Sequence record: PV435126.1
Reading direction: 5' to 3' (one strand)
Length of the DNA: 64,000 nucleotides
From: Escherichia phage EPFV3-03/2025
In this document: one piece after another, positions 1 through 64,000 of the stretch
How positions within the stretch are numbered: position 1 is the stretch's first letter
How the letters are laid out: each line of letters begins with the position of its first letter
The notes under the pieces: model-generated
Told to the model about the DNA's origin: nothing
Databases searched by the model: none
The model's input: the letters and a program-made list of their open reading frames with translations, nothing else
Program-made: the position numbers and the translations under genes

Positions 1-717
1 ATGGCTACGCTTTATAGTGATATATTGATGGACCCACAGACAGGTGATTTGGCGATAGACAAAGGTCTTGAGTTGATAGACTCGAACCAAGTAAGTCTGC
101 GCCAGCGCCTGTGGATGAGGTTTAATACCTGGAAAGGGAGCTGGTACTTTGACGAGTTGTTTGGCTTCCCTTATATGGACTTTCTTAGTAAGAAGGTCAT
201 GAAGACTGTTCTTGATAACAAGATTATGGAAGTGGCAAGACAAGAGCCGGATGTGCTAAACATCATAAACTTCCAATCTACTATGGATCGAAGATCGAGA
301 ACATATCAAGCGTTCTTTGAGGTTGTTACCAAGGAGAACGAGATTGTAAGACTTGCTTTCGTAGGTCTTGATCAGTTTACCTATCCACAGCCTGATGCTG
401 GGACAACCTCTCTCTGTGATGATGAAGGTTGGATTAAGTGGGCTAATAAACTGTACTACCTGATCAACTTCAGATTGCCTAGAACCGGGGATGCCACATG
501 GTGGAACCAGTATGCTGGTCCTGAGATGGAAAACCCGATCCCTGTAGGCTCTCTGTTGACTCAGGATAAAGATCTGCTGATGACTGAGGCAGAACAAACC
601 ATTAACCGCAATACCTGGACGCTTGCTCCAGATGAGCGCGAATACTCTGGTGTTATTGCTACCTCCAATGATGAGGCTATTGCCAACCAGTCTGGTCGTG
701 CTATCGATGTTAACTAA
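1..717 (+). CDS. putative baseplate/tail structural protein
   Basis: 238-aa ORF from the track, ATG at window position 1 (may be the true start or coincidence). N-terminal motif LRQRLWMRFNTWKGSWYFDELFGFPY is reminiscent of baseplate wedge-type proteins; recalled resemblance only. Confidence 0.4.
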   Translation: MATLYSDILMDPQTGDLAIDKGLELIDSNQVSLRQRLWMRFNTWKGSWYFDELFGFPYMDFLSKKVMKTVLDNKIMEVARQEPDVLNIINFQSTMDRRSRTYQAFFEVVTKENEIVRLAFVGLDQFTYPQPDAGTTSLCDDEGWIKWANKLYYLINFRLPRTGDATWWNQYAGPEMENPIPVGSLLTQDKDLLMTEAEQTINRNTWTLAPDEREYSGVIATSNDEAIANQSGRAIDVN

Positions 718-726
718 GGAGAAATC

Positions 727-1395
727 ATGGCTGTAGCTTATCCTACAATACCAATTCCAGATCTTGAAGATGCAGAAACAGTCCTGAGTGATGACTTCTT
801 GGTTGTCAATCAGACTGATGGGACAAGAAAGGCTAAGATTGACGATGTTGTCAACGATCTCAGCATTACTAAAATAGTCTATTTCACAGAGGGCGGTTAT
901 CTTAAGAGCAAGAAGGACTTTGCTTATGACCCAGAGACCAAGCGCTACTACACGTGGAACGGGGACTATCCTAAAATAATCCTCCCAGACTCCACTGTAG
1001 AGGGTGCTGGGGGTGTGTCTGCAAAAGCCTGGTCTGTTTTTGGTGAGCTTGCTGCAACTTCTTCTGGCAGAATAGTTGACTACGGATCTATTGGTGGTCA
1101 GCTTGATATGGATCTTGAAGTTGCTGACACTTTTAAAGTTCGACTAACTTCAAATACCACAATCTCTTTTGAAAATCAAACAGAAGGTCTTGAAGGGGTG
1201 GCGAGAACTATAACCGTATGCATTACTCAGACCTCTGGCGGTAACAAAGTCTATTGGCCTGATAATGTTAAATGGGCATACGGAAGAGATCCTATCCTAA
1301 CATTTACAGCTGGTGCAACAGATATTTTCAAGTTAGAAACCTACGACAACGGGTTAACTTGGTACGGGGCACTGATTATAGCAGGAGCTATCTAA
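727..1395 (+). CDS. tail fiber/tailspike N-terminal anchor-domain protein
   Basis: 222-aa ORF. Its N-terminus (DDFLVVNQTDGTRKAKIDDVV...FTEGGYL...DFAY...AW) is clearly homologous to the N-terminus of the 4030-7830 fiber. RBS-like GGAGAAA upstream. Confidence 0.6.
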   Translation: MAVAYPTIPIPDLEDAETVLSDDFLVVNQTDGTRKAKIDDVVNDLSITKIVYFTEGGYLKSKKDFAYDPETKRYYTWNGDYPKIILPDSTVEGAGGVSAKAWSVFGELAATSSGRIVDYGSIGGQLDMDLEVADTFKVRLTSNTTISFENQTEGLEGVARTITVCITQTSGGNKVYWPDNVKWAYGRDPILTFTAGATDIFKLETYDNGLTWYGALIIAGAI

Positions 1396-1396
1396 G

Positions 1397-3994
1397 ATGC
1401 GTATTCAACACAACATTGATAACGTATTTCAGATGATTGAGGGGCACAGGAAGTGCCTCGATAACAACACAGGAATTACCAATCTCCCTACGCAGAACAA
1501 GCTGGTAAACCAGGATGGACTTATAGCGTCAGGTTGGTCAGGGAGTAAGATAAGTAATGATTGGGCAATGCATGAAGCTCAGGCTGTGTTGATTCTGGGG
1601 TACATTGAGGCATATAGGGCATCAAAAAGCGATTTTTATCTAGATAGGGCCAAAGAAGCTTGGGAAGCCTACAACAGTCATCTTCTGGGTGCATATGCAG
1701 TAGAAAGTAAAATGCAAAGATTGTCCCACTACCCATTATCCACAGATGGAGTTCCATCACATGGTGGGTTTAAAGATGTAGTGGTGTCTTTTACCAACGG
1801 TAGAGGAAAAATCCCAGCTGGATCTCCTACATGGGGTGAATACCTAGACAAGGCATTCCAAGCGTATAACGGTGTGCTAGGAAGAAACACTGTAGACTCT
1901 GATGTCTACGGCGGCACAGATGCTAACCCAAATTGGACAACATCTGGATTAAGTTGGTGGGTTGAGTGGTATATAGCATGGGATGGTAACCGCTATTGGG
2001 CCAACGGTAGCATAGCCGACAGTGGTCATACGTCTGTAGAGTTCGGCACAATCCAACTGCAGGACAAGGGTGTTACAGGCAGCCACAAGGTAACCTACTG
2101 TGTGAGATTGCCACAAGAGCAGGGTGGATCGGTGATACCTGCTGGATCCCCTGTAATTGTAAATCCTATAAATGTGGTTGCAGATAATCAAGCCCCAGAG
2201 TTGGACGGGGAGGAAATGTGGTGTGACGCTTGTTATCAACTCTACACCTTGACAGGTGAGGAAAAGTATTACACAGCGTTCAAGCAGTCTTACAACAAGC
2301 TGCTTAATTTCAGCGATATAAATGCCTACGACAAACTGTTTAGAAAGACCACGTTAATTAAGGCACCGTTCACAGATGGTACTTGTCTCGTCGCAGGAAC
2401 AGTTCCTGTCATGAGCAGGGACAGTGACGGGTATATCAATTTTAGAATGAACGCACGTCAGCCTTGCGAAATAATTCAAAAAGGGACTACATACAAGATA
2501 GGCAGAGATGCTGAAATTGTTATGAATTTCGGAGGAGAAGGGGTTCTGTTCCAGCCACACTTCATCCTTAATGATGGCAACAATAACAAAAAACAGTATA
2601 GGATAGGTGTCCCTTTTGGAGGGGCAGAGGTAACAGAGACAGTTGCCAAGGTTACTGATTTCGTAGAGGTGGTAGGTAAAGATGGTAACCCGTATCTCTT
2701 ACCAAAAGAGGAAAACATTGTCGTAAGCGGTGGCGCTAGTGTTAGTATGCAGTACGATACCGACATTTATAACCACTCAGACAACTTCACCCGTTGCAAC
2801 ATAGCAAGGGGCAAGGTAACTTTCAATTTTGGAAGAGAGATTTCTTTAAACTCAGTAACTTATCGATCAGATGATGAGATGATAAGGGTCAAATTTCTTG
2901 ACAAAGACCGTTGGTTATGGTATGCTGATCTATATGCCACTAACGGGCAATGGATAACAGAAACTCTTACCCTGGGCGATTTTAAATTAGACCCAACACA
3001 ACCTCATCACACAGAAGATGAGATTAAACCTTTCTTTGCTAATCCTAAGGGGCTCACCTCTGTAGATTTCAGCCTAAGCGACAGGCAGATAGGCAATGGC
3101 TTGTTCGATCTGTATTGCGTCAATACGCTGCCGCAATTTTATGTTGCAGATAGAGATGCTTATCTGATCTGGTTTAGTGTATGGATGGCAAGCAAGACAG
3201 AATCAACAGCCAAGGTTGGTGATTGCTATGTCAGAAACTACAAGCAAGGCGCATACAGACACACTCCTGGTGTGTTACCTGCTGGAAAGGTAATAGATAA
3301 GGAAAATTATCTTCTGGAAGAAAAGCCAAATTGGCCCTATCCTGGCATGCAGTATCCGGTAGTCTACTGTATGGGTGCGGAAAACATAGATCGTCAAAGA
3401 TTGGCAAATACAATTGGATTTATGTACGACTCCCAAGTTTGGTATAATAACACATTTAAAACAGAAGGACCAGTTGCATCTCGCTACGTATGGCAGAGGG
3501 GTAATGAGGGGTTGACTGGTTGGTGGGAGATGGTAGATAACTCTAAACTACAATCAAGAGCCTTTGTTGCTGCGTGCCGCACACTATATGAGCTTAAGAA
3601 ACATAAAGAACCTGTTGATGAAAGACTGTTCCTGTTCTGCCAGAAATGGGCATGGTTCCTCAACAGATTCCAGTCATCTCATTCCGGAAATCTCCCTACA
3701 GACTTTAATACCTCCGGTGGATATTCTTATCAGGACAGAGGGGACAGAATGTGGGTGGTAGGTGAATGGCTTGCAGGTTGCTGCTGGCTGGGTCTTTGCG
3801 GGTATTCAGAGACAATACCCCAAATAGATATTGTTGTAGAAGCCTGTGTGAAGTTACTGCAAAAGCACCACTTCATTAACGGGGACAATGTTTTAAACGG
3901 CTGCTGGGCAGTCTCTGATCCGGTGGGCTATCACTCTGGCGAAATCCTTCGCGGTCTAGGCCTTTATGCTCAATACCGTGGATTGTACCTTTAA
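1397..3994 (+). CDS. large structural protein, possible distal tailspike/receptor-binding module
   Basis: 865-aa ORF starting 2 nt after the stop of the anchor-domain ORF; sits in the tail-fiber cluster. No recognisable catalytic motif. Confidence 0.5.
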   Translation: MRIQHNIDNVFQMIEGHRKCLDNNTGITNLPTQNKLVNQDGLIASGWSGSKISNDWAMHEAQAVLILGYIEAYRASKSDFYLDRAKEAWEAYNSHLLGAYAVESKMQRLSHYPLSTDGVPSHGGFKDVVVSFTNGRGKIPAGSPTWGEYLDKAFQAYNGVLGRNTVDSDVYGGTDANPNWTTSGLSWWVEWYIAWDGNRYWANGSIADSGHTSVEFGTIQLQDKGVTGSHKVTYCVRLPQEQGGSVIPAGSPVIVNPINVVADNQAPELDGEEMWCDACYQLYTLTGEEKYYTAFKQSYNKLLNFSDINAYDKLFRKTTLIKAPFTDGTCLVAGTVPVMSRDSDGYINFRMNARQPCEIIQKGTTYKIGRDAEIVMNFGGEGVLFQPHFILNDGNNNKKQYRIGVPFGGAEVTETVAKVTDFVEVVGKDGNPYLLPKEENIVVSGGASVSMQYDTDIYNHSDNFTRCNIARGKVTFNFGREISLNSVTYRSDDEMIRVKFLDKDRWLWYADLYATNGQWITETLTLGDFKLDPTQPHHTEDEIKPFFANPKGLTSVDFSLSDRQIGNGLFDLYCVNTLPQFYVADRDAYLIWFSVWMASKTESTAKVGDCYVRNYKQGAYRHTPGVLPAGKVIDKENYLLEEKPNWPYPGMQYPVVYCMGAENIDRQRLANTIGFMYDSQVWYNNTFKTEGPVASRYVWQRGNEGLTGWWEMVDNSKLQSRAFVAACRTLYELKKHKEPVDERLFLFCQKWAWFLNRFQSSHSGNLPTDFNTSGGYSYQDRGDRMWVVGEWLAGCCWLGLCGYSETIPQIDIVVEACVKLLQKHHFINGDNVLNGCWAVSDPVGYHSGEILRGLGLYAQYRGLYL

Positions 3995-4029
3995 CATAGG
4001 GGGCTGTTTGCCCCCTTTCAGGAGAAAGA

Positions 4030-7000
4030 ATGGCTGATATTAAAGTTGTCAGAATTGAATCTCTTCCTGCCACTACTGCAGTGACAGAGGATGATTACCT
4101 GGTTGTTCAACAACCAGACCTGACCCGTCGTGTAAAAATTGGCGATGTTGTCCATATAGATGGGACTGTTTCTCATGTAATCTCCTTTAAGGAAGGTGGT
4201 AAGTTAAACGGCCCAATGGATTTTGCCTACTTCGAAGAGGAAGACCTCTACCTGCGTTGGAAAGGCGAATTTCCACACACTGTTCCTGCACTATCTTCAC
4301 CATACGCTGATGGTGGGATTACCGATGCTGCATGGATGGTATATACAGACCCTTCCTTGAGAGAGGAGCTGGAGTCTACCATTGGCGCATCTATGATCAT
4401 GACAGCCGAAGGGCAGTCTGTACAGGATGTAATGGATGTTACTGTTCAGACAGCCAACGATGCCAAAGCACTTGCACAGCGGGTAGATTTTGGTACAGTG
4501 CATACTGTAGGTGATGTTATTCACCTTGTCAACTTTGTTGGTCCTGCAGTTATTGAAGAGGGAAGAACTACTAACTACCCTTCTGAAGCAGCTGGTGAAA
4601 AATTTCTGAACGGTGTGGTATCTCGTCGTGATACTACAACTGTTGATGGTATTTTCCGTGGCGCTACCTCCGGAGCCATGTATACCATTGCAGTAACCAA
4701 TGGTGTGGCAACAACAAAAAGAATAGCACTTCGTGATGAATTTAAGCGCCTGGAGGCAAACAACCCAACAAGAACAGTTATCCGTGCCGGGGATGATTTA
4801 AACACGGCGGGGTACTTGCAGCTTGATGCAACAGGCCGTTGGGGTATGTGGAACCAGCAAACAGCTTCGTGGCAACCTCTTGCTATAGAGCAAGGCGGTA
4901 CAGGAGCCAGAGATGCCGCTGGAGTCCGTATCAATATCGGTGCTTTCTATAAGCAACGTGCAGCCCTTGAGGCAAATTTCAATATCAATAACTTGACTGG
5001 TAATCAGGACGGCATATACTATCAACCGATGACTGCTAATGCAACTGAGGCAAATGGTTATCCTGCAGGTTCTGGTGCTGGTCACTTGATTGTTTGGCAG
5101 AACAATGCTAACGGTGGCACAGGCTGTCGTCAGGAATACTATCCATTCTCTAACGTGGATGTTTGGTATTTGAGAACCTATCAGGCCAACACAAACCAAT
5201 GGACTGCATGGCAGCCGATGGTCAGACCTCGGAATGATGACACCTTCAGATCTCATATCGGCCTTGGTAAAAACAACTCCCCTGCTTTCGGGAACCTTTA
5301 CTTAGCTCAATACTCAGGAGATGTTAAAAATGCTTCAGGTATTCTCCATGGAGATAAATATGACGCTGATGGTGTTCTTGAGCACGGTTATAGGATCTAC
5401 TCAGAAGTAAGAAACGACAATAAGGCTTGGTTAACAATCCACCTTCACAAAGGCGCAAAAGGATCTGAAACTCATAGGTATTTAGGCTTCCGTGAGGATG
5501 GGGTATTAGACTGTCCTAAATACATGCAGGTTGGGGATCTTACTGGTCAGCTGACAAACTGGGGACTTGGAGAATGGATTCGTAGTTCAGGGGCAGAAAG
5601 AGGGTTCTGGGGTTCCAAGAAAGCTGCTAAGATGGTCGTCTGGGATGGAGGGATGGATGAGTCCGGTAACGGCACTTTGGAATGGGGTGTTTATAACAAC
5701 CGGAAGGCCAAGTGGGAACCTTTACCTCACGCCGCAGGTGGTACTGGGGTTACAACTTTAGCAGAGGCTCAGAATCTGTTCAAAGTTCCTGCGGCTGCAG
5801 GTGTAAAAGATTTCTTAACACTGCCAAGAACCGCAGGGATGGAAGATGGGAAATATTACCCAATCATCGTTAGGACAGATCCGTACTATGCTCCGACCAC
5901 AGGGACAGATATCACCCTAGTTACCAGATCGTCATCTGGCGGTGACCCTATGAACTGTTCTACACTACAGTGCCACTATAGGACTGGCGGTTGGACAGAT
6001 AGAGGAGACTCTTTCTACGGGGTAGTAAATTTCTACCAAAATGAAAAAGCACTTCTTGGAATGGTTGCTCCAACAAGGGGTAAACAAGAGTATGTTGCTT
6101 TCTATGCAGAGGCGCGCGCTTTCCCTGTCAGCGTATACGCAAGTAGAAATGTTGTCGAAGTGTTTACCAGAGAACAAGATTACCAAGTCGGCCCTGTAAC
6201 AGATAATCAGGATGGTGTTAAGTTTGTTGCACCTCTCCAGTCAGCTGACTTGAATCTTGCTGTTCTTGGAGATAACATTACTAACACCAGGCCTATTGTT
6301 GACTTCAAAGGCACCTCTGGGTTCTACACTGGTGGCGGCACACAGTGGCACTATATAGGCACTGCTGAACGCTATGCTGTGATGAGCAAAATGAATATGC
6401 CAAAAGTCGAGCTGTGGGCAGACGGTATTGACTATTTGTGCTACGGCAGTCCTAGAAAGGCATTATTCTCTAACGCTGGATTCCAGTGTGCATCGGACGG
6501 AACAGAGGATCTAACTAACGGCACGTTTACCTCTAAATGCGGTAATGGCGCTGGCCTTAAAGGCCAAGCAGAGTTCAGGTCTACTCCAGAAGCTGGTCAA
6601 GTTATTGTTCGAGATGTTGTGGGAACAGCTCATAGATTCTACAACTTCAACAAAGATGGTACTTTCTCAGCCCCAGGTGGTTTTGTATGCCATACTGGTG
6701 GAGACTGGAACAACCAGTTCGGGCCCAATAACCCGTCAAAAATAATGGCTGGCAACGTCAACGGACCAGAAGGTTCGATGGTTGTTGGTGGACTGTCTGT
6801 GGCTTTTTCTGGGAACTATGCTTTCCAAATGGCTGGTCGCCTTGATCAGTTATACACCAGGTCTATCGAGGGTGGTAACCATAGAGCGTGGAACAAGGTC
6901 ATACAACACAGAGGGCAAGGTCTGGGGGTTAATGACCTTAACGACTATAAAGGGGATAGGGAAGGTTTTTATCATCAGGAGGCCAATGCTCAAGCCACAC

Positions 7001-7830
7001 CTGATAGAAACTACCCATGCTCCCGAGCAGGTACGCTTATAGTGTATAGGAACTACGCCAATGTTCCAGAGAGTTGCGTACAGGAGTATATATCATATCT
7101 TGGGGAAAAATTCCTGCGTTATGGAACAACAATAGGTAGTGTTTTCACATGGGGACCTTGGCAGCAGCTTGGTGGTAAGGGAATTACTCTTAAAACCGCA
7201 GGCTCCAATCTTGACCCGGAGTTCATGATACATACAGGTGGCGGGACTGATGTTACCAACACTTCCAACATGCCTTCTAATACAGGCAGGATGTACTACT
7301 GGGGTAATGGCGCAGACAGGAAGAACGTGCTTGAGTTCCAGATAAACGACAACGCTACATCTGCCAGTTGGGTATGGCATTGTGGTGCTAAGACAGATGA
7401 GGCCAAGTCAAGGTACCTTGCTGTCAACGGCGTAGTAGAGTGCACCGCTGTCAGCCAGAGCTCTGACCGTGACCTGAAGGATAACATAGAGGTTATTCCT
7501 AACGCGCTGGAAGCTATCCGTAAGATGAAGGGCTATACCTACACTCTAAAAGAGAATGGTATGCCTCACGCGGGGGTAATTGCTCAAGAGGTCATGGAAG
7601 CATTACCTGAAGCTGTTGGCTCTTTCGTGAAAAGGAAAGAGGTTCCTGGTCCTACTCAAGATGGTATTCCTCTGATGACCGAGGAAAGATTCTATAATGT
7701 TGACTATGCGGCTGTAACAGGATTGCTTGTTCAGGTTTGCAGAGAACAAGATGATAGAATAACCTCCCTTGAGGAACAGGTTAAAAAACTAACAGAGGTT
7801 GTTACCGAGTTACAAGGAAAATTGAAGTAA
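4030..7830 (+). CDS. tail fiber protein with C-terminal intramolecular chaperone (peptidase S74-like) domain
   Basis: 1266-aa ORF. N-terminal anchor domain shared with 727-1395. C-terminal SSDRDLKDNIEVIPNALEAIRKMKGYTYTLKENG...HAGVIAQEV...VDY matches the autoproteolytic chaperone domain of endosialidase/L-shaped fibers. RBS GGAGAAAG upstream; terminator downstream. Confidence 0.8.
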   Translation: MADIKVVRIESLPATTAVTEDDYLVVQQPDLTRRVKIGDVVHIDGTVSHVISFKEGGKLNGPMDFAYFEEEDLYLRWKGEFPHTVPALSSPYADGGITDAAWMVYTDPSLREELESTIGASMIMTAEGQSVQDVMDVTVQTANDAKALAQRVDFGTVHTVGDVIHLVNFVGPAVIEEGRTTNYPSEAAGEKFLNGVVSRRDTTTVDGIFRGATSGAMYTIAVTNGVATTKRIALRDEFKRLEANNPTRTVIRAGDDLNTAGYLQLDATGRWGMWNQQTASWQPLAIEQGGTGARDAAGVRINIGAFYKQRAALEANFNINNLTGNQDGIYYQPMTANATEANGYPAGSGAGHLIVWQNNANGGTGCRQEYYPFSNVDVWYLRTYQANTNQWTAWQPMVRPRNDDTFRSHIGLGKNNSPAFGNLYLAQYSGDVKNASGILHGDKYDADGVLEHGYRIYSEVRNDNKAWLTIHLHKGAKGSETHRYLGFREDGVLDCPKYMQVGDLTGQLTNWGLGEWIRSSGAERGFWGSKKAAKMVVWDGGMDESGNGTLEWGVYNNRKAKWEPLPHAAGGTGVTTLAEAQNLFKVPAAAGVKDFLTLPRTAGMEDGKYYPIIVRTDPYYAPTTGTDITLVTRSSSGGDPMNCSTLQCHYRTGGWTDRGDSFYGVVNFYQNEKALLGMVAPTRGKQEYVAFYAEARAFPVSVYASRNVVEVFTREQDYQVGPVTDNQDGVKFVAPLQSADLNLAVLGDNITNTRPIVDFKGTSGFYTGGGTQWHYIGTAERYAVMSKMNMPKVELWADGIDYLCYGSPRKALFSNAGFQCASDGTEDLTNGTFTSKCGNGAGLKGQAEFRSTPEAGQVIVRDVVGTAHRFYNFNKDGTFSAPGGFVCHTGGDWNNQFGPNNPSKIMAGNVNGPEGSMVVGGLSVAFSGNYAFQMAGRLDQLYTRSIEGGNHRAWNKVIQHRGQGLGVNDLNDYKGDREGFYHQEANAQATPDRNYPCSRAGTLIVYRNYANVPESCVQEYISYLGEKFLRYGTTIGSVFTWGPWQQLGGKGITLKTAGSNLDPEFMIHTGGGTDVTNTSNMPSNTGRMYYWGNGADRKNVLEFQINDNATSASWVWHCGAKTDEAKSRYLAVNGVVECTAVSQSSDRDLKDNIEVIPNALEAIRKMKGYTYTLKENGMPHAGVIAQEVMEALPEAVGSFVKRKEVPGPTQDGIPLMTEERFYNVDYAAVTGLLVQVCREQDDRITSLEEQVKKLTEVVTELQGKLK

Positions 7831-7837
7831 CTGTTTT

Positions 7838-7866
7838 GCCCTCGCTTCGGCGGGGGCTTTTTGTTT
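7838..7866 (+). terminator. rho-independent terminator (GCCCTCGC-TTCG-GCGGGGGC + T-run)
   Basis: GC stem with UUCG tetraloop followed by TTTTTGTTT, immediately after the fiber stop codon. Confidence 0.7.
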
Positions 7867-7869
7867 GTA

Positions 7870-7898
7870 TTGCGTATTAACTTAAAATCTGGTAAAAT
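7870..7898 (+). promoter_or_regulatory. sigma70-like promoter with extended -10 (TTGCGT-17-TGGTAAAAT)
   Basis: -35-like TTGCGT, 17-nt spacer, TGG-TAAAAT; same architecture recurs near 13381. Confidence 0.4.
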
Positions 7899-7929
7899 AA
7901 CTATCATATTTGTTTAACCTGGAGGCACA

Positions 7930-8520
7930 ATGTTTTTATGGGAAAGGCCTAGATACCTCCCAGATATTAGATTGGAGTTACTGGCAGACATCGTTACATT
8001 TAAAAGCCCGTTTACAGGTAAGACGCAAAAAGTCACCTATGCCACTCCTAACTGGAAAGGCACTTTGACGGTTTCCAATATCAGCGAGTCTCAGTTGTTG
8101 GAGCTCAAAAGCTTTGTTGATCAGGTTTACAAAGATGGGAACATTTTTCTTATCAAGGCTTATGGGCATTCAGTTACCTCCAACGAGCCAATCGCTCTCG
8201 GACCGACTGGTAACGACGATTTTTTGAAGACGGTTGGTTGGGAGCCTAACAGGGATATAGCCAGAGCTGGGGATAAAATATCTGTCAATGATGAGTTGAA
8301 AGTGGTGACAGCCTCAGTACGAAGCGATGGTGTTGGGGCTGCTGTTATAAACATATCTCCAAGACTTAGGAAACCTATTGCCGCAGGGGATACCATGAAG
8401 ATAATAACTCAATCTCCGAAGGGTAGATTTCATATCAGAGATCTTTATAAAATTAAGCAAAAGGTTGATGCTATGCAGAAAGGTGACAATATAGTTATCA
8501 ACTTCTTTGAGGATTTCTAA
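7930..8520 (+). CDS. hypothetical structural protein
   Basis: 196-aa ORF with RBS GGAGG 6 nt upstream. Confidence 0.5.
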   Translation: MFLWERPRYLPDIRLELLADIVTFKSPFTGKTQKVTYATPNWKGTLTVSNISESQLLELKSFVDQVYKDGNIFLIKAYGHSVTSNEPIALGPTGNDDFLKTVGWEPNRDIARAGDKISVNDELKVVTASVRSDGVGAAVINISPRLRKPIAAGDTMKIITQSPKGRFHIRDLYKIKQKVDAMQKGDNIVINFFEDF

Positions 8521-9073
8521 GATGATAAGAGCGCCATTAGATAATTTATTTCTTGAAAAGCTAGAGCTTGATGGTGTTGAGATCTTAATTGCTGCAAAGC
8601 TAGAGCTGCCAACAGGTACTGTCAGGGTGTGCTCAGGAACTGGTGTTGTAGTGATTGAGGGTCAACATTTCATAGGGATAGGTGGATCAGCAACATTGAC
8701 TGCTGTGTCTGAGAAAGATGCCACCAACTTCGGATCTGTGGTAGCAACATTGAACGGGTTTGATCCCAAGTATGTAGGTGATCTTCTGAAGACTGAGTAT
8801 TCTGGTTGCCGTGCCACGTTGTATATCACCGCTATGGAGAATGGTTTACCTGTTACAACTAATGGCTTGTTTGACGGCCTTATAACAGACATGGCTATTC
8901 AGACAGGGGAGAATAGCGCTCTGTCCATATCCATCTCTTCTATCTTCAACAGTTGGTTAAGAGGTTTTCCTTATCGATACACAGAGGAAAGCCATAGCTC
9001 AAGAAACGATAATGACAGATTTTTTAAATATGTGGATCAGGTGGCAAGCCGCCCGATCATTTGGGAGGTTTAA
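8507..9073 (+). CDS. hypothetical structural protein
   Basis: 188-aa ORF; track start overlaps the previous gene, true start may be the in-frame ATG near 8522. Confidence 0.5.
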   Translation: MRISKMIRAPLDNLFLEKLELDGVEILIAAKLELPTGTVRVCSGTGVVVIEGQHFIGIGGSATLTAVSEKDATNFGSVVATLNGFDPKYVGDLLKTEYSGCRATLYITAMENGLPVTTNGLFDGLITDMAIQTGENSALSISISSIFNSWLRGFPYRYTEESHSSRNDNDRFFKYVDQVASRPIIWEV

Positions 9074-9498
9074 TGAGCACACATCCTCGTTTAGTAGACT
9101 GGCAAGAAAGGTTGTGGAAAGTATTTGACGAAGAAGCCACCGTCCCGTTTGAATGGGGATTCCACGATTGTTGCACTTTTGCGGCTAAATGTGTTGATGC
9201 CCAATACGGAACAGATTTTCTTTCTAACTTTGAAGGAACGTATAAAACAGAGTTGGAAAGCAAGAGATGGTGCATGCTCCGTTTCAAAACTACACACCTA
9301 CCTACTATTTTTGATCTCTTTTTGACTAGACTGGATACTCCTAAGCAGATTCAGCGTGGTGATATTGTTATTTTCGAAGGTCTGAACGGCCTCACGGCTG
9401 GTGTGTTCTGGAACAACCAGATTTGGGCGAAAGGTGATAAAGGGATCTTTACGTTCGATATGAAAGATTCTATCGTTGTTGATGTCTGGAGGTATTAA
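9073..9498 (+). CDS. hypothetical protein
   Basis: Track ORF 9061-9498; internal ATG near 9073 (MSTHPRL) follows GGGAGG and is the more likely start. Confidence 0.45.
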   Translation: MSTHPRLVDWQERLWKVFDEEATVPFEWGFHDCCTFAAKCVDAQYGTDFLSNFEGTYKTELESKRWCMLRFKTTHLPTIFDLFLTRLDTPKQIQRGDIVIFEGLNGLTAGVFWNNQIWAKGDKGIFTFDMKDSIVVDVWRY

Positions 9499-12400
9499 TG
9501 CCAATTGCAATGATTGAAAACATCGTTGCTTCTGCAAGATCTTCAAGCTATGACTGGAACGCATCCAAGGCAGCTCTGGCTGACAGCCTGAACACTGTTA
9601 CCACCAGAACCCTGGATAAGATTTTCGAGGGCAACAAATCTTACAGAAGTCAGCAAGATAGACAAAAGCTTCTCAGATCTTCTGCTGCACCTTGCTCTGT
9701 AGTGTATGGGAAGACACGCACATCTGGATTGCTTGCGTTTTTGGAGCAGGACAGGGACAGAACTCTTCATTGTGCTATTGTTCTTGCCAATCACCCTCTG
9801 GAAGGTATAGAAGATATACTTATAGACGGTAATCCTATTTCCTCGTATGGAGATTTGGTATCGTGGGAGCTACATAACGACAGAAAAACCTCTGATCCTT
9901 TCATGGGCACACACTGCCCATCGTGGTCACCGGACATGATAGGTAGAGGGATCAGTTGGCTACGGGTCAGCTTCAGGTTTGACCCTAACAAGTTTCCTTT
10001 TGGGTTGCCAAACGTCACACTTGTCAAGGTTGGTAAAAAATGTTATGATCCTCGCACCAGTAAAGAGGTATATACCAATAACGCTGCCTTGGTGATTTTG
10101 GACTATTTAAGAACGTACCTTAGATGTCCTGACGAAACCATCAACTGGGATTCCTTCAAGGAAGCTGCCAACATATGTGACGAGGCTGTAAGAAACGCAG
10201 ACGGAACCAGTGAGCGTCGTTACACTATTAATGGTGAGTTCGACATGGATGAAGCACCAGCAAGTATTATGGCAGAAATGCTGAAAGCTTGTGGTGCAGA
10301 TCTTAGCTATGTAGCTGGTAAATATGGTCTGCTGGTAGGTGCATACTATGGCCCAGCAACAATGACACTGAGCGAGGACTGTGTTTGTGGTGAGGTTAAG
10401 ATCTATCCGGAAGCCTCCTTCGACAAAAGATCGAACACAATAACTGGCAGATTCACCAGTCCAACCAAAGGGTATTCTGAAACAGACTTCCCATCGGTGT
10501 TCGTACCTGAGTGGGTAGAGAAGGATGGAGAAAGAAAGATAATTGATATAGATTATCGTTTTGTTACCAGTCCTTATCAGGCTCAGCGTGTTTCCGCAAT
10601 ATTCTTAAGACGTGCCAGAGCTGGCAGGATTATTGAAGTAACCTGCAATATGCGGGGTTTTAAATTTAAGCCTGGGCGTTACGTTACGATGGACCTTCCA
10701 AGTATTGGTATAGTGGGCCAAGAAATGAGGGTTCTTGAATGGGAGTTCACCAAAAAGGGCGGTGTCAAGGTAAAACTCCGTCAAGATGCTAAAGAGTGGA
10801 ATGATGCCACAGGGCAACTTCCAGACTCTGGAGATGTAAATATTCCGATATCTCCATCTGGTGTAGCTCAACCGCAAAACTTCAGATACTCTGTTCTTCA
10901 AGCTGGGGAAGTGACGCACGGTGTTTTGGCTTGGGACAACGTTGGGACTTATGCTCAAAACATTGTGCAGGTAAGAAAGAACGGAGAGATTATTTGGACA
11001 GCACAAACAGTCGAACAGTTTGTCCGCGTAGAGGGATTGACCAAAGGGTCATACACAGCAACCGTGGTTGCAACATCTTATAAAGGTGGGGTATCTCCAG
11101 AAGCGTACTGCGAGTTTAACATTCAGGCACCTGAAGCTCCGGTTTCTGTAGAAGTTAAGCAGGGATACTTTGCTATCACCTTGATTCCGCACAGTAGGGA
11201 CTTAGCAAGTGTAAGCACCCAGTATGACTTTTGGACATCTGGTATGACAAGGTTGCCTGACACAAGTGATGCAACCGTCACTTCAAAAGCCACCCGCATG
11301 GGTGTTGGTTCAACTTGGACATCTGAAGGTCTGCAGAACGATAAGATTTATTATTGGTATATTCGAACCACAAACGCTTTTGGTAGCTCCCAGTTTGTAG
11401 AATGCGCTGCACGCTGCTACACCTCTATTGAAGATTTGATGCCTCAAATAGATGCGGAATTTAAAAAGACAGAGACTTATAAAGAGTTGATGAGCACTTT
11501 AGATTCCTCTATTGAAGAGGTTGAAAATCGTGTCACAGAACTTAACAAGTACATGGACGGAAGGGTAGATGAGGCATTCCAACAACTTGGGGATAGGATA
11601 GGTGCGGTAGTTACAGAGACAACTCAGAAGTTTGAGGATGTCAATGGCAATATCGCAGCGCTGGATAATAAACTTGTTGCTGCACAGAACAAGTTCACCA
11701 ACGATCTGAACACTGAAAGTGGAAGACTGGCATCCCTGATTGAGACAACCAATAAAGCAACCACTGATCTTCTGAACAAAAAGACAGAGGCTTTGGACGA
11801 GAAATTGGTTGCAGCCAAAGGGGAGTTGGTAGAACAAATAAGTGGTGTGGAGAGCGGATACCTTGCTGGAGATAAAACTCTAGATGGCAAGATCAATACC
11901 CAGAGAACGGAACTTGATGCAAGCATCTTAAGCACCAACCAGGCGACAGTGGATCTTCTCAACAGGACCTCTGAAACTCTGGATCAAAAGATCAGTCAGA
12001 CAAACGCGACAGTATCTAAGAACTATACCACCCTTGATGGTAAGATAACTACCGCAAAAACTGATCTCAATACCCTGATTGCCAATACCAACAAGGCCAC
12101 CACAGATTTGTTGAATCAGAAAACCTCCGCACTGTCGGAGCAGATAACTTCTGCACGTGGGGAGATTTCTACCAACAAACAGGCGATTGCGGATTTGGAT
12201 GGTAAGCTGACCTCCACAAAAACAGCACTGGACGCTACAATCTCCGATACCAACAAAGCAACTGTGGATCTTATTAACGGCACAGCGTCAGCTATTCGTC
12301 AAGAACTTGCTGTTGCTAAGCAGGAGATCATTGATGATGTTGGGGATGTATCAGAGCTAAGAGCTGCAGTGGCTACAACATCTAAGGCTGTGACCGACTT

Positions 12401-13337
12401 AGAGGGCAAAGTAAATGCTCAATGGGGCACAAAAATACAGGTAGACTCTGCAGGGAATAAGTATGTGGCAGGTATCCAATTGGGCATGGAAGGCTCTGGA
12501 GGCCAAGTTCAATCATACTTCATGGTTAGTGCAAACAACTTTGCGGTATACAACCCTGGAAATGGAACAGCAACCCTTGCTTTCGCAATCAAGAACAACC
12601 AAGCGTTCTTGAAAGATGCTTTTATAGAGAACGGGACGATCTCTTCTGCCAAGATTGCACAAGAAATTTCGTCTAACAACTACGATGGCAACGGGTACCA
12701 CAAATACGGTTGGTATATTAACAAGAACGGGCACGCCCAGTTTATGGATGTGTGGGTGAAAGGTAACATCAACGCTAGTGCAGGTAACTTCACAGGGGCA
12801 GTTAACGCTACCAGTGGCACCTTCCGTGGAGATGTTTATGCCAATAATGGTAGCTTTAGAGGCACCATAGATGCAACAGGAGGTACATTCCGTGGACGTG
12901 TAGAAGCTTCCGTTATCCGTGCTAACCAGTTCGAAGGTGCAATCGTTGCACATAGGACCTATGGTGACTGTTCTCCGGTATATAACTCGCAGCAGAGGGT
13001 TTGCCGTTGGAGGTGGAGATATGTGGACAACGTTTCAGGACAAGGTAAGAACGTAACATTCTTCTTTAAACTAAACGGAACCTTGGCTAGCTCCCAGCTT
13101 AACGTTTGGATAGCCGGACATCAAATCCTTGCAGGTAAGAAGTACGGAAACGACAACAACGGTATGTGTGCGGTAGGGATAACGGGTCTTGGTGAACAAA
13201 CCATAGACATTGTCGTTGAGATATACACACCATGGTCAACGTCAAGCGTGACAGGAGTTACAATATCTTGTCCAACCGTAATAGTTAGTCGTTCAAACTC
13301 TAGCTTCCAAGGACCTTGGAACGAGTCTCACGACTAA
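9498..13337 (+). CDS. tail tip / host-specificity protein (lambda J-like N-terminus, FN3-like domain, coiled-coil repeats)
   Basis: 1279-aa ORF. N-terminal region resembles J-type tip-attachment proteins; FN3-like segment; four or more tandem ~40-aa repeats (TNKATTDLLNKKTEALDEKLVAAKGEL...); C-terminal GNFTG/GTFRG/GSFRG repeats. Confidence 0.6.
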   Translation: MPIAMIENIVASARSSSYDWNASKAALADSLNTVTTRTLDKIFEGNKSYRSQQDRQKLLRSSAAPCSVVYGKTRTSGLLAFLEQDRDRTLHCAIVLANHPLEGIEDILIDGNPISSYGDLVSWELHNDRKTSDPFMGTHCPSWSPDMIGRGISWLRVSFRFDPNKFPFGLPNVTLVKVGKKCYDPRTSKEVYTNNAALVILDYLRTYLRCPDETINWDSFKEAANICDEAVRNADGTSERRYTINGEFDMDEAPASIMAEMLKACGADLSYVAGKYGLLVGAYYGPATMTLSEDCVCGEVKIYPEASFDKRSNTITGRFTSPTKGYSETDFPSVFVPEWVEKDGERKIIDIDYRFVTSPYQAQRVSAIFLRRARAGRIIEVTCNMRGFKFKPGRYVTMDLPSIGIVGQEMRVLEWEFTKKGGVKVKLRQDAKEWNDATGQLPDSGDVNIPISPSGVAQPQNFRYSVLQAGEVTHGVLAWDNVGTYAQNIVQVRKNGEIIWTAQTVEQFVRVEGLTKGSYTATVVATSYKGGVSPEAYCEFNIQAPEAPVSVEVKQGYFAITLIPHSRDLASVSTQYDFWTSGMTRLPDTSDATVTSKATRMGVGSTWTSEGLQNDKIYYWYIRTTNAFGSSQFVECAARCYTSIEDLMPQIDAEFKKTETYKELMSTLDSSIEEVENRVTELNKYMDGRVDEAFQQLGDRIGAVVTETTQKFEDVNGNIAALDNKLVAAQNKFTNDLNTESGRLASLIETTNKATTDLLNKKTEALDEKLVAAKGELVEQISGVESGYLAGDKTLDGKINTQRTELDASILSTNQATVDLLNRTSETLDQKISQTNATVSKNYTTLDGKITTAKTDLNTLIANTNKATTDLLNQKTSALSEQITSARGEISTNKQAIADLDGKLTSTKTALDATISDTNKATVDLINGTASAIRQELAVAKQEIIDDVGDVSELRAAVATTSKAVTDLEGKVNAQWGTKIQVDSAGNKYVAGIQLGMEGSGGQVQSYFMVSANNFAVYNPGNGTATLAFAIKNNQAFLKDAFIENGTISSAKIAQEISSNNYDGNGYHKYGWYINKNGHAQFMDVWVKGNINASAGNFTGAVNATSGTFRGDVYANNGSFRGTIDATGGTFRGRVEASVIRANQFEGAIVAHRTYGDCSPVYNSQQRVCRWRWRYVDNVSGQGKNVTFFFKLNGTLASSQLNVWIAGHQILAGKKYGNDNNGMCAVGITGLGEQTIDIVVEIYTPWSTSSVTGVTISCPTVIVSRSNSSFQGPWNESHD

Positions 13338-13346
13338 CCTTTAAAG

Positions 13347-13371
13347 CCCCGCTTCGGCGGGGTTTATTTTT
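13347..13371 (+). terminator. rho-independent terminator (CCCCGC-TTCG-GCGGGG + T-run)
   Basis: Near-identical hairpin to 7838 and 39512; followed by TTTATTTTT. Confidence 0.75.
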
Positions 13372-13380
13372 ATGCTCAGA

Positions 13381-13409
13381 TTGACTATTGTTACAAAATT
13401 TGGTAAAAT
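13381..13409 (+). promoter_or_regulatory. sigma70-like promoter with extended -10 (TTGACT-17-TGGTAAAAT)
   Basis: Consensus-like -35, 17-nt spacer, TGn-TAAAAT; about 35 nt upstream of the next start. Confidence 0.5.
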
Positions 13410-13442
13410 ACCTTGTAGAGATTTTCATACCGGAGGAGTGAC

Positions 13443-14933
13443 GTGGCTAAGTATGGATTGACAGAGGCTGGTTTCGTTATACCAACCCTAAATGACCTAA
13501 TCGTTGAAACTAAGCAAAGCCTGATCCGTGCTTTTGGCGAAAACTTCAACGTACAAAGTAACTCAGTTGCAGATAAGCTGACCACTATCTTCAACGAGCG
13601 AGAATATCAACTTATTCTTATGGCAGCATCTGTATACGCATCCCAGACGCTGTACGGGGCAGAAGGTATTTACCTTGATGAACTTCTTGGAAGGCAAGGT
13701 ATTTACCGGAGAGGTCGTTCTAAATCATCAGGCACTTGCCAGTTGACAATCAACACAACTGTGCCGTACAATATGATTTATGATTCCAAAACCTACACGC
13801 TGGATAGTGGCAACTTTGTTCTTAGCAGTGACGTGCAGGTGGCGGGGAATCTTATTGCTCACAGGATAAACGCTCCAGATCTAAGAATTGGTAAATACAA
13901 CTTTCAAATTACCAACCAGACAGACGGAAGTATCAAAACAAAAAGTCTGGTTTTAACCGATAAGTCTCTGGACTCTTCTGATTTGCCAAGCTTTTACGGC
14001 GAGATTAAGCAATTCATTGTCGATAATACAACCCTGTTGAACGACGATTTAATTCAGATAGATATGTTGACAGGAACGTTGTGGATAGGATACAATTCGA
14101 ATCTTGATCAAGTTGGGCTTAATAGCAGAGTAGATTTCAGAGTATCCCCGATTGTAGGTGAAAGAACTATCACCCTGGATGTTATCGCTAACGAGGCAGG
14201 TGAGCTGTCAAGAGAGGCAGAAACTGTAACAACAATGTCGCCTACTCCAAGCGGATTTATCAAACTTACCAACCGAGAAAGATTCAATGATGGCAGGGAT
14301 GTTGAGAAGGACTCAGAGTATCGCTTAAGAGCTTCCAGCACTAAGCAGTTGACATCTAAAGCTACTCGCCCTGCAATCCTTAGCGCTGTGAGTGAAGTGA
14401 AAGGTGTTGAGAAAGTAAGAGTGTTCTCTAACAACACCGATAAAACAGATGCGAAAGGTATACCACCTTACAAGTTTCAAGTGGTAGTGTTCGGTGGTGC
14501 AACAGAGGATATTTGTCAAGCGCTGTATCAAACCATAGCTTGCACAAACAGAACTTATGGGAATATCTTCTACGATATTACCACATCAGACGGTCAGACT
14601 GAAAGGATTTATTATTCTAAGGCAAACACTTACCGCCTGGATATGAGAATTACTTACTCGGGTGCTGCACTTTCCACTACCGAAAAAGATGCCATTACAG
14701 AGGCTCTTTTGCAGGTTGTTAACGGCTTGGATGTTGCCGACACGTTGTATAATATCCAATTAGTTGGCGCTGCATCGGCTGCTGTGTCAATAGGCAGATT
14801 TAACAGACTTGTAATTCAAGTTAAACCTGTGGGAGCCTCTGACGAAGCTTACACTACAAACGATATTGTTGCAAACATGACCGAGGTGTTTGACCTCGAC
14901 GAAAGTAATATAACTTTCCAACAAACTATTTAA
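13443..14933 (+). CDS. putative baseplate J-like protein
   Basis: 496-aa ORF (GTG start after GGAGGAG RBS); N-terminal region reminiscent of baseplate J family; position in tail module. Confidence 0.4.
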   Translation: MAKYGLTEAGFVIPTLNDLIVETKQSLIRAFGENFNVQSNSVADKLTTIFNEREYQLILMAASVYASQTLYGAEGIYLDELLGRQGIYRRGRSKSSGTCQLTINTTVPYNMIYDSKTYTLDSGNFVLSSDVQVAGNLIAHRINAPDLRIGKYNFQITNQTDGSIKTKSLVLTDKSLDSSDLPSFYGEIKQFIVDNTTLLNDDLIQIDMLTGTLWIGYNSNLDQVGLNSRVDFRVSPIVGERTITLDVIANEAGELSREAETVTTMSPTPSGFIKLTNRERFNDGRDVEKDSEYRLRASSTKQLTSKATRPAILSAVSEVKGVEKVRVFSNNTDKTDAKGIPPYKFQVVVFGGATEDICQALYQTIACTNRTYGNIFYDITTSDGQTERIYYSKANTYRLDMRITYSGAALSTTEKDAITEALLQVVNGLDVADTLYNIQLVGAASAAVSIGRFNRLVIQVKPVGASDEAYTTNDIVANMTEVFDLDESNITFQQTI

Positions 14934-14944
14934 GGCGGCGAGAT

Positions 14945-15631
14945 ATGGCAGAGATTAAGTCGGATGTCAACCACATCCACACTCTGCCAGATTTTGTTCA
15001 GGGAGGTCTTGACTACCTGCCTGGAGATTTTCTGGCTGAGAAGGTTAATTTAGTCACATTCTTAACCGTGTACCTTAAAAGGTTGGAGAATGTTGATAAG
15101 ATGCTGGTAGGTTTGGCTGAAGGAAGACTGCTTAACAATGCCAGCGGAAGATACCTTGACGAAGTTGGTAATCAACTCGGTATTCTTAGGAATGGGCTTT
15201 CAGATGCAGATTTTCGTGCTACCCTGGTTATTCAGCAAGCAGCAGCATCAAGGGGCGGGACTCGTGAAGATGTCATCTCAACCTTGCGACAATTGTTCGG
15301 AAGAGACAATTTCGATACGTGGAAAGGTGACAACTTCAGATTTGACATAAATATTAGAAAAACTTGCTTTGACATATTACAGTCCATAGATCAGATCTTA
15401 GATATGCTGCCATTGCCTTGTCATTTGCGTCTTACAGAATCGCAAGGGCAAGCTTTTGGTTTTGAAGGGGACTCCACAGCTCTTGGCTTCGGATCAGTAT
15501 GGGAAGAAAACCAGTTCGGAGTTGGTGGGCTGGCTACTTTGCTGTATGTTCCTGACGTAAGACCTGATTGGGACACCACAACTATTTATTGTGAAAGTAT
15601 TATAGTAAACGCAACTAGACAGGAGGGTTAA
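14945..15631 (+). CDS. hypothetical tail/baseplate protein
   Basis: 228-aa ORF, tightly packed with neighbours. Confidence 0.5.
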   Translation: MAEIKSDVNHIHTLPDFVQGGLDYLPGDFLAEKVNLVTFLTVYLKRLENVDKMLVGLAEGRLLNNASGRYLDEVGNQLGILRNGLSDADFRATLVIQQAAASRGGTREDVISTLRQLFGRDNFDTWKGDNFRFDINIRKTCFDILQSIDQILDMLPLPCHLRLTESQGQAFGFEGDSTALGFGSVWEENQFGVGGLATLLYVPDVRPDWDTTTIYCESIIVNATRQEG

Positions 15632-17703
15632 TGGCAATAGCTGTTTTTAAACCTTACCGTGATTACTCTACAATGGCTGCACGGTTTCATTATCGCACAG
15701 TTCAAGATACTGCCGTTCCAGGCAGGGATTATGATCATGTTGAGGGCGATGTAACTATCCCGGTTGGGGCAACCAGTATTGAGATTCCTGTAGAAATTGT
15801 TGACAAATTGCCAAACAGGTTGCCAAGAAGCTTCTTTATGGAGTTTTCATCAAACTCCCAAGGGGTTATGATTGGAACACAAAGAGCAAAATGTACAATA
15901 GTTTCAGATGAGAATCTTGACAGAATATCTTGGGATACCGTTGAGGAGAGGATGTTTCACCCAAGATATTGGGTTACAAACACACAGCAGACTGAAAGCA
16001 CCTGTATTGTTGCGGATAATAACTGCTGTATTAACCGTTTAGTGTCAAGAACATATGGAGGCATGGCTGGGTGCATTTGGGAAACAGTTGACAAGTATGA
16101 CCATTTCGGCATTGGATTTGATGATCACTATGAGATGAGAAACACCAAGCTTTGGTTCAGAATGTCAATAACTAATGCCAGCAACTTCTCCACCCCTGAA
16201 AAGATGATTATGACTGTAGACCTTGTTGATGGCACAATCATCTATGTTCCTTTAGCTCAATATGCTGTCAGCATCTCAGAGGATAAGAATGTTGCAGAAA
16301 TTCATATTGATTTCGAGGACTGCGTCGGGATGGACCAGAACAACAACATGATGGGTGTTGATCCTCGACAGGTGAGAAGGATTCTAATACCCCTTATGCC
16401 TAAAGATTGGGTAAGTAATAGCACAGACCCAAGAACGGAAAATGTAGAGTGTGAGTTGCGCCTAGATTTGCTTCAGCCAGATACAGGCTGGAAAATGATG
16501 CAACTTAACAATATTCAGGTGAGAGAGCACGACGTTGGGATCTGCACCGCATATGACGATATGTGGAACGTATCTCCTTTAAGGGTGTTGAACAATATCA
16601 AGCGTCTGGGCTATACCGGAACCATAAACCATTATGTTGGTATGAGTCATTATTATGACTACACATGGTCAGGAACCCAATGGTCTATAAACAGAACAGG
16701 AGCGCTAAACGCTGCAGCTTATAAATGGCATGATGATTTTATGTACAATGCCAAACGACATAACTTCGACGTTATGCAATCTGTAAGTTTTGAGCTTTTC
16801 AGCGATGCCTGCCCGTTGGAATGGACCCAAAGAGACTGGAACGATAACTACGCTAAAACAGGATATACACCTTGTAGCTACCTCCTGTCTCCAACCATTG
16901 AAGAGGGTATGAATTTCCTTACTGCAGTATTTAAGAATTTTGCATCAGCCGCTATGAGAAACAACCTGCCAGTAATTATGCAGATTGGTGAACCGTGGTG
17001 GTGGTTCAATACCGATACTCGTAAGCCTTGTATTTATGACTACCCTACAAAACAGGCGTTTTATGATGAGACTGGTGAATATGCACTAGACATTGGGACT
17101 ATTGACGATCCTAAAACTGGTGGTGTTTATGACAAGTATGTAGCATTTTGTCGTGGTAAGCTTGGCGCTCGTATTGCAGCTATTTCAAAGGCAATAAAAG
17201 CACACGCTGCATCGGCTCAGATGACAGCCTTGCTGTTTTTCCCAACCATTATGGAAACCGAGCTTACGCAAAAACTGAACCTTGCCGACCAATATAAAAA
17301 GGAAGCAGGCGCTCTTGATTTCTTCTGCACTGAGTGCTACGATTGGGTGATGCAGGGTGGTATTGAAAAGGCAAAAGAGTCTGTAAACATACCTATCGTT
17401 AAGTTAGGTTGGCAACCGTCTGAAATACAATACCTTGCAGGGTTCGTTCCTAGCAAAGAGCTTGCTCCGGTATATGGCTACGACCCAACCAGGAATTACC
17501 AAGAATTTTTATGGAGATGTATCTGCGGGAACATGGCAACCATAGAGTATAGATACCCTGAGGTAAAACAGTATGTGTGGGCATACCCGCAAGTAATGTC
17601 TGACAGCATCACTGTTACCGCCAGAGATTCTACCGTGCTTCATATGGGGCAGGTTGCTCTGAAAGGGTATGTAGAAGATGTTGTCCCGCCAGACTTCTCA
17701 TAA
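15631..17703 (+). CDS. hypothetical structural protein
   Basis: 690-aa ORF; start overlaps the previous stop (translational coupling). Confidence 0.5.
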   Translation: MAIAVFKPYRDYSTMAARFHYRTVQDTAVPGRDYDHVEGDVTIPVGATSIEIPVEIVDKLPNRLPRSFFMEFSSNSQGVMIGTQRAKCTIVSDENLDRISWDTVEERMFHPRYWVTNTQQTESTCIVADNNCCINRLVSRTYGGMAGCIWETVDKYDHFGIGFDDHYEMRNTKLWFRMSITNASNFSTPEKMIMTVDLVDGTIIYVPLAQYAVSISEDKNVAEIHIDFEDCVGMDQNNNMMGVDPRQVRRILIPLMPKDWVSNSTDPRTENVECELRLDLLQPDTGWKMMQLNNIQVREHDVGICTAYDDMWNVSPLRVLNNIKRLGYTGTINHYVGMSHYYDYTWSGTQWSINRTGALNAAAYKWHDDFMYNAKRHNFDVMQSVSFELFSDACPLEWTQRDWNDNYAKTGYTPCSYLLSPTIEEGMNFLTAVFKNFASAAMRNNLPVIMQIGEPWWWFNTDTRKPCIYDYPTKQAFYDETGEYALDIGTIDDPKTGGVYDKYVAFCRGKLGARIAAISKAIKAHAASAQMTALLFFPTIMETELTQKLNLADQYKKEAGALDFFCTECYDWVMQGGIEKAKESVNIPIVKLGWQPSEIQYLAGFVPSKELAPVYGYDPTRNYQEFLWRCICGNMATIEYRYPEVKQYVWAYPQVMSDSITVTARDSTVLHMGQVALKGYVEDVVPPDFS

Positions 17704-17715
17704 TCAGGAGATAAA

Positions 17716-18756
17716 ATGTCAAAACCTAGTTTTCCATTAGAGATTTGGGCAGAGGAGGATCAGGTTCTGCCTAACACCCACAGACAGAACAGGCTACGCC
17801 CGATTGATGATTTGTGGAGAAAAGGTTGGGATCTTGGTCAAAAGCCATCCTGTGAAGAACTTAACTATATTTTCAATATGCTCGGGACTTGGGCAAAATA
17901 CATTGCTGACGAGCAGATCCCCGCTCAAGAAGGCCGTTATCTGGTACGTGATAATAACCTGAGTGATCTTTTGAACATCCCTGTTGCCCGTAGAAACCTT
18001 GGGATTATTACTAAGGAAGAGGCAGACGCCAGGTATGTAAAAGTTACAGGTGATACAATGACAGGCCCATTGGGTTTGCAACGTATCAACTTTAAAGCTG
18101 CCGAGACAGATAAGGCTTGGATAGAGACAACTATTGGCCCAGATAAGACAACCCTTGACTTTGGGTTAAGTGATAATATTGGGGCGTTCGATGATGGTGG
18201 CACATCTACAGTAGATGCGTTCCGTTGGAGATTCCAGCCAACTCAACCGGACATTAACCCAGAGTTCACTCTGATGTACCTGAACGCGATCACGGCTAAT
18301 CGTGCGTTGTTGAAAGTGGTGGGCAATGTTGAAGTTGTTGATAACATGCGATGTAATAACCTCACCATTAGCAGCACAGCAACATTCACCAACTGCAATG
18401 TAGCTAGTCAGCTGACGGCTGGGTCAGTATATGTCAATGGCGGTGCAAGTTGTGACAGTATGGTTGTAAGAAGCCAGCATTGTGTTGTCGGTAACAGAAA
18501 TGTGGTGCGCTCTGTGAATGGAGTGACGGCTAACGGCAACGGAGATGTAACGATCACCATCCCGCAGACAGGTGTACAGGATATCAGAATCGGTGCAAGA
18601 CTTGTTGATGGTGTTTCTGAATCTCCAGTTCGCAACGGCTACGTTGTCACAGGTTGGCATTTTGGTGATAAAAAAGAGATGCGTGGTTCAACCTACTGGG
18701 CAGGGCCTTTACAAAAACTTGTAAATGGTCAATGGATCACTGTTAATTATGCGTAG
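17716..18756 (+). CDS. tail fiber protein (paralog A)
   Basis: 346-aa ORF with GDTMTGPL motif typical of tail fibers; paralogous to 19769-20815 (shared N-terminus and C-terminal LVNGQWITVNYA). Confidence 0.7.
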   Translation: MSKPSFPLEIWAEEDQVLPNTHRQNRLRPIDDLWRKGWDLGQKPSCEELNYIFNMLGTWAKYIADEQIPAQEGRYLVRDNNLSDLLNIPVARRNLGIITKEEADARYVKVTGDTMTGPLGLQRINFKAAETDKAWIETTIGPDKTTLDFGLSDNIGAFDDGGTSTVDAFRWRFQPTQPDINPEFTLMYLNAITANRALLKVVGNVEVVDNMRCNNLTISSTATFTNCNVASQLTAGSVYVNGGASCDSMVVRSQHCVVGNRNVVRSVNGVTANGNGDVTITIPQTGVQDIRIGARLVDGVSESPVRNGYVVTGWHFGDKKEMRGSTYWAGPLQKLVNGQWITVNYA

Positions 18757-18770
18757 ATCGGAGGACTAGC

Positions 18771-19355
18771 ATGAAAATACTTCAAGAGTTTAAGCTTTAC
18801 CAGCCGGGATCTGGCGAATACTACACCAACAAGGAGACCAAGGAGCTGACTCCTCAGGAGGTTGAGGATTACACGGCATACACTGGATATTTTTTACGTA
18901 ATGATGATGGCGATTGGTATGTGCAATCACGAACACTACGACAAGAAAATCCAGGCTGTATCTTCCTACTTGTTGACGAGAAGGGTATTCTTAAGACATC
19001 TACAGAAGAACCTGATGCCTTGTGGCCTGCTCCAGGTCTTCGTGTGGTTATCGCCAAAAAAGAAGAGGTACCAGAAAACATTATGATCCACCACGACGCT
19101 TTGCGTTTAGTTGGTGACGAATTTGTCACAGACAATGAATTTTTTGTTCAACAGGCAGAGGGTGTCATAGAGACAGAACTTGCTTGGGCTACTGCTAGAA
19201 TTGGTGCCTATCAAGACATGATTGACCTTGAATACGATCTTACTGATGACCAAAAACGCAACATCAGAGATTTGAAAATGTACAGGGTAAAACTTCTTGA
19301 AATAGATACATCTAAAGCCCCTGACATTTTCTTCCCGGAACGACCTACCCTCTAA
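18771..19355 (+). CDS. tail fiber assembly chaperone (Tfa-like)
   Basis: 194-aa ORF; C-terminus YRVKLLEIDTSKAPDIFFPERP matches the conserved Tfa C-terminal motif; directly follows a fiber gene. Confidence 0.65.
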   Translation: MKILQEFKLYQPGSGEYYTNKETKELTPQEVEDYTAYTGYFLRNDDGDWYVQSRTLRQENPGCIFLLVDEKGILKTSTEEPDALWPAPGLRVVIAKKEEVPENIMIHHDALRLVGDEFVTDNEFFVQQAEGVIETELAWATARIGAYQDMIDLEYDLTDDQKRNIRDLKMYRVKLLEIDTSKAPDIFFPERPTL

Positions 19356-19366
19356 GAGGAGGTGTT

Positions 19367-19681
19367 GTGGAGTTGGATTTGGCGGCATTGTACGGTATCT
19401 GCATGGGTACCGTTGTCCCGATCTGTGTATGGGCTTTCAACCAGTGGCACACCAAATGGAAAGGCATTTCCAAGAGGCTGGATGAGCTGGAGAAAGACCT
19501 CATTTTAGTGAAAAATAGCATGGTTACAAAAGATAGACTTGATTCCATTATTGAGACCCGGTTAAGTAAGCTAGAGGCCGATATTAACGACCTTAAGCAA
19601 GATGTCAGGACAGATGTCTCCGGTATCAGAGCCGATGTGCAAAAGATTTTACACATGCTTGTAGAGCATAGTAAAAGGTAA
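19367..19681 (+). CDS. membrane-anchored coiled-coil protein (function unknown)
   Basis: 104 aa; N-terminal hydrophobic segment then heptad-rich region; RBS GAGGAGG. Confidence 0.45.
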   Translation: MELDLAALYGICMGTVVPICVWAFNQWHTKWKGISKRLDELEKDLILVKNSMVTKDRLDSIIETRLSKLEADINDLKQDVRTDVSGIRADVQKILHMLVEHSKR

Positions 19682-19690
19682 ACAAAGGTC

Positions 19691-19716
19691 AGAACGGCAA
19701 GGATGCCGTTCTTGCA
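19691..19716 (+). terminator. rho-independent terminator (GAACGGCA-AGGA-TGCCGTTC)
   Basis: Perfect 8-bp stem followed by TTGCATTTTGTT. Confidence 0.6.
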
Positions 19717-19739
19717 TTTTGTTCTCTAAAATGTTAAAA
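19711..19739 (+). promoter_or_regulatory. sigma70-like promoter (TTGCAT-17-TAAAAT)
   Basis: Overlaps the terminator tail; about 30 nt upstream of the fiber paralog B start. Confidence 0.4.
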
Positions 19740-19768
19740 TAGTCCTTAAGGAATTTTCTCAGGAGAAC

Positions 19769-20815
19769 GTGATGACTAAACCAGTTATCCCTCTTGATAT
19801 TTGGGCCAATCAGGATGTTGTGCTTGAAAATACAGGAGAGTTGAACAAATCTCAACCGAACAAAGAAGAGAGATTGAAAGGTTGGGATATGACACAAAGG
19901 ATAGCATGTGAAGTTGTTAACTTTGAACTCCACATGCTCTCTGCGTGGCTAAAGCATTTAACAGAAGATGTTGTCCCCGGATGGGATAATAGATTCTTAA
20001 GGGTCACTAATAATCTGGCAGACGTTCCAGACAAAGCTGCTGCACGTCAAGTTCTCAATGTATACTCGCCTGAAGAAATGGATGACCTTTATGTTGACAA
20101 GGCTGGAGACACAATGATCCAGACTCAAACTTTAGGTCTTCAAAGAATCGAGTTTGCATCCGCGTCAACAGATAGTGCGGCGATATACACCACCATAACT
20201 CCAGACAAGACGATGATGGATTTCTGGATTATGGACAACATCGGTGGTGCTGACGGCACAGACCTTGATGATCCCTCTCACCAAATAGACGGTTTCCGTT
20301 GGAGATTTCAACCTTCTGGTGGGCAGCCTGTGTTTTCGGCTATGAAGCTCAATGCTATAACTGCCAACCGTGCAAGACTGGCTATCCAAGGAAATCTTGA
20401 ATGCAATGATGCAAAAAGCTCCTCTGCAAATGCTAATGCGGTAACGATACCCAGATCCACTGTTAATGGGCAACAATCCTGCGGCAGCGCTCAAATAGGT
20501 GGAAGAGTAGATTGTAACGATAAAACCGCCAGAGGTCAATATGCAACAGTTGGTGGAAGAAACGTGGTCCGCAGGGTAAATGGTAGTAGCGCAGACAGTA
20601 GTGGTAACCTTACTATTCCTATGCCTAGTAGGGGTGTTGAAGATGTAAGGATAGCAAACCGTTTCAGAACCACCTACAGAGAATCAAGAGTATACCCTGG
20701 GCATGTAATGTGCTCCGGCAATTACGCATATAAACACCCGTATCAGGGCGACTATTGGACTGGAGCCATTCAAAAATTTGTAAACGGTCAATGGATCACC
20801 ATATCTTATGCTTAA
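19769..20815 (+). CDS. tail fiber protein (paralog B)
   Basis: 348 aa; GDTMIQT motif; C-terminal FVNGQWITISYA; homologous to 17716-18756. Confidence 0.7.
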   Translation: MMTKPVIPLDIWANQDVVLENTGELNKSQPNKEERLKGWDMTQRIACEVVNFELHMLSAWLKHLTEDVVPGWDNRFLRVTNNLADVPDKAAARQVLNVYSPEEMDDLYVDKAGDTMIQTQTLGLQRIEFASASTDSAAIYTTITPDKTMMDFWIMDNIGGADGTDLDDPSHQIDGFRWRFQPSGGQPVFSAMKLNAITANRARLAIQGNLECNDAKSSSANANAVTIPRSTVNGQQSCGSAQIGGRVDCNDKTARGQYATVGGRNVVRRVNGSSADSSGNLTIPMPSRGVEDVRIANRFRTTYRESRVYPGHVMCSGNYAYKHPYQGDYWTGAIQKFVNGQWITISYA

Positions 20816-20824
20816 AGAGGGTAA

Positions 20825-21091
20825 ATGAAATTAACTCAGTTTTTATGGGGACTGGTTGCAGCATCTGATGACCCTACAAAAGTGTCCCAATCTAAGCTAT
20901 GGTCAAACATAGGCATGGCAGTGATGACTGGGGTGTTTATTCATATGGGGTACAATGATACGCTTCCTGAATGGTATGCGTGGATATACGCACCTTCAGT
21001 AGCTTGCCCCCAGCTTATTAGCAAATTCATCTCGCTCCGGTGGGGTTGCCAGCACCCTGACCACGTTAAAAACGAAGAGCAAAAAGCTTAA
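20825..21091 (+). CDS. small membrane protein
   Basis: 88 aa with hydrophobic segments; function unknown. Confidence 0.4.
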   Translation: MKLTQFLWGLVAASDDPTKVSQSKLWSNIGMAVMTGVFIHMGYNDTLPEWYAWIYAPSVACPQLISKFISLRWGCQHPDHVKNEEQKA

Positions 21092-21100
21092 GGAGAAATC

Positions 21101-22846
21101 ATGGCGCAAGACATGACAAGCTTTGAGCAGGCGGTAGATCAAGTAATTGTTGATTCTGAACGTTTGCACCTGATTGTCAACGGTAACGCTGTGGATGAAG
21201 TTGTCGTAGAGGATGGGACCACCATCCCTACGGTACGAAAAGCCATGCTTGACACCCTTTATTTTAAAACGCCACCAATCCCTTGGGCGTATGGTGCATC
21301 CACAACAGTTTTTAACCAGTTGTATGAGTTTAAAGGGGATACAGGCCCTCAGTGGTGGTACGCCCCAGCAGCATCAAAATCTAACCCGGTTAGGATGCCA
21401 GCAGATCCTTCACAATCTCCGAACTGGAGATTATATACCGATTCTGCAGTAATGGCAAAATACTACGCAAAACTTAACAGCCCAAGATTCGAAGGTGACC
21501 CGCGAGTACCTACACCTCCAATGGACGATAAGTCCGAGTCTATAGCAAACACAGAGTTTGTTGTGGACTATGTGGATAGCATATTTAAAGCCATGGAGGG
21601 GATGAAAGTTACTGTAGGGTCTTTGGTGGTAAAAGGTCTTACAGAACTTGCTAACACCATAGTTGGTGGCACCCTTACCTTACACGGGCCTGTTAATGGA
21701 GCGGATTCTACTGCACGCTTCAGGAACCTAATCCTTACTGCAAATACTTCTACACTGACTTTTGCGTGGAGCGATCCTAAGCATGCAGACTGGAGAAGCA
21801 CAGAGCTGCAACCTCATGAAGTGGTCACCCACAGGGTTATAGCTGACACTATAACTTCTGGGAAACCAGTGGCTAATAATAACGATGTGCATTTTGATGG
21901 TCTAGGTAATAACTTTTTTGACTACGTGTACATTCGTGGTAACTCCATGAAGGCAGCAACCGAACCGACATTGCAGGTTGATGGGACCACCAGGGTTAAG
22001 AACCTTGAGGTGACAGGCACCGTTACAGGGATAACCTACTCTGTAGATGGCACCATGATCTACCCTAGCTATATTGAAAGCACGGGAGATGCACTGATCA
22101 ATGGAGATTTAGAGGTTGGCGGATCTATAGTCATTCGTGGCACAGCATCTGTCCAGAACATATCTTTAAACACTCTGAGGGTGAATGAGCGTGCCACTTT
22201 TGAAGGGGAAGGGCTTACCGCCAACAAAGGTACGATTACCGAGCTGACAACCACTACTCTAACTGCAACAACTGCAAACTCTGAAAACTGCAACGTTACC
22301 CGCAACTTGCAGGTAAATGGAGATGTTAGTTTAAACGCAGCAGGTACGGGAACCACTTATCTTCACAACCTTGAAATATCCGGCACGGTGACTGGGTGGC
22401 TGCCAGACTTCTCTAATGTTAACTTTGTCTGCAACGGCATTAACTCCAGTGGTAAGATAACCACCTCTCAAGAAATTGAGGCTGGTAAAACTATTACTGC
22501 CCCTACTTTCCACGCAGGGAAGGTAGATTTTGATTTAGAGGAGGTTGACGCATCTAGTGGGACATGGACACCTAACGGGCAGGCCAGCATGTATGTTGTC
22601 CACGCGAAAGGGGATTTTACAATAGGCCAATGGCCTGGGACATCGGCTGAAGATAAACCTTACCCGTTTACTGCAATCATCTATGTCATTCAAGATGCTG
22701 TAGGCCACAACGTGACTTTGCACGATAAATATGCCATACTGTCGGCTACCCCTGTCATTAACAACAAAGCCAACAGCGTTACCTTGCTACAATTGACATA
22801 TTGTGGTGTTGGTGATATTGTGGATGTGGTTATTGCACAACGTTAA
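21101..22846 (+). CDS. tail fiber-like protein
   Basis: 581 aa; N-terminal region with SESIANTEFV-type motif and repeated beta-rich GTVTG segments; RBS AAGGAGAAA. Confidence 0.55.
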   Translation: MAQDMTSFEQAVDQVIVDSERLHLIVNGNAVDEVVVEDGTTIPTVRKAMLDTLYFKTPPIPWAYGASTTVFNQLYEFKGDTGPQWWYAPAASKSNPVRMPADPSQSPNWRLYTDSAVMAKYYAKLNSPRFEGDPRVPTPPMDDKSESIANTEFVVDYVDSIFKAMEGMKVTVGSLVVKGLTELANTIVGGTLTLHGPVNGADSTARFRNLILTANTSTLTFAWSDPKHADWRSTELQPHEVVTHRVIADTITSGKPVANNNDVHFDGLGNNFFDYVYIRGNSMKAATEPTLQVDGTTRVKNLEVTGTVTGITYSVDGTMIYPSYIESTGDALINGDLEVGGSIVIRGTASVQNISLNTLRVNERATFEGEGLTANKGTITELTTTTLTATTANSENCNVTRNLQVNGDVSLNAAGTGTTYLHNLEISGTVTGWLPDFSNVNFVCNGINSSGKITTSQEIEAGKTITAPTFHAGKVDFDLEEVDASSGTWTPNGQASMYVVHAKGDFTIGQWPGTSAEDKPYPFTAIIYVIQDAVGHNVTLHDKYAILSATPVINNKANSVTLLQLTYCGVGDIVDVVIAQR

Positions 22847-22854
22847 TATATCTG

Positions 22855-22880
22855 ACCGCTCCTGACGGGGCGGTTTTCTT
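22855..22880 (+). terminator. putative terminator hairpin (ACCGC...GCGGT + TTTTCTT)
   Basis: 5-bp GC stem with 9-nt loop and T-rich tail; weaker than the others. Confidence 0.35.
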
Positions 22881-22894
22881 ATCTGGAGAACACA

Positions 22895-25800
22895 ATGCTT
22901 CCAATCCCTTTGTTAAAACTTGGTCGTCATTTCCTCGATAAGAGGGGTGGAGTTAAGGAACTTGCTGTTCTGTCATATCCAATAGACAACAGTGACGGTA
23001 CAAGCACTACAGTAGCCTATGTAAATAGCTTAGCTATACTTTTTGACAATGGTCAGCTTAATATTACGGGCTATAACAAGTTCGGGGAGTGTCGCACTGG
23101 GGATCGTAACCCTATAAACTACCCTAGCGAAACAGCCTGGAATGTTGATCATGTGTGGAGAGCAGACCGTGCGTTTGTGATCCGGACTTTTGATAACCAG
23201 TTTTTCTACATCGGCTGCACTGCAGGTCTTATCGGATCCACTGCGGCAGGTGGTAATGATGTTTGCGTAAACGAGTGGACACCTCTTCCTGAACAGATCG
23301 TTAAAGGATTGCACCTTGACACCCACCCAGAGCGCCTTGTTGAGGTGATGGGCGGTATTAACAACACCGTCTGGGTTATGGCAGAGGCAGAAGGCACTGG
23401 CATTTTACACCTGTACGGATCTGGTAACAACACCTACGGATCTTTGCATGTGGATAAAAACCAGCATGCAACTCCTGTAAAGATTGGTGAAACATCGGAA
23501 AATCCTGAAACAGGTCCTTGGAAAAACCCAAGCATTAACTGCGAGGTGCATGATAACTCTGTTATTTTCGGCGGTCCTAGAGGTTTCTGGATTGCGGGAT
23601 ACGACTTTCTGAGGAACAACAGCAGAAACGACCTTGTTTGGCCTCCTGCTCAGATTACCCGTGACGATTTGAGGGGCATTCCTACAGATGAGGAGTGGAA
23701 AGGGTTCATGTGCGGTCCGAACGGGGCAGTGGTTGTAACACAAAGAATGCACAGACCTGATGACCAGCAACTTGTTAACGTATTCTACGGGCAGGACGTT
23801 TGGGGAGATGATACCTGGCGTGCCTTGAATATCACCTACACCCATGAGGTAATAATGGCTCGTGGGTACGGCACAAGTGGCATTTTCTTCAACAATGGTA
23901 CTAAGCAGTACCGTGGATTCTCTCGCAACCTTTGCAATGATATCGGCGCACAATCTGCAAACAACAACCGTAGGGCCAATTTTATCCACTATCAAGCCCT
24001 TGCTACAGCCAAATACGTTGAGCAACGACTTCCAGTTAGCTGGACAGAGAGTGTTTATTTCCAAGGCATTCACAGAGAAGGTTTTTTAGGGACCTTTACT
24101 GTTGTTAATGGTAAACTTTGGTGGTCAGGTATCCCAAAGGGAAGTTTTGCAGGCTCTAATAACCTGTTTGGCGGCAGACTTAATAGCCAGGGGTTCACAG
24201 AGGTTCCTGAGAATTGGTATAAAAATGTCCCAGTAGACAGCTGGGCTGTTGATGATATTTTCGACGTTAACGGTGTTAGCAGCGTTAGTAATATTTACAT
24301 TGGTGATACGGTCAAGATGAAATTGAAGCCTCAGCCAGAAGGGGCCACGTTCATTATTGACAAGATTGAACTGGTAAACGCTGCAGGCACGGTTGTTACA
24401 GATGCAAATTACCAATTCTACACCAACTGGAACCACGGCGGGGCCAACGAAGTTATTGTTACCCAGTATAACAGGAATGTTAACAGACGTGGCCTGTACT
24501 CTGTAAAAATAACCTATCATGACAAACATGGCACAGGCAGGACCCACACAACAAGGACTTTGAACTGGAACACTATCGTCCCAGCGTACCCGTCTGATGG
24601 TAAATGGCATACTGCCGGTAGAAACAAACAGTTCCATGTTAATGACACCGTATACTTTGGACTGAATGCGGCTCAGCCTGCAGTAGAAGGGGATACATCG
24701 TATATGGTCAGACTCCATAGAATGGATGCTGGATCGGTAACTTATGATGTTACCCAAGAGATTTATAATCAGCGACGAAATACCTATGATAACTTGGTGC
24801 AGACACAGGCCCTATGGGAGTTCAACCCAAACGGAAGGGGTGGTAAAATGTTGCAGGTCAACGAACAAAACGGGACATCGTTGACTGTTCACGAACACCC
24901 AAACCCTTGGCCTGATCCTGGGAAACCGAATCCGGGTGCTCGTACACTAAAAATTGTCAGCCATGACGTAGGGTATTTCGGAATACGCTGGGAAGCCACA
25001 GTAAGATATGCCGACGGGACGACAAACAATATAGGGATTACTCTTGGTGGCACCAGTGAGGATAACTCGCTGAAAATTGCCTATACTCCTAGAGGTATTT
25101 CTATTGATAATATGGATGTTGTTCGCAACGGTTACGGGGATGTGAACATCAAAGTTACTCTTGGTGAACATCTTGGCGGGGAAAGGATCATCATGTATGC
25201 CTTTGATCATGACCCTCGCACCAATGGAACATATGCAGACCAGGCGTGGAGCCACCTGATAAGCGCACCTGAGCCAAATACTAAAGAATTCTACTACGGT
25301 ATGAAGCGAGATGTGTGCAAGAAAACAGGGACACATGACTGGATTGCGATCTGTGTTAAAGATGAACGTACCGCTTGGAACGAGCCTGTTAACAGATGGT
25401 TCATAGGTATTCCCACCAGAAGTGATAAATACGTTGAAGAATATATTGTGTGCATGGGCGGCACCAACCTTAATATGTGTTGGAACGAGGATGCAAACAA
25501 CAAATACTCTGATTATGACTATATGCGGGACTATTCTTGCAATCAGTGGTTTAACCAACCTGGATATGCCGATCGACAGGCAAGAGTGAATCCTGCAATC
25601 TTCACAGATACTCAGGTTTTCTTGACAAAACAGGCTAACGAGGTTCAGACCTTCAAGAACAACTACGACCCTAACAAGTGGTTTTATAACTGTTATGGCG
25701 CATATTTCTGGGGGCCTGCTGAACTGCCTGATACAGGTTCTTGCTTAGGGGCTGCAACCTATGGCAGTGACTATATTATGGGTCAGGTCAAGAAGTACAA

Positions 25801-26743
25801 GATAATTCCTGGACCTGCAATTCTAGGTAATGCTGTTGACCCGTACATAACTTTCGCAGCTGTGCATGCGAATATGAATGGTGAGAGATATCCGTTCGAC
25901 GTTCCAGTTGCCAACGGATACAGACGTGTCGTGATGATTATTAAATGCGATCTGATCGGGAAGCAAGTTCTTGCAGAAAACGGAACCTCAACACATTTAT
26001 TCGAGACTGCTCTGCACTACCAGTTTGCAGACTCACCATATGCAGGGGATAAAAGAATATCCGACACAGACTCTAAGCGCTGTAAGAAAGTTTTACTTGG
26101 AGCCGGGTGGTGGTGGTACGAGTTTGATTTGACAGATAAGTTCACAGATGATACCAAAACTCTCACAGGTATCCGTCTGGACCTTGGTGAGAACATGCAT
26201 AAAAGTGTTTGTGATGGCACCTACGGTGATCCTACAATATACTTGAAGTATGTCTCTTTGGAGCATCCAGAGGATGCAGTAATCGGTCCTAAACTGAAAT
26301 TGTTCGGCACATGGATTGCTAAGGACAGAGTAGGTATGGGTAAGAAAGTGAGAGGATTCCTGATAGATGCTGGGACAGAGGACATGCTGGTTAATGCAGT
26401 GTGGCCTACTTTAGAAGGCACTAACTACAACAATGCAGCTAGGTCTATAAACTGGTTTAACATTCACAGAGCTATGTGGACCACCAACTGCTACTTGTGG
26501 AGAGAGCTTAACGATCAGGCTTTCGGCTTCAGTAACGGTAGAAGGATGGCAATCATCTGCTGGACAACGCTGCAAAGATGTTATGACCATGACTACGAGA
26601 TTGGCGGTAGGGCATGGAAAGATATTAGGGATAGAATCATATACAATTTTGCAGATGATAATGGTGGCGGGGCGTATAACTTCGGCACAAGCAGGCTCAT
26701 CCATTTGAACGGATCAAGAAAGAAGGCTACTCTGGGTCCATGA
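22895..26743 (+). CDS. large structural protein (possible receptor-binding/tail protein)
   Basis: 1282-aa ORF; no catalytic motif recognised. Confidence 0.55.
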   Translation: MLPIPLLKLGRHFLDKRGGVKELAVLSYPIDNSDGTSTTVAYVNSLAILFDNGQLNITGYNKFGECRTGDRNPINYPSETAWNVDHVWRADRAFVIRTFDNQFFYIGCTAGLIGSTAAGGNDVCVNEWTPLPEQIVKGLHLDTHPERLVEVMGGINNTVWVMAEAEGTGILHLYGSGNNTYGSLHVDKNQHATPVKIGETSENPETGPWKNPSINCEVHDNSVIFGGPRGFWIAGYDFLRNNSRNDLVWPPAQITRDDLRGIPTDEEWKGFMCGPNGAVVVTQRMHRPDDQQLVNVFYGQDVWGDDTWRALNITYTHEVIMARGYGTSGIFFNNGTKQYRGFSRNLCNDIGAQSANNNRRANFIHYQALATAKYVEQRLPVSWTESVYFQGIHREGFLGTFTVVNGKLWWSGIPKGSFAGSNNLFGGRLNSQGFTEVPENWYKNVPVDSWAVDDIFDVNGVSSVSNIYIGDTVKMKLKPQPEGATFIIDKIELVNAAGTVVTDANYQFYTNWNHGGANEVIVTQYNRNVNRRGLYSVKITYHDKHGTGRTHTTRTLNWNTIVPAYPSDGKWHTAGRNKQFHVNDTVYFGLNAAQPAVEGDTSYMVRLHRMDAGSVTYDVTQEIYNQRRNTYDNLVQTQALWEFNPNGRGGKMLQVNEQNGTSLTVHEHPNPWPDPGKPNPGARTLKIVSHDVGYFGIRWEATVRYADGTTNNIGITLGGTSEDNSLKIAYTPRGISIDNMDVVRNGYGDVNIKVTLGEHLGGERIIMYAFDHDPRTNGTYADQAWSHLISAPEPNTKEFYYGMKRDVCKKTGTHDWIAICVKDERTAWNEPVNRWFIGIPTRSDKYVEEYIVCMGGTNLNMCWNEDANNKYSDYDYMRDYSCNQWFNQPGYADRQARVNPAIFTDTQVFLTKQANEVQTFKNNYDPNKWFYNCYGAYFWGPAELPDTGSCLGAATYGSDYIMGQVKKYKIIPGPAILGNAVDPYITFAAVHANMNGERYPFDVPVANGYRRVVMIIKCDLIGKQVLAENGTSTHLFETALHYQFADSPYAGDKRISDTDSKRCKKVLLGAGWWWYEFDLTDKFTDDTKTLTGIRLDLGENMHKSVCDGTYGDPTIYLKYVSLEHPEDAVIGPKLKLFGTWIAKDRVGMGKKVRGFLIDAGTEDMLVNAVWPTLEGTNYNNAARSINWFNIHRAMWTTNCYLWRELNDQAFGFSNGRRMAIICWTTLQRCYDHDYEIGGRAWKDIRDRIIYNFADDNGGGAYNFGTSRLIHLNGSRKKATLGP

Positions 26744-28521
26744 TTGAGTGGGGTCTGGTGAAAGATGCTCGCGTATTGATGGGTCAACAACTTGCTGCTG
26801 CAATAGGACCTAACGCAGTGCAGTCTGTCAAACCAGCGTGGTTCGATATCCCAATATGGTCATCTGGAACACCCGGAACTGCGGCAATCAACCCTACCAC
26901 CGGGGATCTGGAAATCTCTTGGGAGGACTTAAAGCAGGTTGGTGGCTGGGATAAGACAGGGTACCAGGTGCAATGGTGGAGATCTGACGGATCGTTAGCA
27001 GCTGATGAGTTTGTTAAGGACAATTTCTACACCATGTCCTCTGCAAAAGCACAGCAATTGTTTGGTCAGGCCACTCCGTCAACGATCACCATGTCCATGA
27101 GTTGTAAAGACAACAGGACTGGAGCTCTGGGACCAAGGGTTGCTAAAGTTTTCTCAGGTATTAAATGGAATCTCCCTGTTCAAAGTGTTTCATGGAAGCA
27201 AATAGGTGATAACAAGCTGCTGGTTACCCCAGCTTGTCAGTTCAACGCAACTCTTAACGTTGATCCTGCTGTTGCGGCAAACTCAGCTAAAGCTTCTGAC
27301 TTCTCTGTGTCTAACACTGCTATGGCAGATGTGAGGAAGATTGACACGCTGAACGCCAGAATTACCTGTAAAAACACTTATGGCACATTCCAGATCATCA
27401 ACAACTTCACAGATGCTGATTCTAAGGTAGTGAGGACAGCAAGCCAGACTCTGAGTTTAGGAACTCTGGCCTACGCGGCCCTGATCACTGAACAGTCGGC
27501 AACACTCCAAGGAGGCGGTGTAGGCAAGTCCATTGCAACACCTGTGTGGAAGCCAAATGAGTGGGTTGTGTTCGATTTGACTGTGGACTTCTCCAGCGAT
27601 AATAACTGGACATGGGTAAGGAATTGCTTGTCACAACTGATGGGTGGTCCAAGCTCCGTTAGTGATAGCCACGACTCCACTGACCCGAGTGTGTTTCAGG
27701 TGGGTAAAACTCACCCGGAGACTGGGGCACCGTTGCCTGACAGGAAGTATGCTTTGGTTTGCATCTCCAACGGCAAGGCAGATGTAACCTTCTCAGGGAC
27801 ACACACATATAACGGCACTTACAACTTCTCTAAAAAGTACAGCCTCAAGGCAGGTAACATTGTAGATGAAGTTGGTGCGTTGTATAATCCAGGTAACGGC
27901 ATAGGGATTGTAGGTGGTAAACTGCAGATGCAGGAACCTTCTATTACCCCTTCCAATGTGCCAGGAATCAGAAAGACTTGGGAAAGTAGTAATACCAACA
28001 TTGCAACAGTGGATGCTACCACAGGGCTGGTAACATTTAAAGCTACTGGGAATGTCACCATAAAGTTTGTAGTTACAGATGATGCAGGGCGCAAAACGTC
28101 TTCAACATCTTTTACTGTCAAACAGATGGCACCACAGTGGAGAATGTGGATAGGTACAGCAACAAACGGGGCATATCCTAATCCGGCAGGGACTTCTGGT
28201 ATGAAGACTTTCTCTACAAGCAAGCCGATGGAGTACGGCAGCGGTCCTAAGGTAGGGCAGATGGTGTACTTTGGTGCGTATATTCCTGAAATTATAGGGC
28301 TTCCGAGAAGTCAGATTCAGTTGCTGTTTGGGGCTGGTGTTGACGATCTTGCCACTTTCGGGTATAGAGACAACATCGAGGCTGCAAGGAGTTCAGGATG
28401 GGTAGGGTTCAGAATGGAGTCTGGAAAGGAAGGCAGGATTCTAGGGACAGCCTCTATAGGTGTTATGTTCCCTGGTGACCAGCAGTATCGTCTAGAAGCC
28501 TACGCAACATTTTCTCGTTAA
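26740..28521 (+). CDS. structural protein with bacterial Ig-like domain
   Basis: 593 aa; start overlaps previous stop (ATGA); segment NIATVDATTGLVTFKATGNVTIKFVVTDDAGRKTSS resembles a Big_2-type Ig-like domain. Confidence 0.55.
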   Translation: MIEWGLVKDARVLMGQQLAAAIGPNAVQSVKPAWFDIPIWSSGTPGTAAINPTTGDLEISWEDLKQVGGWDKTGYQVQWWRSDGSLAADEFVKDNFYTMSSAKAQQLFGQATPSTITMSMSCKDNRTGALGPRVAKVFSGIKWNLPVQSVSWKQIGDNKLLVTPACQFNATLNVDPAVAANSAKASDFSVSNTAMADVRKIDTLNARITCKNTYGTFQIINNFTDADSKVVRTASQTLSLGTLAYAALITEQSATLQGGGVGKSIATPVWKPNEWVVFDLTVDFSSDNNWTWVRNCLSQLMGGPSSVSDSHDSTDPSVFQVGKTHPETGAPLPDRKYALVCISNGKADVTFSGTHTYNGTYNFSKKYSLKAGNIVDEVGALYNPGNGIGIVGGKLQMQEPSITPSNVPGIRKTWESSNTNIATVDATTGLVTFKATGNVTIKFVVTDDAGRKTSSTSFTVKQMAPQWRMWIGTATNGAYPNPAGTSGMKTFSTSKPMEYGSGPKVGQMVYFGAYIPEIIGLPRSQIQLLFGAGVDDLATFGYRDNIEAARSSGWVGFRMESGKEGRILGTASIGVMFPGDQQYRLEAYATFSR

Positions 28522-28538
28522 CAAGGGGGTAAATAAAA

Positions 28539-28564
28539 AGGGGCCAAACGGCCCCTTTCTTTTT
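28539..28564. terminator. bidirectional rho-independent terminator (AGGGGCC-AAAC-GGCCCCT flanked by A-run and T-run)
   Basis: Perfect palindromic stem between convergent genes at the strand switch. Confidence 0.7.
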
Positions 28565-28568
28565 ATAG

Positions 28569-28772
28569 TTAGTAATACTCCCAACATGCCCCATCTTCAG
28601 ACGGCTTGACGCGCTTACCTTTATGGTCAACATAGGTATAGCCACAACCTTCACAAATAACAGGTGCTGCATAGCCGCCTTCCTTCCACTGATCCTCAGT
28701 GATCAGACCTTCCAAATCTTTGCAGTCAAAGCCAAACAACTCTTCAGAGCAATCTTTACAAAAATCAGCCAT
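28569..28772 (-). CDS. small zinc-ribbon protein
   Basis: 67 aa with two CxxC pairs (CKDC...CEGC). Confidence 0.5.
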   Translation of the reverse strand: MADFCKDCSEELFGFDCKDLEGLITEDQWKEGGYAAPVICEGCGYTYVDHKGKRVKPSEDGACWEYY

Positions 28773-28775
28773 TTC

Positions 28776-29240
28776 TCAGTCCTCGCATTTAACAAATTTT
28801 TCTATAGATCCACCAAGCACAGCTTGTTGTTTGATGGCACTTTCTTCATCATAGTGGATAGACTTATGTTCCGTACCTCCAAACTTACCTGTGTGGAAGG
28901 TGTGCACCCAAATCTCTTTAGGAAGGGATTTATTCTCTTCCTCCACCAACTCCCACATACCCCACAAGTGATCTGTGATATCTCTGATGAAATATCCCTC
29001 GCCGAGGTTTGTATTCACACTATAAGCTGATTCGTGATCTCCGCAAATATAACGGAAGGCAGTGTACTCTTTACCTGGTGTGAAGTGAGTATCCATTAGT
29101 ATGGCTGTTAAAGAATAAGGGTCTCGAAAGCCCAAGAACTTTAGTTTAACAATTTCGACATCTACCTCTGCAAGATTATCCATGACGATCTCCTCTGTTT
29201 GGTTGGTGAGAATTATATATAGATCTGGTGTTGGTGTCAA
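28776..29240 (-). CDS. hypothetical protein
   Basis: 154-aa ORF in the minus-strand cassette. Confidence 0.5.
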   Translation of the reverse strand: MTPTPDLYIILTNQTEEIVMDNLAEVDVEIVKLKFLGFRDPYSLTAILMDTHFTPGKEYTAFRYICGDHESAYSVNTNLGEGYFIRDITDHLWGMWELVEEENKSLPKEIWVHTFHTGKFGGTEHKSIHYDEESAIKQQAVLGGSIEKFVKCED

Positions 29241-29344
29241 GCTTAATTTTAAGAGATCTGAGAGGGTATTTTATTCAGGGAGGCAATCGCACAGGGTTGG
29301 GAAATTTATGAAGGCACAGGCCTCGTTTGAGGCCTTAAAATAGA

Positions 29345-29728
29345 TTACGACGATACCTTGACGGGTTTATCTGATAAGGCTGGGAAGCCTAAAGCAGCAC
29401 CTAGACCGCCATACGCTATCCACCATTGAAGTTCATCGTGACACCATTTTCCAATCAAGAAGGTGCTGTAGTAGCGGGTCAGTATCTTGGCATAGGCTTT
29501 AGGATCTGCATCCTCAGGTATGATAATGCTTGGTGGGCGTTTGTTATGACCACAGCAGCAGTTTAAAGTCTTCAATCCTGCTGCCCATAGACTCATGACA
29601 GGCTTAGCCATGCACTTATCAAGGCACACACGTTTTTTGCCGTCACGGAGCTTTTTAGGCACATCAACGATAACATTTTGATGCTTGGCACCTTTCACTT
29701 TCCAATTATAGGATTTACACTTGCACAT
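29345..29728 (-). CDS. hypothetical Cys-rich protein
   Basis: 127 aa with CKCK and NCCCGH motifs; possible metal-binding protein. Confidence 0.45.
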   Translation of the reverse strand: MCKCKSYNWKVKGAKHQNVIVDVPKKLRDGKKRVCLDKCMAKPVMSLWAAGLKTLNCCCGHNKRPPSIIIPEDADPKAYAKILTRYYSTFLIGKWCHDELQWWIAYGGLGAALGFPALSDKPVKVSS

Positions 29729-29946
29729 TTAATCAGTCCCCATTTAGAAATCCACACTATTACGTTTTTGAGGCATACCTTACTTAAAGTCTTTATCACC
29801 TGTTACGATTGCACGAATCCACTCATTGTGATGCGTAATGGCGGCAAGGTGTAACATAATGTGGTGATTGTCATTGCCAAGCACGGCGTGATAAGTTTTA
29901 GCAACACCCTGATATAACTTCCACATCAAGTAATGGTATCTTCGTT

Positions 29947-30426
29947 TCATGGCTCTTTCTCCGGTTCAGGATCTGGGTAATCTTCAATAATAAAGGGCCA
30001 TCCGTTACGCTTAGCGTCAGACTTATACTCAATTTCCTTCATTGCAAACTCTAACTGATTCTTGGCCGGAATGCAAGCTGGAGAATCATCAACCCAGATG
30101 TCTGGGTAGATATCAAACTGCGCCAGATAAGCGGCCTTCTGAACGCCTCCAGTATAAAACACTCCAACATCGAGCTCCTTGCGCCAGTATTCAATGTCCA
30201 CATTATCTTGAGTGATGAACCGAAAAGTCACAAGGTAGACTGTCCACCCTTCCTTCTTCAGGTCCTTAATCAAGCGGGAGAAGATGAAAGGGCTCGCATT
30301 AAACGTTCCATCAAAGTCAATGGCAATGATATGCGTGCCGTGGCGAGTCTCATATGGATTGCTCGTGGTAAGATTGCTGTAGTTAAAAGGCACTTCTTCC
30401 CCGCAGTAGCTGTAGTCCATATTCAC
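29947..30426 (-). CDS. HAD-superfamily phosphatase-like protein
   Basis: 159 aa; IIAIDFDGTF matches HAD motif I (DxDGT); WVDDSP resembles motif IV. Confidence 0.55.
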   Translation of the reverse strand: MNMDYSYCGEEVPFNYSNLTTSNPYETRHGTHIIAIDFDGTFNASPFIFSRLIKDLKKEGWTVYLVTFRFITQDNVDIEYWRKELDVGVFYTGGVQKAAYLAQFDIYPDIWVDDSPACIPAKNQLEFAMKEIEYKSDAKRNGWPFIIEDYPDPEPEKEP

Positions 30427-30698
30427 ACCTTCTCGTTGATAAATTTACGGGCGGTTTGGTGAGTTGTTTCCGCTGTCTTTAGAATAATATCGATCTTATT
30501 GTCAAGATCATTCATCTCAGCAGTTAATTCAGGGATCTCTCCAGCATGCATGGTGAAATCATACATAGACATGCCTATAATCTCATTGATGCGGCGGTTG
30601 CATTCTGCAGCACGCTGGTTCATTTTCCAAGCTAATACCAAAGCCTCCTGCGTGGCTTCTAGTGCAAAGTCTAATACATCTGCCTCTTCTTTCGTCAT
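30423..30698 (-). CDS. hypothetical protein
   Basis: 91-aa ORF, overlaps neighbour by 4 nt. Confidence 0.45.
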   Translation of the reverse strand: MTKEEADVLDFALEATQEALVLAWKMNQRAAECNRRINEIIGMSMYDFTMHAGEIPELTAEMNDLDNKIDIILKTAETTHQTARKFINEKV

Positions 30699-30753
30699 CT
30701 CAGTCTCTCCTGTTTATTGTTGATAGGTGTATGAATGCCTTATAACTAACTCT

Positions 30754-31320
30754 TTATTCAAATTGCAATAGCAAGTCCACCACCGCGCTAGGCCTGTCAA
30801 CAAACTCCCCAGGTCCGCATGCCCACAGAGGGTATCCGTCCACATACCTCCATATCCAACCTGAAGTGTGGAGCTCAAGAAGGGCAGTACCATCCTTACT
30901 GTTAACAACTCTTTCCCACAGTGTTGGGCAGCGAAGCTTTAGGATAGGATCCCCACCCTTATACCCGTCCATGTAGATACCCATTGCAAAGTTCAGCATC
31001 ATCTTTTTGTGCACTGACCTCTTACTGAGGGTGCTCATCACTTCCTCCTTGTGGATGTTTGTAAGCTTCTCCTTGGCTACCTGCAGATCGTTGCAGCCAT
31101 TGTTCAGAAGATCTTCCAGACACTTTACCCTAAGGTCGTGGATATCTTTGTCGTGCACCGTTGGTACAGGGTCGTAGCGATATAGCACTGTTGATACAAG
31201 GTTGCTAGGGTGTGGGTCTGACAGCAGTCCATAACCCCAATACTCTTCTGTATCTGAAAGGACAAGACACCCAATATCTCTGTCAAGCTTTCCTGTGTTG
31301 TAAGCCACATTGACCGCCAT
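30754..31320 (-). CDS. hypothetical protein
   Basis: 188-aa ORF. Confidence 0.5.
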   Translation of the reverse strand: MAVNVAYNTGKLDRDIGCLVLSDTEEYWGYGLLSDPHPSNLVSTVLYRYDPVPTVHDKDIHDLRVKCLEDLLNNGCNDLQVAKEKLTNIHKEEVMSTLSKRSVHKKMMLNFAMGIYMDGYKGGDPILKLRCPTLWERVVNSKDGTALLELHTSGWIWRYVDGYPLWACGPGEFVDRPSAVVDLLLQFE

Positions 31321-31322
31321 GA

Positions 31323-31568
31323 TTATAGCTCCACTAACAAAGTGCTTTCAAAATGCCTCTCATGCAGACCGCTATAAGGAACCACTTCCACAACACCGTC
31401 GCGGATATATGGAGTCATCATGGCAACATAATCACCGAATGGGTGGGCATTATCACTAACCACAACCACATGCTGCCCCTCCTTGGCAGAGTGCCAGATA
31501 GATCTGCATTTCATCATGTGTTCGAGAGCGCCAGGTAAAATCTTGTTACGTTCTTTACGGGTCTTCAT
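31323..31568 (-). CDS. hypothetical protein
   Basis: 81-aa ORF. Confidence 0.4.
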   Translation of the reverse strand: MKTRKERNKILPGALEHMMKCRSIWHSAKEGQHVVVVSDNAHPFGDYVAMMTPYIRDGVVEVVPYSGLHERHFESTLLVEL

Positions 31569-32014
31569 AACAGGTATAGCTCCTTATGAAAGTGGGCTTT
31601 CAATTTCTCACCGAGAAACTTCTTGATACCTTCCTCTAAGGTGTTTTCGATGTAGTCCAGCTTAACTGCTTCGATGGACATATCATAGATCGCCAGCTCT
31701 AAGCTGTCAAGTCCCATCATAGCATGAACCATAAGATTTTCATCTTCAGATACATTCAGGGGGCTTCCTATAACATCTGGAGGCAGAATAGTTTCCCAAT
31801 TATTCTGGGTGGTAGCTCCCCCGCCATCCACCTTACGTCGCAGCTCGAAGGTGTTCTTAGTGTAAAACACTTCATAAGAAACGATACGACTATCGCTCTC
31901 GTAATAAACGAAGTTAAGGTAGGAGCCGAGCCGTAGTCGGCAAACTTCTACCCCAAACCATTGTTTCTTATAAGAATTCAGGCTAATGCTGTCGCATTCA
32001 CGTTTGCTCAACAC
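31565..32014 (-). CDS. hypothetical protein
   Basis: 149-aa ORF. Confidence 0.5.
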   Translation of the reverse strand: MLSKRECDSISLNSYKKQWFGVEVCRLRLGSYLNFVYYESDSRIVSYEVFYTKNTFELRRKVDGGGATTQNNWETILPPDVIGSPLNVSEDENLMVHAMMGLDSLELAIYDMSIEAVKLDYIENTLEEGIKKFLGEKLKAHFHKELYLL

Positions 32015-32029
32015 GGCTCTCTCCTTTTG

Positions 32030-32263
32030 TTAATCTTCGTAAATCAGGATCTCTGCTTTAGGTTTTCGTGCTTTCAGGTCCAGCTCTATCCAGTGCACCA
32101 TAGCTGTTTCAAGAAAAACAGCCTGGATGCATCCGTCTTCAGCGTGTCCTACCAACATAACAAGATCTTCACCTTCGTCATCTTCATCACGAACATACAA
32201 AATCTCTCCGGACTCAAAGTCTTTTACAACCTGATTATTAGATAATTTACGAATTTTTGCCAT
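32030..32263 (-). CDS. hypothetical acidic protein
   Basis: 77-aa ORF. Confidence 0.45.
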   Translation of the reverse strand: MAKIRKLSNNQVVKDFESGEILYVRDEDDEGEDLVMLVGHAEDGCIQAVFLETAMVHWIELDLKARKPKAEILIYED

Positions 32264-32264
32264 A

Positions 32265-32528
32265 TCAGAAACCCTCTAAAAAGCTCTTGTAGAAAATAAT
32301 CTCAGTATCTACACCAGTCACGATCTTGTCGTTCCTGATTTCATCTGTAAGATAGGTGTCAAAACGCAGAACCTGTGTGGTGTTGTCACACATCCACTCG
32401 GCTGTGACCATGGCAAAAATCTTAGCATCTTCATTGTCCGGTGTGAATGTTACCACCTCACCGCATTTAAATTTTTCGATAGGCTGCGTGTTAGCTTTCG
32501 GTTCTGCAATGGTGATTTTTGTGGTCAT
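32265..32528 (-). CDS. hypothetical protein
   Basis: 87-aa ORF. Confidence 0.45.
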   Translation of the reverse strand: MTTKITIAEPKANTQPIEKFKCGEVVTFTPDNEDAKIFAMVTAEWMCDNTTQVLRFDTYLTDEIRNDKIVTGVDTEIIFYKSFLEGF

Positions 32529-32794
32529 TACTCTTCCTCCATAGTTTCACCAAATACTTCGATACGAGCGTCAAGCTCTGTTGCTTTCAGTTCTCCAACA
32601 AAATCTTTCAGTTCTTTCTCGTCAAGATCATATGCCCACACACAAGATGAGCATGCAGATTTCACGATCAGCAGTGTAGATACACGGCCTGACTCTGTAA
32701 TCATGCTCACAATGGTTCCTACAGGGAACGTGTTGATAGCTTTTTTAACTGGGCGTTCAGCTTTAATTACCACTTCTGTTGCCATAAATAACAT
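32528..32794 (-). CDS. hypothetical protein
   Basis: 88-aa ORF. Confidence 0.45.
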   Translation of the reverse strand: MLFMATEVVIKAERPVKKAINTFPVGTIVSMITESGRVSTLLIVKSACSSCVWAYDLDEKELKDFVGELKATELDARIEVFGETMEEE

Positions 32795-32800
32795 CCTCTC

Positions 32801-34282
32801 TTATTTGGCGTACTCGATTAATTCTACAGTTTTCCCAAAGCTTGGGATATAATTTTTATTATACCCTTCGGTGAGAACCCATAAAGTATCGTACTTTTTC
32901 CACTTGTTGTCAACAGCCTTTTGTTCAAAGTTATGCTCAAAGTATAGGTCGGTCAGGACGATGACATCTTTTGCATTTGGTATGTTAGCGTCCAGATACT
33001 CGAACACGCAAGCGGCTGTTGTTCCCCATGTTGAGTGGACCTCATAGTTGATCATCTCGTCGATGTTCCCCCGAGTGTATACTTTAACCTCTCCAACCTC
33101 GGTTGACCAGCAGAACATCGTAACCTTGAACTCTTTATACAGATTGCACAACCCAGTGATCTCATTGAACATTTTCTTTAAAGTTCTTTGAGAGATCGAT
33201 CCAGAAACGTCTAGAGCCACCACAATATCTATAGTGTTTTCCGGATTACGGCCCGGAACAACAACGTGCTGATTCTTGTTTATAGCCCCAACTTTTCGCA
33301 TTGTGCTGGTCAAAGACCCAGATCGGCGACCGGGTTTTCTGTAGGTTAGTTCAGCCTTTCGTTTAGACAGCATACGTTGCTTAATGATGTCTATATAATT
33401 GATTACAGGCTTACCTCTGTTCTTGACAAACTCACGCACAGCCTCAGGGCAACGACCTCCGGAAGCCTGCATTGCTGCTTCCAACATGTCACCAGAGTCC
33501 TGCATGGCTTGATCTTTATCAGATTGGCTGATCACTGGTTGTGGCTGATCATACCCCATCGCCTTTCCAAGATCATCACTAGTGCCACCGTTACCACTCA
33601 TGTGATCATCGGTTTGTCGTTTATCTCCTTGAGAGTTCTCGCCTTTACCGTTCTTACTTTTACCACTATTCTGATCTCTTTGCTTATCAAGAACCGCATA
33701 GACGTTCTCAGCAATCCATCCATGGAACCTCATGTCACAGTAGCAACTAGCTAAGAAGCCAAAAGGCTTACCTTTTACGAACTCAGTGCTTTTCCCCTTC
33801 GGGAAGAAAACACAAGGAGGCTTGCTAAAGTCAACCACAAGACCTGTGTTGATAACGTGATCACAAGCAATATTGAACAGTTCCGGCTCAAAGCTTTTAC
33901 CACGGACCAAATGATCACAGATAATATGCCCCACCTCATGTGACAGAAGAAAGGCCACCTCTTTCACAGATTTTGGGGAATAGAAAACCTCAGCCATCTC
34001 AAACTGCTTGTCAGTCAGAGATGCTTTAAGAATGGTTTTACGCTCATCTGCCAGCCCCATAATGAACTCAGGGCTGTAGTAGATGCGTTTATGGTCTGTT
34101 GCCATAGTGGAGCACCATGTGTGGTTTTCTACGAACTGCAACCCTGACAACAGTGTGCCATAAAACGGCAGCTTTTCAAGAAGATACATGCGTGCTGCCT
34201 GCAGCATTCGCAAGGCGTCATCTTTTTGTGCGGCAATGATTTCTGAACTTCTGCTATCCATTAAAACTCCAGAAGGGGCCAA
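32801..34282 (-). CDS. vWA-domain protein with N-terminal HExxH metallopeptidase-like motif
   Basis: 493 aa; HEVGHIICDH (HExxH) in the N-terminal half; C-terminal VVALDVSGSIS is a MIDAS-type DxSxS motif. True start is probably the internal Met (MDSRSS, near 34260) because the track N-terminus overlaps a hairpin. Confidence 0.65.
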   Translation of the reverse strand: MAPSGVLMDSRSSEIIAAQKDDALRMLQAARMYLLEKLPFYGTLLSGLQFVENHTWCSTMATDHKRIYYSPEFIMGLADERKTILKASLTDKQFEMAEVFYSPKSVKEVAFLLSHEVGHIICDHLVRGKSFEPELFNIACDHVINTGLVVDFSKPPCVFFPKGKSTEFVKGKPFGFLASCYCDMRFHGWIAENVYAVLDKQRDQNSGKSKNGKGENSQGDKRQTDDHMSGNGGTSDDLGKAMGYDQPQPVISQSDKDQAMQDSGDMLEAAMQASGGRCPEAVREFVKNRGKPVINYIDIIKQRMLSKRKAELTYRKPGRRSGSLTSTMRKVGAINKNQHVVVPGRNPENTIDIVVALDVSGSISQRTLKKMFNEITGLCNLYKEFKVTMFCWSTEVGEVKVYTRGNIDEMINYEVHSTWGTTAACVFEYLDANIPNAKDVIVLTDLYFEHNFEQKAVDNKWKKYDTLWVLTEGYNKNYIPSFGKTVELIEYAK

Positions 34283-34294
34283 TGGCCCCTGTCA

Positions 34295-35350
34295 TTATTT
34301 AACGTGCTTGAAAATACCAGCCAACTCGGTCATTGTCATGCGAGTGGTCTTCATAAGGTCTGTCATAGCCTTCTCCATGATTGGAGATACTACCATAAAG
34401 TTACCCTTGGTGAAACCTTTATTCCAGTCGGTCACTAATAGTGGTTTAAGTCCGGCCCCGAGACGCTCACCAGTCAAAGCACAACATTTTCGGATGTATG
34501 TGCTCTTAAATTGACTGAATGACAGATCAACTTTCATACCTGCATCGTAGAACGTCTGGCAATAGAAAGTGTAAGCTTTGGCAATCTCAACATCGTCAGG
34601 CAGTGCAGGAACCTCTTCTGTAAGCTCTTCTTCGACCCCTTTAGGCTCTTTTTCCTCTTCGTAAGTCTGTTGCATCATCTCTTCAATCTCCTCTGCTACA
34701 GGCTCGTTTACAATGTCAGAAATGTGCTTGTTTGCTCCACGATTAGCCATGAAGTTTTTAAAATCCTGCATTGGTGACATATCTTCCTCCCATTCTTCGT
34801 CAAAGAGTGCTAGTTTATCCTCTTCCGTTCCATATTGCAAGATGAAATCTTCAAAAGTGTAATCACCTTTCAATTTCTCCATACGCTCTTCGCTCAGGTG
34901 GAGCATCATCTGCTGGACAATTTTTCGATCAGTTTTGTCTTTAATCAAGACTGCGGTCTTTTTATCTACCAGGCAGTCCTTTAGAGAGTTGCATCTCAAT
35001 CCCACCACACAACAATTATCAACAGCATAAGGACCTTCATCATCTATCCGCTCTAGGGAGGGGTAGAAAGGATTTCCCAGTCCGTTTTCATCTGTGTGCA
35101 TGTCGAAAGGTATAAGGGTATAGTCGCACACCCCCTCTCCTAAAAGTTTTTTACCAAATAGGAGGTATTCTTCCCATGACAGGTTGAACTCTATATCTCG
35201 TTTCCGTGCATTATTTTGTTTGCGTCTGTATTTTTTGAGCAGGCGCTCTAACTCTTCTGGTGTATAATATTTTTCAAGATTCATGAGTTGTCTCTTGTGC
35301 TCTGTAGGTGAAGAAATCTTATCAAGTGCCTCAACAGATGTCAACCTCAA
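34295..35350 (-). CDS. hypothetical protein with HNH-like (His-Me finger) motif and acidic central region
   Basis: 351 aa; segment CDYT...SLERIDDEGPYAVDNCCVVGLRCNSLK resembles SLDRID-type HNH nucleases; a degenerate second copy (CALTGERL...KGFTKGNFMVV) near the C-terminus; Glu-rich middle. Confidence 0.45.
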   Translation of the reverse strand: MRLTSVEALDKISSPTEHKRQLMNLEKYYTPEELERLLKKYRRKQNNARKRDIEFNLSWEEYLLFGKKLLGEGVCDYTLIPFDMHTDENGLGNPFYPSLERIDDEGPYAVDNCCVVGLRCNSLKDCLVDKKTAVLIKDKTDRKIVQQMMLHLSEERMEKLKGDYTFEDFILQYGTEEDKLALFDEEWEEDMSPMQDFKNFMANRGANKHISDIVNEPVAEEIEEMMQQTYEEEKEPKGVEEELTEEVPALPDDVEIAKAYTFYCQTFYDAGMKVDLSFSQFKSTYIRKCCALTGERLGAGLKPLLVTDWNKGFTKGNFMVVSPIMEKAMTDLMKTTRMTMTELAGIFKHVK

Positions 35351-35357
35351 AAACGTG

Positions 35358-35386
35358 TTGACTTTACCCTAAATCCACGATATAGT
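35358..35386 (+). promoter_or_regulatory. sigma70-like promoter (TTGACT-17-TATAGT)
   Basis: In the 76-bp divergent intergenic region upstream of 35427. Confidence 0.5.
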
Positions 35387-35426
35387 TCACCCATTCGAAA
35401 GAAAACGAACACAGGAGTACTTAATC

Positions 35427-36326
35427 ATGGCAAATCTTAACAGCTTTAGCACTCGATGGAAACAAGATATCACAACCAATCTCTCTGCAGGCGATATCCT
35501 TTCTGCAATTTACGAGGCTTTGGATGATAAAGCTACTTCAAAATCGGTTTGTACCAACCCGTTAATTCCTATGGTAATGAAGGTGATTGAGCGTAGGTTG
35601 GTATCCGGATCTGATAAGTGGACATATCTGGATAATGGAGGCCACACTTACTCCAACGGCTATGTCGATATAAAAGTAGAATATGCGGTATCATATCGCC
35701 GGAGCGGCTCTGTAACTTTCAACTTCTCTGGTGGTTTCCGATCTCTGGCAACTTCACCTTTTGTTTCCTCAGAGGAGAAGTTTGAACTTCCGTTCCTTTG
35801 GATGATGGCTAACGCGACAGGCAAAACCCCTGTAAGCATTCGCGTAAAATACAACTACAACGGATCTAGTAAGATCTATGCTGAGAGTGTCTCAGCAAGT
35901 TTTTATTTTGTGATGGGGGATGGAATCCTCAAACATATAAAGATGTGCGATATGCATGATGTTATAAATGAAGTGACTGATAAGAATGTTCTGGTGAAGG
36001 ATCTCAACAATTTTTATACACCAGGGGACTATTACGTCAACCGTCCACTGTGCATCTTTAATGCTGCACACCCTTTAGGTGAGTATTTGATTGCCAATAG
36101 TGATATTGCCAATAACCGCTTCGAGGTAGCAAGAGTACAGAATGAGGTGTTGACATCTTGCAAGAGCGGTGATAAGTTTACCGAAGAAGAGATGGGTGTT
36201 TTAGAGATGATGGGATATAAGTGTAGCCTTTGGGTAGATGAGGTGTTTAATGACGGCATCTATGGACAGGATATTTACCCGTTAAAGAAGTATACTGATT
36301 CCAGTTTAATTTACGCGGGGATTTGA
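35427..36326 (+). CDS. hypothetical protein
   Basis: 299-aa ORF, first gene of the + strand early block. Confidence 0.55.
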   Translation: MANLNSFSTRWKQDITTNLSAGDILSAIYEALDDKATSKSVCTNPLIPMVMKVIERRLVSGSDKWTYLDNGGHTYSNGYVDIKVEYAVSYRRSGSVTFNFSGGFRSLATSPFVSSEEKFELPFLWMMANATGKTPVSIRVKYNYNGSSKIYAESVSASFYFVMGDGILKHIKMCDMHDVINEVTDKNVLVKDLNNFYTPGDYYVNRPLCIFNAAHPLGEYLIANSDIANNRFEVARVQNEVLTSCKSGDKFTEEEMGVLEMMGYKCSLWVDEVFNDGIYGQDIYPLKKYTDSSLIYAGI

Positions 36327-36601
36327 CTATGATGAAGGCATGTGGTAGTGTATACTATGTGGGTGAAAATGTTCAGGCAGACAGTGTGTGGAAATCCATT
36401 AAGTCCACCACCGATGATGCCTTCTTGAGCGGGTTATGTTTCCCCAATCCCGGAGACATTCTCCCTTACCCTGGGGATTTTGTTGTCAACAAGACGGACG
36501 GTTATACCGTGTGCCTGATGGTAGAAAAAATCTTTTTAGACACTAGACACAATCACCGTCTTGTGTTAAAATTTCAAGAATGTAAAATGACAGTTGCCTA
36601 A
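36323..36601 (+). CDS. hypothetical protein
   Basis: 92-aa ORF overlapping previous stop. Confidence 0.4.
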   Translation: MTMMKACGSVYYVGENVQADSVWKSIKSTTDDAFLSGLCFPNPGDILPYPGDFVVNKTDGYTVCLMVEKIFLDTRHNHRLVLKFQECKMTVA

Positions 36602-36613
36602 GGAGGCCTACCA

Positions 36614-36970
36614 ATGTCTAAAGTTACTTATCGTGCAGCTATTTACTGCAATGAGCAACCAATCAATAATGATGGTCACTGCTTTTTTAAAGAAAATCAG
36701 TTGGGCTGTATTGCCCTCCTTGATGAAGGGGAAGGTTATATGATTGCATTGACAGGGTTTGAGCCTGAAGCCTTGGAAGCCAATCTGGACTACCTGGTAG
36801 AGAAGGGTGCTGCAGACCTGGTTGCCAATGGCCTCTCCATAAGCCTTGAAGAAGTGGAGCGCTTCATGGGCAATTACCGTGTAGTGCGTGAGTTTACTAT
36901 CGAGGTGGAAACTCCGGAGTGGGGTAGCACTGAAACTAATGCTGAAGAAAAAGAAGAGGGGGTAGAATAA
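36614..36970 (+). CDS. hypothetical protein
   Basis: 118-aa ORF; RBS AAGGAGG. Confidence 0.45.
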   Translation: MSKVTYRAAIYCNEQPINNDGHCFFKENQLGCIALLDEGEGYMIALTGFEPEALEANLDYLVEKGAADLVANGLSISLEEVERFMGNYRVVREFTIEVETPEWGSTETNAEEKEEGVE

Positions 36971-37227
36971 TGAAAGTGCAGATCTTGACTAATGCCGAGA
37001 AGATGTTTATCGAAGATACGCCTTTTGAAACTGGTGAGCTACAGTTTGTATATTTTGTTGACTTAGATAAGGTTTTTCCTGCGCTGAATCTGGGTTTGGA
37101 GAAAGTACCTTATAAAACTCTATGCCAGGTTGTCCGTGCCTTAGCCGCAGATGGGGAGTTCCACACCCTTGAAGATATCCAGACCTATGGGTATCTTGAA
37201 CTGCAACGAGAAGAAGAGGTAGACTGA
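36970..37227 (+). CDS. hypothetical protein
   Basis: 85-aa ORF. Confidence 0.45.
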   Translation: MKVQILTNAEKMFIEDTPFETGELQFVYFVDLDKVFPALNLGLEKVPYKTLCQVVRALAADGEFHTLEDIQTYGYLELQREEEVD

Positions 37228-37229
37228 TA

Positions 37230-37610
37230 ATGGCCCAGTGGAAGACAACAGTTGACCTTCATGATCAGTGGTTAGGACGCATAACTGAAGACGGGAAACT
37301 GGTAGAGTGGGACAACAAGCATGTTAGCGAGTTGGCAAGTATTGTGGCTGGCAAGTTACGCTCCAAGTTCCCTGAACAACTGGATCCTGATAGTTCAAAG
37401 TTCGATCCTGAGTTGGAGGATGTTGTATACTACTTCGACACCGTGGATGACTACGATGCGTGGTTTGCAGCACTGGAGTTATACCCACAAGGATCCGCTA
37501 TGCGCCGGATGGAAGAAGATTACCCTCCGTGTGAGCAATTCAATAGTGCAATGACTTGCCTTTATGATTGGGCAGATAAGAACCTTGTCTGGATTCGGAC
37601 TGCATTTTAG
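37230..37610 (+). CDS. hypothetical protein
   Basis: 126-aa ORF. Confidence 0.45.
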   Translation: MAQWKTTVDLHDQWLGRITEDGKLVEWDNKHVSELASIVAGKLRSKFPEQLDPDSSKFDPELEDVVYYFDTVDDYDAWFAALELYPQGSAMRRMEEDYPPCEQFNSAMTCLYDWADKNLVWIRTAF

Positions 37611-37654
37611 TGGGTAGGGATGGCGGCAAGGATGCTGCTTAAGGAGCAGTAGAG

Positions 37655-37924
37655 ATGTTATACCAGCAGTACGAACTTCGTGCAGAAAAAGAATTAAATT
37701 TTGACAAAGATATTCACAGATATTATTATGGGAAAGTTAGAGGGCAAGCAAGAAAGTGTACTCCAACACTCTTTCATGCCAGCAGACGACTAGCTCCAGA
37801 AGAGGCAACAGCAGAAAGGGTTGCATATGGCTGGAGAGTTGCGTATGATATTGACAGATCCGATGTGATGTCTGTTTTGGAAAACTTTGAAAACACTTAC
37901 ACACAAGTAGAGGACTTTTACTAA
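37655..37924 (+). CDS. hypothetical protein
   Basis: 89-aa ORF. Confidence 0.45.
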   Translation: MLYQQYELRAEKELNFDKDIHRYYYGKVRGQARKCTPTLFHASRRLAPEEATAERVAYGWRVAYDIDRSDVMSVLENFENTYTQVEDFY

Positions 37925-39108
37925 TGTCAAGAAACGTATTCGAAAGTGGTCAAATCACTGTCCGCGAGTTGCCAGCTATTATTCAATTTGCCCAGCGTCA
38001 TAACCGATCTGTCCTGATTTTAGGACCGATGGGTGTGGGGAAGAGCCAGGTGATGAAGCAGATTGCTGATAATATGTTCGGTGAGCGAGATGACAACCTG
38101 GTTGACGTGCGGCTGTCAGATAAAGATCCTGCTGACTTGTCTGGACTGCCTATCCCTGTAGAGGCAGATGGAACTACACGCACAGTGTTTGCAATTCCAG
38201 AATTTTGGCCTGCAGACTCGGACTGGAGCGGAATTATCTTTCTGGATGAGCTTACTCATGCAGATAACTACCTGCAGAAGGTTGCAATGCAAATTATGCT
38301 CGACCACAAGTGCGGCACCTATGCATTTCCTAAGGGCTCTGTTTTTGTAGCTGCAGGTAACCGTGCTACAGATGGTGCTGTTCTTTCAGCGCTCGAAGCT
38401 CCTCTGGCTAACCGCTTTATCATTGTAGAAGTTACAAGCAATGCAGAGGTATTTATTGAGGACTACGCCTTCCTTAATGGTGTGCATTCCTCTGTAATTG
38501 GATATCTGAAAAGAGTTCCATCAGCTATCGATAATTATGAGGCTATGGCTGAGATTAATTGTCCATCTTTTGCCACACCGCGATCTTGGGTTGCTGCATC
38601 TGACATCCTGCACGATTTTGACAGCGGCATTATTTCTGACGCTATGGCTCGTGTTCTTCTGCAAGGTGCTATTGGTCACACTGCAGCGGTAGAAATCTGG
38701 ACCTACCACACCAAGAAACGAAACTTGCCAGAAATCGGTCGGATTATGGCAGGGGGTTGCAAAGAATATGTAGGTCCTAAGCAGCCAGATATCTTGTGGA
38801 TTCTTGGGTCTGAAGGCTGTATTGCTATTCGGAATATGATGGAAAATGCAAGTGTCTCAGATGAAGATCTTGTTAGCTGCGTGGCAAACTTCCTTGATTT
38901 CCTTTGGGAAAATTTCAAGGATGAGAACCGAGACTTTGTATTCTCAGTCTTTATGGCGATGATGAAACCCAACGCCCTAGGAAATGCCTTACTTATTGGT
39001 AAAGGTCGGGACAAGATCGTTGCTCAGCTGATCAAAGCATACCCGAACCTGATGAAGATTGTAAAAGAGTTTGGTGAAGAGTTTAGCGCCATTTTAGCTA
39101 AAGCTTGA
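37924..39108 (+). CDS. MoxR-like AAA+ ATPase
   Basis: 394 aa; Walker A GPMGVGKS, Walker B IIFLDELTHA, sensor-like AAGNRATDG and PLANRF; architecture as in MoxR/RavA/AAA_5. Confidence 0.7.
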   Translation: MSRNVFESGQITVRELPAIIQFAQRHNRSVLILGPMGVGKSQVMKQIADNMFGERDDNLVDVRLSDKDPADLSGLPIPVEADGTTRTVFAIPEFWPADSDWSGIIFLDELTHADNYLQKVAMQIMLDHKCGTYAFPKGSVFVAAGNRATDGAVLSALEAPLANRFIIVEVTSNAEVFIEDYAFLNGVHSSVIGYLKRVPSAIDNYEAMAEINCPSFATPRSWVAASDILHDFDSGIISDAMARVLLQGAIGHTAAVEIWTYHTKKRNLPEIGRIMAGGCKEYVGPKQPDILWILGSEGCIAIRNMMENASVSDEDLVSCVANFLDFLWENFKDENRDFVFSVFMAMMKPNALGNALLIGKGRDKIVAQLIKAYPNLMKIVKEFGEEFSAILAKA

Positions 39109-39117
39109 GGAGGTTGT

Positions 39118-39498
39118 ATGGCTAAAGTAGGTAAGCGGGGAAACTACTTGGTGGTATTGACAGAGGAGCCGGAGAAGGAGTACGAATGCAGCTCCACTTG
39201 CGTGATCGATATCCGAGAAAAAGATGTAGATGAAATCTGGTTTAAAATATTAGACGCTTGCGACAGCAGTGACTATTTCTTCATCTATGTCAACGATAAA
39301 GCGGGATTCTTCCATGACGATGGAGAGTTACCGTATGAAATCTATGAGCTTGTAGAGGCTTGTCATCGTGGAGATGCGGAGTTGTTTGGCCTACGGCTGA
39401 AAAGCGGTAAATTCTTCTACCAAGACGAGTGCATGAATCTTCACAACTTCGTAGAGGGAACTTGCAACGATGGAGAGATTCTGGCACACTACGACTAA
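39118..39498 (+). CDS. hypothetical protein
   Basis: 126-aa ORF; RBS GGAGG. Confidence 0.5.
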   Translation: MAKVGKRGNYLVVLTEEPEKEYECSSTCVIDIREKDVDEIWFKILDACDSSDYFFIYVNDKAGFFHDDGELPYEIYELVEACHRGDAELFGLRLKSGKFFYQDECMNLHNFVEGTCNDGEILAHYD

Positions 39499-39511
39499 TT
39501 TCTAAGACCAC

Positions 39512-39537
39512 CCCCGCTTCGGCGGGGATTTTCTATT
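39512..39537 (+). terminator. rho-independent terminator (CCCCGC-TTCG-GCGGGG + T-rich)
   Basis: Third copy of the UUCG-loop hairpin. Confidence 0.7.
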
Positions 39538-39547
39538 TGGAGTTATT

Positions 39548-40048
39548 GTGAAAATTAAAATCTTTGCTATTATTTTGAGCGCATTTTTATCGCTGCCTGT
39601 TGTTGCAGCACCAAAACAAAAAGTATACCACACCTGCAAGCCATCGGATACTAAGGAGAACATTCTGGCATGCAATATCTACAGGGAAGCCAGAGGAGAT
39701 GGCACGATGGGTATGCTGGCATCTGGGTTTGCCACACTAAACAGGAAATCTCACCCTAAATACCCAGACACTATAAGAAAGATTGTCTACCAACCTAACC
39801 AGTTTTCGTGGACAAACCACGGCAAAACTTTTAAGGTGACAGAAAAAGATTCATGGGATCACGCTAAAAGTCTTGCAAAGATGCTTCTAAAGGTCTATAA
39901 TAACAACCATGTTGCATACATGGCTATGGATATAACAGGTGGAGCAACACACTATCATACAACAAAAGTACGACCGGAATGGGCAAAAAAGATGCAGAGG
40001 ACAGCTCAATTCGGGAGTCATATCTACTACAAGGAGCGCAATAAATGA
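39548..40048 (+). CDS. secreted cell-wall hydrolase (SleB-like), candidate lysis enzyme
   Basis: 166 aa; N-terminal signal-peptide-like KIKIFAIILSAFLSLPVVAAP; core ILACNIYREARGDG...NQFSW resembles the SleB/Hydrolase_2 family. Confidence 0.55.
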   Translation: MKIKIFAIILSAFLSLPVVAAPKQKVYHTCKPSDTKENILACNIYREARGDGTMGMLASGFATLNRKSHPKYPDTIRKIVYQPNQFSWTNHGKTFKVTEKDSWDHAKSLAKMLLKVYNNNHVAYMAMDITGGATHYHTTKVRPEWAKKMQRTAQFGSHIYYKERNK

Positions 40049-42027
40049 TTGTAAACAGTAATGAAACTAAAGCAGTGCTAACTGGGAATTTGGAGGTCAC
40101 AAGGGGATCAATTTCTCTGAACAAAGAGACTTTTGGGTTAATCATTAAAGGGATTTATGAAGATAAGGTGCTGGCAAGCTGCCGTGAACCAATCTTCAAT
40201 GCTGTAGACTCCCATGTTGAGTCTGGACGTGGTGATGTTCCGATCATCATTCACTCCCCTACAGATCTTGAACCATACTTCTTTGTGCAGGACGTTGGCC
40301 TCGGTATGTCAGAAGAGATGGTCCGCAACACTTTCATGAACCTCGGTGAGTCAACCAAGCGCAACAGCAACGCTCTGGTAGGCAATAAAGGTGTTGGTTC
40401 AAAGGCCCCGTTCAGCATGGTGGACACTTTCGATGTAATCAGTGTGCACAATGGTGTGGAAAGCACATATCTATTGTTCTTGGATCAGGGTATCCCAAAT
40501 GTCACCAAGATCCGTGAGCGGAAGACTGAAGAGCACAACGGGGTAAAAGTTCAGTTTCATGTTAAGAAAGAGCATGTTCTGAAATATCGCACTGCTATTG
40601 CATCATGTCTGCGCTATGCAAAATTTCCGTTCACTGTCACCGATCCGATGACGAGCAAGATGCTGGAGGGAGACAAAGTAGAGGCGCAGTATTATTATGA
40701 AAAAGATGGTTGGAAGATGACCATCCTGAAGGGCTATACCAGCTCTGACGAGAGTCGTGTGGTAATGGGTCACCAACCTTACCGTTCTAAGTTCCTGGAA
40801 ACACTAACAGATTATCCTGCAATTTGTGTAGAGATCCCTATCGGAGATTGCAATATTAACCCAGGGCGTGAGTGGACCATAGAAGGTCACGACGATGGTG
40901 GATTCCAAGATCGTTTGGAAGCTTTTGTCAAAGAAGGCATTCGCCTTCGTGGAGCAGAAGTTGTTGCAGAACTGGAGACAGCAAAAACATCCTCAGAAGC
41001 ACGCGAGATGATGAAGAACAGTGGAGTGTTCGGGCACATTTTCGGCAAGAATTTTATGTATGACCGCTGGGAAGAAACAGGGTTAGGGAGTTTGGGGGAC
41101 TGCGAGATCTTCGCTGGCGGCTTAAATAAAGGCCGCATAGGTTACGCCTGCTACGGAAAGGTAGAATTCTTACGGGGAGTTTATTTAGTATTTAACGACG
41201 GAGACGGCAAATATAACCGGAATAAGTGTAACTACTTAAGCGAGATCACCGGACGCAACGTTTTCTATTGCCGGAACACGGATCTGGTAAAAGAGTTTAA
41301 AGAGGCGGCACACCATCCGTTCTTTGCAGATACGGTCAAATTGTTATCAGAGCTCCCTCGCCGACCTGTGAAGAAAGGTGAAACAAAAACTCGTTATGAG
41401 CCCGGTTATTGGGTTAAAAAACTTGAGAAGGATGGTTACTTCCGTCGTGAGCGTATTACCAAGGCAGAGTTCAGGAAGATTAAGCACTGCATACCATATG
41501 AGGGGGATATCCAACGTGGAAGTTGTTGGCTAGGTCAGATGAGTAACATCTACCAGCAAAATTATGACCGTGTGCGTGCGGCACTCCAGATCCCTGAAGG
41601 GGAAGATCTATACCTGGTATCGGAATCTCGTCTGCTTTGGACTGATCCTGATTGCCAGTATGTTACAGAGAAGAATGTGGAACATTTGTTGAAAGAGGAT
41701 GCTTGGAAATTCTTACTGACTCGCGCAGCAAATGAAACTTCATATGACAGCCTGTATAGACAGTTGGGAAAAATTATCCCTATGCAAGATTTTGGAAATT
41801 ATAAGCCACATTTCCACAAGTGGGAAGGTAACACCACGTGGAAGTACGGTGAGCTGAATCATCGTGCCAAAATCTTAATCGCCAACCGGGTTAAGTGCGG
41901 GAAGGCATATATTGCGAGACTGGAAAAGAAATATCCACTTTTGAAGCATGTAGGCTTGAAATATTGGGACACTCCTGCTATGATTGAATACCGTGAACTG
42001 ATTGATACAAAGAATAACATCAAATAA
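40045..42027 (+). CDS. rIIA: rIIA-like protein (GHKL-type ATPase fold)
   Basis: 660 aa; N-box-like REPIFNAVDSH, G1-like VQDVGLGMS, G2-like GNKGVGSKAPF as in T4 rIIA N-terminus; immediately followed by an rIIB homolog. Confidence 0.6.
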   Translation: MIVNSNETKAVLTGNLEVTRGSISLNKETFGLIIKGIYEDKVLASCREPIFNAVDSHVESGRGDVPIIIHSPTDLEPYFFVQDVGLGMSEEMVRNTFMNLGESTKRNSNALVGNKGVGSKAPFSMVDTFDVISVHNGVESTYLLFLDQGIPNVTKIRERKTEEHNGVKVQFHVKKEHVLKYRTAIASCLRYAKFPFTVTDPMTSKMLEGDKVEAQYYYEKDGWKMTILKGYTSSDESRVVMGHQPYRSKFLETLTDYPAICVEIPIGDCNINPGREWTIEGHDDGGFQDRLEAFVKEGIRLRGAEVVAELETAKTSSEAREMMKNSGVFGHIFGKNFMYDRWEETGLGSLGDCEIFAGGLNKGRIGYACYGKVEFLRGVYLVFNDGDGKYNRNKCNYLSEITGRNVFYCRNTDLVKEFKEAAHHPFFADTVKLLSELPRRPVKKGETKTRYEPGYWVKKLEKDGYFRRERITKAEFRKIKHCIPYEGDIQRGSCWLGQMSNIYQQNYDRVRAALQIPEGEDLYLVSESRLLWTDPDCQYVTEKNVEHLLKEDAWKFLLTRAANETSYDSLYRQLGKIIPMQDFGNYKPHFHKWEGNTTWKYGELNHRAKILIANRVKCGKAYIARLEKKYPLLKHVGLKYWDTPAMIEYRELIDTKNNIK

Positions 42028-42037
42028 GGAGACCAAG

Positions 42038-43243
42038 ATGATTTTCATCTACGAACATTTCAAAACCCGTAAAGAAGCACGAGACCGCCGTGCAGAACTT
42101 GAGAAGAAGGGTTTCACATGCGCTATTGAGAAAGGTAACACAACCTGGACACTGGCCGTGGGTGCCCCAGAGGTGTTCGATCCTGACCGTGACAGCGTTT
42201 GTTACACCCGTGAGGATTTTGAAACCCGTGAAGAGGCCCGTTTATTTCGATATGGGCTGGAAGACAACGGCAAGTACGCCATGATCTTGGATTTAGGGGA
42301 GGAGTCCTTTAAACGCTGGGGAGTGGTATACCCGCTGTGCGTTGTTCACGGTGTGGGGTTCACTGGGGTAGCAGTTAAGTCAGAAGAACCTTCGGTAGAA
42401 GTCAAAGATCCGGTTCTGGAGGTGGTGAGCAGTGTGTCTCAGCAACAGACTCGAAGCATCGAGCCTCTGGTAGTTATTTGTGGGGAACTCTTGCAGATCA
42501 CTTGCAACGAAGGCATTTTTGAAATTCGCCGCAGTGAAAGTGGGGAAGTTTACCAGAAAGTCTTCAACCATATCTCTGTTCAGGAGTATGACGAGGCAAT
42601 TGGTGAAATCCTTGTCTGGCTGGAACGCAAGAATGAGTTCACTACACTGGCAGACAACCTGATCATGAAAGATGGTAAGCTCTACTACTACGGTGTAGAG
42701 ATGCGATCTACCATTGCAAAGAAAATTGAGAAAGATTATGCAGATGGAACACTGGATGACCGCTATGTGAAATTCCTAGTTCGCCTGTTACGCAATCCGT
42801 CTGCAAAATCTGTAAACATGCTCTACGATTTTATGCAGGCAAACGACATTCAGATTGCAGAAGATGGTCGAATCATTTGCTACAAAGGGGTTCAGTTTAA
42901 CGGTAACAAGTGGGTGGATTGGCACAGCGGTAAAGTCCCACAATACCAGGGAGCTTTTGTATCCATGCCTCGTAACTTTGTAGAGGATGATCCGGAAGCT
43001 GCATGCTCTTATGGCCTGCACTGTGCCAGCAAAGAGTATGCAAAGAGCTACGGCACTGTGATGACGGTTATGGTTGACCCTGCCGATGTGGTCAGCGTAC
43101 CTTACCAACACAACAGCGCTAAGTGCCGTGCATGCCGCTACGAAATCGTAGTAGCTCCAGAATCGCGCAAAGATGGAGACCCAATCGAGTACGTGGTTGA
43201 CCGCGACGGCAACACTATCGACACTATCTACGAGGAGGCGTAA
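42038..43243 (+). CDS. rIIB: rIIB-like protein
   Basis: Track ORF 42002-43243; likely start ATG 42038 after GGAGACC RBS. C-terminal half (DFMQANDIQIAEDG...GLHCASKEY...VDPADVVSVPYQHNSAKCRACRYEIV) closely parallels conserved T4 rIIB blocks as recalled. Confidence 0.65.
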   Translation: MIFIYEHFKTRKEARDRRAELEKKGFTCAIEKGNTTWTLAVGAPEVFDPDRDSVCYTREDFETREEARLFRYGLEDNGKYAMILDLGEESFKRWGVVYPLCVVHGVGFTGVAVKSEEPSVEVKDPVLEVVSSVSQQQTRSIEPLVVICGELLQITCNEGIFEIRRSESGEVYQKVFNHISVQEYDEAIGEILVWLERKNEFTTLADNLIMKDGKLYYYGVEMRSTIAKKIEKDYADGTLDDRYVKFLVRLLRNPSAKSVNMLYDFMQANDIQIAEDGRIICYKGVQFNGNKWVDWHSGKVPQYQGAFVSMPRNFVEDDPEAACSYGLHCASKEYAKSYGTVMTVMVDPADVVSVPYQHNSAKCRACRYEIVVAPESRKDGDPIEYVVDRDGNTIDTIYEEA

Positions 43244-44613
43244 TGGAAAAAGGGCAGTACGATGTAGGCACAGATGCTGCCCTTGTTGCAATCATGAGTG
43301 GTGAGAATGTCTTCGTAAGTGGACCTGGTGGAACCGGGAAGACATATCTTATCAACATGATCCAGTCCATGTATGGAGACTCTTGCATAACGGTTGCCCC
43401 GACAGGGGTAGCCGCTTTAAACGTTAATGGAGCAACAGCGCACCGAACTTTCGATCTTGCCGCAGGTGTGAGCATGGAGTCAGACTGGACAGCAATAAGG
43501 GCAAAAACAGCAAAGCCTCTGAAAAGCAAGGCATTTACCATCCTAATTATCGATGAAATCTCTATGATCCGTGCTGACAAGTTCATAGAGATGGATAGAA
43601 AACTCCGCTTTCTTCGGAAAAATGACAAACCTTTCGGAGGCATTCAGGTGTTATTGTTTGGAGATTTCTACCAAGCGCCTCCAGTTGTCTCTTCCATGGA
43701 GAAAGAAGCCTACTTCAACTTCTACCACACAGATCTGTGTTGCTATACAGAATCTTGGGAGGATCTTAATCTTCACAATATAGCCTTAGTAGACCAGTTC
43801 CGTCAGGAATCTGTTCGCTTCGCCACAATGTTGAACTGTGTTCGTGAAGGTCGTCGCATAAAAGAGGTTGTAGCAGAGCTTAACACTCGTTGCTATCATG
43901 GAGGTGTCCCAACAGATGCTTTGACTATCTGCGCCACCAATAAGCAAGCAGAGGAGGTGAACAGACGTTTCTATGATGCCATTCAGGCCCCAGAGAAGAC
44001 CTACATTGGTAAAATGAAGGGTAAGTTCCCTTCCACACTGCCTGTGGAGCAGGAAATGAGGCTGAAGATAGGGATGAAGGTTATGATAACCTCAAACGAT
44101 GTTGACCCTACTCACAAAGTTCCGTATTATGTCAACGGTACACGTGCCACAGTGGTAAAATTCAAGACTAAATCCGTGATAGTTGAGCTAGAAGACGGGA
44201 CACAGGTTGAAATTGAGCCGAGATTGTGGGAGAATAACGAGTACAAACCTTCCCAGAGGTACAATATTGCCGAAAGGAAGATGGAGAAGTTCATAGAGAG
44301 GGTTGTGATCGGGTCTTATGAGCAACTCCCTTTGAAATCTGGGTACGCAGTAACATCGCATAAAAGTCAAGGACTTACGCTAGATTGTTACAACCTAGAC
44401 CTCGGAAAGAACGGAGCTTTCTCTCCCGGAATGACGTATGTTGCCTTGAGTCGGGTTAAGACGATACAAGGAATAAACTTGTTGCGTCCATTAAGAGAGG
44501 TGGATATTATTGTTGACCCGCGAGTCGTAGAGTTTTATAATACAACTTTCCCTGGCTTAGACGAGAAAGTCAGGAAAGATTTTGAAACTAGAGCAGAAAA
44601 GGGGGACGTATGA
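43243..44613 (+). CDS. dda: Dda-like SF1B DNA helicase (RecD/Pif1 family)
   Basis: 456 aa; Walker A GPGGTGKT, Walker B IIDEISM, GDFYQAPPV, and AVTSHKSQGLTLD...YVALSRVK motifs. Confidence 0.8.
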   Translation: MEKGQYDVGTDAALVAIMSGENVFVSGPGGTGKTYLINMIQSMYGDSCITVAPTGVAALNVNGATAHRTFDLAAGVSMESDWTAIRAKTAKPLKSKAFTILIIDEISMIRADKFIEMDRKLRFLRKNDKPFGGIQVLLFGDFYQAPPVVSSMEKEAYFNFYHTDLCCYTESWEDLNLHNIALVDQFRQESVRFATMLNCVREGRRIKEVVAELNTRCYHGGVPTDALTICATNKQAEEVNRRFYDAIQAPEKTYIGKMKGKFPSTLPVEQEMRLKIGMKVMITSNDVDPTHKVPYYVNGTRATVVKFKTKSVIVELEDGTQVEIEPRLWENNEYKPSQRYNIAERKMEKFIERVVIGSYEQLPLKSGYAVTSHKSQGLTLDCYNLDLGKNGAFSPGMTYVALSRVKTIQGINLLRPLREVDIIVDPRVVEFYNTTFPGLDEKVRKDFETRAEKGDV

Positions 44614-44948
44614 GTTTGTGGAGAAATATAGTTAACTACGTGTGTGGAAATCCAAATCCTGAAGAGAAGGCTGTTGTGATTCACGATTTTACTAAAAGAT
44701 CTCGTGAAAAAGACCTCCTGCTAACAAAGGTGATCGATAAAGACCCTGTAGGGGACTGGGCAGGGTTTGCGTTTACATCTGACAAATACACCTTTAACAA
44801 AGGTGACTACCTTGTTGTGGATTTTAACGAAGACATCGAGGGTGCTGAACCTTACTATCAGACCCTTGTCGTTGCGGAGTGTGTTGAGCTCTCTGCAAAC
44901 ATGCACAGTTTGATTCTTTTTGAGCTTGACTCTGAAGACCTTCAGTAG
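44610..44948 (+). CDS. hypothetical protein
   Basis: 112-aa ORF overlapping helicase stop. Confidence 0.45.
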   Translation: MSLWRNIVNYVCGNPNPEEKAVVIHDFTKRSREKDLLLTKVIDKDPVGDWAGFAFTSDKYTFNKGDYLVVDFNEDIEGAEPYYQTLVVAECVELSANMHSLILFELDSEDLQ

Positions 44949-45008
44949 TAAGATGTGAGCATAAAGGGGAGGAACTCCTCCCCACAAAACTGAGGAGAGC
45001 ACCAAACG

Positions 45009-45311
45009 ATGAAGCGTTACAAACCATACACTTTTGAAATCGATTTCGAACTTGACGATATGCTCACTGTAGAAGCTCAGGCAGTTGTCCAGTTGCCAGA
45101 TCCGGAGTGCCGTGATTCTGATGTTGATTATTATGGATTTAGACAGATTACCGATTTACATGTTTACCACAACGGAGAGGAGGTGGACTTTCACCAACTC
45201 CCGAACGATCTGCGACACTCTATTTACAAACGTGCAGCCCGTGAACTAGAATCATATCTGGATGCAGCGACAACAGCAGCAGCATTTGCTGAAGAAGTAG
45301 GGGGATTCTAA
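45009..45311 (+). CDS. hypothetical protein
   Basis: 100-aa ORF. Confidence 0.45.
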   Translation: MKRYKPYTFEIDFELDDMLTVEAQAVVQLPDPECRDSDVDYYGFRQITDLHVYHNGEEVDFHQLPNDLRHSIYKRAARELESYLDAATTAAAFAEEVGGF

Positions 45312-45706
45312 TGATTACGGATGTGAAGATTATCCAATACCACTTAACCAAATTGGAAGATGCTGAAAAAGAGCTTGCAGAAGTTCTGAATAGCGGGTAT
45401 ACTTTATTGACATGCTCCTGTTCAGACACATACATTGTGTGGACACTTGCTAAGAAGGGAGAACCAGCAGGAATCTTGGTGCCAAACCCTAAGATTATTA
45501 GTGAGGTGGACGACTACTCTCAGGATGGCCTGCCAGAGTGTTGGGAAGCATGGGAAGGTGGTGAAAACCCTGCACCAGGTAAGTGGGTAAAATACAAGCT
45601 ACGTAGCGGTGCACAGTATGCTGACTACTCTGATGACCTAGACTGGAGTCACGCTTCACCAGGATCGTCTGCAAGTGCATATGATATCGTTGCTTTTCAG
45701 GAATAA
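45311..45706 (+). CDS. hypothetical protein
   Basis: 131-aa ORF. Confidence 0.45.
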   Translation: MITDVKIIQYHLTKLEDAEKELAEVLNSGYTLLTCSCSDTYIVWTLAKKGEPAGILVPNPKIISEVDDYSQDGLPECWEAWEGGENPAPGKWVKYKLRSGAQYADYSDDLDWSHASPGSSASAYDIVAFQE

Positions 45707-45718
45707 TGGGAGAGTGTT

Positions 45719-46201
45719 ATGTCAGATTTCATGTGGAAGGTAGGCTATGCCTCTCCTGAAATGTGCGAGGCCTGCTTTGTGAAAATAGGCCGCGAGGATA
45801 TCGACAAAGTGATCCTTAAGTTTCGTGATGTGTCTGTGATCGGCAACCGAGTGCTTAAGCACTTAAAGAATCTGAAGCTCACCAAGAAGAAGTTCTTCGG
45901 ACTTTTCGAAGAGAAAGTCGATGCTTGGACCCATTGCATTCAGGAAGCTAAATCTCACTATAGTGCTATCGTTACCCCAGAACGGGTAGCCAAGATGGAA
46001 GGATTTATCAACAGCACAGAGTTTGAGTGCCTAAAGGCTGCCCTTGATAGCTATCCAAAGTGCCTCAAACACCTTGACAAGTATGTAGAAAAGGATGGGG
46101 AAATGTATCTCACCCTGGACGCATACTATGAGATGCAAGAAATTTTAAATTTAGATTTGACATTGGTATCCACCGAGTATACAATAGGTATCCGGGTTTA
46201 A
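45719..46201 (+). CDS. hypothetical protein
   Basis: 160-aa ORF. Confidence 0.5.
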   Translation: MSDFMWKVGYASPEMCEACFVKIGREDIDKVILKFRDVSVIGNRVLKHLKNLKLTKKKFFGLFEEKVDAWTHCIQEAKSHYSAIVTPERVAKMEGFINSTEFECLKAALDSYPKCLKHLDKYVEKDGEMYLTLDAYYEMQEILNLDLTLVSTEYTIGIRV

Positions 46202-46209
46202 CACTAGGT

Positions 46210-46235
46210 CCTGCCCGAAAGGGTGGGGCTTTTTG
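46210..46235 (+). terminator. rho-independent terminator (CCTGCCC-GAAA-GGGTGGG + T-run)
   Basis: GNRA-loop hairpin with two G-U pairs followed by TTTTT; same sequence recurs at 57612. Confidence 0.6.
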
Positions 46236-46252
46236 CATTAGGAGACAGCAAA

Positions 46253-47017
46253 TTGAAATTTATCTACAAAGAACACCACCACAAAGGTGTTGTGTGGAGT
46301 CTATTTGATGGGTCTGGTGGTGCAGTCATTGACTGGGCAAAAGCTGGGTATCTGTGCCTGTGCTTTAATGCAGAAGGTGCTGACCATGGTAGCTATGCAG
46401 AGGTGATAACCGATCATCCCAACATTCACTACGTGGATTATTGGATTGACCCGTGGTTCCCTCAAGAAACTTTTTGCATGTACCCAGCTCCAGACTTTAT
46501 TCTTGCATTTCCTCCGTGCACGCATTTAGCAGTATCAGGTGCTGCACATTTTAAGAAAAAGCTGGCTAAGGACCCCCTGATCCAAATTAATGCTGTAAAA
46601 GATGCTCGGGTTGCGGAAGAGCTGGGAGAGATCTACGATTGCCCGTGGCATGTAGAGAATCCTGTGGGTGTTATGTCCACACTGTGGCGCAAACCTGATT
46701 ACCGTTTTCACCCTTCGGATTATGGCGGGTATTTACCGGAAGATGATGTAAACCCATGGTTTCCTGAATTTATAGCTCCACGTGATGCCTATCCAAAAAT
46801 AACTTGCGGATGGATAGGTAACGGATTTATAATCCCGGCCACAAAACCTGTCCCGCAGATAGTGGATGCGGTTAGTGGTTATTCTATGCAACACGCTAAG
46901 CTAGGTGGAAAGAGTGCAAGGACGAAGATGATTCGAAGCCTTACACCACGTGGCTGGGCTAAAGCTGTATTCTTAGCAAACGAGCCTGCAGTAAGGAGCA
47001 GAATTAATGGGCAGTAA
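46253..47017 (+). CDS. compact DNA (cytosine-5) methyltransferase-like protein
   Basis: Track ORF 46223-47017 (GTG inside the terminator); more likely TTG near 46253 after GGAGA. Motif I-like LFDGSGG, motif IV-like FPPCTH (PC), motif VI-like ENPVG. Confidence 0.5.
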   Translation: MKFIYKEHHHKGVVWSLFDGSGGAVIDWAKAGYLCLCFNAEGADHGSYAEVITDHPNIHYVDYWIDPWFPQETFCMYPAPDFILAFPPCTHLAVSGAAHFKKKLAKDPLIQINAVKDARVAEELGEIYDCPWHVENPVGVMSTLWRKPDYRFHPSDYGGYLPEDDVNPWFPEFIAPRDAYPKITCGWIGNGFIIPATKPVPQIVDAVSGYSMQHAKLGGKSARTKMIRSLTPRGWAKAVFLANEPAVRSRINGQ

Positions 47018-49085
47018 ATTCATGGCATCTGCATACAACCGTTTCGGTGAGCCAAACCCGAAAGCAACCAAATATAAAAGTGGGGGGAGTGTGAAACGAG
47101 ACTATCGTGATGAAAAAGAGGTCGAAACTGTAGAGACTGTTTTAGAAAATACTAAAATTGTCCCTGTTCCACAACAAAATATCGGACTGATGGCTGCACA
47201 ATACTTCGGTGTGCGATCAGCATTGTCTCAAGAAGATGGGGTAACGGTCACTGCAACATATTTCCCATATTACGACCGCTACGGTAATCTATCTGGCTTT
47301 AAAAAGCGCGACTGGACAATCCCTAAAGAGCAAAGGGGCCATTTCTCAGTTGTTGGCATAGTAAAGGCCAACTCTCAGATGTTTGGTCAAAAGCTGTGTG
47401 CATCCTCCAACAACCGTAAACAGATTAACGTTTGCGAGGGGGAGGGTGATGTTATTGCAGCATGGCAAGCTGCATATCAGATACAAGTGAAAGGTATTCT
47501 CACCAATGCTAAAGCCCCAGCGAAGGTGAAGCAGTGGGCTAAAGAAGTTCAAGATGGGATTGATGCAGTTATCGACGGCGGGGATCTGGCAGGAAAACCC
47601 TGCCTGCCTTTTGTTGGAATTAACTGCGGGTGTGCAAACGCCGTAGATACTTTTGCTAACAATGAGAAATTTATCCGTAGCTACGGAACAGTGGTCCTTG
47701 CAATGGACAACGATGCAGCTAACGAGGTAGAGAAGCAAAAACACGTTATCAAAGGTGTTGAGGCCACACATAATATCGCAGCATTTTTGATGGCTGATAA
47801 CGTTTACCACGTGGAATACCCTGGTGAAGTAAACGATCCTGATGGTGTAAAAGACATTCGTGACATGCTGAAGGCTAAAAAGCTGGAAGATATTGTCAAC
47901 ATGTTCCGTCACCCAGTCAAATATGTGCCTGATGCTGTATCTGATTTAGAAGACTTCTCCATTGAGTCTCTTCGTAAGAAGACTTCCAATGGCGTAGATA
48001 TCAGTGCGGAGTTCCCTAAATTGCAGAAGATGCTGAAAGGGCTCCACAAAGGCACCTTGATGATGCTGACAGGCCCATCTGGCGGTGGTAAAACAACTGT
48101 AGCCAAGAAGCTGGAACACTGTATTGCAAGATACTTGATGGATCCAACATGCCCTAAAGCTGATGACTATGAAGAGGATGATCGCCTGTGCCTGATTCAC
48201 CTTGAAGAGGATCCTGAGGAAGCAATCAACTCTCTATACGCCAACCAGCTGGGATTTGATGTTAAAGAGTTTGTTGAAGACCCCAGTCAGTTCCTTACCG
48301 ACCAGGAGCACGCTGAGATCCATCAATCTTGGGCCAAGGCCGGAAAAATTAAAGTGTTCAAGCATTTCGGCTCCATCCCTGTGGATGAGCTGATCACTAA
48401 GCTTAAACAAATGGTGTGTCTGTATCACTGCCGTTACATTGTGCTGGATCACCTGTCCATGGTGATTTCAGGGCTTAATGTTAAGGATGAGCGCAAAGAA
48501 CTTGACATGGCTATGACTCAACTAGCTGCGTTCTGTAAGCAGTTTAATGTGTTTATCTTGGTTATTGCTCACCTGAAGCGCACAGAGATTATACCTCCTA
48601 AGGATAAGGATGGGAATCCGTTGCCTTTCTGGTATCCTGTACGAAAAGAGAACCTTCGTGGTAGTGCCGGATTGGAGCAACTCAGCTGGGTAGTTGTTGG
48701 GGTAGAGGCAGAAGAGATGGTGGATCGTTCTCGTGGGCGTGTCCGACTAGTAGGTCTTAAAAACCGCCCAGCAAAAACGTTAGGTATTGCGGACACTTTG
48801 GTTATGGATCCTCACACAGGCAAGTTCCACGATGCCAGCAATTGGTATTGGGATAAAGAAATGCAGATGTTTACAGACGGAGAAGGTGGGGAGGTTGTTT
48901 GGAGACCTCAGGCTATGTTTGAGGATCAGGATCATGCAGTTGTGGAAACACCCATGGGTAAGGTTGTGGCTGATAAGGTTGTAACTCCTACTGTTACCCC
49001 AGTTGACACGCAGGAAGATCCTCAGTATGATGATCCGTCCTCTAACCACGTCCCCGGTTTTGAAGACGACGAAACACCTTTTTAA
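47007..49085 (+). CDS. DNA primase/helicase (T7 gp4-like: TOPRIM + DnaB-type helicase)
   Basis: 692 aa; TOPRIM-like CEGEGDVIAAW and VVLAMDNDAAN; helicase Walker A LTGPSGGGKTT and Walker B IVLDHLS. Confidence 0.65.
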   Translation: MGSKFMASAYNRFGEPNPKATKYKSGGSVKRDYRDEKEVETVETVLENTKIVPVPQQNIGLMAAQYFGVRSALSQEDGVTVTATYFPYYDRYGNLSGFKKRDWTIPKEQRGHFSVVGIVKANSQMFGQKLCASSNNRKQINVCEGEGDVIAAWQAAYQIQVKGILTNAKAPAKVKQWAKEVQDGIDAVIDGGDLAGKPCLPFVGINCGCANAVDTFANNEKFIRSYGTVVLAMDNDAANEVEKQKHVIKGVEATHNIAAFLMADNVYHVEYPGEVNDPDGVKDIRDMLKAKKLEDIVNMFRHPVKYVPDAVSDLEDFSIESLRKKTSNGVDISAEFPKLQKMLKGLHKGTLMMLTGPSGGGKTTVAKKLEHCIARYLMDPTCPKADDYEEDDRLCLIHLEEDPEEAINSLYANQLGFDVKEFVEDPSQFLTDQEHAEIHQSWAKAGKIKVFKHFGSIPVDELITKLKQMVCLYHCRYIVLDHLSMVISGLNVKDERKELDMAMTQLAAFCKQFNVFILVIAHLKRTEIIPPKDKDGNPLPFWYPVRKENLRGSAGLEQLSWVVVGVEAEEMVDRSRGRVRLVGLKNRPAKTLGIADTLVMDPHTGKFHDASNWYWDKEMQMFTDGEGGEVVWRPQAMFEDQDHAVVETPMGKVVADKVVTPTVTPVDTQEDPQYDDPSSNHVPGFEDDETPF

Positions 49086-49143
49086 TGTTTAACCAAGAGT
49101 GGGAGGGGTAGTACAACCGCCTCCCCTTTAAGGAGAACTGTAT

Positions 49144-52100
49144 ATGAGCATGTGGTCGTTCGATTTTGAGGCCTCTGGCTTGCTGGAAGACCCAGATCTT
49201 TATTATCACTGCGGTTTGTTTAAAGAGCTGAATAAGAACCGTTTTATGCTGTTCCTCCCCCTAAATGACCGCACACACTACTCTGAAGAGGATGTGGAGA
49301 AAGCTAAGAACTTCATTCTGGCAAAAAAGACCCTTTATACAGATTTTGAGGCTCGCATAGCAGATTTTTCAGAGTTGGAAGGCTGGCTTACAGGTAATTC
49401 AGATTGGTCACCTACGGCTTTGAACTGTCATAACTGCTACAGCTACGACTTTATGCTGATGGAAAGATTATCCGGTATTCATTTTGATATGTTCCGTGAT
49501 CCTAAATGCATGGGAACTATCAACGACCACCAGGTTAATCTGTTTGATACGTTAGCGATGAGTCGAATCTTGTGGCCTGACCGCCCTTTGCCAAAAGGTT
49601 GTCCGGACGCAGTATTCAATCCAGTTACCAAGAAAATGCAGCCTGTTGGGCCTCATGGCCTTATGGCATGGGGCTATGCCCTTGGTAACCAGAAAGTTCA
49701 AATCGATGACTGGCGTGAGCTTCCGCTGTGGAAGTATGTGGATCGTGTGTTCGAGGACGTTATCATTCAGGAGTTGCTCTGGAAGGAGTTGGTAGCTGAA
49801 TCAAAAGGTGTATTCTACGGCAAATCTGACATGCAGAACTTTATGTATGACCCTGCCAAAGAGAAGCCTAAAGGATTCAAGAAGATTACCTGGAAGAATG
49901 CATTACGCCGAGGCATGCTGCAGCATTTCCTGATGGAGCTGCAGGCTCGACAGGGTGTGTATTTCGACATAGATGGGGCTATTGCTTTACGTGACCGCTG
50001 CGATGCGTGGATGAAAGAGATCGCTGATCGTGTTGAACCACAACTTCCTTTAAAAGAGTTATCAATGTCTCAGCGGCCTAAGTTCCCTGAAAAGCCGTTT
50101 AACCAGGATGGGACAATCTCTAATAACGGTTGGAAATGGTTAAAAGACAAGCTTGGCTATCCTGTGGATATGGGTGCTTTAGAATTCAAAGCTCCGCCTA
50201 AGCGAGCCTTTACCTCCACAGGAGATGTCAGCAAAATGGGGATAAAATGGTGTGAAGAGATGGGCTGCAAAGACCCCGATAAGATGGCTGATTTCTTAAG
50301 GGGGTATATTAAAGGAACCTCTACACCGCACCCTTTACCTAAAGAACTAATGGATCAGGCAATAAGTGATCTGCAGCAGAAGCGGATGCCTGACTGCAAG
50401 ATACCTATGAAGATCAGCAACCAGGACGACATCAAGCGATACCTGATCAGTGCTGGTTGGCTCCCAACAATGTGGAGAACTAAGGATGTAACTAAAGACA
50501 GCAAGAAGAAAGCTTTACCTGATGCAGATGTTGATGCACGAGTATATGCATATATGGACGAGCTTTTGGAGTCAGAGTATTGTGACCTGATTATCAACTT
50601 CTGGAACAAAACTGATGCCAAGTTCCAGACAACCGTGCACAAGTTCCGAAGCTTCCCTAACTCAGAAAGGATTAAAAAGGAAGTGTTTGGGAAGATACGT
50701 AGAAAAGCCAGAGCGCTTATTACTTCTCCGCAACTGAAAGATACGTTTGGACACCTGTGCCCGAATCTTGAAAAATTGAACGGGGAGATGGCTAAAGATA
50801 TCGTTTTGTGGTTATCATTGCGAAACCGCAGATCGGTCCTTGATCCAATCAAGGAGGATAAGGTTGATACTGGTCTTCTTAATCATCCACGTTTGAAGAT
50901 TGACCATAAGCTTCCTGCTAAAAGTTCTGGATTAACAAACACTTCAAGACAGAAACACAGCATTTGTGCAAACATGCCTAAACCATCTCCTAAAGTGGTT
51001 ATGGGTAAAGAGATGCGTAGTCTGTGGGGTGTTCCTCCAGGATACTTTGAGATCGGTATTGACGGGTCTAACTTAGAGCAGCTTATTGGGGCTTGGGGTG
51101 CCTTTGAGTTTGACAACGGCCTGTATTATGATGTTGTAAGTAACGGCGATGCACACTGTTATTCAGGAGATACACAAATTCTCACGGAGAAAGGGTGGGT
51201 GAGGTTTGAAGATCTTGATCCGGGAACACAAGTGTTCCAGTACGATCACAACACCTCGTCGATGAACCTTGTTACTCCATTAAATTACGTTAAGCGTAGT
51301 TATTGTGGGGATATGTATCATTTCCACAACAGCAGTGTGGATTTTATGGTTACAGATCAACACAGGATGCTGACCGTGGATCACAGAAGCAATAAATTGT
51401 TTGAAGATTTGGCAAAAGACCTGAAAGCAGGTAAAGGGTCTAATTCAGGAAGAAGGTTTATCCATGCGGCAGAGTTTTATGGGAATACAACCTTATCTCC
51501 TGCCCAGGTTAATTTGCTTATTGCTATTCACGATGATGGGTACTTGCATACAAATAAGGACGGCAGCATCGTGTGCAGGATTCAGGCCGGGAAGGGCAGA
51601 AAAGTTGCAACGCTTTTAGATACTTTTTCTGCTCTAAGCCTTAGTTATGTAGAGCAGAGCGGGAAAACCACAAAAGGAGGCTTACTGGCGAGAAGGTTCC
51701 AATTCCACGTTCCGTCCTGGGTATTTGAGTTTTTGGACAGCAATAAGGATTTCACCTACAACCTGATGGACCTTGATAAAGAATCTAAAAACCTGTTTAT
51801 AGCTTCTTTATCTAACTGGGACGGGTGGGTATCTCCCGAAGGTGGAAAAGTTGCCTACTACTCTCAGGCCGAGTGCAGGAAGAAATCTGTAGAGGTTGTG
51901 TCTGCGCTGGCTACTCAGTGTGGTTTACGGAATAATACGGTGGCGATTCACAAAAAAGGTCGTTCCGTACAGCACAGAATCACGATTGGTAGCAAACAGA
52001 GAGCAGGGTTGCTGACACTATCTAAAGAGCCTGTCGGGGTGAGCGGTTCTTTGGTTTATTGCGTTACCGTCCCTTCTGGAGCAATCATTGTGAGAAGGAA

Positions 52101-52536
52101 TGGTAAAGTGGCAGTGTGCGGTAACTGTAATAACGCCAAAGCTTACTCTTCTGTAGCAGGCAAGGAGATTTCCCGTAACGATGGTAAGCCTGTCACGTAC
52201 GGTGTTATGTACGGGGCACAAAAAGATAAAGTTGCAGACATGCTGGATATCTCTCCAGAGTTGGGGCAAAGGGTAATCGATGCGCTTTGGGATGCCAACC
52301 CAGGTCTTAAGGGGCGTAAAGAGGATCTGGAGAAATTCTGGGAAGCAACAGGTAAGAAATTTATCTACTCTTTTGACGGTCATGCCATCTGGACCCGATC
52401 TAAACACTCTTTACTTAATGCATACCAACAGAATGGTGGTGCATCGTTGTGTGACTTAGTTGGGATACTCATGCACCACCAAATGGTGAAGCGTGGGTGG
52501 TACGATGAAGGTGTCCGTCGTATTATTTATTACCAT
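49144..52536 (+). CDS. family A (T7-like) DNA polymerase, exon 1, containing an in-frame intein
   Basis: ExoI-like FDFEASGL and YHCGLF at the N-terminus; motif A-like GIDGSNLEQLIGAW; motif B-like RNDGKPVTYGVMYGAQ. The track ORF stops at HK* exactly where motif C (HDE) is expected; reading resumes in exon 2. Confidence 0.8.
51157..52125 (+). mobile_element. intein with LAGLIDADG-type homing endonuclease domain, inserted in the DNA polymerase
   Basis: 323 codons between polymerase motifs A and B. Begins CYSGDTQILTEKGW (intein block A), block B-like VTDQH, LAGLIDADG-like LLIAIHDDGY and FIASLSNWDGW, ends ...VAVCGN followed by Cys (+1). Flanking exteins (NGDAH / CNNAKAY...) align with the T7 polymerase GDIH-TKNQ region. 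Confidence 0.75.
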
Positions 52537-52812
52537 AAATAACATTGTGGCTTCATAGAGTAATCTATGTCGAATAACCTCTTTAACTGCGGGAAGCCTA
52601 AACCTTATGGCAAGGTAATCCGCAACGAAGCGCTCAAAAGAGCGAACGCTCAGAGGCCATTCCGAAAGGAAGTAGACCAGCAAGTGCGGTCGAAATGGGA
52701 GGATTCCTGTGGTTGCTTATCATAGGAATATGAGATGGTCCGATCCTACGTGAAAACGTATGGCTATGCACGTAATGGTGCGGGGTAGCTTAACGACCTA
52801 CCTGAACTATTG
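52537..52812 (+). ncRNA. group I self-splicing intron (no ORF) in the DNA polymerase gene
   Basis: 276 nt between exon 1 (ends ...YYH, last nt U) and exon 2 (DEYQ...). P-like AACUGCGGGAAG (~52585), Q-like AAUCCGCAAC (~52617), R-like GUAGACCAGCAAG (~52670), S-like GAGAUGGUCCGA (~52731). Possible P1 pairing of exon CCAU with intron GUGG; intron ends in G. Confidence 0.7.
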
Positions 52813-53166
52813 GATGAGTACCAACTTCAAGTCCCTGACACGCCTAAGTATAAGACTGTGTACACCTTCGACACAATTGAAGAACTGGAAGCATTTAAGG
52901 CAGAACAGGAGGCCAAACTTCATGTGTTTGACGGTCATAAGTACAAAAAGGCACGCAAGGATGAGAACGGAAACGAAGTGGTTGACAGAGACGGAAACAC
53001 GGTGTACGATCCTATTCTGAACGATGACGGAAAGCTTGAACTTATCTGGAGCCCTGTGGGTGAAATGGTGGTGCATTGCTTCTGGCAAGCTTCTAAAATG
53101 ATGGGCGTCCCGTTCCAGATCACAGGTGAATACCTGTGCGGTCGTAATTGGGGTGATTGTCACTAA
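52813..53166 (+). CDS. family A DNA polymerase, exon 2 (motif C to C-terminus)
   Basis: In the track as ORF 52810-53166 with an artefactual TTG start. Encodes DEYQLQV... (completing HDE) and ends ...GRNWGDCH, paralleling the T7 polymerase C-terminus ...GPNWAICH. Confidence 0.75.
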   Translation, partial: DEYQLQVPDTPKYKTVYTFDTIEELEAFKAEQEAKLHVFDGHKYKKARKDENGNEVVDRDGNTVYDPILNDDGKLELIWSPVGEMVVHCFWQASKMMGVPFQITGEYLCGRNWGDCH

Positions 53167-53215
53167 TGTAAACTATCAACACATGGAAGTGTTGTTGAGC
53201 AAAGAGGAGACTTTT

Positions 53216-53500
53216 ATGGTAGTAGAACCGACAAAAACATTTACCTCCATGACTATTCCTGTTATTATGCAGGTAGAGTGCGTTCAGGTGTCCCAAGTGT
53301 GGCCAGGTACTAAAATTCCAACAGGGCCTGATTTCTTCCAGGTTGGAAAGGTGTACAATGTATGGAAGGCACCGGATTGTTACCCTTTCATTAAAGATGA
53401 CCGTGGAATGTTATGGTATCTGGGAAATGATTTGACACTACATCTTGGAAATGCTATTATTGCAGTGTTCCGGCTCAACAAGAAGGGGGCAGATCAATGA
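53216..53500 (+). CDS. small protein, paralog family member 1
   Basis: Track ORF 53126-53500; likely start ATG 53216 after AAAGAGGAGA. Shares the pattern F..G..Y.V....D..G..W with the next two ORFs. Confidence 0.45.
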   Translation: MVVEPTKTFTSMTIPVIMQVECVQVSQVWPGTKIPTGPDFFQVGKVYNVWKAPDCYPFIKDDRGMLWYLGNDLTLHLGNAIIAVFRLNKKGADQ

Positions 53501-53724
53501 CAACTTTGGTTAAAGCTACGTTTGTAGAAGAAAAGATGACAGGCTTGTCATTCTTTAAAGAAGGAAAGACCTACAAGGTTTATTACGATAAGGATCGCGG
53601 AAACAATATGATCGAAGACGAGGAAGGTATTTCCTGGTATATCTCTCACCTGGCAAATGGTGAGTATCATATCTATGGAACCACCCTACTTGCCAAGTTT
53701 GTAGCTGCTGAAGAGGATCTATGA
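53497..53724 (+). CDS. small protein, paralog family member 2
   Basis: 75 aa; FFKEGKTYKVYYDKDRG...DEEGISWYI. Confidence 0.45.
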   Translation: MTTLVKATFVEEKMTGLSFFKEGKTYKVYYDKDRGNNMIEDEEGISWYISHLANGEYHIYGTTLLAKFVAAEEDL

Positions 53725-53915
53725 AAGTAAAGTATCTGGCTGAAGGTATGAGTAGGTATTTTACCCTTGGAGAAGAGTATTGGCCCTTTACGGAAAATGG
53801 AGATGTATACGTGAAGGATGACCAAGGTGTGCCGTGGTTTCTGCACCATAATGGGTTGGGGTATTCCATCTACTGCGGTGCAGTGAACAACACAACCCTT
53901 GCAGAGTTTGTCTAG
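53721..53915 (+). CDS. small protein, paralog family member 3
   Basis: 64 aa; YFTLGEEYWPF...DDQGVPWFL. Confidence 0.45.
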   Translation: MKVKYLAEGMSRYFTLGEEYWPFTENGDVYVKDDQGVPWFLHHNGLGYSIYCGAVNNTTLAEFV

Positions 53916-53925
53916 AGGAGGCAGA

Positions 53926-54297
53926 ATGTTAGTAAAAGGTACCCACACAGTCAAGCAACGTATTGAGGTTGAGATTGATGATTGTGAGCTGAAGCATATC
54001 TTACGGTCGTGCTCCAACGTTTTGCTCCTCAGTATTCTCCAGGAGCGAGCGGAGAACGAGTTCTTAAATGCACTGGCAGGCCGTCCTGGGGACTTCTGTG
54101 TGCGTAAGCGTGAAGATCATAAGTCATGGTTGTGGGAAATCGATGCCGACTGGGATTACCACAAAAATGAGGGCATAGATGAGCCTATTCGTGAATTGAC
54201 AGATAAAGAGATTCAGATGTACAATGAAGTTTGTCATTGGGCAAAACGCCAACAAATTTACCTCGACCCTGCGTGGATGATTGAAAATAGCCATTGA
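53926..54297 (+). CDS. hypothetical protein
   Basis: Track ORF 53899-54297; ATG 53926 after AGAGGAGG. Confidence 0.45.
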   Translation: MLVKGTHTVKQRIEVEIDDCELKHILRSCSNVLLLSILQERAENEFLNALAGRPGDFCVRKREDHKSWLWEIDADWDYHKNEGIDEPIRELTDKEIQMYNEVCHWAKRQQIYLDPAWMIENSH

Positions 54298-54322
54298 CAA
54301 GAAGTAAGATTGGGTATAAGAT
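54294..54322 (+). promoter_or_regulatory. sigma70-like promoter (TTGACA-17-TAAGAT)
   Basis: Consensus -35; upstream of 54374. Confidence 0.4.
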
Positions 54323-54373
54323 GCTTCACACAAACAGAGAGTTTATTTTTAAATAATTAAGGAGACTGCTAAG

Positions 54374-54628
54374 ATGAAAATCACTTTGAAGCCAGAATGT
54401 GTTGCAAATGACCGAGCTTTTAAAGATTGCACAATCGGTGCAATTTATGAAGCAGAGTTTTGTGAGAACCCTCTGGTAAAAGCCCTTCTGGAAGAAGGGG
54501 CACCTTTATCACAAGAAGAACTTGATGAGTTGGAAAACTCAGCCCAGTGCCTTACCTTTAAAGATGATGAAGGAGATTCTGTCTGGTGCACTGTTAACGA
54601 AGTAGTTTTTGTAAAACCTGAGCATTAA
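54374..54628 (+). CDS. small protein (KDD-G-D family)
   Basis: 84 aa; RBS AAGGAGA; paralogous to 54692-54964 (KP..L..D.AF.DCT....Y). Confidence 0.5.
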   Translation: MKITLKPECVANDRAFKDCTIGAIYEAEFCENPLVKALLEEGAPLSQEELDELENSAQCLTFKDDEGDSVWCTVNEVVFVKPEH

Positions 54629-54631
54629 TAC

Positions 54632-54660
54632 TTGACAACATCGATAGGGCCTAATACAAT
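54632..54660 (+). promoter_or_regulatory. sigma70-like promoter (TTGACA-17-TACAAT)
   Basis: Good -35 and -10 with 17-nt spacer; overlaps the track ORF start, so the downstream ATG 54692 is the likelier start. Confidence 0.5.
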
Positions 54661-54691
54661 GGCTCTATCAAAACGGAAGGGGACCACAACA

Positions 54692-54964
54692 ATGACCAAA
54701 CAGTATCAACGAATTAAAGCCAAGGTTAAGCCAGATTACTTAGAGAAGGACTCTGCTTTTCGGGACTGCACTGCAGATAAAGTTTACACAGGTGCTGTTC
54801 TGTTAAACGATAAATTTGAAGTGGATGGGCTTGGCAAAGAGGCTACTATCAAGGATGACCAGGGAGATTATGTTTGCTGCACCACACGCGAGCTAGAAAT
54901 CTTAGAATACTTCGGTGAAATCTTCACCTCTCTTGATGATTACTTAGATGACGAGGCAGAGTGA
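54692..54964 (+). CDS. small protein (KDD-G-D family)
   Basis: Track ORF 54632-54964 trimmed to the ATG after GGAAGGGGA. Confidence 0.45.
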   Translation: MTKQYQRIKAKVKPDYLEKDSAFRDCTADKVYTGAVLLNDKFEVDGLGKEATIKDDQGDYVCCTTRELEILEYFGEIFTSLDDYLDDEAE

Positions 54965-55365
54965 TGAAAAACATTTGGGATATCAATATCTTTGAAGCCT
55001 CTGAGCTTGACGGTGCCGATGGGGTTATTATAGTTTCTGATGGAAAGGCAACACTGACCTCTGGACTGACCTATGAGGACACTACCTACGCATTGGGCGA
55101 TCTTGCCTTGTTGAAATCAACAGGCGACTCTCTGGAAGAACGTCTGCAAGGATTTGCCTTTAAAGAAGGCACAAACACCACACTGATGTGCACTACACGC
55201 ACTGTTCAGTTGGGCAACGGGGTATATATGGTCATTGCAGTGTGCCCCAAATTCAGCAACATTAATAAAGATGATGCTGACGCTGTCAACGACGTGGTTG
55301 TCCTATTCGTGGGTGACGCTATGGCAGATCTGATGAATGCAGGAGAAGCAGCAAATGAAGACTGA
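54961..55365 (+). CDS. hypothetical protein
   Basis: 134-aa ORF. Confidence 0.45.
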   Translation: MMKNIWDINIFEASELDGADGVIIVSDGKATLTSGLTYEDTTYALGDLALLKSTGDSLEERLQGFAFKEGTNTTLMCTTRTVQLGNGVYMVIAVCPKFSNINKDDADAVNDVVVLFVGDAMADLMNAGEAANED

Positions 55366-55657
55366 AAACATTACACCAGAAGGATTCCTGAAAGTATACC
55401 GTGAACTATTGTATACCACAGAGGATAGTGTTCTAGAGTACCCAGAATATCTTTTGCTATATAAGTATCTGCAGGAAGCTGGTGAAAATCTTCCAATTAG
55501 CGCAGAAGGGGGTCCAAACTGGGTCTACAGTGCATGGAGAAAGGTTGACATTCTCCCAGATCCCGGTAAAGATATGGTAGTTTGGCAGCTTATCAACAAC
55601 ATCGGGATTCCAATCTTTGATGAAGCTGTTAAAATCTATTTTGAACTTGACGATTAA
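55355..55657 (+). CDS. hypothetical protein
   Basis: Track ORF 55337-55657; ATG 55355 after AGGAGAAG. Confidence 0.45.
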   Translation: MKTENITPEGFLKVYRELLYTTEDSVLEYPEYLLLYKYLQEAGENLPISAEGGPNWVYSAWRKVDILPDPGKDMVVWQLINNIGIPIFDEAVKIYFELDD

Positions 55658-55674
55658 TATCAGGAGACCTTAAG

Positions 55675-55920
55675 ATGGCTGAAGTAGTTGCTCGTGCAGG
55701 ACAGAAAGTGCGTTGTGTTGAAGTGGGTTTTGGTGGCAAAGGGTGTCAAAACTTGACTCAAGGTAAGGAATACACTGTTGTTTCTGGCGGTGGTGACAAA
55801 AGTATTGTGTTCGATGACCATATTCTGGATGTTGAAAACTTTGAAATAATTGACGATGATGGTGATCCAATCACCTGCCTGCTGGACGGGAATTGGGGAA
55901 CTTTTGAAGTGATTGGCTAA
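55675..55920 (+). CDS. hypothetical protein
   Basis: 81 aa; RBS AGGAGACC. Confidence 0.45.
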   Translation: MAEVVARAGQKVRCVEVGFGGKGCQNLTQGKEYTVVSGGGDKSIVFDDHILDVENFEIIDDDGDPITCLLDGNWGTFEVIG

Positions 55921-56002
55921 CAAATACCTGTTGTAATTTACAGAAGGAGATGCTAAAATGGTGTCTCCTTTATGTTGTTCAAATAAAATCGGAGATTCCA
56001 TA

Positions 56003-56368
56003 ATGGAACAAATGAACGATCAAGCGTCGGTTGCGATGAACGAGCAAGAACAACCTCAAGAATTTTTCTTAGGGTTAAGCAAAGATCAGGTGTCTCTCCT
56101 GCTAGTGCTCTCTTCTTTCATGGGGAGACTTCAGGAGCTCACACAACAACCAGAGGCTGAACAATTATTTCAGGCTCTGCGCGAAGAAGAAAAATATCGT
56201 CGTTTGGATTATGCCTTAGGTTGGGTAGCTCAGCAACGAGATATGCTAATGGCCCTTTCTGGGACGACAAGTTTTGCAATGGGCCTGTTGGCTCAAGTGC
56301 AAGACAAATTAATTCAAGCAGGGTTTGCACACACAGCAAACACCAACGAAGAACAAGGAGACAAATAA
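56003..56368 (+). CDS. hypothetical protein
   Basis: Track ORF 55958-56368; internal ATG (MEQMNDQ) is the likelier start. Confidence 0.4.
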   Translation: MEQMNDQASVAMNEQEQPQEFFLGLSKDQVSLLLVLSSFMGRLQELTQQPEAEQLFQALREEEKYRRLDYALGWVAQQRDMLMALSGTTSFAMGLLAQVQDKLIQAGFAHTANTNEEQGDK

Positions 56369-57594
56369 TGAGCGTTATTCAACAATTTGCCAACCCGATG
56401 AATCCGCGTGAAACTGTTTTACTGGCTCACGGTATGATTAAACGTGTCAGCATCAAACCTATCAAAGGTGCTGATCCTACAACAGGTATTAAAACCACTG
56501 TGTGGCAAGGTAAGAAAATCGAGTCCAGTCACACCATCTCTTTACTGATTTCTGAACTGGATTCTTCTGATAACCTACTTCAAGGTGGTGAAGAAGTTTG
56601 GATCAGCATGGGTGATAAATTGCTCAAACCAGGTCATCAAGATTCCGTCTCTGTTAAAATTGATGACAAGTGGGAAACAGTAACGCCGGGATGGATCGTA
56701 AATATCCCTTTAAAGGCAAATGAGCATAACGGTAAGACCTACTACAAAGGCTCATTGGCTAAAATGGTTAAGCTGGGGGCAGGAGAGGCTCCAGCAGCAC
56801 CACAGCAACAAAAACAGCAACAAGGCACACAATCACAAGGCCAGAAGCAGAAACCTCAGCAGAATGCCAATCAGGACGTTTTACGCATCTATGGTGATGT
56901 GACTCAGATTGTTGGCAATGTGGTTACTGTCAATGACCACAAGATCGGTGAAGGTGCTATGGTTGTCTCCGATGAGCAGCTTAAAGACCTGATAGTTGGC
57001 GGTCGTGTTGCAGCTATTGTTGACAAAGACACCGGGAATATTATCAGCGGCTTTAAGGCCTACCCACCTAAAGCAGAGAACGGCACTCAAGGTTCTGGTG
57101 GCAAGCGTAAATCCTCTTACGACCCTATTGGTGTAGAGACGGGGCACAGCATCAATGCGTTGCAAATCATCCTAGATCGCGGATTCAAGGTTGACAGCCC
57201 TTTAGATGTGGCTAAAACATTGCACGTGGTCACCATCGAGCTTAAGAAAGAGTACGCTCAAGCCACCAACCGGACCGAAGATGAAGTAGGTGCCAGTGTT
57301 GGTAACGCGGTATTGAACGCTTGTCGCCGTATTGACAAGAAAACGAAAGTTGATGATTTTGCAGCAGCAATTACTGCAGAGGCAAAAGATGTCTTGACTA
57401 ATCTTGCTGAACCGTTGTATGATTGGATCAAGAACGGTGCTGGAGCCACTGACCATCAAGAGCCTCAAGCTGCCAAACAGGAAGGCGCTCCACAGCAAAA
57501 CACTGTAGACGCCCCTCCTGTAGATGATGACGGAGATGACCCGATGGATCAGAATCCAGCACAGTATGACTTCTGTGATGACATACCTTTTTAA
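56368..57594 (+). CDS. putative ssDNA-binding protein (Gln-rich linker, acidic C-terminal DDIPF tip)
   Basis: Track ORF 56221-57594; likely start ATG 56368 after AAGGAGACAAATA. C-terminus ...DDDGDDPMDQNPAQYDFCDDIPF resembles the SSB acidic tail; Q-rich low-complexity linker mid-protein. Confidence 0.45.
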   Translation: MSVIQQFANPMNPRETVLLAHGMIKRVSIKPIKGADPTTGIKTTVWQGKKIESSHTISLLISELDSSDNLLQGGEEVWISMGDKLLKPGHQDSVSVKIDDKWETVTPGWIVNIPLKANEHNGKTYYKGSLAKMVKLGAGEAPAAPQQQKQQQGTQSQGQKQKPQQNANQDVLRIYGDVTQIVGNVVTVNDHKIGEGAMVVSDEQLKDLIVGGRVAAIVDKDTGNIISGFKAYPPKAENGTQGSGGKRKSSYDPIGVETGHSINALQIILDRGFKVDSPLDVAKTLHVVTIELKKEYAQATNRTEDEVGASVGNAVLNACRRIDKKTKVDDFAAAITAEAKDVLTNLAEPLYDWIKNGAGATDHQEPQAAKQEGAPQQNTVDAPPVDDDGDDPMDQNPAQYDFCDDIPF

Positions 57595-57611
57595 CATCTA
57601 GTTAACATAGC

Positions 57612-57638
57612 CCTGCCCGAAAGGGTGGGGCATTTTTG
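57612..57638 (+). terminator. rho-independent terminator (CCTGCCC-GAAA-GGGTGGGG + T-run)
   Basis: Second copy of the GNRA-loop terminator. Confidence 0.6.
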
Positions 57639-57656
57639 TATAAGGAGATCTGAAAA

Positions 57657-58073
57657 ATGACACTAGAAGATATCATTGTTAAACCTGAGAACTATGACCA
57701 ATACAATCTATCAACTCAATCTGTAGATCTTGGATGCGCCACTGTCAGTGCGTGGCTGGTTAACGGAAAAGAGCTGGATAAATGCTTAGAAGCTCACATG
57801 ACTGTTAACAAGTTCCTGGATGAAAATACTCACTGGCTGGAAGGTGCAGGTGTATACGCTTCGTGGCTGGAGAGCATGGGATTTGACTACCAGTCTGAAG
57901 AAGGGTGGTGGAGCTATTTAGCTATCTGTCCAGAGACGTTGAAATGCTTCATGAAATATTCTGAAGATTTGGAGTACCGGGCGGTGGTTGATAGTGCTAT
58001 TGCCCGTTATAGCCGCAAACCTTTTTCCCACGACATTAAAACTGTGGAAGAATTTGTTGAAGTTTTCTGTTGA
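57657..58073 (+). CDS. hypothetical protein
   Basis: 138 aa; RBS AAGGAGA. Confidence 0.5.
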   Translation: MTLEDIIVKPENYDQYNLSTQSVDLGCATVSAWLVNGKELDKCLEAHMTVNKFLDENTHWLEGAGVYASWLESMGFDYQSEEGWWSYLAICPETLKCFMKYSEDLEYRAVVDSAIARYSRKPFSHDIKTVEEFVEVFC

Positions 58074-58098
58074 CACAGGTTGGAAGGTGTGCAATTAT
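58070..58098 (+). promoter_or_regulatory. putative sigma70-like promoter (TTGACA + weak -10)
   Basis: Consensus -35 but poor -10 (AATTAT). Confidence 0.3.
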
Positions 58099-58169
58099 AA
58101 CCTTGCAGAGCTGGAGGGTGTGATGAACGAAGAAAACTGGGATGTGTAACTAACAGGAGGCCACTGCCC

Positions 58170-58367
58170 ATGATTTATCGAATCCGTGTAAGAGAAGATG
58201 CACCAGGCTGTTACTTTGACTGGCGTGGGTGGTGGTTTCTCCACCCGATGGATGGACTCACAGATAGAATGCTGGATGCTGCCCTTTATACAGATACAGA
58301 CATAGAATATAATCTCTATCTGAAGGACGGTATAGATAACGGTCTATTTGAAGCAATTCCTGTGTAA
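58170..58367 (+). CDS. small hypothetical protein
   Basis: 65 aa; RBS AGGAGG. Confidence 0.4.
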   Translation: MIYRIRVREDAPGCYFDWRGWWFLHPMDGLTDRMLDAALYTDTDIEYNLYLKDGIDNGLFEAIPV

Positions 58368-58435
58368 GAGGATGTGATAGCCATGTTTTATGATCTTCCT
58401 ATAGCGCCACCACCTGTTGAACCCGGAGAACTAAG

Positions 58436-58861
58436 ATGACCTATGAAATGCCAAAACTGATTCGTGATGATGCCCAAAACGCTCACACCATTATTATGGG
58501 CAAACGCATGGATATTATTTGTCATAAAGATTTCTGGGAAGGAAGTTACTTCACAGAGTATTTTGGTAAACTGGACAATGGTCTGCTGATCCAGTTCTAC
58601 ACCGATGCGGAAAACAACATTCACTGGGAGTTCGAAACTGAAGATATTCATAAACTTTTCACCTTCCTCGGTATTAAGGTTGAGGCCAAGTTTGAAGAAG
58701 GCGAGTGCGACGATTGTGGATTCTACGAGGTAACAGATTTCTATCTCCCAAGTGGTGAGAACCTTTACTATGAAAGCCACTTCGGCAACTCAAATATGCC
58801 ACAAGGTTGGGATGAGTTTTTTGAAATTGCGGAAGAGGAGCTGGCATACCGTGATTATTGA
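58436..58861 (+). CDS. hypothetical protein (translationally coupled to macro-domain gene)
   Basis: 141 aa; its stop overlaps the start of the downstream macro-domain ORF. Confidence 0.5.
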   Translation: MTYEMPKLIRDDAQNAHTIIMGKRMDIICHKDFWEGSYFTEYFGKLDNGLLIQFYTDAENNIHWEFETEDIHKLFTFLGIKVEAKFEEGECDDCGFYEVTDFYLPSGENLYYESHFGNSNMPQGWDEFFEIAEEELAYRDY

Positions 58862-59309
58862 TACTGTAGAGGGAGATTTAATCTCCCTTTTTAAGAGCGG
58901 TGCTGGTCACCTGATCCACGGTTGTAACTGCTTCCACACAATGGGCAAGGGGATAGCAAAACAGATTGCCCGTGAGTTCCCTCAAGCATTGGCAGCTGAC
59001 AAAGAGACCAGACACGGTTGCCTAAGTAAACTGGGTGCGTTCTCCCGATGGGAGCACTTATCTCCGAGAGGTATTGTCTACGGAATCAATCTGTATACTC
59101 AGTTCTACCCAGGACCTAATGCTGAATATTTCTCAATCCTGAAAGGCTTTGAGCTAGTCAATGAGGTATTCAGTGGATCGACTTTACCATTCTACATCCC
59201 TAAGATCGGGTGCGGCATAGGCGGTTTGAAGTGGGAGCACGTAGAGGACGTTATTAACCTTGCCACTTTTGATATGAATATTATCGTGGTGGAGTACAAA
59301 AAGTGTTGA
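58851..59309 (+). CDS. macro-domain protein (ADP-ribose binding/hydrolase fold)
   Basis: Track ORF 58752-59309; likely GTG start near 58851 after GGAAGAGGAG. HGCNCFHTMGKGIAKQI and IPKIGCGIGGL match macro-domain signature regions. Confidence 0.6.
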   Translation: MIIDTVEGDLISLFKSGAGHLIHGCNCFHTMGKGIAKQIAREFPQALAADKETRHGCLSKLGAFSRWEHLSPRGIVYGINLYTQFYPGPNAEYFSILKGFELVNEVFSGSTLPFYIPKIGCGIGGLKWEHVEDVINLATFDMNIIVVEYKKC

Positions 59310-59334
59310 CAGCGGGTTTTTGAGATGGTATAGT
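59306..59334 (+). promoter_or_regulatory. sigma70-like promoter (TTGACA-17-TATAGT)
   Basis: Near-consensus; drives a 56-codon ORF starting near 59363. Confidence 0.5.
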
Positions 59335-59559
59335 CACCACAACGATTGAGAGAGGGAGCACTATGGAGACTAAAATCTTAATTCTGGCTGTGATAGATAC
59401 AACCGAAGGGGCTGTGTTCGAATCTGCAGGAGGGTATTTCTACCTACCCTACGGAAAAAGAACTGCTGAACCAGGTAGAGATTCAATCATCAAAGTGTTC
59501 CCGTGTGCTTTCTGGCTGGAGATTTTGGTATAAGATTGCAGAGGATTTGGGAGAGAATT

Positions 59560-59754
59560 ATGAGAAACAAGAGAGAGCTTTACTCTGGCGAGTGGATAAA
59601 CGATCAACAGGTTGGAGAGGTAACCTGCTTCCGGTGTTTTACTCGGTACAATCTTAAAACTGCACCAAAAAGTGTTCCAAAGACTGATGGTTATTACATA
59701 AAAGAGCCTCATTGCCCGAAATGTAAATGCCGAGTATACTGGAGTAACCTGTAA
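59560..59754 (+). CDS. small zinc-ribbon protein
   Basis: Track ORF 59503-59754; probable ATG start near 59560; CFRC...CPKC pairs. Confidence 0.4.
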   Translation: MRNKRELYSGEWINDQQVGEVTCFRCFTRYNLKTAPKSVPKTDGYYIKEPHCPKCKCRVYWSNL

Positions 59755-59758
59755 AAGA

Positions 59759-59786
59759 TTGACATCTGAAAACTACAGTGTATAAT
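59759..59786 (+). promoter_or_regulatory. sigma70-like promoter (TTGACA-16-TATAAT)
   Basis: Consensus hexamers upstream of 59818. Confidence 0.55.
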
Positions 59787-59817
59787 ATACGCACAGACTA
59801 ACAGAGAGCGACGTATT

Positions 59818-60009
59818 ATGGTAATTTTTAACCGGGATGGCATCATAGTTAGACAGCACCCCTTCCTTGAATACTATCAAATTGAGCAATGGTGCTACGG
59901 AGATTGCAGTCACTCCTATGGGCAAAGTTGGGGATATCGCACAGTTTTTGAATCAACAGACCTTGACAAAGTAAGACAGAAAGTTTTAGAACTTATTAAC
60001 AACAAGTGA
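59818..60009 (+). CDS. small hypothetical protein
   Basis: 63-aa ORF downstream of the consensus promoter. Confidence 0.45.
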   Translation: MVIFNRDGIIVRQHPFLEYYQIEQWCYGDCSHSYGQSWGYRTVFESTDLDKVRQKVLELINNK

Positions 60010-60019
60010 GTATCGTGCC

Positions 60020-60352
60020 ATGGTAACATTGGAAAGACGTAAAGCTATCGCCGCCACACTGGCAGACATCTTTTGGGATTGCAACTTAAAAGATACCCGA
60101 AATTGTGGCGCATCTGTAGATGTATTATTCCCACGGCCCACCATTGTTGCTATGGGAAACCTGTTAAACGTAGTGTACGGAGCATGGGACAAAGAAGGTG
60201 GATTCTATATCTGGCAACCTGACTACGGAGCCTGGAAAGAGGTAAGGGGTGCGGATGACTTTGGGCCTACAGTTGCTAAGATGGATGGCTGGGAAATTTA
60301 TGTTGGAAACGACATGAGGCTGAAAGGCGAGATTGTTTACTGGTTACCTTAA
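60020..60352 (+). CDS. hypothetical protein
   Basis: 110-aa ORF. Confidence 0.45.
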   Translation: MVTLERRKAIAATLADIFWDCNLKDTRNCGASVDVLFPRPTIVAMGNLLNVVYGAWDKEGGFYIWQPDYGAWKEVRGADDFGPTVAKMDGWEIYVGNDMRLKGEIVYWLP

Positions 60353-60372
60353 GAAAGTGCAGGAGATAAAGT

Positions 60373-60618
60373 ATGAACAAAGGGTGGACATTTGTAGACG
60401 GCGTTAAAAACATGCCTCTAGGAAAGTATATCGTAGCCATGACTGATGAGGATGGCAATGTAGATTTCGGAGCTTGCGAGGTTGTTCTTGCAGGGTCTGG
60501 TAACTATGTGGACAAAACTGGGATAATTAACGGTCAGTTCTACTTTGATCACAACCCTGTTGTAGCGTATATGGCTATGCCAGAGTTCAAGTTCCCAAAG
60601 GGGGGTGCCGATGTTTAA
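60373..60618 (+). CDS. small hypothetical protein
   Basis: 81 aa; RBS AGGAGA. Confidence 0.45.
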   Translation: MNKGWTFVDGVKNMPLGKYIVAMTDEDGNVDFGACEVVLAGSGNYVDKTGIINGQFYFDHNPVVAYMAMPEFKFPKGGADV

Positions 60619-60805
60619 GCTTAAATCTGCATGGAACATTGCTGTAGGTGATGAGATCCGCATTCCAGGTGGTAAAACTATTATGAAAATATCTCGTATC
60701 GAGTACGAAGGTGACCGTGTATTCCACATCTTTGCAGAAGATGGTCGAGAAATTTATATACAGGCAGGCTCACACATCTATATTCGTAAATGGGATGACA
60801 AATGA
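60605..60805 (+). CDS. small hypothetical protein
   Basis: 66-aa ORF overlapping neighbours at both ends. Confidence 0.4.
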   Translation: MPMFKLKSAWNIAVGDEIRIPGGKTIMKISRIEYEGDRVFHIFAEDGREIYIQAGSHIYIRKWDDK

Positions 60806-61131
60806 CAGAGATCATCATTTCAACTGCAGGATATGTATTCCTGACAATCATTGCGCTGATCATCTTGGTGGTGGTGTATGGATTTGTTATCCTGCCTATT
60901 CTTGAGACATTTAGTTTGTGTCGGTGTTGGAGAAAGGCTTACGGACCACAGCCGTGGAGAGACTGGCCCCACCTGTTACGCATAGCGTTCTCTTATGCCT
61001 ATGATCACTCCAGTAGTGCATGCATAACCGGGTATCACGCCCACAACTGGAACTGGGAAGGGCTGGGGAGATGGAGTGTTATAAAAACTATACCTCTACG
61101 CATGTACAAGCCTAAAAACAAAGATAGTTGA
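60802..61131 (+). CDS. membrane protein
   Basis: 109 aa; strongly hydrophobic N-terminal segment IISTAGYVFLTIIALIILVVVYGFVILPIL. Confidence 0.45.
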   Translation: MTEIIISTAGYVFLTIIALIILVVVYGFVILPILETFSLCRCWRKAYGPQPWRDWPHLLRIAFSYAYDHSSSACITGYHAHNWNWEGLGRWSVIKTIPLRMYKPKNKDS

Positions 61132-61444
61132 TACTTGAAAATCCCTGGCACATCAAGTATAAGGGGGATTTCTAAAATGGATTTCCTCCTTTTGATATTT
61201 TACCTAGCCGGATATTTTAAAATTCCTAGAAAATCAGAAAATGGATCGAAAACTAAAATGGATTTTTTCAAGACAGGCACGATAAGCTGCGCTGCTCATT
61301 CTATCATTCGCACCGTACTCCAAATCACCGTTCCAGATTTTCCGCACACACTCTCGCCCTTCTACCAGAACTTTCCCAACTTACCTTCGGCCTTTTATGA
61401 CAATAAGTTAATTATTATCAGTAAGTTTTGATACATCTCTCTCA

Positions 61445-61625
61445 GTACTCGATCTGTTTTTCATTTCAAAGATTGGATTTTCTGAAAAATTTTCTCGATA
61501 AATTTTTCGGTACTCGATCTGTTTTTCGTTTTCTGAATCAGATTTTCTGGAAATCGTTCCGGCGCTCGACCTGAAATTTTTGGGGACGAAATCGATTTTT
61601 CGTTTTCAGAAACGGATTTTTAAAA
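61445..61625. repeat. three imperfect direct repeats (~55-65 bp; GTACTCGATCTGTTTTTC... / GATTTTCTGRAAA)
   Basis: Two near-identical copies of GTACTCGATCTGTTTTTC and a third degenerate copy, each with GATTTTCTG-like submotif; non-coding. Confidence 0.6.
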
Positions 61626-61737
61626 TTTCTATATGGGAATATTTTAGGAGGTATTATTTTATATAGAATTGTCACGGTAGGTAATTAGCATGCTAACTAA
61701 ATTTATGAAATGCGAAAAGTTCTCATTTAGAATTTTG

Positions 61738-62060
61738 AATGATAATCATTCTCGTTTGCAGAATAACGGGCACCCCCGGTGATTGTCTCCCGGCCCCTAC
61801 TGCCCCGGCTTGTTATTATAGTATCACACAGGACAAAGAAAGCAAGAAGTTTTTGCATAAATTTTTAGACGATAATGATAATCGTTCTCATTTCATGCAG
61901 CGCCCATCCCCGGTGGTTGTCTCCCCCGTCACCGGTGCCTGCCGTCCTTTCGATATGTATATTGTGCCACCTGGCGGGGCCGCTGTCAACACTTTTCAAA
62001 AAAAAAAATTCTAACCTGATGCGCTAACCGCTGCAACCTGGCGGGGCCAGCCTGGTGGGC
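61738..62060. repeat. GC-rich direct repeats in AT-rich context (GATAAT...CCCCGGTG.TTGTCTCCC twice; CCTGGCGGGGCC twice)
   Basis: Two copies of a ~60-nt unit and two copies of CCTGGCGGGGCC; contains an 11-nt A-run near 61995; overlapped by an improbable track ORF. Confidence 0.5.
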
Positions 62061-62102
62061 CTACGCTATAGGATAGGCAACAATTGAAGAGGAGGTACAA
62101 AA

Positions 62103-62279
62103 ATGAAAGGTAATAGGATCCCCCTGGAAAATGTAGCTATTAATAACGCTGAGGCTATCGCCCTGGTTGAAAAGGCTATGGCGGGAGCGTTGGAACATAA
62201 AGAAGAGTACGAAAAAATGATGGTCAACCTAGCAGGGGCGGCGGCTGGAGAATTCTACCCAAAAAATAATTTTAACTAG
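62103..62279 (+). CDS. small hypothetical protein (58 aa)
   Basis: Not in the track (under 60 aa); ATG after GAAGAGGAGG RBS; MKGNRIPLENVAINNAEAIALVEKAMAGALEHKEEYEKMMVNLAGAAAGEFYPKNNFN. Confidence 0.4.
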   Translation: MKGNRIPLENVAINNAEAIALVEKAMAGALEHKEEYEKMMVNLAGAAAGEFYPKNNFN

Positions 62280-62282
62280 TGG

Positions 62283-62311
62283 TTGACAGCTCGGACAGTT
62301 TTTGTTATTCT
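62283..62311 (+). promoter_or_regulatory. sigma70-like promoter (TTGACA-17-TATTCT)
   Basis: Upstream of 62365. Confidence 0.45.
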
Positions 62312-62364
62312 TATCCTCGCAAGGTGAACAACACCACACTAATCAACAGAGAGGATAAAAAATC

Positions 62365-62562
62365 ATGAACGCCTACGGAATTAAAGTACGTCGCAGCACT
62401 CGCCAGGTGGTCACCGATCAAATGATTTGCCAGGTGGATGTGACCATCAACAACGGGCAAGGCCTTTATAAATTCCGTCGCGGTCAGAGCTATACCCGGC
62501 AACAGCTTAATCGTTGCGCCCTGACAAAAGGCCAGATCAACCACTGGTTTAATAAAAAATAA
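62365..62562 (+). CDS. small basic protein
   Basis: 65 aa; RBS AGAGAGGA. Confidence 0.45.
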   Translation: MNAYGIKVRRSTRQVVTDQMICQVDVTINNGQGLYKFRRGQSYTRQQLNRCALTKGQINHWFNKK

Positions 62563-62565
62563 GTA

Positions 62566-62594
62566 TTGACATATAGGCCGACACCAAATACACT
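62566..62594 (+). promoter_or_regulatory. sigma70-like promoter (TTGACA-17-TACACT)
   Basis: Upstream of 62627. Confidence 0.45.
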
Positions 62595-62626
62595 AAAAGC
62601 ACAAAAGACACTGAGAGGATAAAATC

Positions 62627-63025
62627 ATGAAAACCACCACCTTTAATTTTGATAATGCGGACTTTTCTTTTTCTGATGTCAATAACTGCCGCCGTGATCG
62701 TGGATTTTACAAGGCCTATAATCTGGTGGGCCTGGATGATGACAATAATTTGCACGAAGTAGCTGAGATCCGGTATTATGCCGCCGCCAGCGGGAACACT
62801 CATTACTGCGTTTTTTGGATACACGACAACAAGAACAATAAGTACGGCTATACTGGCGGCAAGGCGAGCGGACACGGTTATGATAAAGCCAACGCAGCAC
62901 TTGAGAGCGCATTAAATGCTATGGGGATCACTGCCGACGGCTGGATCTACGAAGAAGAGTTTTTGTCGGCACTTGCTGACCGCCTGGGCTATAAAAAGCA
63001 CATTGTGACATGTGCCCACGAATAA
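62627..63025 (+). CDS. hypothetical protein
   Basis: 132 aa; RBS GAGAGGA. Confidence 0.5.
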   Translation: MKTTTFNFDNADFSFSDVNNCRRDRGFYKAYNLVGLDDDNNLHEVAEIRYYAAASGNTHYCVFWIHDNKNNKYGYTGGKASGHGYDKANAALESALNAMGITADGWIYEEEFLSALADRLGYKKHIVTCAHE

Positions 63026-63031
63026 AAATCA

Positions 63032-63060
63032 TTGACACGCTGCAAAATTCAAGTAAACTA
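63032..63060 (+). promoter_or_regulatory. sigma70-like promoter (TTGACA + TAAACT-like -10)
   Basis: Upstream of 63108. Confidence 0.4.
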
Positions 63061-63107
63061 GGCACAAAAGGCGGGAATGTCTCCCGCCAACATAAAGGAA
63101 AAAGATC

Positions 63108-63512
63108 ATGAATAAGAACGTACGCCGCATCATGAACGAGCTGGCAAACGATGAAAAAATTATTGACATGCATTTGATCAACATTTGCCGCCGTTGTGTA
63201 ACATACAACAACCGCGCCGCAAAAGCGCGTGAGATGAACGCAAAAGGCACCTTAAAGCCATTTCAGGTGGTGGTAAAGGCCATTAAAGATGTAACTAATA
63301 CGGCAAACCAGGCACAGGAGAACACCAACGAGAGTACCAATATTGATCCGGCTTACATCATGAAACGGATCCGGATCTGTAAGAATAAAGAGCAGATATA
63401 TAACGTCATAGATTGGTTGGATTCTATGGGCGACGTGGTGTACAACAGGTTTTCTGCAGCTATTGAGATCCAGCTTGACAGGTTGGACGGGAAAGTACTG
63501 AAAACTTATTAA
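63108..63512 (+). CDS. hypothetical protein
   Basis: 134 aa; RBS AAGGAAAAAG. Confidence 0.5.
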   Translation: MNKNVRRIMNELANDEKIIDMHLINICRRCVTYNNRAAKAREMNAKGTLKPFQVVVKAIKDVTNTANQAQENTNESTNIDPAYIMKRIRICKNKEQIYNVIDWLDSMGDVVYNRFSAAIEIQLDRLDGKVLKTY

Positions 63513-63530
63513 GTTTATTTTTAGATGGCC

Positions 63531-63560
63531 TTGACTCCAGGGCCATCAATAAAGTAAACT
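63531..63560 (+). promoter_or_regulatory. sigma70-like promoter (TTGACT-18-TAAACT)
   Basis: Upstream of the 39-codon ORF at 63593. Confidence 0.4.
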
Positions 63561-63592
63561 AGTCTCAACTAAGCGAAAAAGGGGGCTTTAAG

Positions 63593-63712
63593 ATGAGCAC
63601 TACACGCCCATACACAAAGGTAACTATTATCGTTTGCGTTGTCGGTTACATCCTGGCGCAAATGTTAATGAGTAGCGCCAACAGTTTTGCAAAATTTTTC
63701 TTAAATTTTTAA
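63593..63712 (+). CDS. very small hydrophobic peptide (39 aa)
   Basis: ATG after AAAGGGGG; MSTTRPYTKVTIIVCVVGYILAQMLMSSANSFAKFFLNF; one predicted TM segment. Confidence 0.3.
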   Translation: MSTTRPYTKVTIIVCVVGYILAQMLMSSANSFAKFFLNF

Positions 63713-63740
63713 TTGACAAGCTAACCCAAATCAGTATACT
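63713..63740 (+). promoter_or_regulatory. sigma70-like promoter (TTGACA-16-TATACT)
   Basis: Near-consensus; upstream of 63796. Confidence 0.5.
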
Positions 63741-63795
63741 TAAACACGTAAACGGGAAAACTTCCCAAAACACAAAAAAAAAAGGAGAAAACACC

Positions 63796-64000
63796 ATGAC
63801 TACTATGACCGCCGCAGAAAAAGCTATGCAGATCGCCGCGCTGAAAAAACAGATCGCAGACCTTGAGAACAAGATCGATAACTTTGAAATCGACGAGGAC
63901 AAGTACGACGAAAACTATGATGACTGGTTAGACGAGATCTACGGCGAAATTATGATCGGTAACATTTCTTTTCTTCCGTCGCGTATCCTCAAGGAGTTAG
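63796..64000 (+). CDS. hypothetical protein (3' truncated by window end)
   Basis: ATG after AAAGGAGAAAA; coiled-coil-like MTTMTAAEKAMQIAALKKQIADLENKI...; runs off the window. Confidence 0.45.
   Translation, partial: MTTMTAAEKAMQIAALKKQIADLENKIDNFEIDEDKYDENYDDWLDEIYGEIMIGNISFLPSRILKEL

Follow-up and report, generated by a model that had tools for sequence, protein, structure and literature searches.

Phage phi92 is said to carry a multi-fibre apparatus, reportedly described by Schwarzer in 2012. Apparatuses of this type have been reported for phi92-like and rV5-like phages (Maffei 2021, PMC8594841; Chen 2026, PMC13450770), in which it is still unclear which genes build which lateral fibre (PMC8594841). 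One phi92 fibre (fibre II) is unassigned; gp141 is not among the candidates for it, and AlphaFold3 models of gp140 did not fit its density (PMC13450770). This gp140 misfit counts against the two-arm explanation proposed below.

The window, by which we mean the whole 64 kb stretch of DNA that was analysed, belongs to Vequintavirus (rV5/FV3-like). The locus is 95.8% identical to phage FV3 over 7.4 kb, and 115 Vequintavirus records covered at least 80% of the region in a nucleotide comparison. Its gene order is that of Bas58 and FV3, which identifies it as the Vequintavirus lateral-fibre locus, and its surroundings are a baseplate and fibre gene cluster. The multi-fibre apparatus suggested in the initial annotation agrees with this placement, as the group is already known for several lateral fibres. 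An ORF check of the window recovered the three ORFs on which that suggestion was built, and their features are as follows.

727-1395, + strand: gene for the 222-aa small tail protein, the proposed adaptor, with an N-terminal anchor module and a conserved C-terminal domain (ORF; PHROG 7760)
727-1056, + strand: N-terminal anchor module of the 222-aa protein, aa 1-110 (BLASTP, Pfam, PDB sequence matches)
1063-1392, + strand: conserved C-terminal ~110-aa beta-sandwich domain, aa 113-222, the proposed dock for the large protein (conservation, AF2)
1383-1399, + strand: coupling junction, with an AGGAG Shine-Dalgarno sequence (1383-1387), TAA (1393-1395), G1396 and ATG (1397-1399) (sequence)
1397-3994, + strand: gene for the 865-aa large protein, with a predicted (α/α)6-barrel, carbohydrate-enzyme-like body and inserted beta-sandwich domains
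4030-7830, + strand: gene for the 1266-aa long lateral tail fibre (Pfam, PHROG, PDB sequence matches)
4030-4359, + strand: N-terminal anchor of the fibre, aa 1-110, with Tail_spike_N at aa 50-103 (4177-4338)
7462-7617, + strand: C-terminal Peptidase_S74 intramolecular chaperone of the fibre, aa 1145-1196 (PF13884)

The 222-aa protein was assigned to PHROG 7760 ("tail fiber protein", E = 6e-119), is 100% identical at the amino acid level to its FV3 counterpart, and has homologues in phi92 gp140, Bas58 bas58_0025 and FV3_00043. Homologues of the 865-aa protein are phi92 gp141, Bas58 bas58_0026 and FV3_00042. In phi92-like phages the pair occupies the same position as here, directly after the sheath-initiator gene; their small protein matches aa 109-222 of the 222-aa protein (41% identity) and their large protein is 35% identical to the 865-aa protein from end to end. 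In the small protein of phi92-like phages, which is 157 aa long, only the start (~40 aa) of the leader motif described below is kept and Tail_spike_N is missing; these phages have neither a 1266-aa fibre nor a Dit/J-like block.

Homology between the N-termini of the 222-aa and 1266-aa proteins, which the initial annotation had proposed, was borne out by alignment (38% identity and 55% positives over 99 aa, aa 8-105 versus 7-105; BLASTP E = 2e-18). In phmmer searches the N-terminal 110 aa of each retrieved just the other protein (E = 2e-17 and 1e-18), with no third anchor copy among all stop-to-stop ORFs of the window. The shared module consists of a ~45-aa leader motif (~aa 8-45 of the 222-aa protein) and a ~55-aa Tail_spike_N fold (aa 51-104, nt 877-1038), and the homology ends at about aa 106-110. 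Tail_spike_N (PF18668, gathering cutoff 25) scored 40.5 bits at aa 51-104 of the 222-aa protein and 38.8 bits at aa 50-103 of the fibre. In a PDB sequence search the 222-aa anchor also matched the N-terminal regions of tailspikes 9occ_G, 8x8m and CBA120 TSP1/3/4. Many solved tailspikes have this module in their N-terminal region, preceded by a further N-terminal segment, and judged by sequence either Tail_spike_N or the leader motif is a plausible candidate for the attachment element. The earlier view that the 222-aa and 1266-aa proteins are both structural, of the tail-fibre type, and share an N-terminal module is supported by Pfam, PHROG and PDB sequence matches. The anchor also occurs in Seunavirus GAP31, on the 712-aa product of the gene immediately behind the large one (GAP31_223; E = 6e-20), so that the order of small anchor protein, large protein and anchored fibre is repeated there with another fibre body. 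Given the homology of their anchors, the 222-aa and 1266-aa proteins may plausibly dock at equivalent or paralogous sockets, either at the baseplate periphery or on another fibre.

The 1266-aa fibre was assigned to PHROG 6578 (1742 bits), has PDB sequence matches, and carries Peptidase_S74 at its C-terminal end (60.8 bits, cutoff 22). It matches the TC12 class of Vequintavirinae fibres, which carry S74 and have been placed in the cryo-EM maps of Bas49 and Bas54 (PMC12143355).

The AF2 model of the large protein (mean pLDDT 66.6, moderate) has an (α/α)6 barrel interrupted by ~280 aa of beta-sandwich, and this insertion sets it apart from the (α/α)6-barrel enzymes AGE/cellobiose 2-epimerase, GH8, GH48, GH76, GH88 and GH105, to which it is 8-15% identical. 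Neither the protein nor its family profile had a PDB sequence match, Pfam gave none for the protein, NCBIfam matched none of the proteins of the locus, and no solved structure found by PDB sequence searches contains the 222-aa or the 865-aa protein. The family has many invariant D/E/W/Y residues. On the model, the best reading is a glycan-binding or glycan-processing body with a putative activity and substrate. An (α/α)6 barrel would equally suit an epimerase or a protein that binds without catalysis.

No N-terminal anchor belongs to the large protein itself; where one is present it is fused in cis, and the small gene is then absent. At 10 loci the large protein is fused at its N-terminus to Pfam Tail_P2_I (P2 gpI, a baseplate wedge protein); a Pfam run on one of them, L040, gave E = 5e-52. 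In Goslar gp92 (E = 1e-270 to the family profile) the large-protein body follows a DUF7941 module; the Goslar paper identified this N-terminal extension as DUF7941 and described DUF7941 as baseplate-anchored and filament-forming. The extension was also considered as a fused small-protein C-terminal domain, to which it has no similarity (hmmsearch --max). These N-terminal fusions indicate that the large protein faces the virion with its N-terminus.

Besides its anchor, the 222-aa protein has a C-terminal half (aa 113-222) that is a separate and very widespread domain and belongs to no Pfam family. Q168, W177, W183, P189, D199, D207, G209, T211, W212 and G214 are invariant across unrelated phages, and this half of the AF2 model has a pLDDT of ~75-85. 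The mean for the whole model is 52.6; word-indexed homologue searches yielded just 4, 16 and 6 matches, which left structure prediction with shallow alignments, and the unmodelled N-terminal half is unusable. One homologue is labelled "sialidase domain protein" in GenBank, but this label found no support: neither Pfam nor NCBIfam gave a sialidase match, and Foldseek gave just 25-column fragments at E >= 5. The C-terminal domain matches 14,358 cluster representatives at E <= 1e-3, mostly at the extreme C-terminus, and some proteins of this superfamily carry 2-5 copies. The superfamily is thus far larger than the unit of small and large genes, and in its most distant member examined (P0016/L013) the next gene is an unrelated one, which means that the domain is not exclusively a dock for this large protein. 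Among the small proteins that precede it, only this ~100-aa domain is shared: their N-terminal parts fall into 15 unrelated clusters, and three are bare C-terminal domains with no anchor. What characteristically accompanies the large protein is this domain.

We defined a cassette as a small gene that ends in the conserved C-terminal domain, with a large-protein homologue immediately behind it that aligns from its first residues. The cassette was found here and, among 78 IMG/VR loci, at all 63 evaluable non-fused ones (63/63), where the C-domain gene lies directly upstream of the large-protein homologue. The two genes abut or overlap in phi92-like, Seunavirus, Kolesnikvirus, Rosemountvirus and Seoulvirus phages, in Pseudomonas siphophage PSA28, in Burkholderia and Aeromonas prophages and in a metagenomic phage. 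By tblastn, 536 phage records contain the small protein and 526 the large one, both sets showing the same profile of genera, and the divergence of the C-terminal domain co-varies with that of the large protein (Mantel r = 0.80, reached by 0 of 2000 permutations). Homologues of both have been detected in virions by mass spectrometry (Arash Gp190 and Gp191; S144 gp16 and gp17). On this comparison the small and large genes are not the pieces of one broken gene; they form a two-gene unit that is old and widespread.

We propose that an rV5/FV3-like myophage would build two separate arms of its lateral receptor-binding apparatus from this region, an explanation that we regard as probable. In the first arm, the 222-aa adaptor would be fixed to the virion by its N-terminal ~105 aa, and its conserved C-terminal beta-sandwich would grip the N-terminus of the 865-aa protein, whose glycan-binding or glycan-processing body on the (α/α)6 barrel it would thus carry; the docking site is inferred, and so is the direct binding, which has indirect support from the linkage, the co-divergence and the replacement of the small gene by cis-fused anchors. 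The second arm would be the 1266-aa fibre, with an anchor of the same kind in cis and predicted maturation through its C-terminal S74 chaperone. The Shine-Dalgarno sequence within the last codons of the small gene and the 1-nt spacer indicate tight coupling of the cistrons, which would favour matched synthesis of the 222-aa and 865-aa proteins.

The initial annotation had instead regarded the first two ORFs as a split fibre, or as the recent fission or frameshift of one gene, and a fission, inactivating frameshift or sequencing error that divided a single fibre gene into 727-1395 and 1397-3994 could in principle have produced the junction: a single nucleotide (G1396) separates the ORFs, the second is in the +1 frame, and both features are obtainable from a single-base indel. 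FV3 and Bas58, however, have exactly this junction, and tblastn found full-length copies of both proteins in ~118 records at >=95% identity. The large gene has its own ATG, with AGGAG 9 nt upstream, and its frame is closed by a TAG 5 codons before that ATG. Comparison with Bas58 shows purifying selection on the small gene (96.6% nt and 98.7% aa identity) and on the large one (92.1% nt and 96.9% aa). All relatives compared have two ORFs in place of a single gene at 727-3994, every distant lineage sampled is split, and a Rosetta-stone search of the 150 best C-domain representatives and the 78 IMG/VR loci found no fusion of small and large proteins. A recent division of one gene is therefore already refuted for practical purposes, as is a frameshifted pseudogene, the pair being conserved across unrelated phage families in which the frame relation at the junction differs (+1, -1 or 0); a small anchor ORF followed by a large distal ORF is still the best description, except that the small protein is not a mere anchor. 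The AGGAG lies within the codons of a conserved C-terminal Ala-Gly, a few nucleotides before the stop codon, an arrangement superficially like the prfB frameshift site. It could thus aid programmed +1 recoding at AUC-UAA-G and yield an extra fused 222+865 polypeptide besides the separate products. We consider this extremely improbable: tRNA-Ile would have no slippery re-pairing from AUC to UCU, and the junction frame varies by lineage (+1 here, -1 in TAATG overlaps, in-frame in L007 and L008, two stops in L009), so that a fused product is not a conserved feature and a conserved recoding site is rejected. GGAG within the AG codons and an abutting or overlapping stop and start also occur in L001-L006 and L012.

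Two other readings keep both genes intact and question the link between their products. The 222-aa protein could be a complete short fibre or spike whose C-terminal beta-sandwich is a free distal tip, binding or decorative, with the 865-aa protein mounted on the baseplate independently and the adjacency a mere co-inheritance in a structural operon. Many fibre-like proteins do end in this domain, and a tip usually lies at just that position; the Pa223 capsid spike (9ny6_C, E = 5.7e-4) is among its best Foldseek neighbours, and the large protein does not come after distant family members. Tips normally vary while anchors are conserved, however, and here the reverse holds, with a constant C-terminal domain and a variable N-terminus; the invariable linkage of abutting or overlapping cistrons spans unrelated virion types, and the absence of the small gene where an anchor is fused in cis also speaks against independent mounting. 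We consider this reading unlikely. The small protein might otherwise serve chiefly to assemble or chaperone the large protein, with no stable link to the virion, as its small size, the tight translational coupling and the bare C-domain versions would allow, and the genes for tail fibre chaperones often adjoin those of their clients. Such genes normally lie downstream of the fibre gene, whereas the small gene is upstream; its N-terminus is a structural tailspike module common to a bona fide fibre, and its homologues were found in purified Arash and S144 virions, which leaves a chaperone role quite improbable.

If the two-arm explanation is extended, the C-terminal ~100-aa domain would be a general plug that places one conserved glycan-processing body, the gp141-type (α/α)6 protein, on almost any tailed-phage chassis by a swap of the adaptor N-terminus alone. 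At least 15 adaptor types were seen, plus the cis fusions to P2 gpI or DUF7941, and we hold this extension tentatively, at somewhat less than even chances. If true, the gp140-gp141 complex could be considered for the lateral densities that are unassigned in phi92-like and rV5-like baseplates; the adaptor-plus-enzyme unit and the reuse of the anchor by the 1266-aa fibre supply concrete hypotheses for cryo-EM map fitting. The rV5-like and phi92-like phages are common, broad-host-range therapy candidates, and a route for engineering is suggested in which an exchange of just the adaptor's short N-terminal part might transfer the large glycan-processing body from one phage to another. The wide distribution of the cassette suggests a conserved, not strain-specific, glycan target.

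The finding extends a known type of multi-fibre host-recognition apparatus. In the branched complexes of CBA120 (TSP1-4) and G7C (gp66/gp63.1), receptor-binding proteins are joined via N-terminal modules, and Tail_spike_N, which is present here, was defined on TSP1 and gp66. The adaptor (XD) domains of those complexes lie within large tailspikes and the carried protein is a beta-helix, whereas here a dedicated 222-aa protein is the proposed adaptor and the carried body is a predicted (α/α)6 barrel. Comparison of the 222-aa model with the XD domains gave a weak Foldseek match to a TSP4 fragment (7rej, residues 1-335; E = 3e-3, TM 0.18-0.20), with the N-terminal half of the model poorly modelled. 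In the podophages K1-5, K1E and SP6, a small tail-bound adaptor bears an enzymatic receptor-binding protein non-covalently, as is proposed here; virion type and enzyme fold differ, and the likeness is one of arrangement. Goslar gp92, which combines DUF7941 with carbohydrate-binding and hydrolase domains, and the P2 gpI-fused homologues (L040 and related loci) have the same large-protein body as this locus, but there the anchor is fused in cis at the N-terminus, whereas here it would be supplied by the separate small protein.

The window can be assigned to a Vequintavirus genome, of which it forms a segment: over positions 600-8000 it shares 95.8% identity with Escherichia phage FV3, and at least 80% of this interval is covered in 115 phage records. 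All three ORFs named in the initial annotation (here the small gene, the large gene and the 1266-aa fibre) were present, and the features of the region are as follows.

Features of the region in the window
1-717: 238-aa ORF upstream of the small gene, annotated in GenBank as a baseplate protein
727-1395, plus strand: 222-aa ORF, confirmed (small gene)
1397-3994, plus strand: 865-aa ORF, confirmed (large gene, (α/α)6-barrel body)
4030-7830, plus strand: 1266-aa ORF, confirmed (fibre)
within 7930-13337: Dit-like 196-aa protein (PHROG 1302, 'distal tail protein')
within 7930-13337: 188-aa tail protein (PHROG 2048)
within 7930-13337: DUF6950 protein (PF22262)
within 7930-13337: 1279-aa J-like protein (Phage_Tail_Tip, Ig_J)

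The 238-aa ORF stands where phi92 has its sheath-initiator gene, gp139. Downstream of the three ORFs, the Dit-like, tail, DUF6950 and J-like genes form a siphovirus-tail-tip-like block within a myovirus baseplate cluster, and in the close relative Bas58 wedge genes come next. Phi92-like (L003) and Seunavirus (L004) phages have neither this block nor the 1266-aa fibre at the equivalent position. Between 18 and 23 GenBank records of 'Campylobacter phage' (MG0656xx) match this E. coli rV5-like region at about 91% identity; their stated host is Campylobacter jejuni, their annotation is mostly absent, and the host label looks doubtful.

The small and large genes had been read as a recent fission or frameshift of a single gene. 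This was not borne out, since the pair is old, is annotated as two genes in FV3 and Bas58, which share the junction, and bears signs of selection on both members. Each of the two proteins is encoded at full length, with at least 95% identity, in about 118 records. Comparison with Bas58 indicates purifying selection on both genes: DNA and protein identities are 96.6% and 98.7% for the small gene and 92.1% and 96.9% for the large gene. More distant comparisons indicate that the pair is ancient, and the small gene directly precedes a homologous large gene in the following loci.

Loci with the small gene directly preceding the large gene (small + large, aa)
Phi92-like, JohannJBalmer: 157 + 958
Seunavirus, GAP31: 223 + 929
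Kolesnikvirus, phiEa21-4 gp71/gp72: 244 + 1157
Rosemountvirus, KE24: 207 + 985
Seoulvirus, SPFM13: 157 + 1005
Pseudomonas siphophage, PSA28 (pair after gpJ): 260 + 1000
Burkholderia prophage, L009: 473 + 911
Aeromonas prophage, L012: 229 + 938
Metagenomic phage, L011: 107 + 1633

The large proteins can be aligned from residue 2-10 through to the end and share many invariant residues, and the part common to the small proteins is their last ~100 aa only. In Rosemountvirus and Loughboroughvirus phages (KE24, 4725-8305; S144 ORF16/17), the cassette is flanked by the head-tail connector genes and the sheath gene, outside the baseplate cluster. The small protein there begins with an alanine-rich, coiled-coil-like segment, a hint that the unit may be mounted at the neck or collar.

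Linkage of the two proteins is evident across phages. By tblastn, 536 phage records contained the small protein and 526 the large, with an identical genus profile. Scanning IMG/VR with an alignment of the large proteins yielded 78 loci, of which five were cut off upstream and ten lacked a small gene. In all 63 evaluable non-fused loci, an ORF carrying the C-domain (aa 113-222 of the small protein) at its extreme C-terminus ended directly 5' of the large gene. The N-terminal parts of these 63 small proteins fell into 15 unrelated clusters, and three were bare C-domains. Where the small gene was absent, the large protein bore an N-terminal P2 gpI baseplate domain (Tail_P2_I, E=5e-52 in L040, the locus where Pfam was run). 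In Goslar gp92 the same body follows a DUF7941 module, described by the Goslar authors as baseplate-anchored and filament-forming. Divergence of the C-domain correlated with that of the large protein (Mantel r=0.80), a pattern that indicates co-inheritance, contact not being shown by correlation alone. In four metagenomic phages from IMG/VR and Logan (L011, L064, L081, L085), the large-protein homologue is 1612-1633 aa long, with some 700 aa added at the C-terminus that end in a Gly_rich_2 domain, and the small protein paired with it consists of the 107-aa C-domain alone. The barrel protein of these phages may be a hub bearing a further fibre.

The C-domain, which has no Pfam family, was modeled as a beta-sandwich (pLDDT ~75-85) with weak structural neighbours in the Pa223 capsid spike, an N-terminal fragment of CBA120 TSP4 and a depolymerase. 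It matched 14,358 cluster representatives at E<=1e-3, mostly at the C-terminus and sometimes in 2-5 copies. Purified Arash and S144 virions were found to contain homologues of both the small and the large protein.

The junction of the two genes reads GCAGGAGCTATC-TAA-G-ATG, with the stop codon at 1393-1395 separated by a single nucleotide from the ATG at 1397. AGGAG lies 9 nt 5' of this ATG, and a TAG at 1379-1381 closes the large-ORF frame. In the window (1383-1392) and at the L001-L006 and L012 junctions, GC(A/T)GGAG encodes the Ala-Gly with which the small protein ends and which is conserved, and therefore the large-gene Shine-Dalgarno falls inside conserved codons in several lineages that are only distantly related. 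Recoding as a conserved event is unlikely because the frame relation differs among lineages (+1, -1 and 0), and the simplest reading of the junction would be termination-reinitiation coupling.

The N-termini of the small protein and the 1266-aa fibre had been proposed to be homologous, and alignment confirmed this (BLASTP, 38% identity over 99 aa, E=2e-18). Each N-terminal 110 aa matched just the other protein among all window ORFs, and both proteins scored above the Pfam gathering threshold for Tail_spike_N (PF18668), a module located, by sequence, in the N-terminal part of tailspikes with solved structures, among them CBA120 TSP1, TSP3 and TSP4. The observation in the initial annotation therefore stood, and its interpretation was right in part, the recent split being the part that failed. 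In Seunavirus GAP31, the 712-aa product of the gene directly 3' of the large gene (GAP31_223, L004 12462-14600) bears the small-protein anchor (E=6e-20). It sits where the 1266-aa fibre sits in the window and has a different body, so that a cassette with a second fibre on the same anchor is a recurring design.

The 1266-aa fibre combines this anchor, in cis, with an S74 maturation domain. Its counterparts are the class TC12 fibres of Vequintavirinae, which likewise bear S74 and have been fitted into Bas49 and Bas54 maps of low resolution (PMC12143355). An ~80-aa module occurs twice within the 1266-aa fibre (4981-5220 and 6934-7170, fibre aa ~318-397 and ~969-1047), a repeat absent from the whole-protein self-BLAST output, with copies 34% identical when compared directly (E=4e-12). 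A weak PDB match to the R2 pyocin fibre (6ct8) overlaps the second copy.

The cassette genes are already in GenBank. We found no description in the searchable literature of the pair as a unit, of its inverted conservation pattern or of the three alternative anchorings of the large body. For small-large binding, docking site and catalysis, we infer an arrangement in which the small protein would be an adaptor, with a variable N-terminus that fits the local socket of the virion and a constant C-terminal domain that holds the large protein; the large protein would bind or act on a surface glycan that is conserved. The 1266-aa fibre would attach through the same anchor, carried in cis. The concept is the same as that already known from CBA120, G7C, K1-5/SP6 and phi92, which have an adaptor-mediated, branched apparatus with multiple receptor-binding proteins.

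Follow-up and report, generated by a model that had tools for sequence, protein, structure and literature searches.

The region studied here is very probably the short-tail-fiber locus of a Vequintavirus, in which a canonical fiber gene (paralog A) and its Tfa chaperone are joined by an old, faster-evolving second copy (paralog B) that sits where related genera have a 4-TM membrane gene. The window, by which we mean the whole 64-kb stretch of DNA that was analyzed, is assigned by its sequence to Vequintavirus (rV5/FV3-type E. coli myophages), in agreement with public annotations; its DNA is 98.8% identical to that of phage FV3, and 116 records of the group matched in a DNA search. Locus and gene order are those of rV5 gp33/gp32/gp31/gp30/gp29, with nothing essential different. 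The window is an FV3-type isolate; its paralog A is 100% identical to the FV3 protein, and the rV5 orthologues are 98.8% (A), 98.5% (Tfa), 98.1% (gp31), 95.7% (B) and 100% (gp29) identical to the window proteins. The features of the locus and its flanks are:

15631..17703, + strand: lateral fiber, rV5 gp34 orthologue (Pfam PF23845, E = 2.8e-80; PF23844, E = 9.3e-14)
17716..18756, + strand: short tail fiber A, rV5 gp33 orthologue, 346 aa (phrog_4465, E = 2.3e-171)
18771..19355, + strand: Tfa, rV5 gp32 orthologue, 194 aa (Pfam PF02413, 45.8 bits; phrog_136, E = 8.8e-37)
19367..19681, + strand: gp31-like protein, 104 aa (phrog_5345, E = 1.1e-48)
19691..19722, + strand: terminator-like hairpin (terminator scan and fold)
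19712..19741, + strand: promoter-like element (motif TTGCAT, 17 nt, TGTTAAAATA; extended -10)
19772..20815, + strand: short tail fiber B, rV5 gp30 orthologue, 347 aa (phrog_4465, E = 1.1e-162)
20825..21091, + strand: gp29-like small protein, 88 aa (phrog_1322 'membrane protein', E = 2.7e-32)
21101..22846, + strand: lateral fiber, rV5 gp28 orthologue (phrog_4549, E = 5.8e-250)

All four ORFs that the initial annotation had placed in the cluster, two fibers, a chaperone and a small membrane/coiled-coil gene, are present on the + strand where it put them. Its inventory was incomplete in that a second small membrane gene follows B at 20825-21091, and a GTG start for B at 19769 needs correction: an AGGAG lies 6 nt upstream of the ATG at 19772, and the MTKP that follows from this start aligns with the MSKP of A, so that B most likely begins at ATG 19772. 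Searching the 64-kb window with phmmer produced no further fiber-like or Tfa-like ORF, and thus neither a hidden second Tfa nor a third fiber copy; the only chaperone is the Caudo_TAP protein encoded behind A at 18771-19355, as had been proposed.

Two paralogous short fibers with one chaperone are already known, having been in print since 2013, and the locus is in that sense ordinary. Kropinski et al. 2013 (PMC3606486) reported the gp30/gp33 paralogy at 42.3% identity, suggested that two LPS chemotypes are recognized, and detected gp30, gp32 and gp33 as virion proteins, gp32 by mass spectrometry. Maffei et al. 2021 (PMC8594841) annotated two 'short tail fiber' genes and one 'tail fiber chaperone' in the BASEL Vequintavirus phages and described paralogous short tail fibers related to Mu GpS/GpU. 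RBPseg 2025 and LL12 LPS-core genetics add to the literature on these fibers and their receptor. The rV5 supplementary tables confirmed the published annotation, and we found no peptide-level data in them for gp29 or gp31. As this arrangement is textbook-level annotation for rV5-like phages, its existence adds nothing new. What we did not meet in the publications consulted is that B has taken the 4-TM slot, that gp31 is an ancestral neighbor of the chaperone, that B has its own promoter-like element and evolves about twice as fast as A, that B combines changes at 7 of 28 docking-joint positions with a genus-specific tip, and that each tip is under purifying selection. These bear on a modest question: why Vequintavirus keeps two short fibers where its relatives keep one, and where the second sits on the baseplate. 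That question becomes easier to test given a conservative A beside a fast B, the altered joint of B together with its private tip, and a conserved membrane gene that was replaced. Phages of the rV5 type have broad host ranges and are often put forward for phage therapy and food safety. Which fiber performs the final, irreversible binding step matters for host-range engineering.

The two fibers are truly paralogous. A full-length BLASTP alignment gave 43% identity and 58% positives (E = 5e-95, composition-based statistics), and because the match runs end to end at this significance under such statistics, the similarity reflects neither chance nor low complexity, the latter being the outcome that would have undone the original proposal. 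Both proteins match phrog_4465 throughout, A over residues 1-346 (profile positions 1-342) and B over residues 2-348 when translated from GTG 19769 (348 aa). Both also carry the GDTM motif and the C-terminal VNGQWIT[VI][NS]YA described earlier. The extreme C-terminal motif is indeed a conserved block; the claimed pattern of conservation at the N-terminus plus the extreme C-terminus does not hold, as the best block is residues 106-205 of A (57% identity), compared with 38% for residues 1-105, 23% for residues 206-255 and 47% for the last 46 residues.

Paralog A has the predicted layout of a canonical docking joint (residues 1 to ~105), a shaft containing GDTMTG, and a Mu-GpS-like tip (~286-346). 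Its residues 1-108 matched the phiTE short tail fiber (PDB 9cuy, E = 1.8e-19), of which residues 3-92 form a joint on wedge 1 (PMC11972413). In a PDB sequence search, residues 286-343 aligned with residues 440-501 of Mu S (5yvq, E = 4e-6). For B, residues 2-84 matched the 9cuy joint (E = 2.3e-8), and the same phmmer search of PDB returned no direct match of its tip to Mu S. Foldseek identified 5yvq_A as the sole significant match of either fiber (E = 3.4e-7 for A and 9.8e-7 for B), in each case from a low-confidence monomer model. The AlphaFold2 monomers have the same secondary-structure layout in A and B, with pLDDT of 63 and 59.5 and a TM-score to 5YVQ of 0.16; given such confidence and TM-scores, our structural statements rest on local matches. 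A and B differ in how far the joint and tip have changed. Of 28 conserved N-terminal docking-joint positions, none is changed in the A clade and 7 are changed in the B clade, which comprises three sequences only. The tip type of A occurs also in phi92-like and other phages, while outside the genus nothing exceeds 42% identity to the tip of B.

With 45.8 bits, the Tfa is well above the cutoff of 22.1 for Pfam PF02413 (Caudo_TAP; E = 8.8e-12); a phmmer search of PDB with the window Tfa did not reach Mu GpU. A Caudo_TAP gene lies immediately downstream of A and not of B, whose next gene is the 88-aa gp29-like one. Across nine genomes, identity in the C-terminal part of Tfa tracks identity in the A-type tip. 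As B has no dedicated chaperone gene, it most likely relies on the only Tfa, which A and B would then share. The handle that this shared Tfa recognizes may be the conserved extreme C-terminus, YW.G..QK.VNGQWIT..YA. Paralog A is very probably the canonical copy, retaining the docking residues common to all single-copy orthologues and having a co-varying chaperone directly downstream.

The small gene behind Tfa had been regarded as an unrelated intruder in the fiber cluster, a view that comparison with related genera overturns. The gp31-like protein, whose GTG start has a strong SD (GAGGAGGT) upstream, has one transmembrane segment (residues 5-23) followed by a coiled-coil-like region of ~80 aa, and rV5 gp31 is listed as 'membrane protein, 1 TMD' in rV5 Table S3 (PMC3606486). 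Every sister genus examined has a homologue behind its Tfa gene: those of Seuna-, Mydo-, Henuna- and Avunavirus lie directly after Tfa, measure exactly 104 aa and have the transmembrane segment in common with gp31, and in phi92 the distant homologue gp149 again follows the Tfa gene. By this synteny gp31 is an ancestral neighbor of the chaperone. A homologue search with gp31 returned close relatives only, and NCBIfam had nothing for any of the five cluster proteins. We considered the gp31-like protein as half of a two-component i-spanin and rejected this; a transmembrane segment and coiled coil are present, but an i-spanin also calls for N-in topology with the coiled coil in the periplasm, and for a partner lipoprotein gene inside or beside its own. 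The acidic N-terminus of the gp31-like protein and the K/R residues after the segment predict, by the positive-inside rule, a cytoplasmic coiled coil, and the overlapping ORF at 19362-19508 that might have encoded a partner has no lipobox. The spanin pair of rV5 and PVP-SE1 adjoins the terminase gene (PMC7344957). Only phi92 gp149 weakly matched an Rz-like phrog (E = 8.8e-4).

Considered as a possible holin, the gp29-like protein has a charged C-terminus and two segments of weak hydrophobicity, with no 19-residue window reaching Kyte-Doolittle 1.6, and it matched nothing in Pfam or NCBIfam. Its gene is not near the endolysin, and gp129 has been proposed as the holin (Kropinski et al. 2013, PMC3606486). 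At 51% identity to its homologues in single-fiber genera and 33% to phi92 gp144, it too is an ancestral neighbor and not a B-specific companion.

The single-fiber genera Seunavirus (PVP-SE1 gp46-gp42), Mydovirus, Henunavirus and Avunavirus have the same order as the window (fiber, Tfa, 104-aa protein, gp29-like, gp28-like), with a fiber 37-51% identical to A, and differ in carrying a 157-aa 4-TM gene (phrog_7451) in place of B. In the six genomes compared with the window, the order runs fiber, Tfa, 104-aa gene, 4-TM gene, gp29-like gene. Gene order thus places B in the slot held elsewhere by the 4-TM gene, of which the window contains neither a remnant nor a relocated copy. Among the matches listed for the 4-TM gene there was no rV5-type record; only 16 Escherichia records match in total, compared with ~116 Vequintavirus records.

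The junction ahead of B also differs from that of the single-fiber loci, where a 4-nt overlap between the genes leaves no intergenic terminator or promoter. In the window, the hairpin at 19691..19722 (9-bp stem, 4-nt loop, T-rich tail; -18.7 kcal/mol, z = -4.8) closes a unit consisting of wedge, gp35, gp34, A, Tfa and gp31. Its counterpart upstream of B has -16 kcal/mol in rV5, is weak in the diverged relative L012 and is not significant in another, L010; we therefore discarded the terminator hairpin as a conserved feature, as it is strong in the rV5-type clade only. The element at 19712..19741 is the sole match in the window to TTGCAT-N14-20-TAAAAT, lies directly upstream of B, and is kept in rV5, Bas55, L012 and L010 though the flanking proteins are only 47-77% identical. 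This placement and conservation suggest that the promoter-like element may act as a promoter for B. The arrangement of a hairpin with TGGTAAAATA recurs in the window at ~7.85 kb and ~13.35 kb.

An ancient duplication, as originally proposed, is borne out by the divergence between the copies. Third-codon positions of A and B are saturated, with DNA identity of 37-61%, and both copies occur in L012 and L010; saturation together with this distribution indicates that the duplication is old. Identity to the window orthologue is 88% for A and 77% for B in L012, and 73% and 47.5%, respectively, in L010, so that in each of the lineages compared B changes at about twice the rate of A. Values of dN/dS are 0.02 for A and 0.055-0.08 for B, and are lowest in the tips (0.004-0.04); each tip is under strong purifying selection. 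Between the window and the rV5 type, the DNA of the B tip is strongly diverged at synonymous sites (dS 1.4-2.1), and a single amino acid differs. Gene conversion of recent date between A and B was rejected for the window, where blastn gave a single 49-nt match at the extreme 3' end and third positions are saturated, and for L010, where the tips share 89% of their protein sequence and only 75% of their DNA sequence.

Taken as a mechanism, both fibers are very probably of the Mu-GpS type, with a joint of ~100 residues on the baseplate wedge, a shaft, and a small C-terminal tip that would need Tfa (Caudo_TAP) to fold and most likely contacts the LPS core as terminal receptor. On the same reading B is the old second copy: it went in, together with a promoter-like element of its own, at the place of the 4-TM gene of related genera, and it has a remodeled docking joint and a tip confined to the genus. 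We tentatively suggest that B was neofunctionalized: it would have replaced the 4-TM gene in the Vequintavirus ancestor, its joint would have been remodeled toward another site or partner and its private tip toward a second LPS-core epitope, and the A-side Tfa would have been kept, giving A and B distinct docking sites and distinct LPS epitopes. If so, the virion would have two rings of short fibers rather than two fibers competing for six sites.

How B arrived can also be read differently. It could possibly be a xenologue, acquired from an unsampled relative by recombination and placed with its own promoter in the membrane-gene slot. In a neighbor-joining tree the sisterhood of A and B has a bootstrap of 43% and is not recovered for residues 1-205, so that duplication in place is not proven, and A shares more with single-copy orthologues from other genera (47-51%) than with B (44%). 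A distinct intergenic module comes with B where another gene was replaced, and tips are mobile, as seen in phi92 gp147, whose tip is 59% identical to that of A when the rest is 17-29%. However, the doubled rate of B would by itself explain a long branch, and no donor is known: outside the two-fiber lineages nothing in the phage collection is closer to B than ~44%, and in a search of 5.8 billion proteins with A as query the only B-type matches (P0004 and P0006) came from two-fiber lineages.

What B binds is likewise subject to more than one reading. Tips that are 47% identical and each strongly constrained make receptor diversification plausible from sequence, and a tip dN/dS of 0.004-0.04 is what would be expected if each had its own constrained ligand; the loops TGWHFGDKKEMRGS and SGNYAYKHPYQG of the two window tips are wholly different. 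We hold it possible, though doubtful, that A and B instead bind the same receptor, with B redundant, adding avidity, or serving mainly as a structural connector in the fiber network. All Vequintavirinae tested have one common LPS-core requirement (waaC, waaG), with little allelic variation in the paralogs (BASEL, PMC8594841), and on this evidence a single shared receptor fits as well as two. The extreme C-terminal motif is common to both tips, and the 89% identity of the L010 tips indicates that two fibers with one tip type are a viable state. A connector role is in keeping with phiTE, in which the long fiber contacts the short fiber (PMC11972413). That A and B co-assemble into mixed heterotrimers as one composite fiber is highly improbable: they share length and predicted layout, and both are in the virion (PMC3606486), but an overall identity of 43%, falling to 23% in shaft residues 206-255, would hardly suit a regular triple beta-structure, A and B have separate promoter-like elements, and in all sister genera the fiber comes from one gene.

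Several known systems come close to the locus. Mu GpS/GpU (TfaMu; PDB 5YVQ) has a related tip domain and a Caudo_TAP gene directly downstream, as after A, and GDTLSG of Mu S aligns with the GDTxxG motif of the window fibers. The N-terminal part of Mu S (504 aa) has no detected relation to A or B. Unlike Mu, the locus appears from its gene organization to have two separate, permanently expressed fiber genes, one only with an adjacent chaperone; we know of no invertible segment offering alternative tips at this locus. Also in common is a chaperone reported in virions (PMC3606486 for rV5 gp32). Phage phi92 has the same triad of fiber (gp147, fiber III), Tfa (gp148) and small membrane coiled-coil protein (gp149), and differs in having a single fiber gene and its gp29-like gene, gp144, elsewhere in the genome; gp147 shares its tip with A and little of the rest, including the shaft, and forms six trimers on the wedge protein gp145 (PMC13450770). 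T4 gp12 presumably plays the same role, a baseplate-attached fiber binding the LPS core as terminal receptor (PMC8594841), and HHpred matches of the fiber to 1PDI have been reported (Kropinski et al. 2013, PMC3606486). In our PDB sequence searches, no gp12 chain appeared at E <= 1 for A or B. T4 also differs in having one fiber gene and fibers folded under the baseplate; its gp12 chaperone is gp57A.

The lateral fibers flank the duplication. The gp34 orthologue at 15631..17703, which lies outside it, has Calx-beta, NCTSP_N and NCTSP TIM-barrel domains and is annotated in BASEL as 'lateral tail fiber with glycosidase and deacetylase domains'; a 2026 preprint describes the NGR-glycan-binding protein of these phages as a deacetylase-domain fiber, with phi92 Gp142 as the example and rV5 gp34 not named. 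The gp28 orthologue ends the unit that begins with B, and a terminator-like hairpin lies behind it at 22854-22875; in related contigs, the gp28 gene has precomputed Pfam matches to Phage_phiTE_241_N and Phage_phiTE_241_C.

The fibre locus consists of five tightly packed genes in the ORF list, all on the + strand and each preceded by a Shine-Dalgarno sequence. In gene order they are the orthologues of rV5 gp33, gp32, gp31, gp30 and gp29:

17716-18756, + strand, short tail fibre paralog A (gp33), 346 aa
18771-19355, + strand, Tfa chaperone (gp32), 194 aa
19367-19681, + strand, gp31-like ORF, 104 aa
19772-20815, + strand, short tail fibre paralog B (gp30), ATG start
20825-21091, + strand, gp29-like ORF, 88 aa

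The start of the 104-aa ORF was placed at GTG 19367, with GAGGAGGT ahead of it; some public annotations instead use an internal ATG, which lacks such a Shine-Dalgarno site. For B, ATG 19772 is better spaced from AGGAG than GTG 19769, and translation from this ATG begins with MTKP, aligning with the MSKP of A. Over the 5-kb region, DNA identity to Escherichia phage FV3 is 98.8%, and 116 phage records match, all rV5-type. Public names for the five genes, in order, are (short) tail fibre, tail fibre assembly protein or chaperone, hypothetical or membrane protein, (short) tail fibre, and membrane protein.

Much of this locus has been described. In rV5, Gp30 and Gp33 are similar in size, 42.3% identical, and both resemble T4 gp12 by HHpred; gp30, gp32 and gp33 were found in virions by mass spectrometry, and gene 31 is listed (Table S3) as a 104-aa membrane protein with one transmembrane domain (Kropinski 2013, PMC3606486). 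Vequintavirinae sensu stricto were reported to encode two paralogous short tail fibre proteins plus a chaperone, homologous to the phi92-type locus and to Mu GpS/GpU, with little variation of the fibres between genomes (Maffei 2021, PMC8594841). The combination of two fibres and one chaperone is therefore already known from these and other studies; the observation is confirmed here, and the interpretation placed on it in the initial annotation is partly supported.

A and B are paralogs, as had been proposed. The alignment spans both proteins entirely, with 43% identity (E = 5e-95 after compositional adjustment), a result that rules out similarity confined to low-complexity segments, and both match phrog_4465 end to end. 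Conservation had been assigned to N-terminal and extreme C-terminal blocks, which is only partly right: the best block is the proximal shaft rather than the N-terminus.

Identity between paralogs A and B along A
Residues 1-105: 38%
Residues 106-205: 57%
Residues 206-255: 23%
Residues 256-300: 47%
Residues 301-346: 47%

At identical residues, third codon positions of the two genes agree no more often than saturation predicts, and blastn aligns only 49 nt between them, at the 3' end. It follows that the duplication is old, in keeping with the ancient origin first suggested, and that no recent conversion has occurred.

The first ~100 residues of both proteins match the phiTE short tail fibre (PDB 9cuy; E = 1.8e-19 for A, 2.3e-8 for B), in which wedge protein 1 is bound by a joint of residues 3-92 (PMC11972413). 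At the other end, A resembles Mu fibre protein S (5YVQ; E = 4e-6) in its tip. Monomer AlphaFold2 models were poor (pLDDT 63 for A, 59.5 for B), with a common secondary-structure layout; the only significant Foldseek match to the PDB for either was 5yvq_A, from an entry entitled 'Complex of Mu phage tail fiber and its chaperone' (E = 3.4e-7 for A, 9.8e-7 for B). The 194-aa protein scores above the Pfam Caudo_TAP threshold, bearing out its recognition as a Tfa, and the 64-kb window contains no second ORF of this type.

Sister genera place this locus in a different light. In Seunavirus (PVP-SE1, 4MG, EspYZU14), Mydovirus (KpS8), Henunavirus and Avunavirus, the order is one fibre, Tfa, a 104-aa membrane protein, a 4-TM protein of ~157 aa (annotated as 133 aa in an Erwinia phage), a protein of ~88 aa and a gp28-like fibre. 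The 104-aa protein does not vary in length among those genera, nor in the position of its transmembrane segment (residues 5-23), and phi92 gp149, directly 3' of the phi92 Tfa, is a distant homologue. The membrane ORF, initially considered unrelated to the cluster, is therefore an ancestral neighbour of the chaperone. In Vequintavirus, B lies exactly in the slot of the 4-TM gene (phrog_7451), as judged from window 19682-19771 against six comparison genomes (L003, L004, L005, L007, L008 and L009), and the 4-TM gene is absent from the window. That gene occurs in 107 phage records of other genera, Certrevirus genomes also carry it, and no rV5-type phage is among the matches listed; 16 Escherichia records match in all, versus ~116 Vequintavirus records. 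From these gene orders, vequintaviruses appear to lack the 4-TM gene and to carry B in its place, an arrangement of which we found no published description.

Two other proteins vary between these genera. The gp31-like protein is 104 aa in every genus examined (L003-L010), yet identity between the Vequintavirus protein and those of the other genera, which are highly similar among themselves, is only ~32%; strict conservation of length with a lineage-specific jump in sequence is an odd mixture. The gp35 orthologue, the second baseplate wedge protein (14945-15631), is 228 aa in the window and 225 aa in Avunavirus, versus 209-210 aa in Seunavirus, Mydovirus and phi92; the longer form is found together with a gp34-type fibre gene and does not track the second short fibre.

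B differs from A in its rate of change. Its orthologues are less similar within the genus and in two diverged relatives with both fibres, a lineage (L012) and a metagenomic contig (L010), so that B changes about twice as fast as A.

Identity to the window orthologue
Within genus: A 98.3-100%; B 94.8-99.7%
Lineage L012: A 88%; B 77%
Contig L010: A 73%; B 47.5%

Both genes are under purifying selection (dN/dS 0.02 for A, 0.055-0.08 for B), with the tips most constrained (0.004-0.04). Every single-copy orthologue is closer to A than to B. Residues 1-70 contain 28 positions with at least 90% conservation among 18 single-copy orthologues; the A clade changed at none of them and the B clade at seven (P19, R28, I30, W34, G41, K43, Y51); because the B clade comprises only three sequences, a remodelled docking joint is a lead rather than a result. 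A neighbour-joining tree recovered the A clade at 99% and the B clade at 72-86%, and gave only 43% support to a sister relationship between them. The simpler reading of these data is a duplication after which B changed faster, and acquisition of B from an unsampled relative is a possible alternative. The two L010 fibres are 89% identical over their last 46 residues, versus 37% for the N-terminal parts, and the tip DNA is only 75% identical between the genes. Either the tips were exchanged long ago or both derive from one ancestral tip, and evidently a phage can live with two fibres of a single tip type. The L010 contig (ENA ERZ15185469 NODE_327) carries the same two-fibre locus at 116-3618, with a Tfa of 204 aa and a gp29-like protein of 117 aa that has a C-terminal extension of ~30 aa.

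The A-type tip is ~60% identical to tips of phi92-like phages, PVP-SE1 and some Salmonella siphophages; the B tip has no match above 42% identity outside the genus. Across nine genomes, identity of the C-terminal part of the chaperone tracks that of the A-type tip, a comparison confounded by shared ancestry, and this covariation would fit a tip-chaperone module. Published work bears on function: all these phages require the LPS core (waaC, waaG; Maffei 2021, PMC8594841), and LL12 genetics points to the first outer-core glucose. One such fibre has been fitted into 7-9.5 Å maps of two Vequintavirus baseplates, a resolution insufficient to separate the paralogs (RBPseg 2025), and phi92 gp147, the single homologue, forms six trimers on wedge protein gp145. 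In the window, the wedge protein is encoded at 13443-14933. By homology, A and B would each form trimeric fibres on the baseplate wedge, B perhaps docking otherwise than A. Their tips likely bind the LPS core at the irreversible step, by analogy with Mu and given the LPS-core dependence and tip conservation, and may recognise different core epitopes. The single Tfa would fold both tips, perhaps by way of their shared extreme C-terminus.

Two features of individual fibre genes stood out. Compared with rV5, Bas55, Bas59 and phita32, nearly every synonymous site differs in the B tip (20675-20812, residues 301-346), where dS is 1.4-2.1 versus 0.15-0.5 elsewhere in the gene, with one amino-acid difference between the FV3-type window and the rV5 type; this suggests that the FV3-type B gene has a recombined 3' end under very strong protein-level constraint. 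The paralog A gene of Escherichia phage V18 (NC_041937, 1146-2186) lacks one nucleotide near codon 26 that the window has, and its CDS is annotated as 5'-truncated. A sequencing error may account for the loss; a genuine deletion would point to paralog A being dispensable.

Within the 90-nt gap upstream of B lies a hairpin (19691-19712; -18.7 kcal/mol, z = -4.8) with a T-rich tail, followed by a promoter-like element (19712-19741) made up of TTGCAT, 17 nt and TGTTAAAATA. The promoter-like motif is kept in rV5, Bas55, L012 and L010, and the hairpin is weak or absent in the last two. A hairpin with TGGTAAAATA is also found at ~7.85 and ~13.35 kb. Judging from this arrangement, B is probably the first gene of a unit that also contains gp29 and gp28 and is closed by a hairpin at 22854. 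The intergenic module occurs three times in the structural gene block (7835-7899, 13345-13410, 19691-19741), each copy comprising a GC-rich hairpin, a T-run, a -35-like hexamer (TTGCGT, TTGACT or TTGCAT), a 17-nt spacer and TGnTAAAATA. The module resembles a terminator with an extended -10 promoter behind it, and would divide the tail genes among several units.

Searches of Pfam, PHROG and NCBIfam and for homologues gave no functional assignment for the gp31-like or gp29-like protein. The latter is small and weakly hydrophobic with a charged tail. The N-terminus of the gp31-like protein is acidic and K/R residues follow its membrane segment; by the positive-inside rule its coiled coil should lie in the cytoplasm. 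An i-spanin role is countered by this predicted topology and by the location elsewhere of the rV5 spanin pair, which adjoins the terminase gene (PMC7344957).

In the phage collection, 16-21 'Campylobacter phage' records (host Campylobacter jejuni) are ~95% DNA-identical to window 17000-22000 and contain both fibre genes; Campylobacter host labels on rV5-type records look doubtful. Elsewhere in the window, GC skew and AT skew turn negative for ~7 kb (~28000-35000) and then recover, a pattern that an opposite-strand gene block could produce.

Follow-up and report, generated by a model that had tools for sequence, protein, structure and literature searches.

Known related systems

The gene block described here was reported earlier as the transcription unit "genes 11-26" of phage rV5, for which Table S4 lists the promoters P010, P011, P020 and P025 and the terminator t026/t027 (Kropinski et al. 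2013, PMC3606486). Sigma-70-like promoters were found by the same authors across the whole rV5 genome, so a sigma-70 promoter alone is no proof of early expression. T4 Srd, an RNase E-binding protein that stimulates the decay of host mRNA, was first postulated to be a sigma-factor decoy. Among pairs of a MoxR ATPase and a peptidase-vWA protein, the homologues in N4, gp24 and gp25, belong to the middle genes, and a role in virion assembly was proposed for the jumbo-phage pair, on the model of the MoxR-vWA system that Acidianus two-tailed virus requires to develop its tails (Iyer et al. 2021).

Identity and extent of the block

The window, the whole stretch of 64,000 nucleotides analysed from Escherichia phage EPFV3-03/2025 (PV435126.1), is a Vequintavirus (rV5-like) genome. 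Of 120 matching phage records, 112 covered at least 80% of region 28000-36000, at 92-96% identity. Between a plus-strand tail-fibre gene (ending at 28521) and a plus-strand block (starting at 35427), the minus strand carries a contiguous block of genes. GC skew changes sign across it, mirrors the flanks and agrees with the direction of transcription, and its GC content is ordinary. A sequence-only reading had recognised this strand-switched block but had counted thirteen genes; 14 were found, listed here from upstream to downstream.

g14, 34295-35284, minus strand: Srd-like protein, 329 aa (rV5 gp11)
g13, 32801-34261, minus strand: HExxH metallopeptidase joined to a vWA domain with MIDAS motif, 486 aa (rV5 gp12/13)
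g12, 32528-32794, minus strand: first of three tandem paralogues, 88 aa, dN/dS about 0.01 or less
g11, 32265-32528, minus strand: second tandem paralogue, 87 aa, dN/dS 0.02-0.10
g10, 32030-32263, minus strand: third tandem paralogue, 77 aa, dN/dS 0.02-0.06
g09, 31565-32014, minus strand: 149 aa (rV5 gp17, PHROG 6790, labelled 'tail protein')
g08, 31323-31568, minus strand: 81 aa, common to the sister clade
g07, 30754-31320, minus strand: 188 aa, common to the sister clade
g06, 30423-30698, minus strand: 91 aa, common to the sister clade
g05, 29947-30426, minus strand: minimal cap-less HAD-type phosphatase, 157-159 aa (start 30420 or 30426; rV5 gp21)
g04, 29780-29950, minus strand: 56 aa, highest dN/dS of the set (0.2-0.3)
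g03, 29345-29728, minus strand: Cys-rich, 127 aa, seen in this genus only
g02, 28776-29183, minus strand: 135 aa, C-terminal 45 aa common to some siphoviruses
g01, 28569-28772, minus strand: CxxC...CxxC Zn-ribbon protein, 67 aa, common to T5 (T5p060) and Felix O1-like phages

Each ORF had a dN/dS of 0.01-0.32 against two relatives; all 14 genes are real and under purifying selection. The upstream end lies at about 35284, the ATG annotated in relatives, and not at 35350 as first read. The same genes stand in the same order in rV5 genes 11-26, at ~92-93% nucleotide identity. The block is a known, ordinary rV5-like unit, neither new nor a mobile cassette; proposed as a natural place to look for new systems, it had already been described for rV5 in 2013. 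We estimate a probability of about 0.75 that it is the leftward arm of a divergent early or middle unit of Vequintavirus that is driven by host RNA polymerase and equals rV5 genes 11-26. What had been taken for an accessory island between structural and early modules is read as one arm of a divergent sigma-70 unit, the other arm being the 'early module'.

Promoters, hairpins and terminator

The following signals were located in and around the block.

35358-35386, plus strand: rightward sigma-70-type promoter, outside the minus-strand block, TTGACT-N17-TATAGT (rV5 P010)
35316-35344, minus strand: leftward sigma-70-type promoter, TTGACA-N17-TAAGAT with extended -10 TG (rV5 P011)
34274-34290, minus strand: GC-rich hairpin, AGGGGCC-AUU-GGCCCCU, past the g14 stop and ahead of the g13 ribosome-binding site
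29318-29335, minus strand: hairpin, AGGCCUC-AAAC-GAGGCCU, directly past the g03 stop (-13.1 kcal/mol, z = -3.8)
29212-29240, minus strand: perfect-consensus sigma-70 promoter for g02 and g01, TTGACA-N17-TATAAT (rV5 P025)
28537-28558, either strand: intrinsic terminator acting in both directions, where the block and the tail-fibre gene converge (rV5 t026/t027)

The unit starts at the conserved back-to-back promoter pair at 35316-35386. Promoter hexamers are kept across the genus: the -35 of the leftward promoter was invariant in four members, and both hexamers of the rightward promoter were invariant in the members compared. The pattern TTGACA-N17-TANNNT occurred 17 times in the window (0.95 expected), three of these on the minus strand within the block. 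In exact form, the late motif of rV5, TGGTAAAATA, was found in the window only at 7890 and 13401, both in the structural block, and not in the minus-strand block.

Bounding hairpins had been proposed at 28539 and 34273. The former stood, as the terminator is strong both ways (-19.6 and -18.7 kcal/mol, z = -4.0 and -2.8), but the latter is internal, between g14 and g13. This hairpin is conserved in four genus members, with a weak U tract and unexceptional folding energy (z = -1.2), and a different GC hairpin was found at the matching position in the sister clade (locus L009); it is a candidate leaky terminator or mRNA processing or stability element. The hairpin past g03 was invariant in three genus members, and the 161-nt spacer around the 29212-29240 promoter is the site of two extra genes in phage FV3.

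The Srd-like protein

The first gene downstream of the leftward promoter, g14, encodes a protein that opens with a His-less beta-beta-alpha-Me domain and ends with a degenerate second copy of it, the two being joined by a linker that is helical and acidic. A 351-aa version starting at an upstream TTG was set aside, as that start would lie within the gene's promoter and the ATG at 35284 is the one annotated in relatives. Homology to T4 Srd (NP_049634) was found by hhalign (Prob 97%, E 1e-10) and blastp (E 9e-8), and is confined to about the N-terminal half (~140 residues); a direct tblastn link from g14 to T4 was not reached. Both proteins have four motifs in common: K-R-x-x-x-F-x-L, C-x-Y-[ST], S-L-E-R-[IF]-D and G-Y-x-x-x-N. 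They differ in length (248 aa for T4 Srd, 329 aa for g14), g14 adding the acidic linker and the degenerate domain copy. Given its homology to T4 Srd, g14 would most likely help to shut off the host, e.g. via RNase E or sigma factors.

This gene had been called HNH-like. Its fold is PacI-like, as in PacI, HNH and other His-Me finger nucleases (McrA, Gme HNH, T4 endonuclease VII), but S-L-E-R-I-D stands where the motif with the catalytic His would be, and the label gives way to that of a T4 Srd homologue. g14 lacks a conserved Cys4 zinc site, and searches by sequence gave no match in Pfam, NCBIfam or PDB. PacI itself uses Tyr in place of the canonical His, so His loss in g14 is no proof of inactivity.

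The peptidase-vWA protein and its predicted MoxR partner

The vWA/HExxH protein recognised in the earlier reading was borne out for g13 by Pfam matches to DUF2201_N (4.4e-28) and DUF2201 (3.6e-11). Homologues were found in 670 phage records and belong to the core gene set of N4-like phages; the residues H108/E109/H112 and D351/S353/S355 show no variation. ATG 34261, with a GGAG ribosome-binding site, was favoured over a TTG start at 34282. In PHROG and RefSeq naming the vWA protein is labelled 'HNH endonuclease'. Its predicted partner is encoded across the divergent promoters, in the rightward arm:

37924-39108, plus strand: MoxR-type AAA+ ATPase (rV5 gp4)

We infer that the two proteins act as partners. 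The MoxR gene stands directly upstream of the vWA gene on the same strand in ~60 other phage loci, and an arrangement on opposite strands was confined to Vequintavirus, the sister clade and loci of Seunavirus-like type; the strand switch would therefore mark the breakpoint of an old inversion, which separated an ancestral MoxR-to-vWA pair, rather than the edge of an inserted island.

Remaining genes

The tandem paralogues were linked by hhalign (g12 against g10/g11, Prob 92%, E 6e-7) and blastp (g10 against g11, E 1e-4). In relatives g12 is annotated with 85 aa, from the Met at residue 4, and the sister clade has one copy only (L009:11464-11715, blastp E 1e-10). The g09 family, a single-linkage blastp cluster of 11 aligned downstream ORFs, stands downstream of the vWA gene in three Seunavirus-like, five Certrevirus-like and two sister-clade loci. 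Assignment of g05 as a HAD-type phosphatase, made already from sequence, draws support from its motifs and fold, but no Pfam HAD model matched. The name 'polynucleotide kinase', given to g05 in some records, was rejected as a misnomer, as there is no kinase domain. The Zn-ribbon assignment of g01 was upheld by four Cys that are invariant in the alignment. Most of the genes are indeed small and function-less by annotation, and 10 of the 14 proteins gave no functional lead. In line with the earlier reading, one protein is a homologue of the known host-takeover protein T4 Srd, and another is a HAD-type phosphatase.

Proposed course of transcription

Transcription would start at 35344-35316, back to back with the rightward promoter of the MoxR/rIIA arm. 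The first product would be g14, most likely aiding host shutoff, as judged from homology to T4 Srd. The conserved hairpin at 34274-34290 would then be passed, probably lowering or processing read-through, and transcription would run on through g13, the paralogues g12-g10, g09, the ORFans g08, g07 and g06, the HAD phosphatase g05, and g04 and g03. Past the hairpin at 29318-29335, the perfect-consensus promoter would drive g02 and g01, and transcription would stop at the terminator shared with the tail-fibre gene. We infer the timing of expression, the Srd role and the roles of the internal hairpins; a literature search for transcript-timing data on Vequintavirinae members found none.

Conservation and alternative readings

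The block was essentially complete in 111-112 of ~120 genus records. Four of the 14 genes reach Seunavirus, where the backbone of Srd-like, peptidase-vWA, g09 and HAD genes is syntenic, five more are common to the sister clade, and five (g01, g02, g03, g10 and g11) are genus-only among close relatives. The divergent arrangement is also retained in phage PVP-SE1, where a promoter is annotated. Presence or absence of a cassette in related phages was near-universal presence within the genus, but gene content turns over between related genera; the genes are conserved across the genus, and most are without known function. Some gene turnover is real, with g01 common to unrelated phage families and two extra genes in FV3.

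It is unlikely that g13 with MoxR, and g09, as the block's conserved core, form a virion-assembly chaperone and maturation-protease system that ties the block to the structural module rather than to host takeover. That is the role proposed for the jumbo-phage pair; the HExxH and MIDAS residues of g13 are intact, tail-fibre genes adjoin the block, and g09 is labelled 'tail protein' in PHROG and RefSeq. However, that label has no visible experimental basis and belongs to the naming that makes the vWA protein an endonuclease, the 'MS evidence' label of virion proteins (Table S3 of the rV5 paper) is given to none of gp11-26, the promoters are of sigma-70 type with no exact late motif in the block, and N4 gp24 and gp25 are middle transcripts. 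An early-made chaperone could still act on late proteins, so for g13 this alternative overlaps with the divergent early or middle unit.

A horizontally acquired island exchanged between phages, its small genes mainly anti-defence or host-range determinants, is unlikely: small ORFans form the majority, five genes are genus-only with just four reaching Seunavirus, g01 recurs at 55-70% identity in T5 and Felix O1-like phages with unusually low synonymous divergence, FV3 has extra genes in the g03/g02 spacer, and g10-g12 are a lineage-specific tandem expansion, a pattern frequent in conflict genes, but the block is complete across nearly the whole genus with ordinary GC content and a skew that fits transcription, no flanking repeats or mobility genes were found at it, its backbone is syntenic across genera, its 35.3 kb boundary is a shared promoter region splitting an otherwise adjacent gene pair, and no known anti-defence homologue was found for any block protein in Pfam, PHROGs or NCBIfam.

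Comparison with known systems

Read as the leftward arm of the divergent unit, the block was compared with described systems. In MoxR/vWA pairs such as N4 gp24-gp25, those of jumbo phages and E. coli RavA-ViaA the genes are adjacent on one strand, whereas here MoxR and g13 lie 3.7 kb from each other on different strands, with the divergent promoter in between. With a MoxR ATPase nearby, g13 shares the architecture of DUF2201_N peptidase and DUF2201 vWA domains noted by Iyer et al. 2021; unlike other such pairs, a Vequintavirinae-specific ORF family (g09) follows the vWA gene. The phosphatase g05 was set beside the cap-less HAD family protein 2pr7, KdsC, MDP-1 and the phosphatase domain of T4 polynucleotide kinase. 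For g01, identity to T5p060 and Felix O1 p023/p024 was 55-62% in the alignment and up to ~70% by tblastn, but their context differs, being the tRNA region in T5 and the early region in Felix O1-like phages. With rV5, the divergent promoters P010/P011, the internal promoter P025 and the bidirectional terminator t026/t027 are all the same; the difference lies in annotation, 16 ORFs in rV5 against 14 supported genes here, as the vWA gene was split into gp12 and gp13 and the doubtful overlapping gp23 was included.

Identity of the minus-strand block

The stretch 28000-36000 was compared with the phage collection by megablast, and 120 records were matched, 112 of which covered at least 80% of it at 92-96% identity. 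Those matching records were nearly all rV5-like Escherichia phages of the genus Vequintavirus, and the annotations of VB-EcoM-WM and JES2013 were collinear with the ORFs of the window. Sixteen GenBank 'Campylobacter phage' records (MG0656xx, host Campylobacter jejuni) were 92-93% identical to the full 28000-36000, and look mislabelled or derived from a contaminating coliphage.

The minus-strand genes from g14 (first transcribed, 34295-35284) to g01 (last, 28569-28772) are an already known, ordinary, published transcription unit. Four transcription units were described for rV5, 'genes 11-26' among them (Kropinski et al. 2013, PMC3606486), and the block was placed in that unit by gene order, nucleotide identity and the elements at its two ends: divergent sigma-70 promoters upstream, a bidirectional terminator downstream. 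Sequences of the window match the elements P010/P011, P020, P025 and t026/t027 listed in rV5 Table S4 (Kropinski et al. 2013, PMC3606486). In Table S3 of the same study most of gp11-26 are without function, and the 'MS evidence' label of virion proteins is on none of them; gp11, the counterpart of g14, was already named there as a probable Srd homologue. As a genomic feature the block has little importance, being a standard unit in more than 100 sequenced rV5-like phages.

Gene content and annotation

A sequence-only reading had described thirteen minus-strand genes at 28569-35350, bounded by hairpins at 28539 and 34273. The block itself is real, with a plus-strand Ig-like tail-fibre gene (end 28521) on one side and a plus-strand gene starting at 35427 on the other, and the plus-strand GC skew goes negative over it as a mirror of the flanks. 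The gene count, two starts and one boundary were revised. Fourteen genes were counted, and none is a chance ORF, because comparison with two relatives showed purifying selection on all 14 (dN/dS 0.01-0.32, dS up to 0.56). The mechanical ORF list over-extended g14 and g13. The former starts at ATG 35284 and not at TTG 35350, the extension holding its own promoter; the latter starts at ATG 34261, with a GGAG ribosome-binding site, and not at TTG 34282. Of the two hairpins, the one at 28537-28558 is a strong terminator and a true bound; the other, at 34274-34290, is internal, between g14 and g13.

Database annotation of the block was sparse. Pfam, run on all 14 proteins, matched g13 only, NCBIfam gave no match among the eight block proteins scanned, and PHROG function labels were obtained for g09, g13 and g14 only, two of the three being doubtful. 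RefSeq/GenBank labels in three relatives (L001, L002, L003) were inconsistent and probably wrong: the vWA-peptidase appeared as 'HNH endonuclease' or as 'anti-sigma factor', g09 as 'tail protein' or as 'holin', g05 as 'polynucleotide kinase', g03 as 'methyltransferase TYW3' and g01 as 'alpha-aminoadipate carrier protein'. A 299-aa plus-strand neighbour was labelled 'alpha 1-3 fucosyltransferase', without Pfam support. Correction of the misleading labels on the vWA protein ('HNH endonuclease'), the HAD protein ('polynucleotide kinase') and g09 ('tail protein', 'holin') is a by-product of the analysis.

Promoters, hairpins and terminator

The upstream end carries two divergent promoters, the hexamers of which were kept in four genus members:

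35344-35316, minus strand: promoter, TTGACA-N17-TAAGAT, extended -10
35358-35386, plus strand: promoter, TTGACT-N17-TATAGT, back to back with 35344-35316

The pattern TTGACA-N17-TANNNT was found 17 times in the window (0.95 expected), with three copies on the minus strand within the block, at 29240, 31710 and 35344. The copy at 29240 is a perfect 12/12 consensus upstream of g02, in a 161-nt spacer, and a conserved hairpin (29335-29318, z = -3.8) lies upstream of it. The minus-strand site at 31682-31710 (TTGACA-N17-TATGAT, 11/12 of the sigma-70 consensus) falls within the coding sequence of g09, some 110 nt before g08, and is absent from rV5 Table S4; it may act as an internal promoter. The rV5 'late' motif TGGTAAAATA was found in exact form in the window only in the structural block, at 7890 and 13401. 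These plus-strand copies (7890-7899 and 13401-13410) are just upstream of structural genes starting at 7930 and 13443.

The terminator at 28537-28558 is strong whichever way it is read (-19.6 and -18.7 kcal/mol; z = -4.0 and -2.8). The g14/g13 hairpin is kept within the genus, with a weak U tract and a folding energy unexceptional against shuffled sequences (z = -1.2). In the sister clade (about 61-65% protein identity) another GC hairpin, GGGGGC-TTT-GCCCCC, holds the same place before the vWA ribosome-binding site, and this replacement in position suggests a conserved role at the RNA level, such as leaky termination or processing. A search of 28000-36500 against Rfam at E <= 1 returned no RNA family.

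Conservation and the accessory-island interpretation

The block had been proposed as an accessory island likely to hold host-takeover functions, with presence or absence in related phages as a check. In that comparison it was essentially fixed within the genus and not variably present among close relatives: all ten small ORFs occurred together in 111 genus records. The only variation seen was in FV3, which carries two additional genes between g03 and g02; these (1152-1972 of the FV3 locus, L088) resemble hypothetical proteins of RB49 and Phi1. Their insertion position corresponds in the window to the spacer 29184-29344, with its hairpin and perfect sigma-70 promoter, and this spacer may be an insertion hot spot.

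Conservation was layered, fewer genes being shared between genera than within this one. Two IMG/VR contigs represent the sister clade (vWA 61% identical); they carry g04-g09, g13 and g14, plus one gene resembling g12. In PVP-SE1 (Seunavirus) the shared set shrinks to g14, g13, g09 and g05, all on the same arm, MoxR being encoded on the opposite one, and in Certrevirus it consists of MoxR, vWA and g09 alone. Among the sampled matches beyond the subfamily, the only block proteins represented were g01, in Felix O1-like and T5-like phages, and g02, by its C-terminal 45 aa.

Composition was not atypical (GC 0.41-0.46, as in the flanks), and skew agreed with gene direction. The search for flanking repeats gave short, chance-level repeats only, and no integrase or transposase was found in the block with Pfam or PHROGs. 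That the block as a whole was acquired recently by horizontal transfer was rejected on its ordinary GC, genus-wide conservation and MoxR-vWA synteny. With 111 records holding all ten small ORFs and an ordinary composition, a mobile or variable island is improbable. Overall, the sequence-only description was confirmed in part, and its interpretation likewise found partial support.

The peptidase-vWA protein and MoxR

The vWA/HExxH assignment of g13 (32801-34261), made from sequence alone, was upheld by Pfam matches to DUF2201_N (4.4e-28; 99.1 bits, cut-off 23.2) and DUF2201 (3.6e-11; 43.7 bits, cut-off 26.4). Its HExxH residues (H108, E109, H112) and MIDAS DxSxS residues (D351, S353, S355) do not vary across four genera, and homologues were found in 670 phage records, N4-like and jumbo phages included. 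No experimental work on phage DUF2201 proteins was found in a literature search.

In the window the MoxR ATPase gene does not adjoin g13 on the same strand, but lies on the opposite one (37924-39108). To place this arrangement, 80 IMG/VR and three reference loci with g13 relatives were surveyed, and MoxR was detected in 62. It was directly upstream of vWA on the same strand in about 60 of those loci (L013-L071), with the two starts mostly about 1-1.4 kb apart and up to 3.7 kb apart in a few. MoxR on the opposite strand, across a divergent promoter, was seen among the surveyed loci only in Vequintavirus, the sister clade and Seunavirus-like loci. The simplest reading of these gene orders is an old inversion that would have split an ancestral MoxR-to-vWA pair, so that the block and the neighbouring early genes, previously treated as separate modules, would be two arms of one divergent unit.

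The homologous pair of N4, gp24/gp25, is part of the core genome and transcribed in the middle phase. A MoxR and peptidase-vWA pair also occurs in jumbo phages, where a role in virion assembly was proposed (Iyer et al. 2021).

The ORF following vWA belonged to the g09 family (31565-32014 in the window) in all Vequintavirinae-like loci. Comparison by hhalign of this family with the small ORFs after vWA in other phage clades gave no relationship, so the g09 link is confined to Vequintavirinae-like loci.

The Srd-like protein g14

Homology of g14 to the T4 Srd family was established by hhalign (Prob 97%, E 1e-10, 134 columns) and blastp (E 9e-8) against T4 Srd, and by matches to PHROG 1400 (E 2e-10) and PHROG 4592 (E 3e-12). 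The PHROG families linked to it were Srd, 'decoy of sigma70' and endonuclease VII-type. T4 Srd attaches to RNase E, in the N-terminal half of the enzyme, and promotes the decay of host mRNA (Qi et al. 2015, cited in PMC13232886). This role is known for T4 Srd only.

The earlier description of g14 as 'HNH-like' holds for the fold, which is the beta-beta-alpha-Me fold of HNH (His-Me finger) nucleases, but not for the catalytic His, which in such nucleases acts as general base from the motif's first strand. At its position g14 has an invariant S76-L-E78-R79-I80-D, and no conserved His was found there in 11 relatives or T4 Srd. Among the Asn/Asp residues considered for metal binding, N90 and N99 were invariant in the alignment of relatives and D81 nearly so. 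There is no Cys4 site, because C53 alone of the domain cysteines is invariant, and C92 nearly so.

In the C-terminal 100 residues this domain recurs in degenerate form (Prob 88-90%, E about 2e-6). The first hhalign comparison of the two domains failed, and significance was reached only once T4 Srd was added; the C-terminal copy (about 250-300) also aligned to the T4 Srd N-domain (blastp E 5e-4). PDB sequence searches with g14, alone and as a small profile, gave nothing useful. Judged from these alignments, g14 is a Srd family member with an HNH fold lacking the catalytic His, and would work like Srd.

The HAD protein g05 and the small proteins

For g05 (29947-30426), the proposed HAD identity was supported by its motifs and a modelled core fold. 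Motifs I (DxDxT), II (T/S), III (K) and IV (DD) are all present, and in 46 diverse relatives the top conserved positions were exactly these four (D37, D39 and K97 invariant; T41, T67, D113 and D114 at least 90% conserved). The model (pLDDT 62) has a Rossmann-like HAD core with the motif residues at strand ends, as expected. Neither g05 nor the 46 relatives matched a curated HAD model in Pfam or NCBIfam. PDB sequence searches with g05, alone and as a small profile, gave nothing useful; the best full-length PDB profile match was the hypothetical protein 2obb (E 0.007). 'Polynucleotide kinase' is a wrong label, since g05 has no kinase domain. An exhaustive HMMER search with g05 (E <= 1e-3) returned 926 representatives, mostly of 90-140 aa. 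Word-indexed searches with g05 and g09 yielded little beyond near-identical proteins of the same genus.

The Zn ribbon predicted for g01 was confirmed, the CxxC...CxxC cysteines being unchanged in T5p060 and in a homologue from a Felix O1-like phage; the protein is common to T5 (T5p060, tRNA region) and Felix O1-like phages. The gene was 98% nucleotide-identical to two relatives, with a dS of about 0-0.03 (0.1-0.56 in neighbours), which could reflect recent exchange or nucleotide-level constraint. The Cys-rich character of g03 likewise stood, and this protein was seen in this genus only. The neighbouring genes g10, g11 and g12 (32030-32794), coding for 77-88 aa, are tandem paralogues that have diverged (hhalign Prob 92%, E 6e-7). 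They expanded from one copy; in the sister clade one gene stands in their place (L009:11464-11715). PVP-SE1 gp217 was rejected as a g12 homologue.

Proposed mechanism and comparison with known systems

The block would be an early or middle operon driven by host RNA polymerase; a literature search for a transcriptome of any Vequintavirinae member found none. Its first product would be g14, a putative Srd-like host-shutoff factor, followed by g13, the probable partner of MoxR, and then by a set of small proteins specific to the lineage and by the minimal HAD phosphatase. The tail, g02 and g01, would be separately promoted and end at the shared bidirectional terminator. In this model the genes themselves, their conservation, the sequence elements, the homologies and the synteny are shown, and timing, the part played by Srd, the pairing of MoxR with g13 and what the hairpins do are inferred.

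A wider joint reading, in which MoxR, g13, g09 and g10-g12 serve host-directed proteolysis or remodelling and the Srd family is a cutting nuclease fold or an RNase E recruiter, is improbable. In its first part, an early-expressed trio of MoxR, g13 and g09 could remove a host defence or host factor, for instance, rather than serve as a virion-assembly chaperone, and the expansion of g10-g12, inserted between g13 and g09, could mark an arms race. In its second, the His-less PacI-like fold could still cut nucleic acid; alternatively, RNase E could be recruited through a nuclease-derived RNA-binding surface.

The analysis yields a few modest new leads: the Srd-like fold and its duplication, the split MoxR-vWA pair, the g10-g12 expansion and the uncharacterised minimal HAD family. 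These can be tested in studies of host takeover by rV5-like therapeutic phages. T4 Srd and its relatives gain a structural assignment as a His-Me finger without the His, which occurs twice in the rV5 protein, and the split MoxR-to-vWA pair is a core gene pair of N4-like phages that Vequintavirinae and jumbo phages have as well.

Follow-up and report, generated by a model that had tools for sequence, protein, structure and literature searches.

The locus considered here raises the question of what a phage protein made of two nuclease-like modules and an acidic region does, whether it cuts nucleic acid, regulates its host or blocks host defences. The gene lies in a stretch of 64,000 nucleotides from Escherichia phage EPFV3-03/2025 (PV435126.1), called the window below, which belongs to a coliphage of the genus Vequintavirus (rV5/FV3-like). 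A 4-kb region centred on the gene shares 97% identity with Escherichia phage HMD-6 and has matches in 119 phage records, vequintaviruses showing 97% nucleotide identity. An earlier note, made from the sequence alone, had described a tandem pair of HNH-like modules, the second one degenerate, and had favoured a regulator or an anti-restriction factor.

A 351-aa open reading frame is present on the minus strand at 34295..35350, as the earlier note had it, and it holds the three peptides quoted there, which in the numbering used below (329 aa) are CDYT...NSLK (aa 53-102), a Glu-rich stretch (aa 198-224) and CALTGERL...FMVV (aa 268-299). Its start had to be moved. The TTG at 35350 is almost certainly spurious and the true start is the ATG at 35284, giving 329 instead of 351 residues, because a sigma-70-like promoter lies within the N-terminal extension, a 990-nt CDS is annotated in the public records of FV3 and HMD-6, and distant homologues begin at the position equivalent to this ATG. 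The gene is present in a single copy, and no further copy of either module was found elsewhere in the 64-kb window. The features of the region are listed in Table 1.

Table 1. Features of the two-module gene and its surroundings (positions in the window; residues in 329-aa numbering).
Feature	Positions	Strand	Residues and remarks
Two-module protein, CDS	34295..35284	minus	329 aa + stop; homologue of rV5 gp11 / FV3_00011
N-terminal extension from TTG 35350, spurious	35285..35350	minus	22 codons; promoter-like site inside; absent or unconserved in distant homologues
N module, PacI-type His-Me finger (predicted)	34949..35260	minus	aa 9-112; E78, R79, Y86, N90, N99, K102
Beta-beta-alpha core of N module (predicted)	34964..35062	minus	aa 75-107; beta1 PSLER, omega loop with Y86, beta2 CCVVG, helix with N99 and K102
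Helical middle region	34739..34948	minus	aa 113-182; first part family-conserved, last part acidic insertion (gap profile)
Acidic linker, predicted disordered	34598..34738	minus	aa 183-229; Glu-rich stretch aa 198-224 at 34613..34693
C module, catalytically degenerate copy	34298..34597	minus	aa 230-329; keeps C268, T271, G272, D286, N295
Sigma-70-type promoter-like site	35316..35344	minus	TTGACA-17-TG-TAAGAT; extended -10, 10/12 consensus matches, TG present; leftward early operon
Divergent sigma-70-type promoter-like site	35358..35386	plus	TTGACT-17-TATAGT; rightward operon
GC-rich hairpin, putative	34274..34290	minus	AGGGGCC-ATT-GGCCCCT; within the 33 nt that separate this gene from the following one (ATG 34261)

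The gene heads a short leftward early operon, in which it is the first gene after two divergent promoter-like sites. These sites agree with the bidirectional promoters described between rV5 genes 10 and 11 (PMC3606486); a literature search on vequintavirus early transcriptomics returned nothing specific. The gene is an early, sigma-70-driven core gene of the Vequintavirinae. The hairpin that follows it may be an attenuator or an element of mRNA stability.

The relationship between the two halves of the protein was addressed by profile comparison. Two conserved blocks already looked alike in an alignment of 12 homologues, and a comparison of the halves with hhalign based on these 12 sequences was only suggestive (P=0.003, probability 11%). 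With about 140 diverse homologues (107 effective sequences), the N module (aa 14-112) and the C module (aa 228-329) were aligned over 83 columns with a probability of 98.2% and E=6e-14. The T4 protein Srd, through its residues 30-80, matches each of the two modules (E=9e-8 and 5e-4), and in the predicted model the two halves share one order of secondary structure elements: long helix, helix, two strands, helix, helix. Judged from these alignments, the second copy is a true homologous duplicate and not a chance resemblance.

The N-C architecture was found in 158 of the 172 relatives retrieved. In an exhaustive profile search, 487 clusters scored below E=1e-10, with lengths mostly of 250-300 aa and matches spanning the whole profile; no Pfam family covers this two-module family. 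The C module is an ancient duplicate, in which the fold and several basic residues have been kept.

Which fold the modules adopt is not evident from standard domain profiles. The full-length protein matches phrog_3118, annotated 'HNH endonuclease' (E=4e-112), and further PHROG matches of the N module, with values of 1e-10 to 1e-13, are to families labelled endonuclease, endonuclease VII, Srd and sigma decoy. When the protein was scanned with Pfam and NCBIfam, neither HNH nor Endonuclease_7 nor sigma-factor domains were detected, and the Pfam HNH and Endonuclease_7 profiles were silent for all 139 members of the family; an HNH assignment is therefore impossible from Pfam profiles alone. The HNH or His-Me finger signal expected by the earlier note was thus missing from Pfam, but was obtained with PHROG, with a family profile run against the PDB and with structure searches.

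When the profile built from 139 sequences was compared with 177,635 PDB sequences, the sole significant match was the restriction enzyme PacI (3LDY; E=4e-4), residues 30-123 of which aligned with the N module. The N-module HMM alone matched PacI with E=1.7e-4. A profile is needed to reach PacI, as single-sequence phmmer searches of the PDB returned only noise. The C-module HMM did not match PacI by sequence, and the kinship of this module with PacI rests on its fold and on its homology with the N module.

The AlphaFold model of the protein has a pLDDT of 88.9 overall, and of 94-98 in both modules. In the N module it predicts strands at residues 75-79 and 91-95 and a helix at residues 96-107, forming a beta-beta-alpha core that is aligned to PacI residues 89-123; helices at residues 117-182 follow, for which pLDDT is 92-97 as far as about aa 160. 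Structure search places the protein in the His-Me finger superfamily, and a search with the C module by itself led to the same placement. On this predicted model, both halves are PacI-type His-Me fingers. Despite the high pLDDT the pTM is 0.57, indicating that the two modules are not confidently docked by AlphaFold; a fixed PacI-like pseudo-dimer is therefore unsupported by the model.

PacI is an atypical His-Me finger enzyme, in which a tyrosine of the omega loop stands in place of the general-base histidine, and an Asp and an Asn coordinate a single metal ion (PMC5714182, PMC4081073). In the HMM alignment, the PacI sequence V-D92-R93-S-D ... G-Y100-S-P-Q-N104 ... C-N113-R-I-K116 corresponds to L-E78-R79-I-D ... 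P-Y86-A-V-D-N90 ... C-N99-S-L-K102 in the phage protein. In the aligned sequence of PacI, Y100 is the sole tyrosine of the beta1-beta2 loop. Conservation at these positions was counted in 139 two-module proteins, for which the mean column identity is 16% (Table 2).

Table 2. Residues equivalent to the PacI catalytic set in the N and C modules of 139 two-module proteins.
Role (by equivalence to PacI)	PacI residue	N module	C module
Metal ligand	D92	E/D78, 139/139	hydrophobic
Canonical His position	R93	R79, 139/139	hydrophobic
Replacement general base	Y100	Y86, 139/139	V/I/F; Y in 7/139
Structural Asn	N104	N90, 139/139	N295, 128/139
Helix metal ligand	N113	N99, 134/139; H in the other 5	Q/G/A
Phosphate contact	K116	K102, 135/139	L/M

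The catalytic set is thus 96-100% conserved in the N module. The canonical general-base histidine is absent from the end of beta1, where all the sequences carry an arginine; this is not a sign of degeneration, since the same arrangement, with an omega-loop tyrosine, is that of PacI. The C module has lost both metal ligands, the acidic one and the helix Asn, together with the Arg, the Tyr and the Lys, and its catalytic positions are hydrophobic or variable. Positions related to the fold are kept (C268 in 126, T271 in 102, D286 in 118 and N295 in 128 of the 139 sequences). The C module, which has the same fold, serves as an internal control: on the simplest reading, the catalytic-set residues of the N module are conserved for function, namely catalysis, and not for folding. 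From these patterns of conservation, the N module is probably a working nuclease domain, and the C module probably a stably maintained pseudo-nuclease. The tandem pair of related modules and the degeneracy of the second copy, both proposed in the earlier note, are borne out by these results; its preference for a protein "rather than an active nuclease" does not fit the near-invariance of the PacI equivalents in the N module.

We propose that the protein is a single-chain, two-module PacI-type His-Me protein with an active N module and a dead C module, acting early on nucleic acid, a reading to which we give a little better than an even chance (about 55%). In this mechanism, E78 on beta1 and N99 on the helix would hold one divalent ion, and Y86 in the omega loop would fill the role of the missing histidine, the usual position of which is occupied by R79; N90 would be the structural Asn and K102 would touch the phosphate. 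The N module would then be a one-metal, tyrosine-assisted phosphodiesterase, and the C module a second unit for binding or positioning the nucleic acid. A monomer may thus be the functional counterpart of the PacI homodimer while having a single active site, and would then be expected to nick its substrate or to cut it at one site. The helical region and the flexible acidic linker, enlarged only in this phage clade, connect the modules. As the product of a core gene that is transcribed first from a sigma-70 promoter of the host type, the protein most likely acts at an early stage of infection, in the takeover of the host, on nucleic acid of the host or the phage; candidate substrates are host DNA, or RNA in view of the link between T4 Srd and RNase E-dependent decay of host mRNA.

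This link with Srd is also the basis of the first alternative, which we consider possible but doubtful: the protein would be a non-catalytic takeover regulator of the Srd type, which binds RNase E or RNA polymerase/sigma factor and alters host mRNA stability or transcription, the fold being used as a binding scaffold. The N module is indeed homologous to T4 Srd (NP_049634; BLASTP E=9e-8, HMM E=5e-19; phrog_1400 Srd, 2.9e-10). Moreover, rV5 gp11 was described as a probable Srd homologue on the basis of PSI-BLAST similarity (PMC3606486), which is the source of the 'anti-sigma factor' label. As the work is cited by others, Srd, the sole relative with published functional work, was reported to bind and stimulate the catalytic N-terminal half of RNase E and to speed host mRNA decay (Qi et al., 2015, via PMC13232886 and PMC4980113), a mode of action that is not that of a nuclease and so counts against our preferred reading, and a position behind an early promoter suits a takeover factor. 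However, only residues 4-133 of Srd align, the N and C HMMs both land on one and the same region of Srd, no second (C-type) module was found in T4 Srd, and Srd residues ~100-248 are without counterpart in the phage protein. Since the N module is all that Srd has in common with the phage protein, the 'anti-sigma factor' label is based on a homology that is only partial. Furthermore, the sigma-decoy, or anti-sigma, role of Srd is only 'postulated' in the T4 record, and sigma-factor regions or an anti-sigma domain were detected neither in the protein, by Pfam and NCBIfam, nor, in any consistent way, in its 139 relatives, by Pfam. Nor does a pure scaffold account for a conservation of 100% at precisely the PacI catalytic residues in one module when the other, with the same fold, is devoid of them. 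Finally, E, R, Y, N and N of the catalytic set are also present in Srd, which may therefore be catalytic as well, and the nuclease and regulator readings are not exclusive. Our literature search found nothing linking Srd with HNH.

A bolder extension of the two-module nuclease reading, which we regard as improbable, would combine both activities. The protein would be a natural single-chain 'heterodimer' making strand-specific nicks or single cuts in nucleic acid of the host, the whole Srd-related superfamily would consist of tyrosine-dependent nucleases, and the stimulation of RNase E by Srd would result from, or be coupled to, its own cleavage, for example by producing the 5'-monophosphate ends that RNase E prefers.

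A further alternative is a free-standing homing endonuclease, that is, a selfish HNH gene whose product cuts the genomes of related phages devoid of it and which spreads by recombination. Many phage HNH genes are homing endonucleases, PacI-like ones in Skunavirus have been so classed (PMC12724721), the present gene is annotated HNH endonuclease in records, and its catalytic residues are intact. The distribution of the gene makes this very unlikely. It occupies the same locus in Vequintavirus, Seunavirus (4MG) and Henunavirus (Hena1), with protein identities down to 37-39%, as expected from vertical inheritance. In all three genera a divergent intergenic region is followed first by this gene and then by a DUF2201_N/DUF2201 gene of ~480 aa, the product of which is metallopeptidase-like and VWA-like, with a MoxR-type ATPase gene on the opposite side. 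The gene is found in 117 records at a protein identity of at least 90%, in all of them at the same position, and the adjacent MoxR core gene is likewise found in 117 records, at a protein identity of at least 95%. These equal counts, together with the synteny across three genera, indicate a core gene and not a homing endonuclease. In addition, it heads an operon from its own promoter instead of being inserted within or between conserved genes, and only one copy is present in the window. We conclude that it is a vertically inherited core gene of the Vequintavirinae.

The acidic region between the modules, noted previously, was confirmed: residues 146-229 contain 26 D/E and 6 K/R, of which 15 and 3, respectively, belong to the linker proper (aa 183-229). 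The linker is predicted to be disordered, pLDDT being below 50 for residues 186-207. It varies by insertions and deletions even between homologues more than 90% identical. The inter-module region of the phage protein is 85 aa long with a net charge of -21, compared with a family median of 37 aa and a net charge of -2, and it corresponds mostly to gaps in the alignment of the wider family. The acidic stretch is a clade-specific flexible linker and not a conserved functional element; being disordered in the model, rich in indels and strongly acidic in one clade only, it is not a conserved DNA mimic. It does not resemble the structured, conserved acidic array of Ocr or ArdA, and PHROG, Pfam and fold searches gave no similarity to known DNA mimics. 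We therefore give almost no credence to the view put forward in the earlier note, that an inactive nuclease fold with a DNA-mimicking linker blocks restriction enzymes or DNA-binding defence proteins: the strong net charge, the early expression, at the time when anti-restriction proteins act, and the dead C module would suit it, but the stretch is predicted to be disordered and not a rigid charge array, is short and nearly neutral in most of a family whose modules are conserved, and is joined to an N module that is not degenerate, and nothing was found pointing to an anti-restriction role.

The gene and its family are already present in databases (phrog_3118) and annotated in many genomes, inconsistently and partly wrongly: in hundreds of genomes of vequintaviruses and related phages it appears as "anti-sigma factor", "anti-termination" or simply "HNH endonuclease", and the same wrong label has at times passed to the DUF2201 gene next to it. 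The present analysis re-assigns the two-module protein to the rare PacI-type, tyrosine-dependent branch of His-Me fingers. PacI-like phage HNH enzymes were noted earlier (PMC12724721). We found no earlier description of the placement of the Srd/gp11 superfamily in this branch, of an active and a dead module fixed in tandem, or of the size of the family. The PacI-type branch appears far larger in phages than was apparent, as the wider family, for which Pfam has no model, comprises 11,567 clusters (at 50% identity; E<=0.001), compared with 88 sequences in the 2017 classification. The pairing of an intact and a dead module, kept across very deep divergence, offers a clean natural case of a pseudo-enzyme partner within one chain. 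If the N module is active, one may ask whether nuclease activity also resides in T4 Srd, a textbook factor of host takeover; and if the nuclease reading were true of the whole superfamily, the 'anti-sigma/decoy' annotation in hundreds of phage genomes would be overturned. Phages related to rV5 are candidates for therapy, and a putative early-expressed nuclease in them is worth characterising.

Four known systems can be compared with the two-module protein. One is phrog_3118 together with the metagenomic two-module family, which has the same N-C organization, with a linker much shorter and less acidic than in the present clade. T4 Srd and the gp11 homologue are both early genes of large virulent coliphages, and the N-terminal ~100 residues of Srd are homologous to the N module; the two proteins differ in that Srd has one module only, its last ~150 residues being unrelated to the phage protein, and in that the activity reported for Srd, as relayed by the papers cited above, is RNase E stimulation. 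T4 endonuclease VII and Hpy99I (Pfam Endonuclease_7) belong to the same superfamily, and a weak PHROG match to the endonuclease VII family was obtained (1.5e-10). However, PF02945 gave no match, the catalytic His and the CxxC zinc knuckle of these enzymes are absent here, and PacI is a far better match.

PacI (PDB 3LDY/3M7K; group 20 of Jablonska et al., 2017) shares with the N module the signature [DE]-R-x-D ... G-Y-x(3)-N ... N-x-[IL]-K, and both lack the catalytic histidine and have an omega-loop tyrosine instead. The likeness reaches the helices ahead of the beta-beta-alpha core (PacI 30-62). The two proteins nevertheless differ in several respects. First, PacI is a bacterial restriction enzyme and the phage protein the product of an early core gene, and their identity is only 11-16%. 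Second, PacI has two Cys4 zinc sites per subunit, of which the phage protein keeps only C53 (PacI C63), the positions of PacI C66, C109 and C112 being occupied by T, by G or variable residues, and by A/V, respectively; as zinc ligands are missing, the scaffold of the active site differs from that of PacI. Third, the phage protein has a helical and acidic insertion between its modules, unlike PacI. Fourth, PacI is a homodimer of 142-aa subunits that cuts the two strands of a palindromic site, whereas the phage protein carries two modules in one chain, with one predicted active site kept.

The product of the gene directly downstream of the rV5 gp11 homologue matched two Pfam families, DUF2201_N (putative metallopeptidase, 4e-28) and DUF2201 (VWA-like, 4e-11). 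Several public records label this gene 'HNH endonuclease' or 'anti-sigma factor', labels apparently acquired by annotation transfer from the neighbouring gp11 homologue. The customary partner of a DUF2201_N/DUF2201 protein is a MoxR-type ATPase, and a gene for such an ATPase is present on the other side of the divergent promoter region.

A perfect GC-rich hairpin lies between the operon's first and second genes, and 3' of it a GGAG Shine-Dalgarno sequence and a TTTT run are found on the minus strand. This hairpin may serve as an attenuator, as a site of RNA processing or as a stability element.

Features around and within the gp11 homologue gene
Feature	Position	Strand	Remark
DUF2201_N + DUF2201 gene	32801..34282	-	Pfam; likely ATG 34261; directly downstream of the gp11 homologue
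Hairpin AGGGGCC-ATT-GGCCCCT	34274..34290		in the 33-nt gap between the gp11 homologue stop codon and the next ATG
C268, C module	34479..34481	-	motif C-x-[YL]-T-G
C53, N module	35124..35126	-	motif C-x-[YL]-T-G
Divergent gene	35427..36326	+	public-record label: 'putative alpha 1-3 fucosyltransferase'
MoxR-type ATPase gene	37924..39108	+	other side of divergent promoter region

The product of the divergently transcribed neighbour had no Pfam match at E<=0.01, and its fucosyltransferase annotation looks weakly founded. Sixteen MG0656xx records, deposited as 'Campylobacter phage' with Campylobacter jejuni as host, are about 95.6% identical to E. coli vequintaviruses over a 4-kb region around the gp11 homologue gene; this host label looks questionable. 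No tRNA gene was detected by ARAGORN in the window (1..64000).

Some relatives of the gp11 homologue found by exhaustive profile search carry N-type modules in tandem, four or two per chain: P0123 (852 aa), P0153 (827 aa) and P0167 (295 aa). The S-x-E-R...Y...N motif is intact in only part of these modules; therefore, single chains that combine intact with degenerate PacI-type modules occur repeatedly in the superfamily. In the alignment of two-module relatives, the single cysteine of C-x-[YL]-T-G is almost invariant in the N module (aa 53, 138/139) and likewise in the C module (aa 268, 126/139). PacI, a restriction endonuclease, has two Cys4 zinc sites per subunit, whereas this lone cysteine is the only one of its zinc ligands left in the modules of the gp11 homologue.
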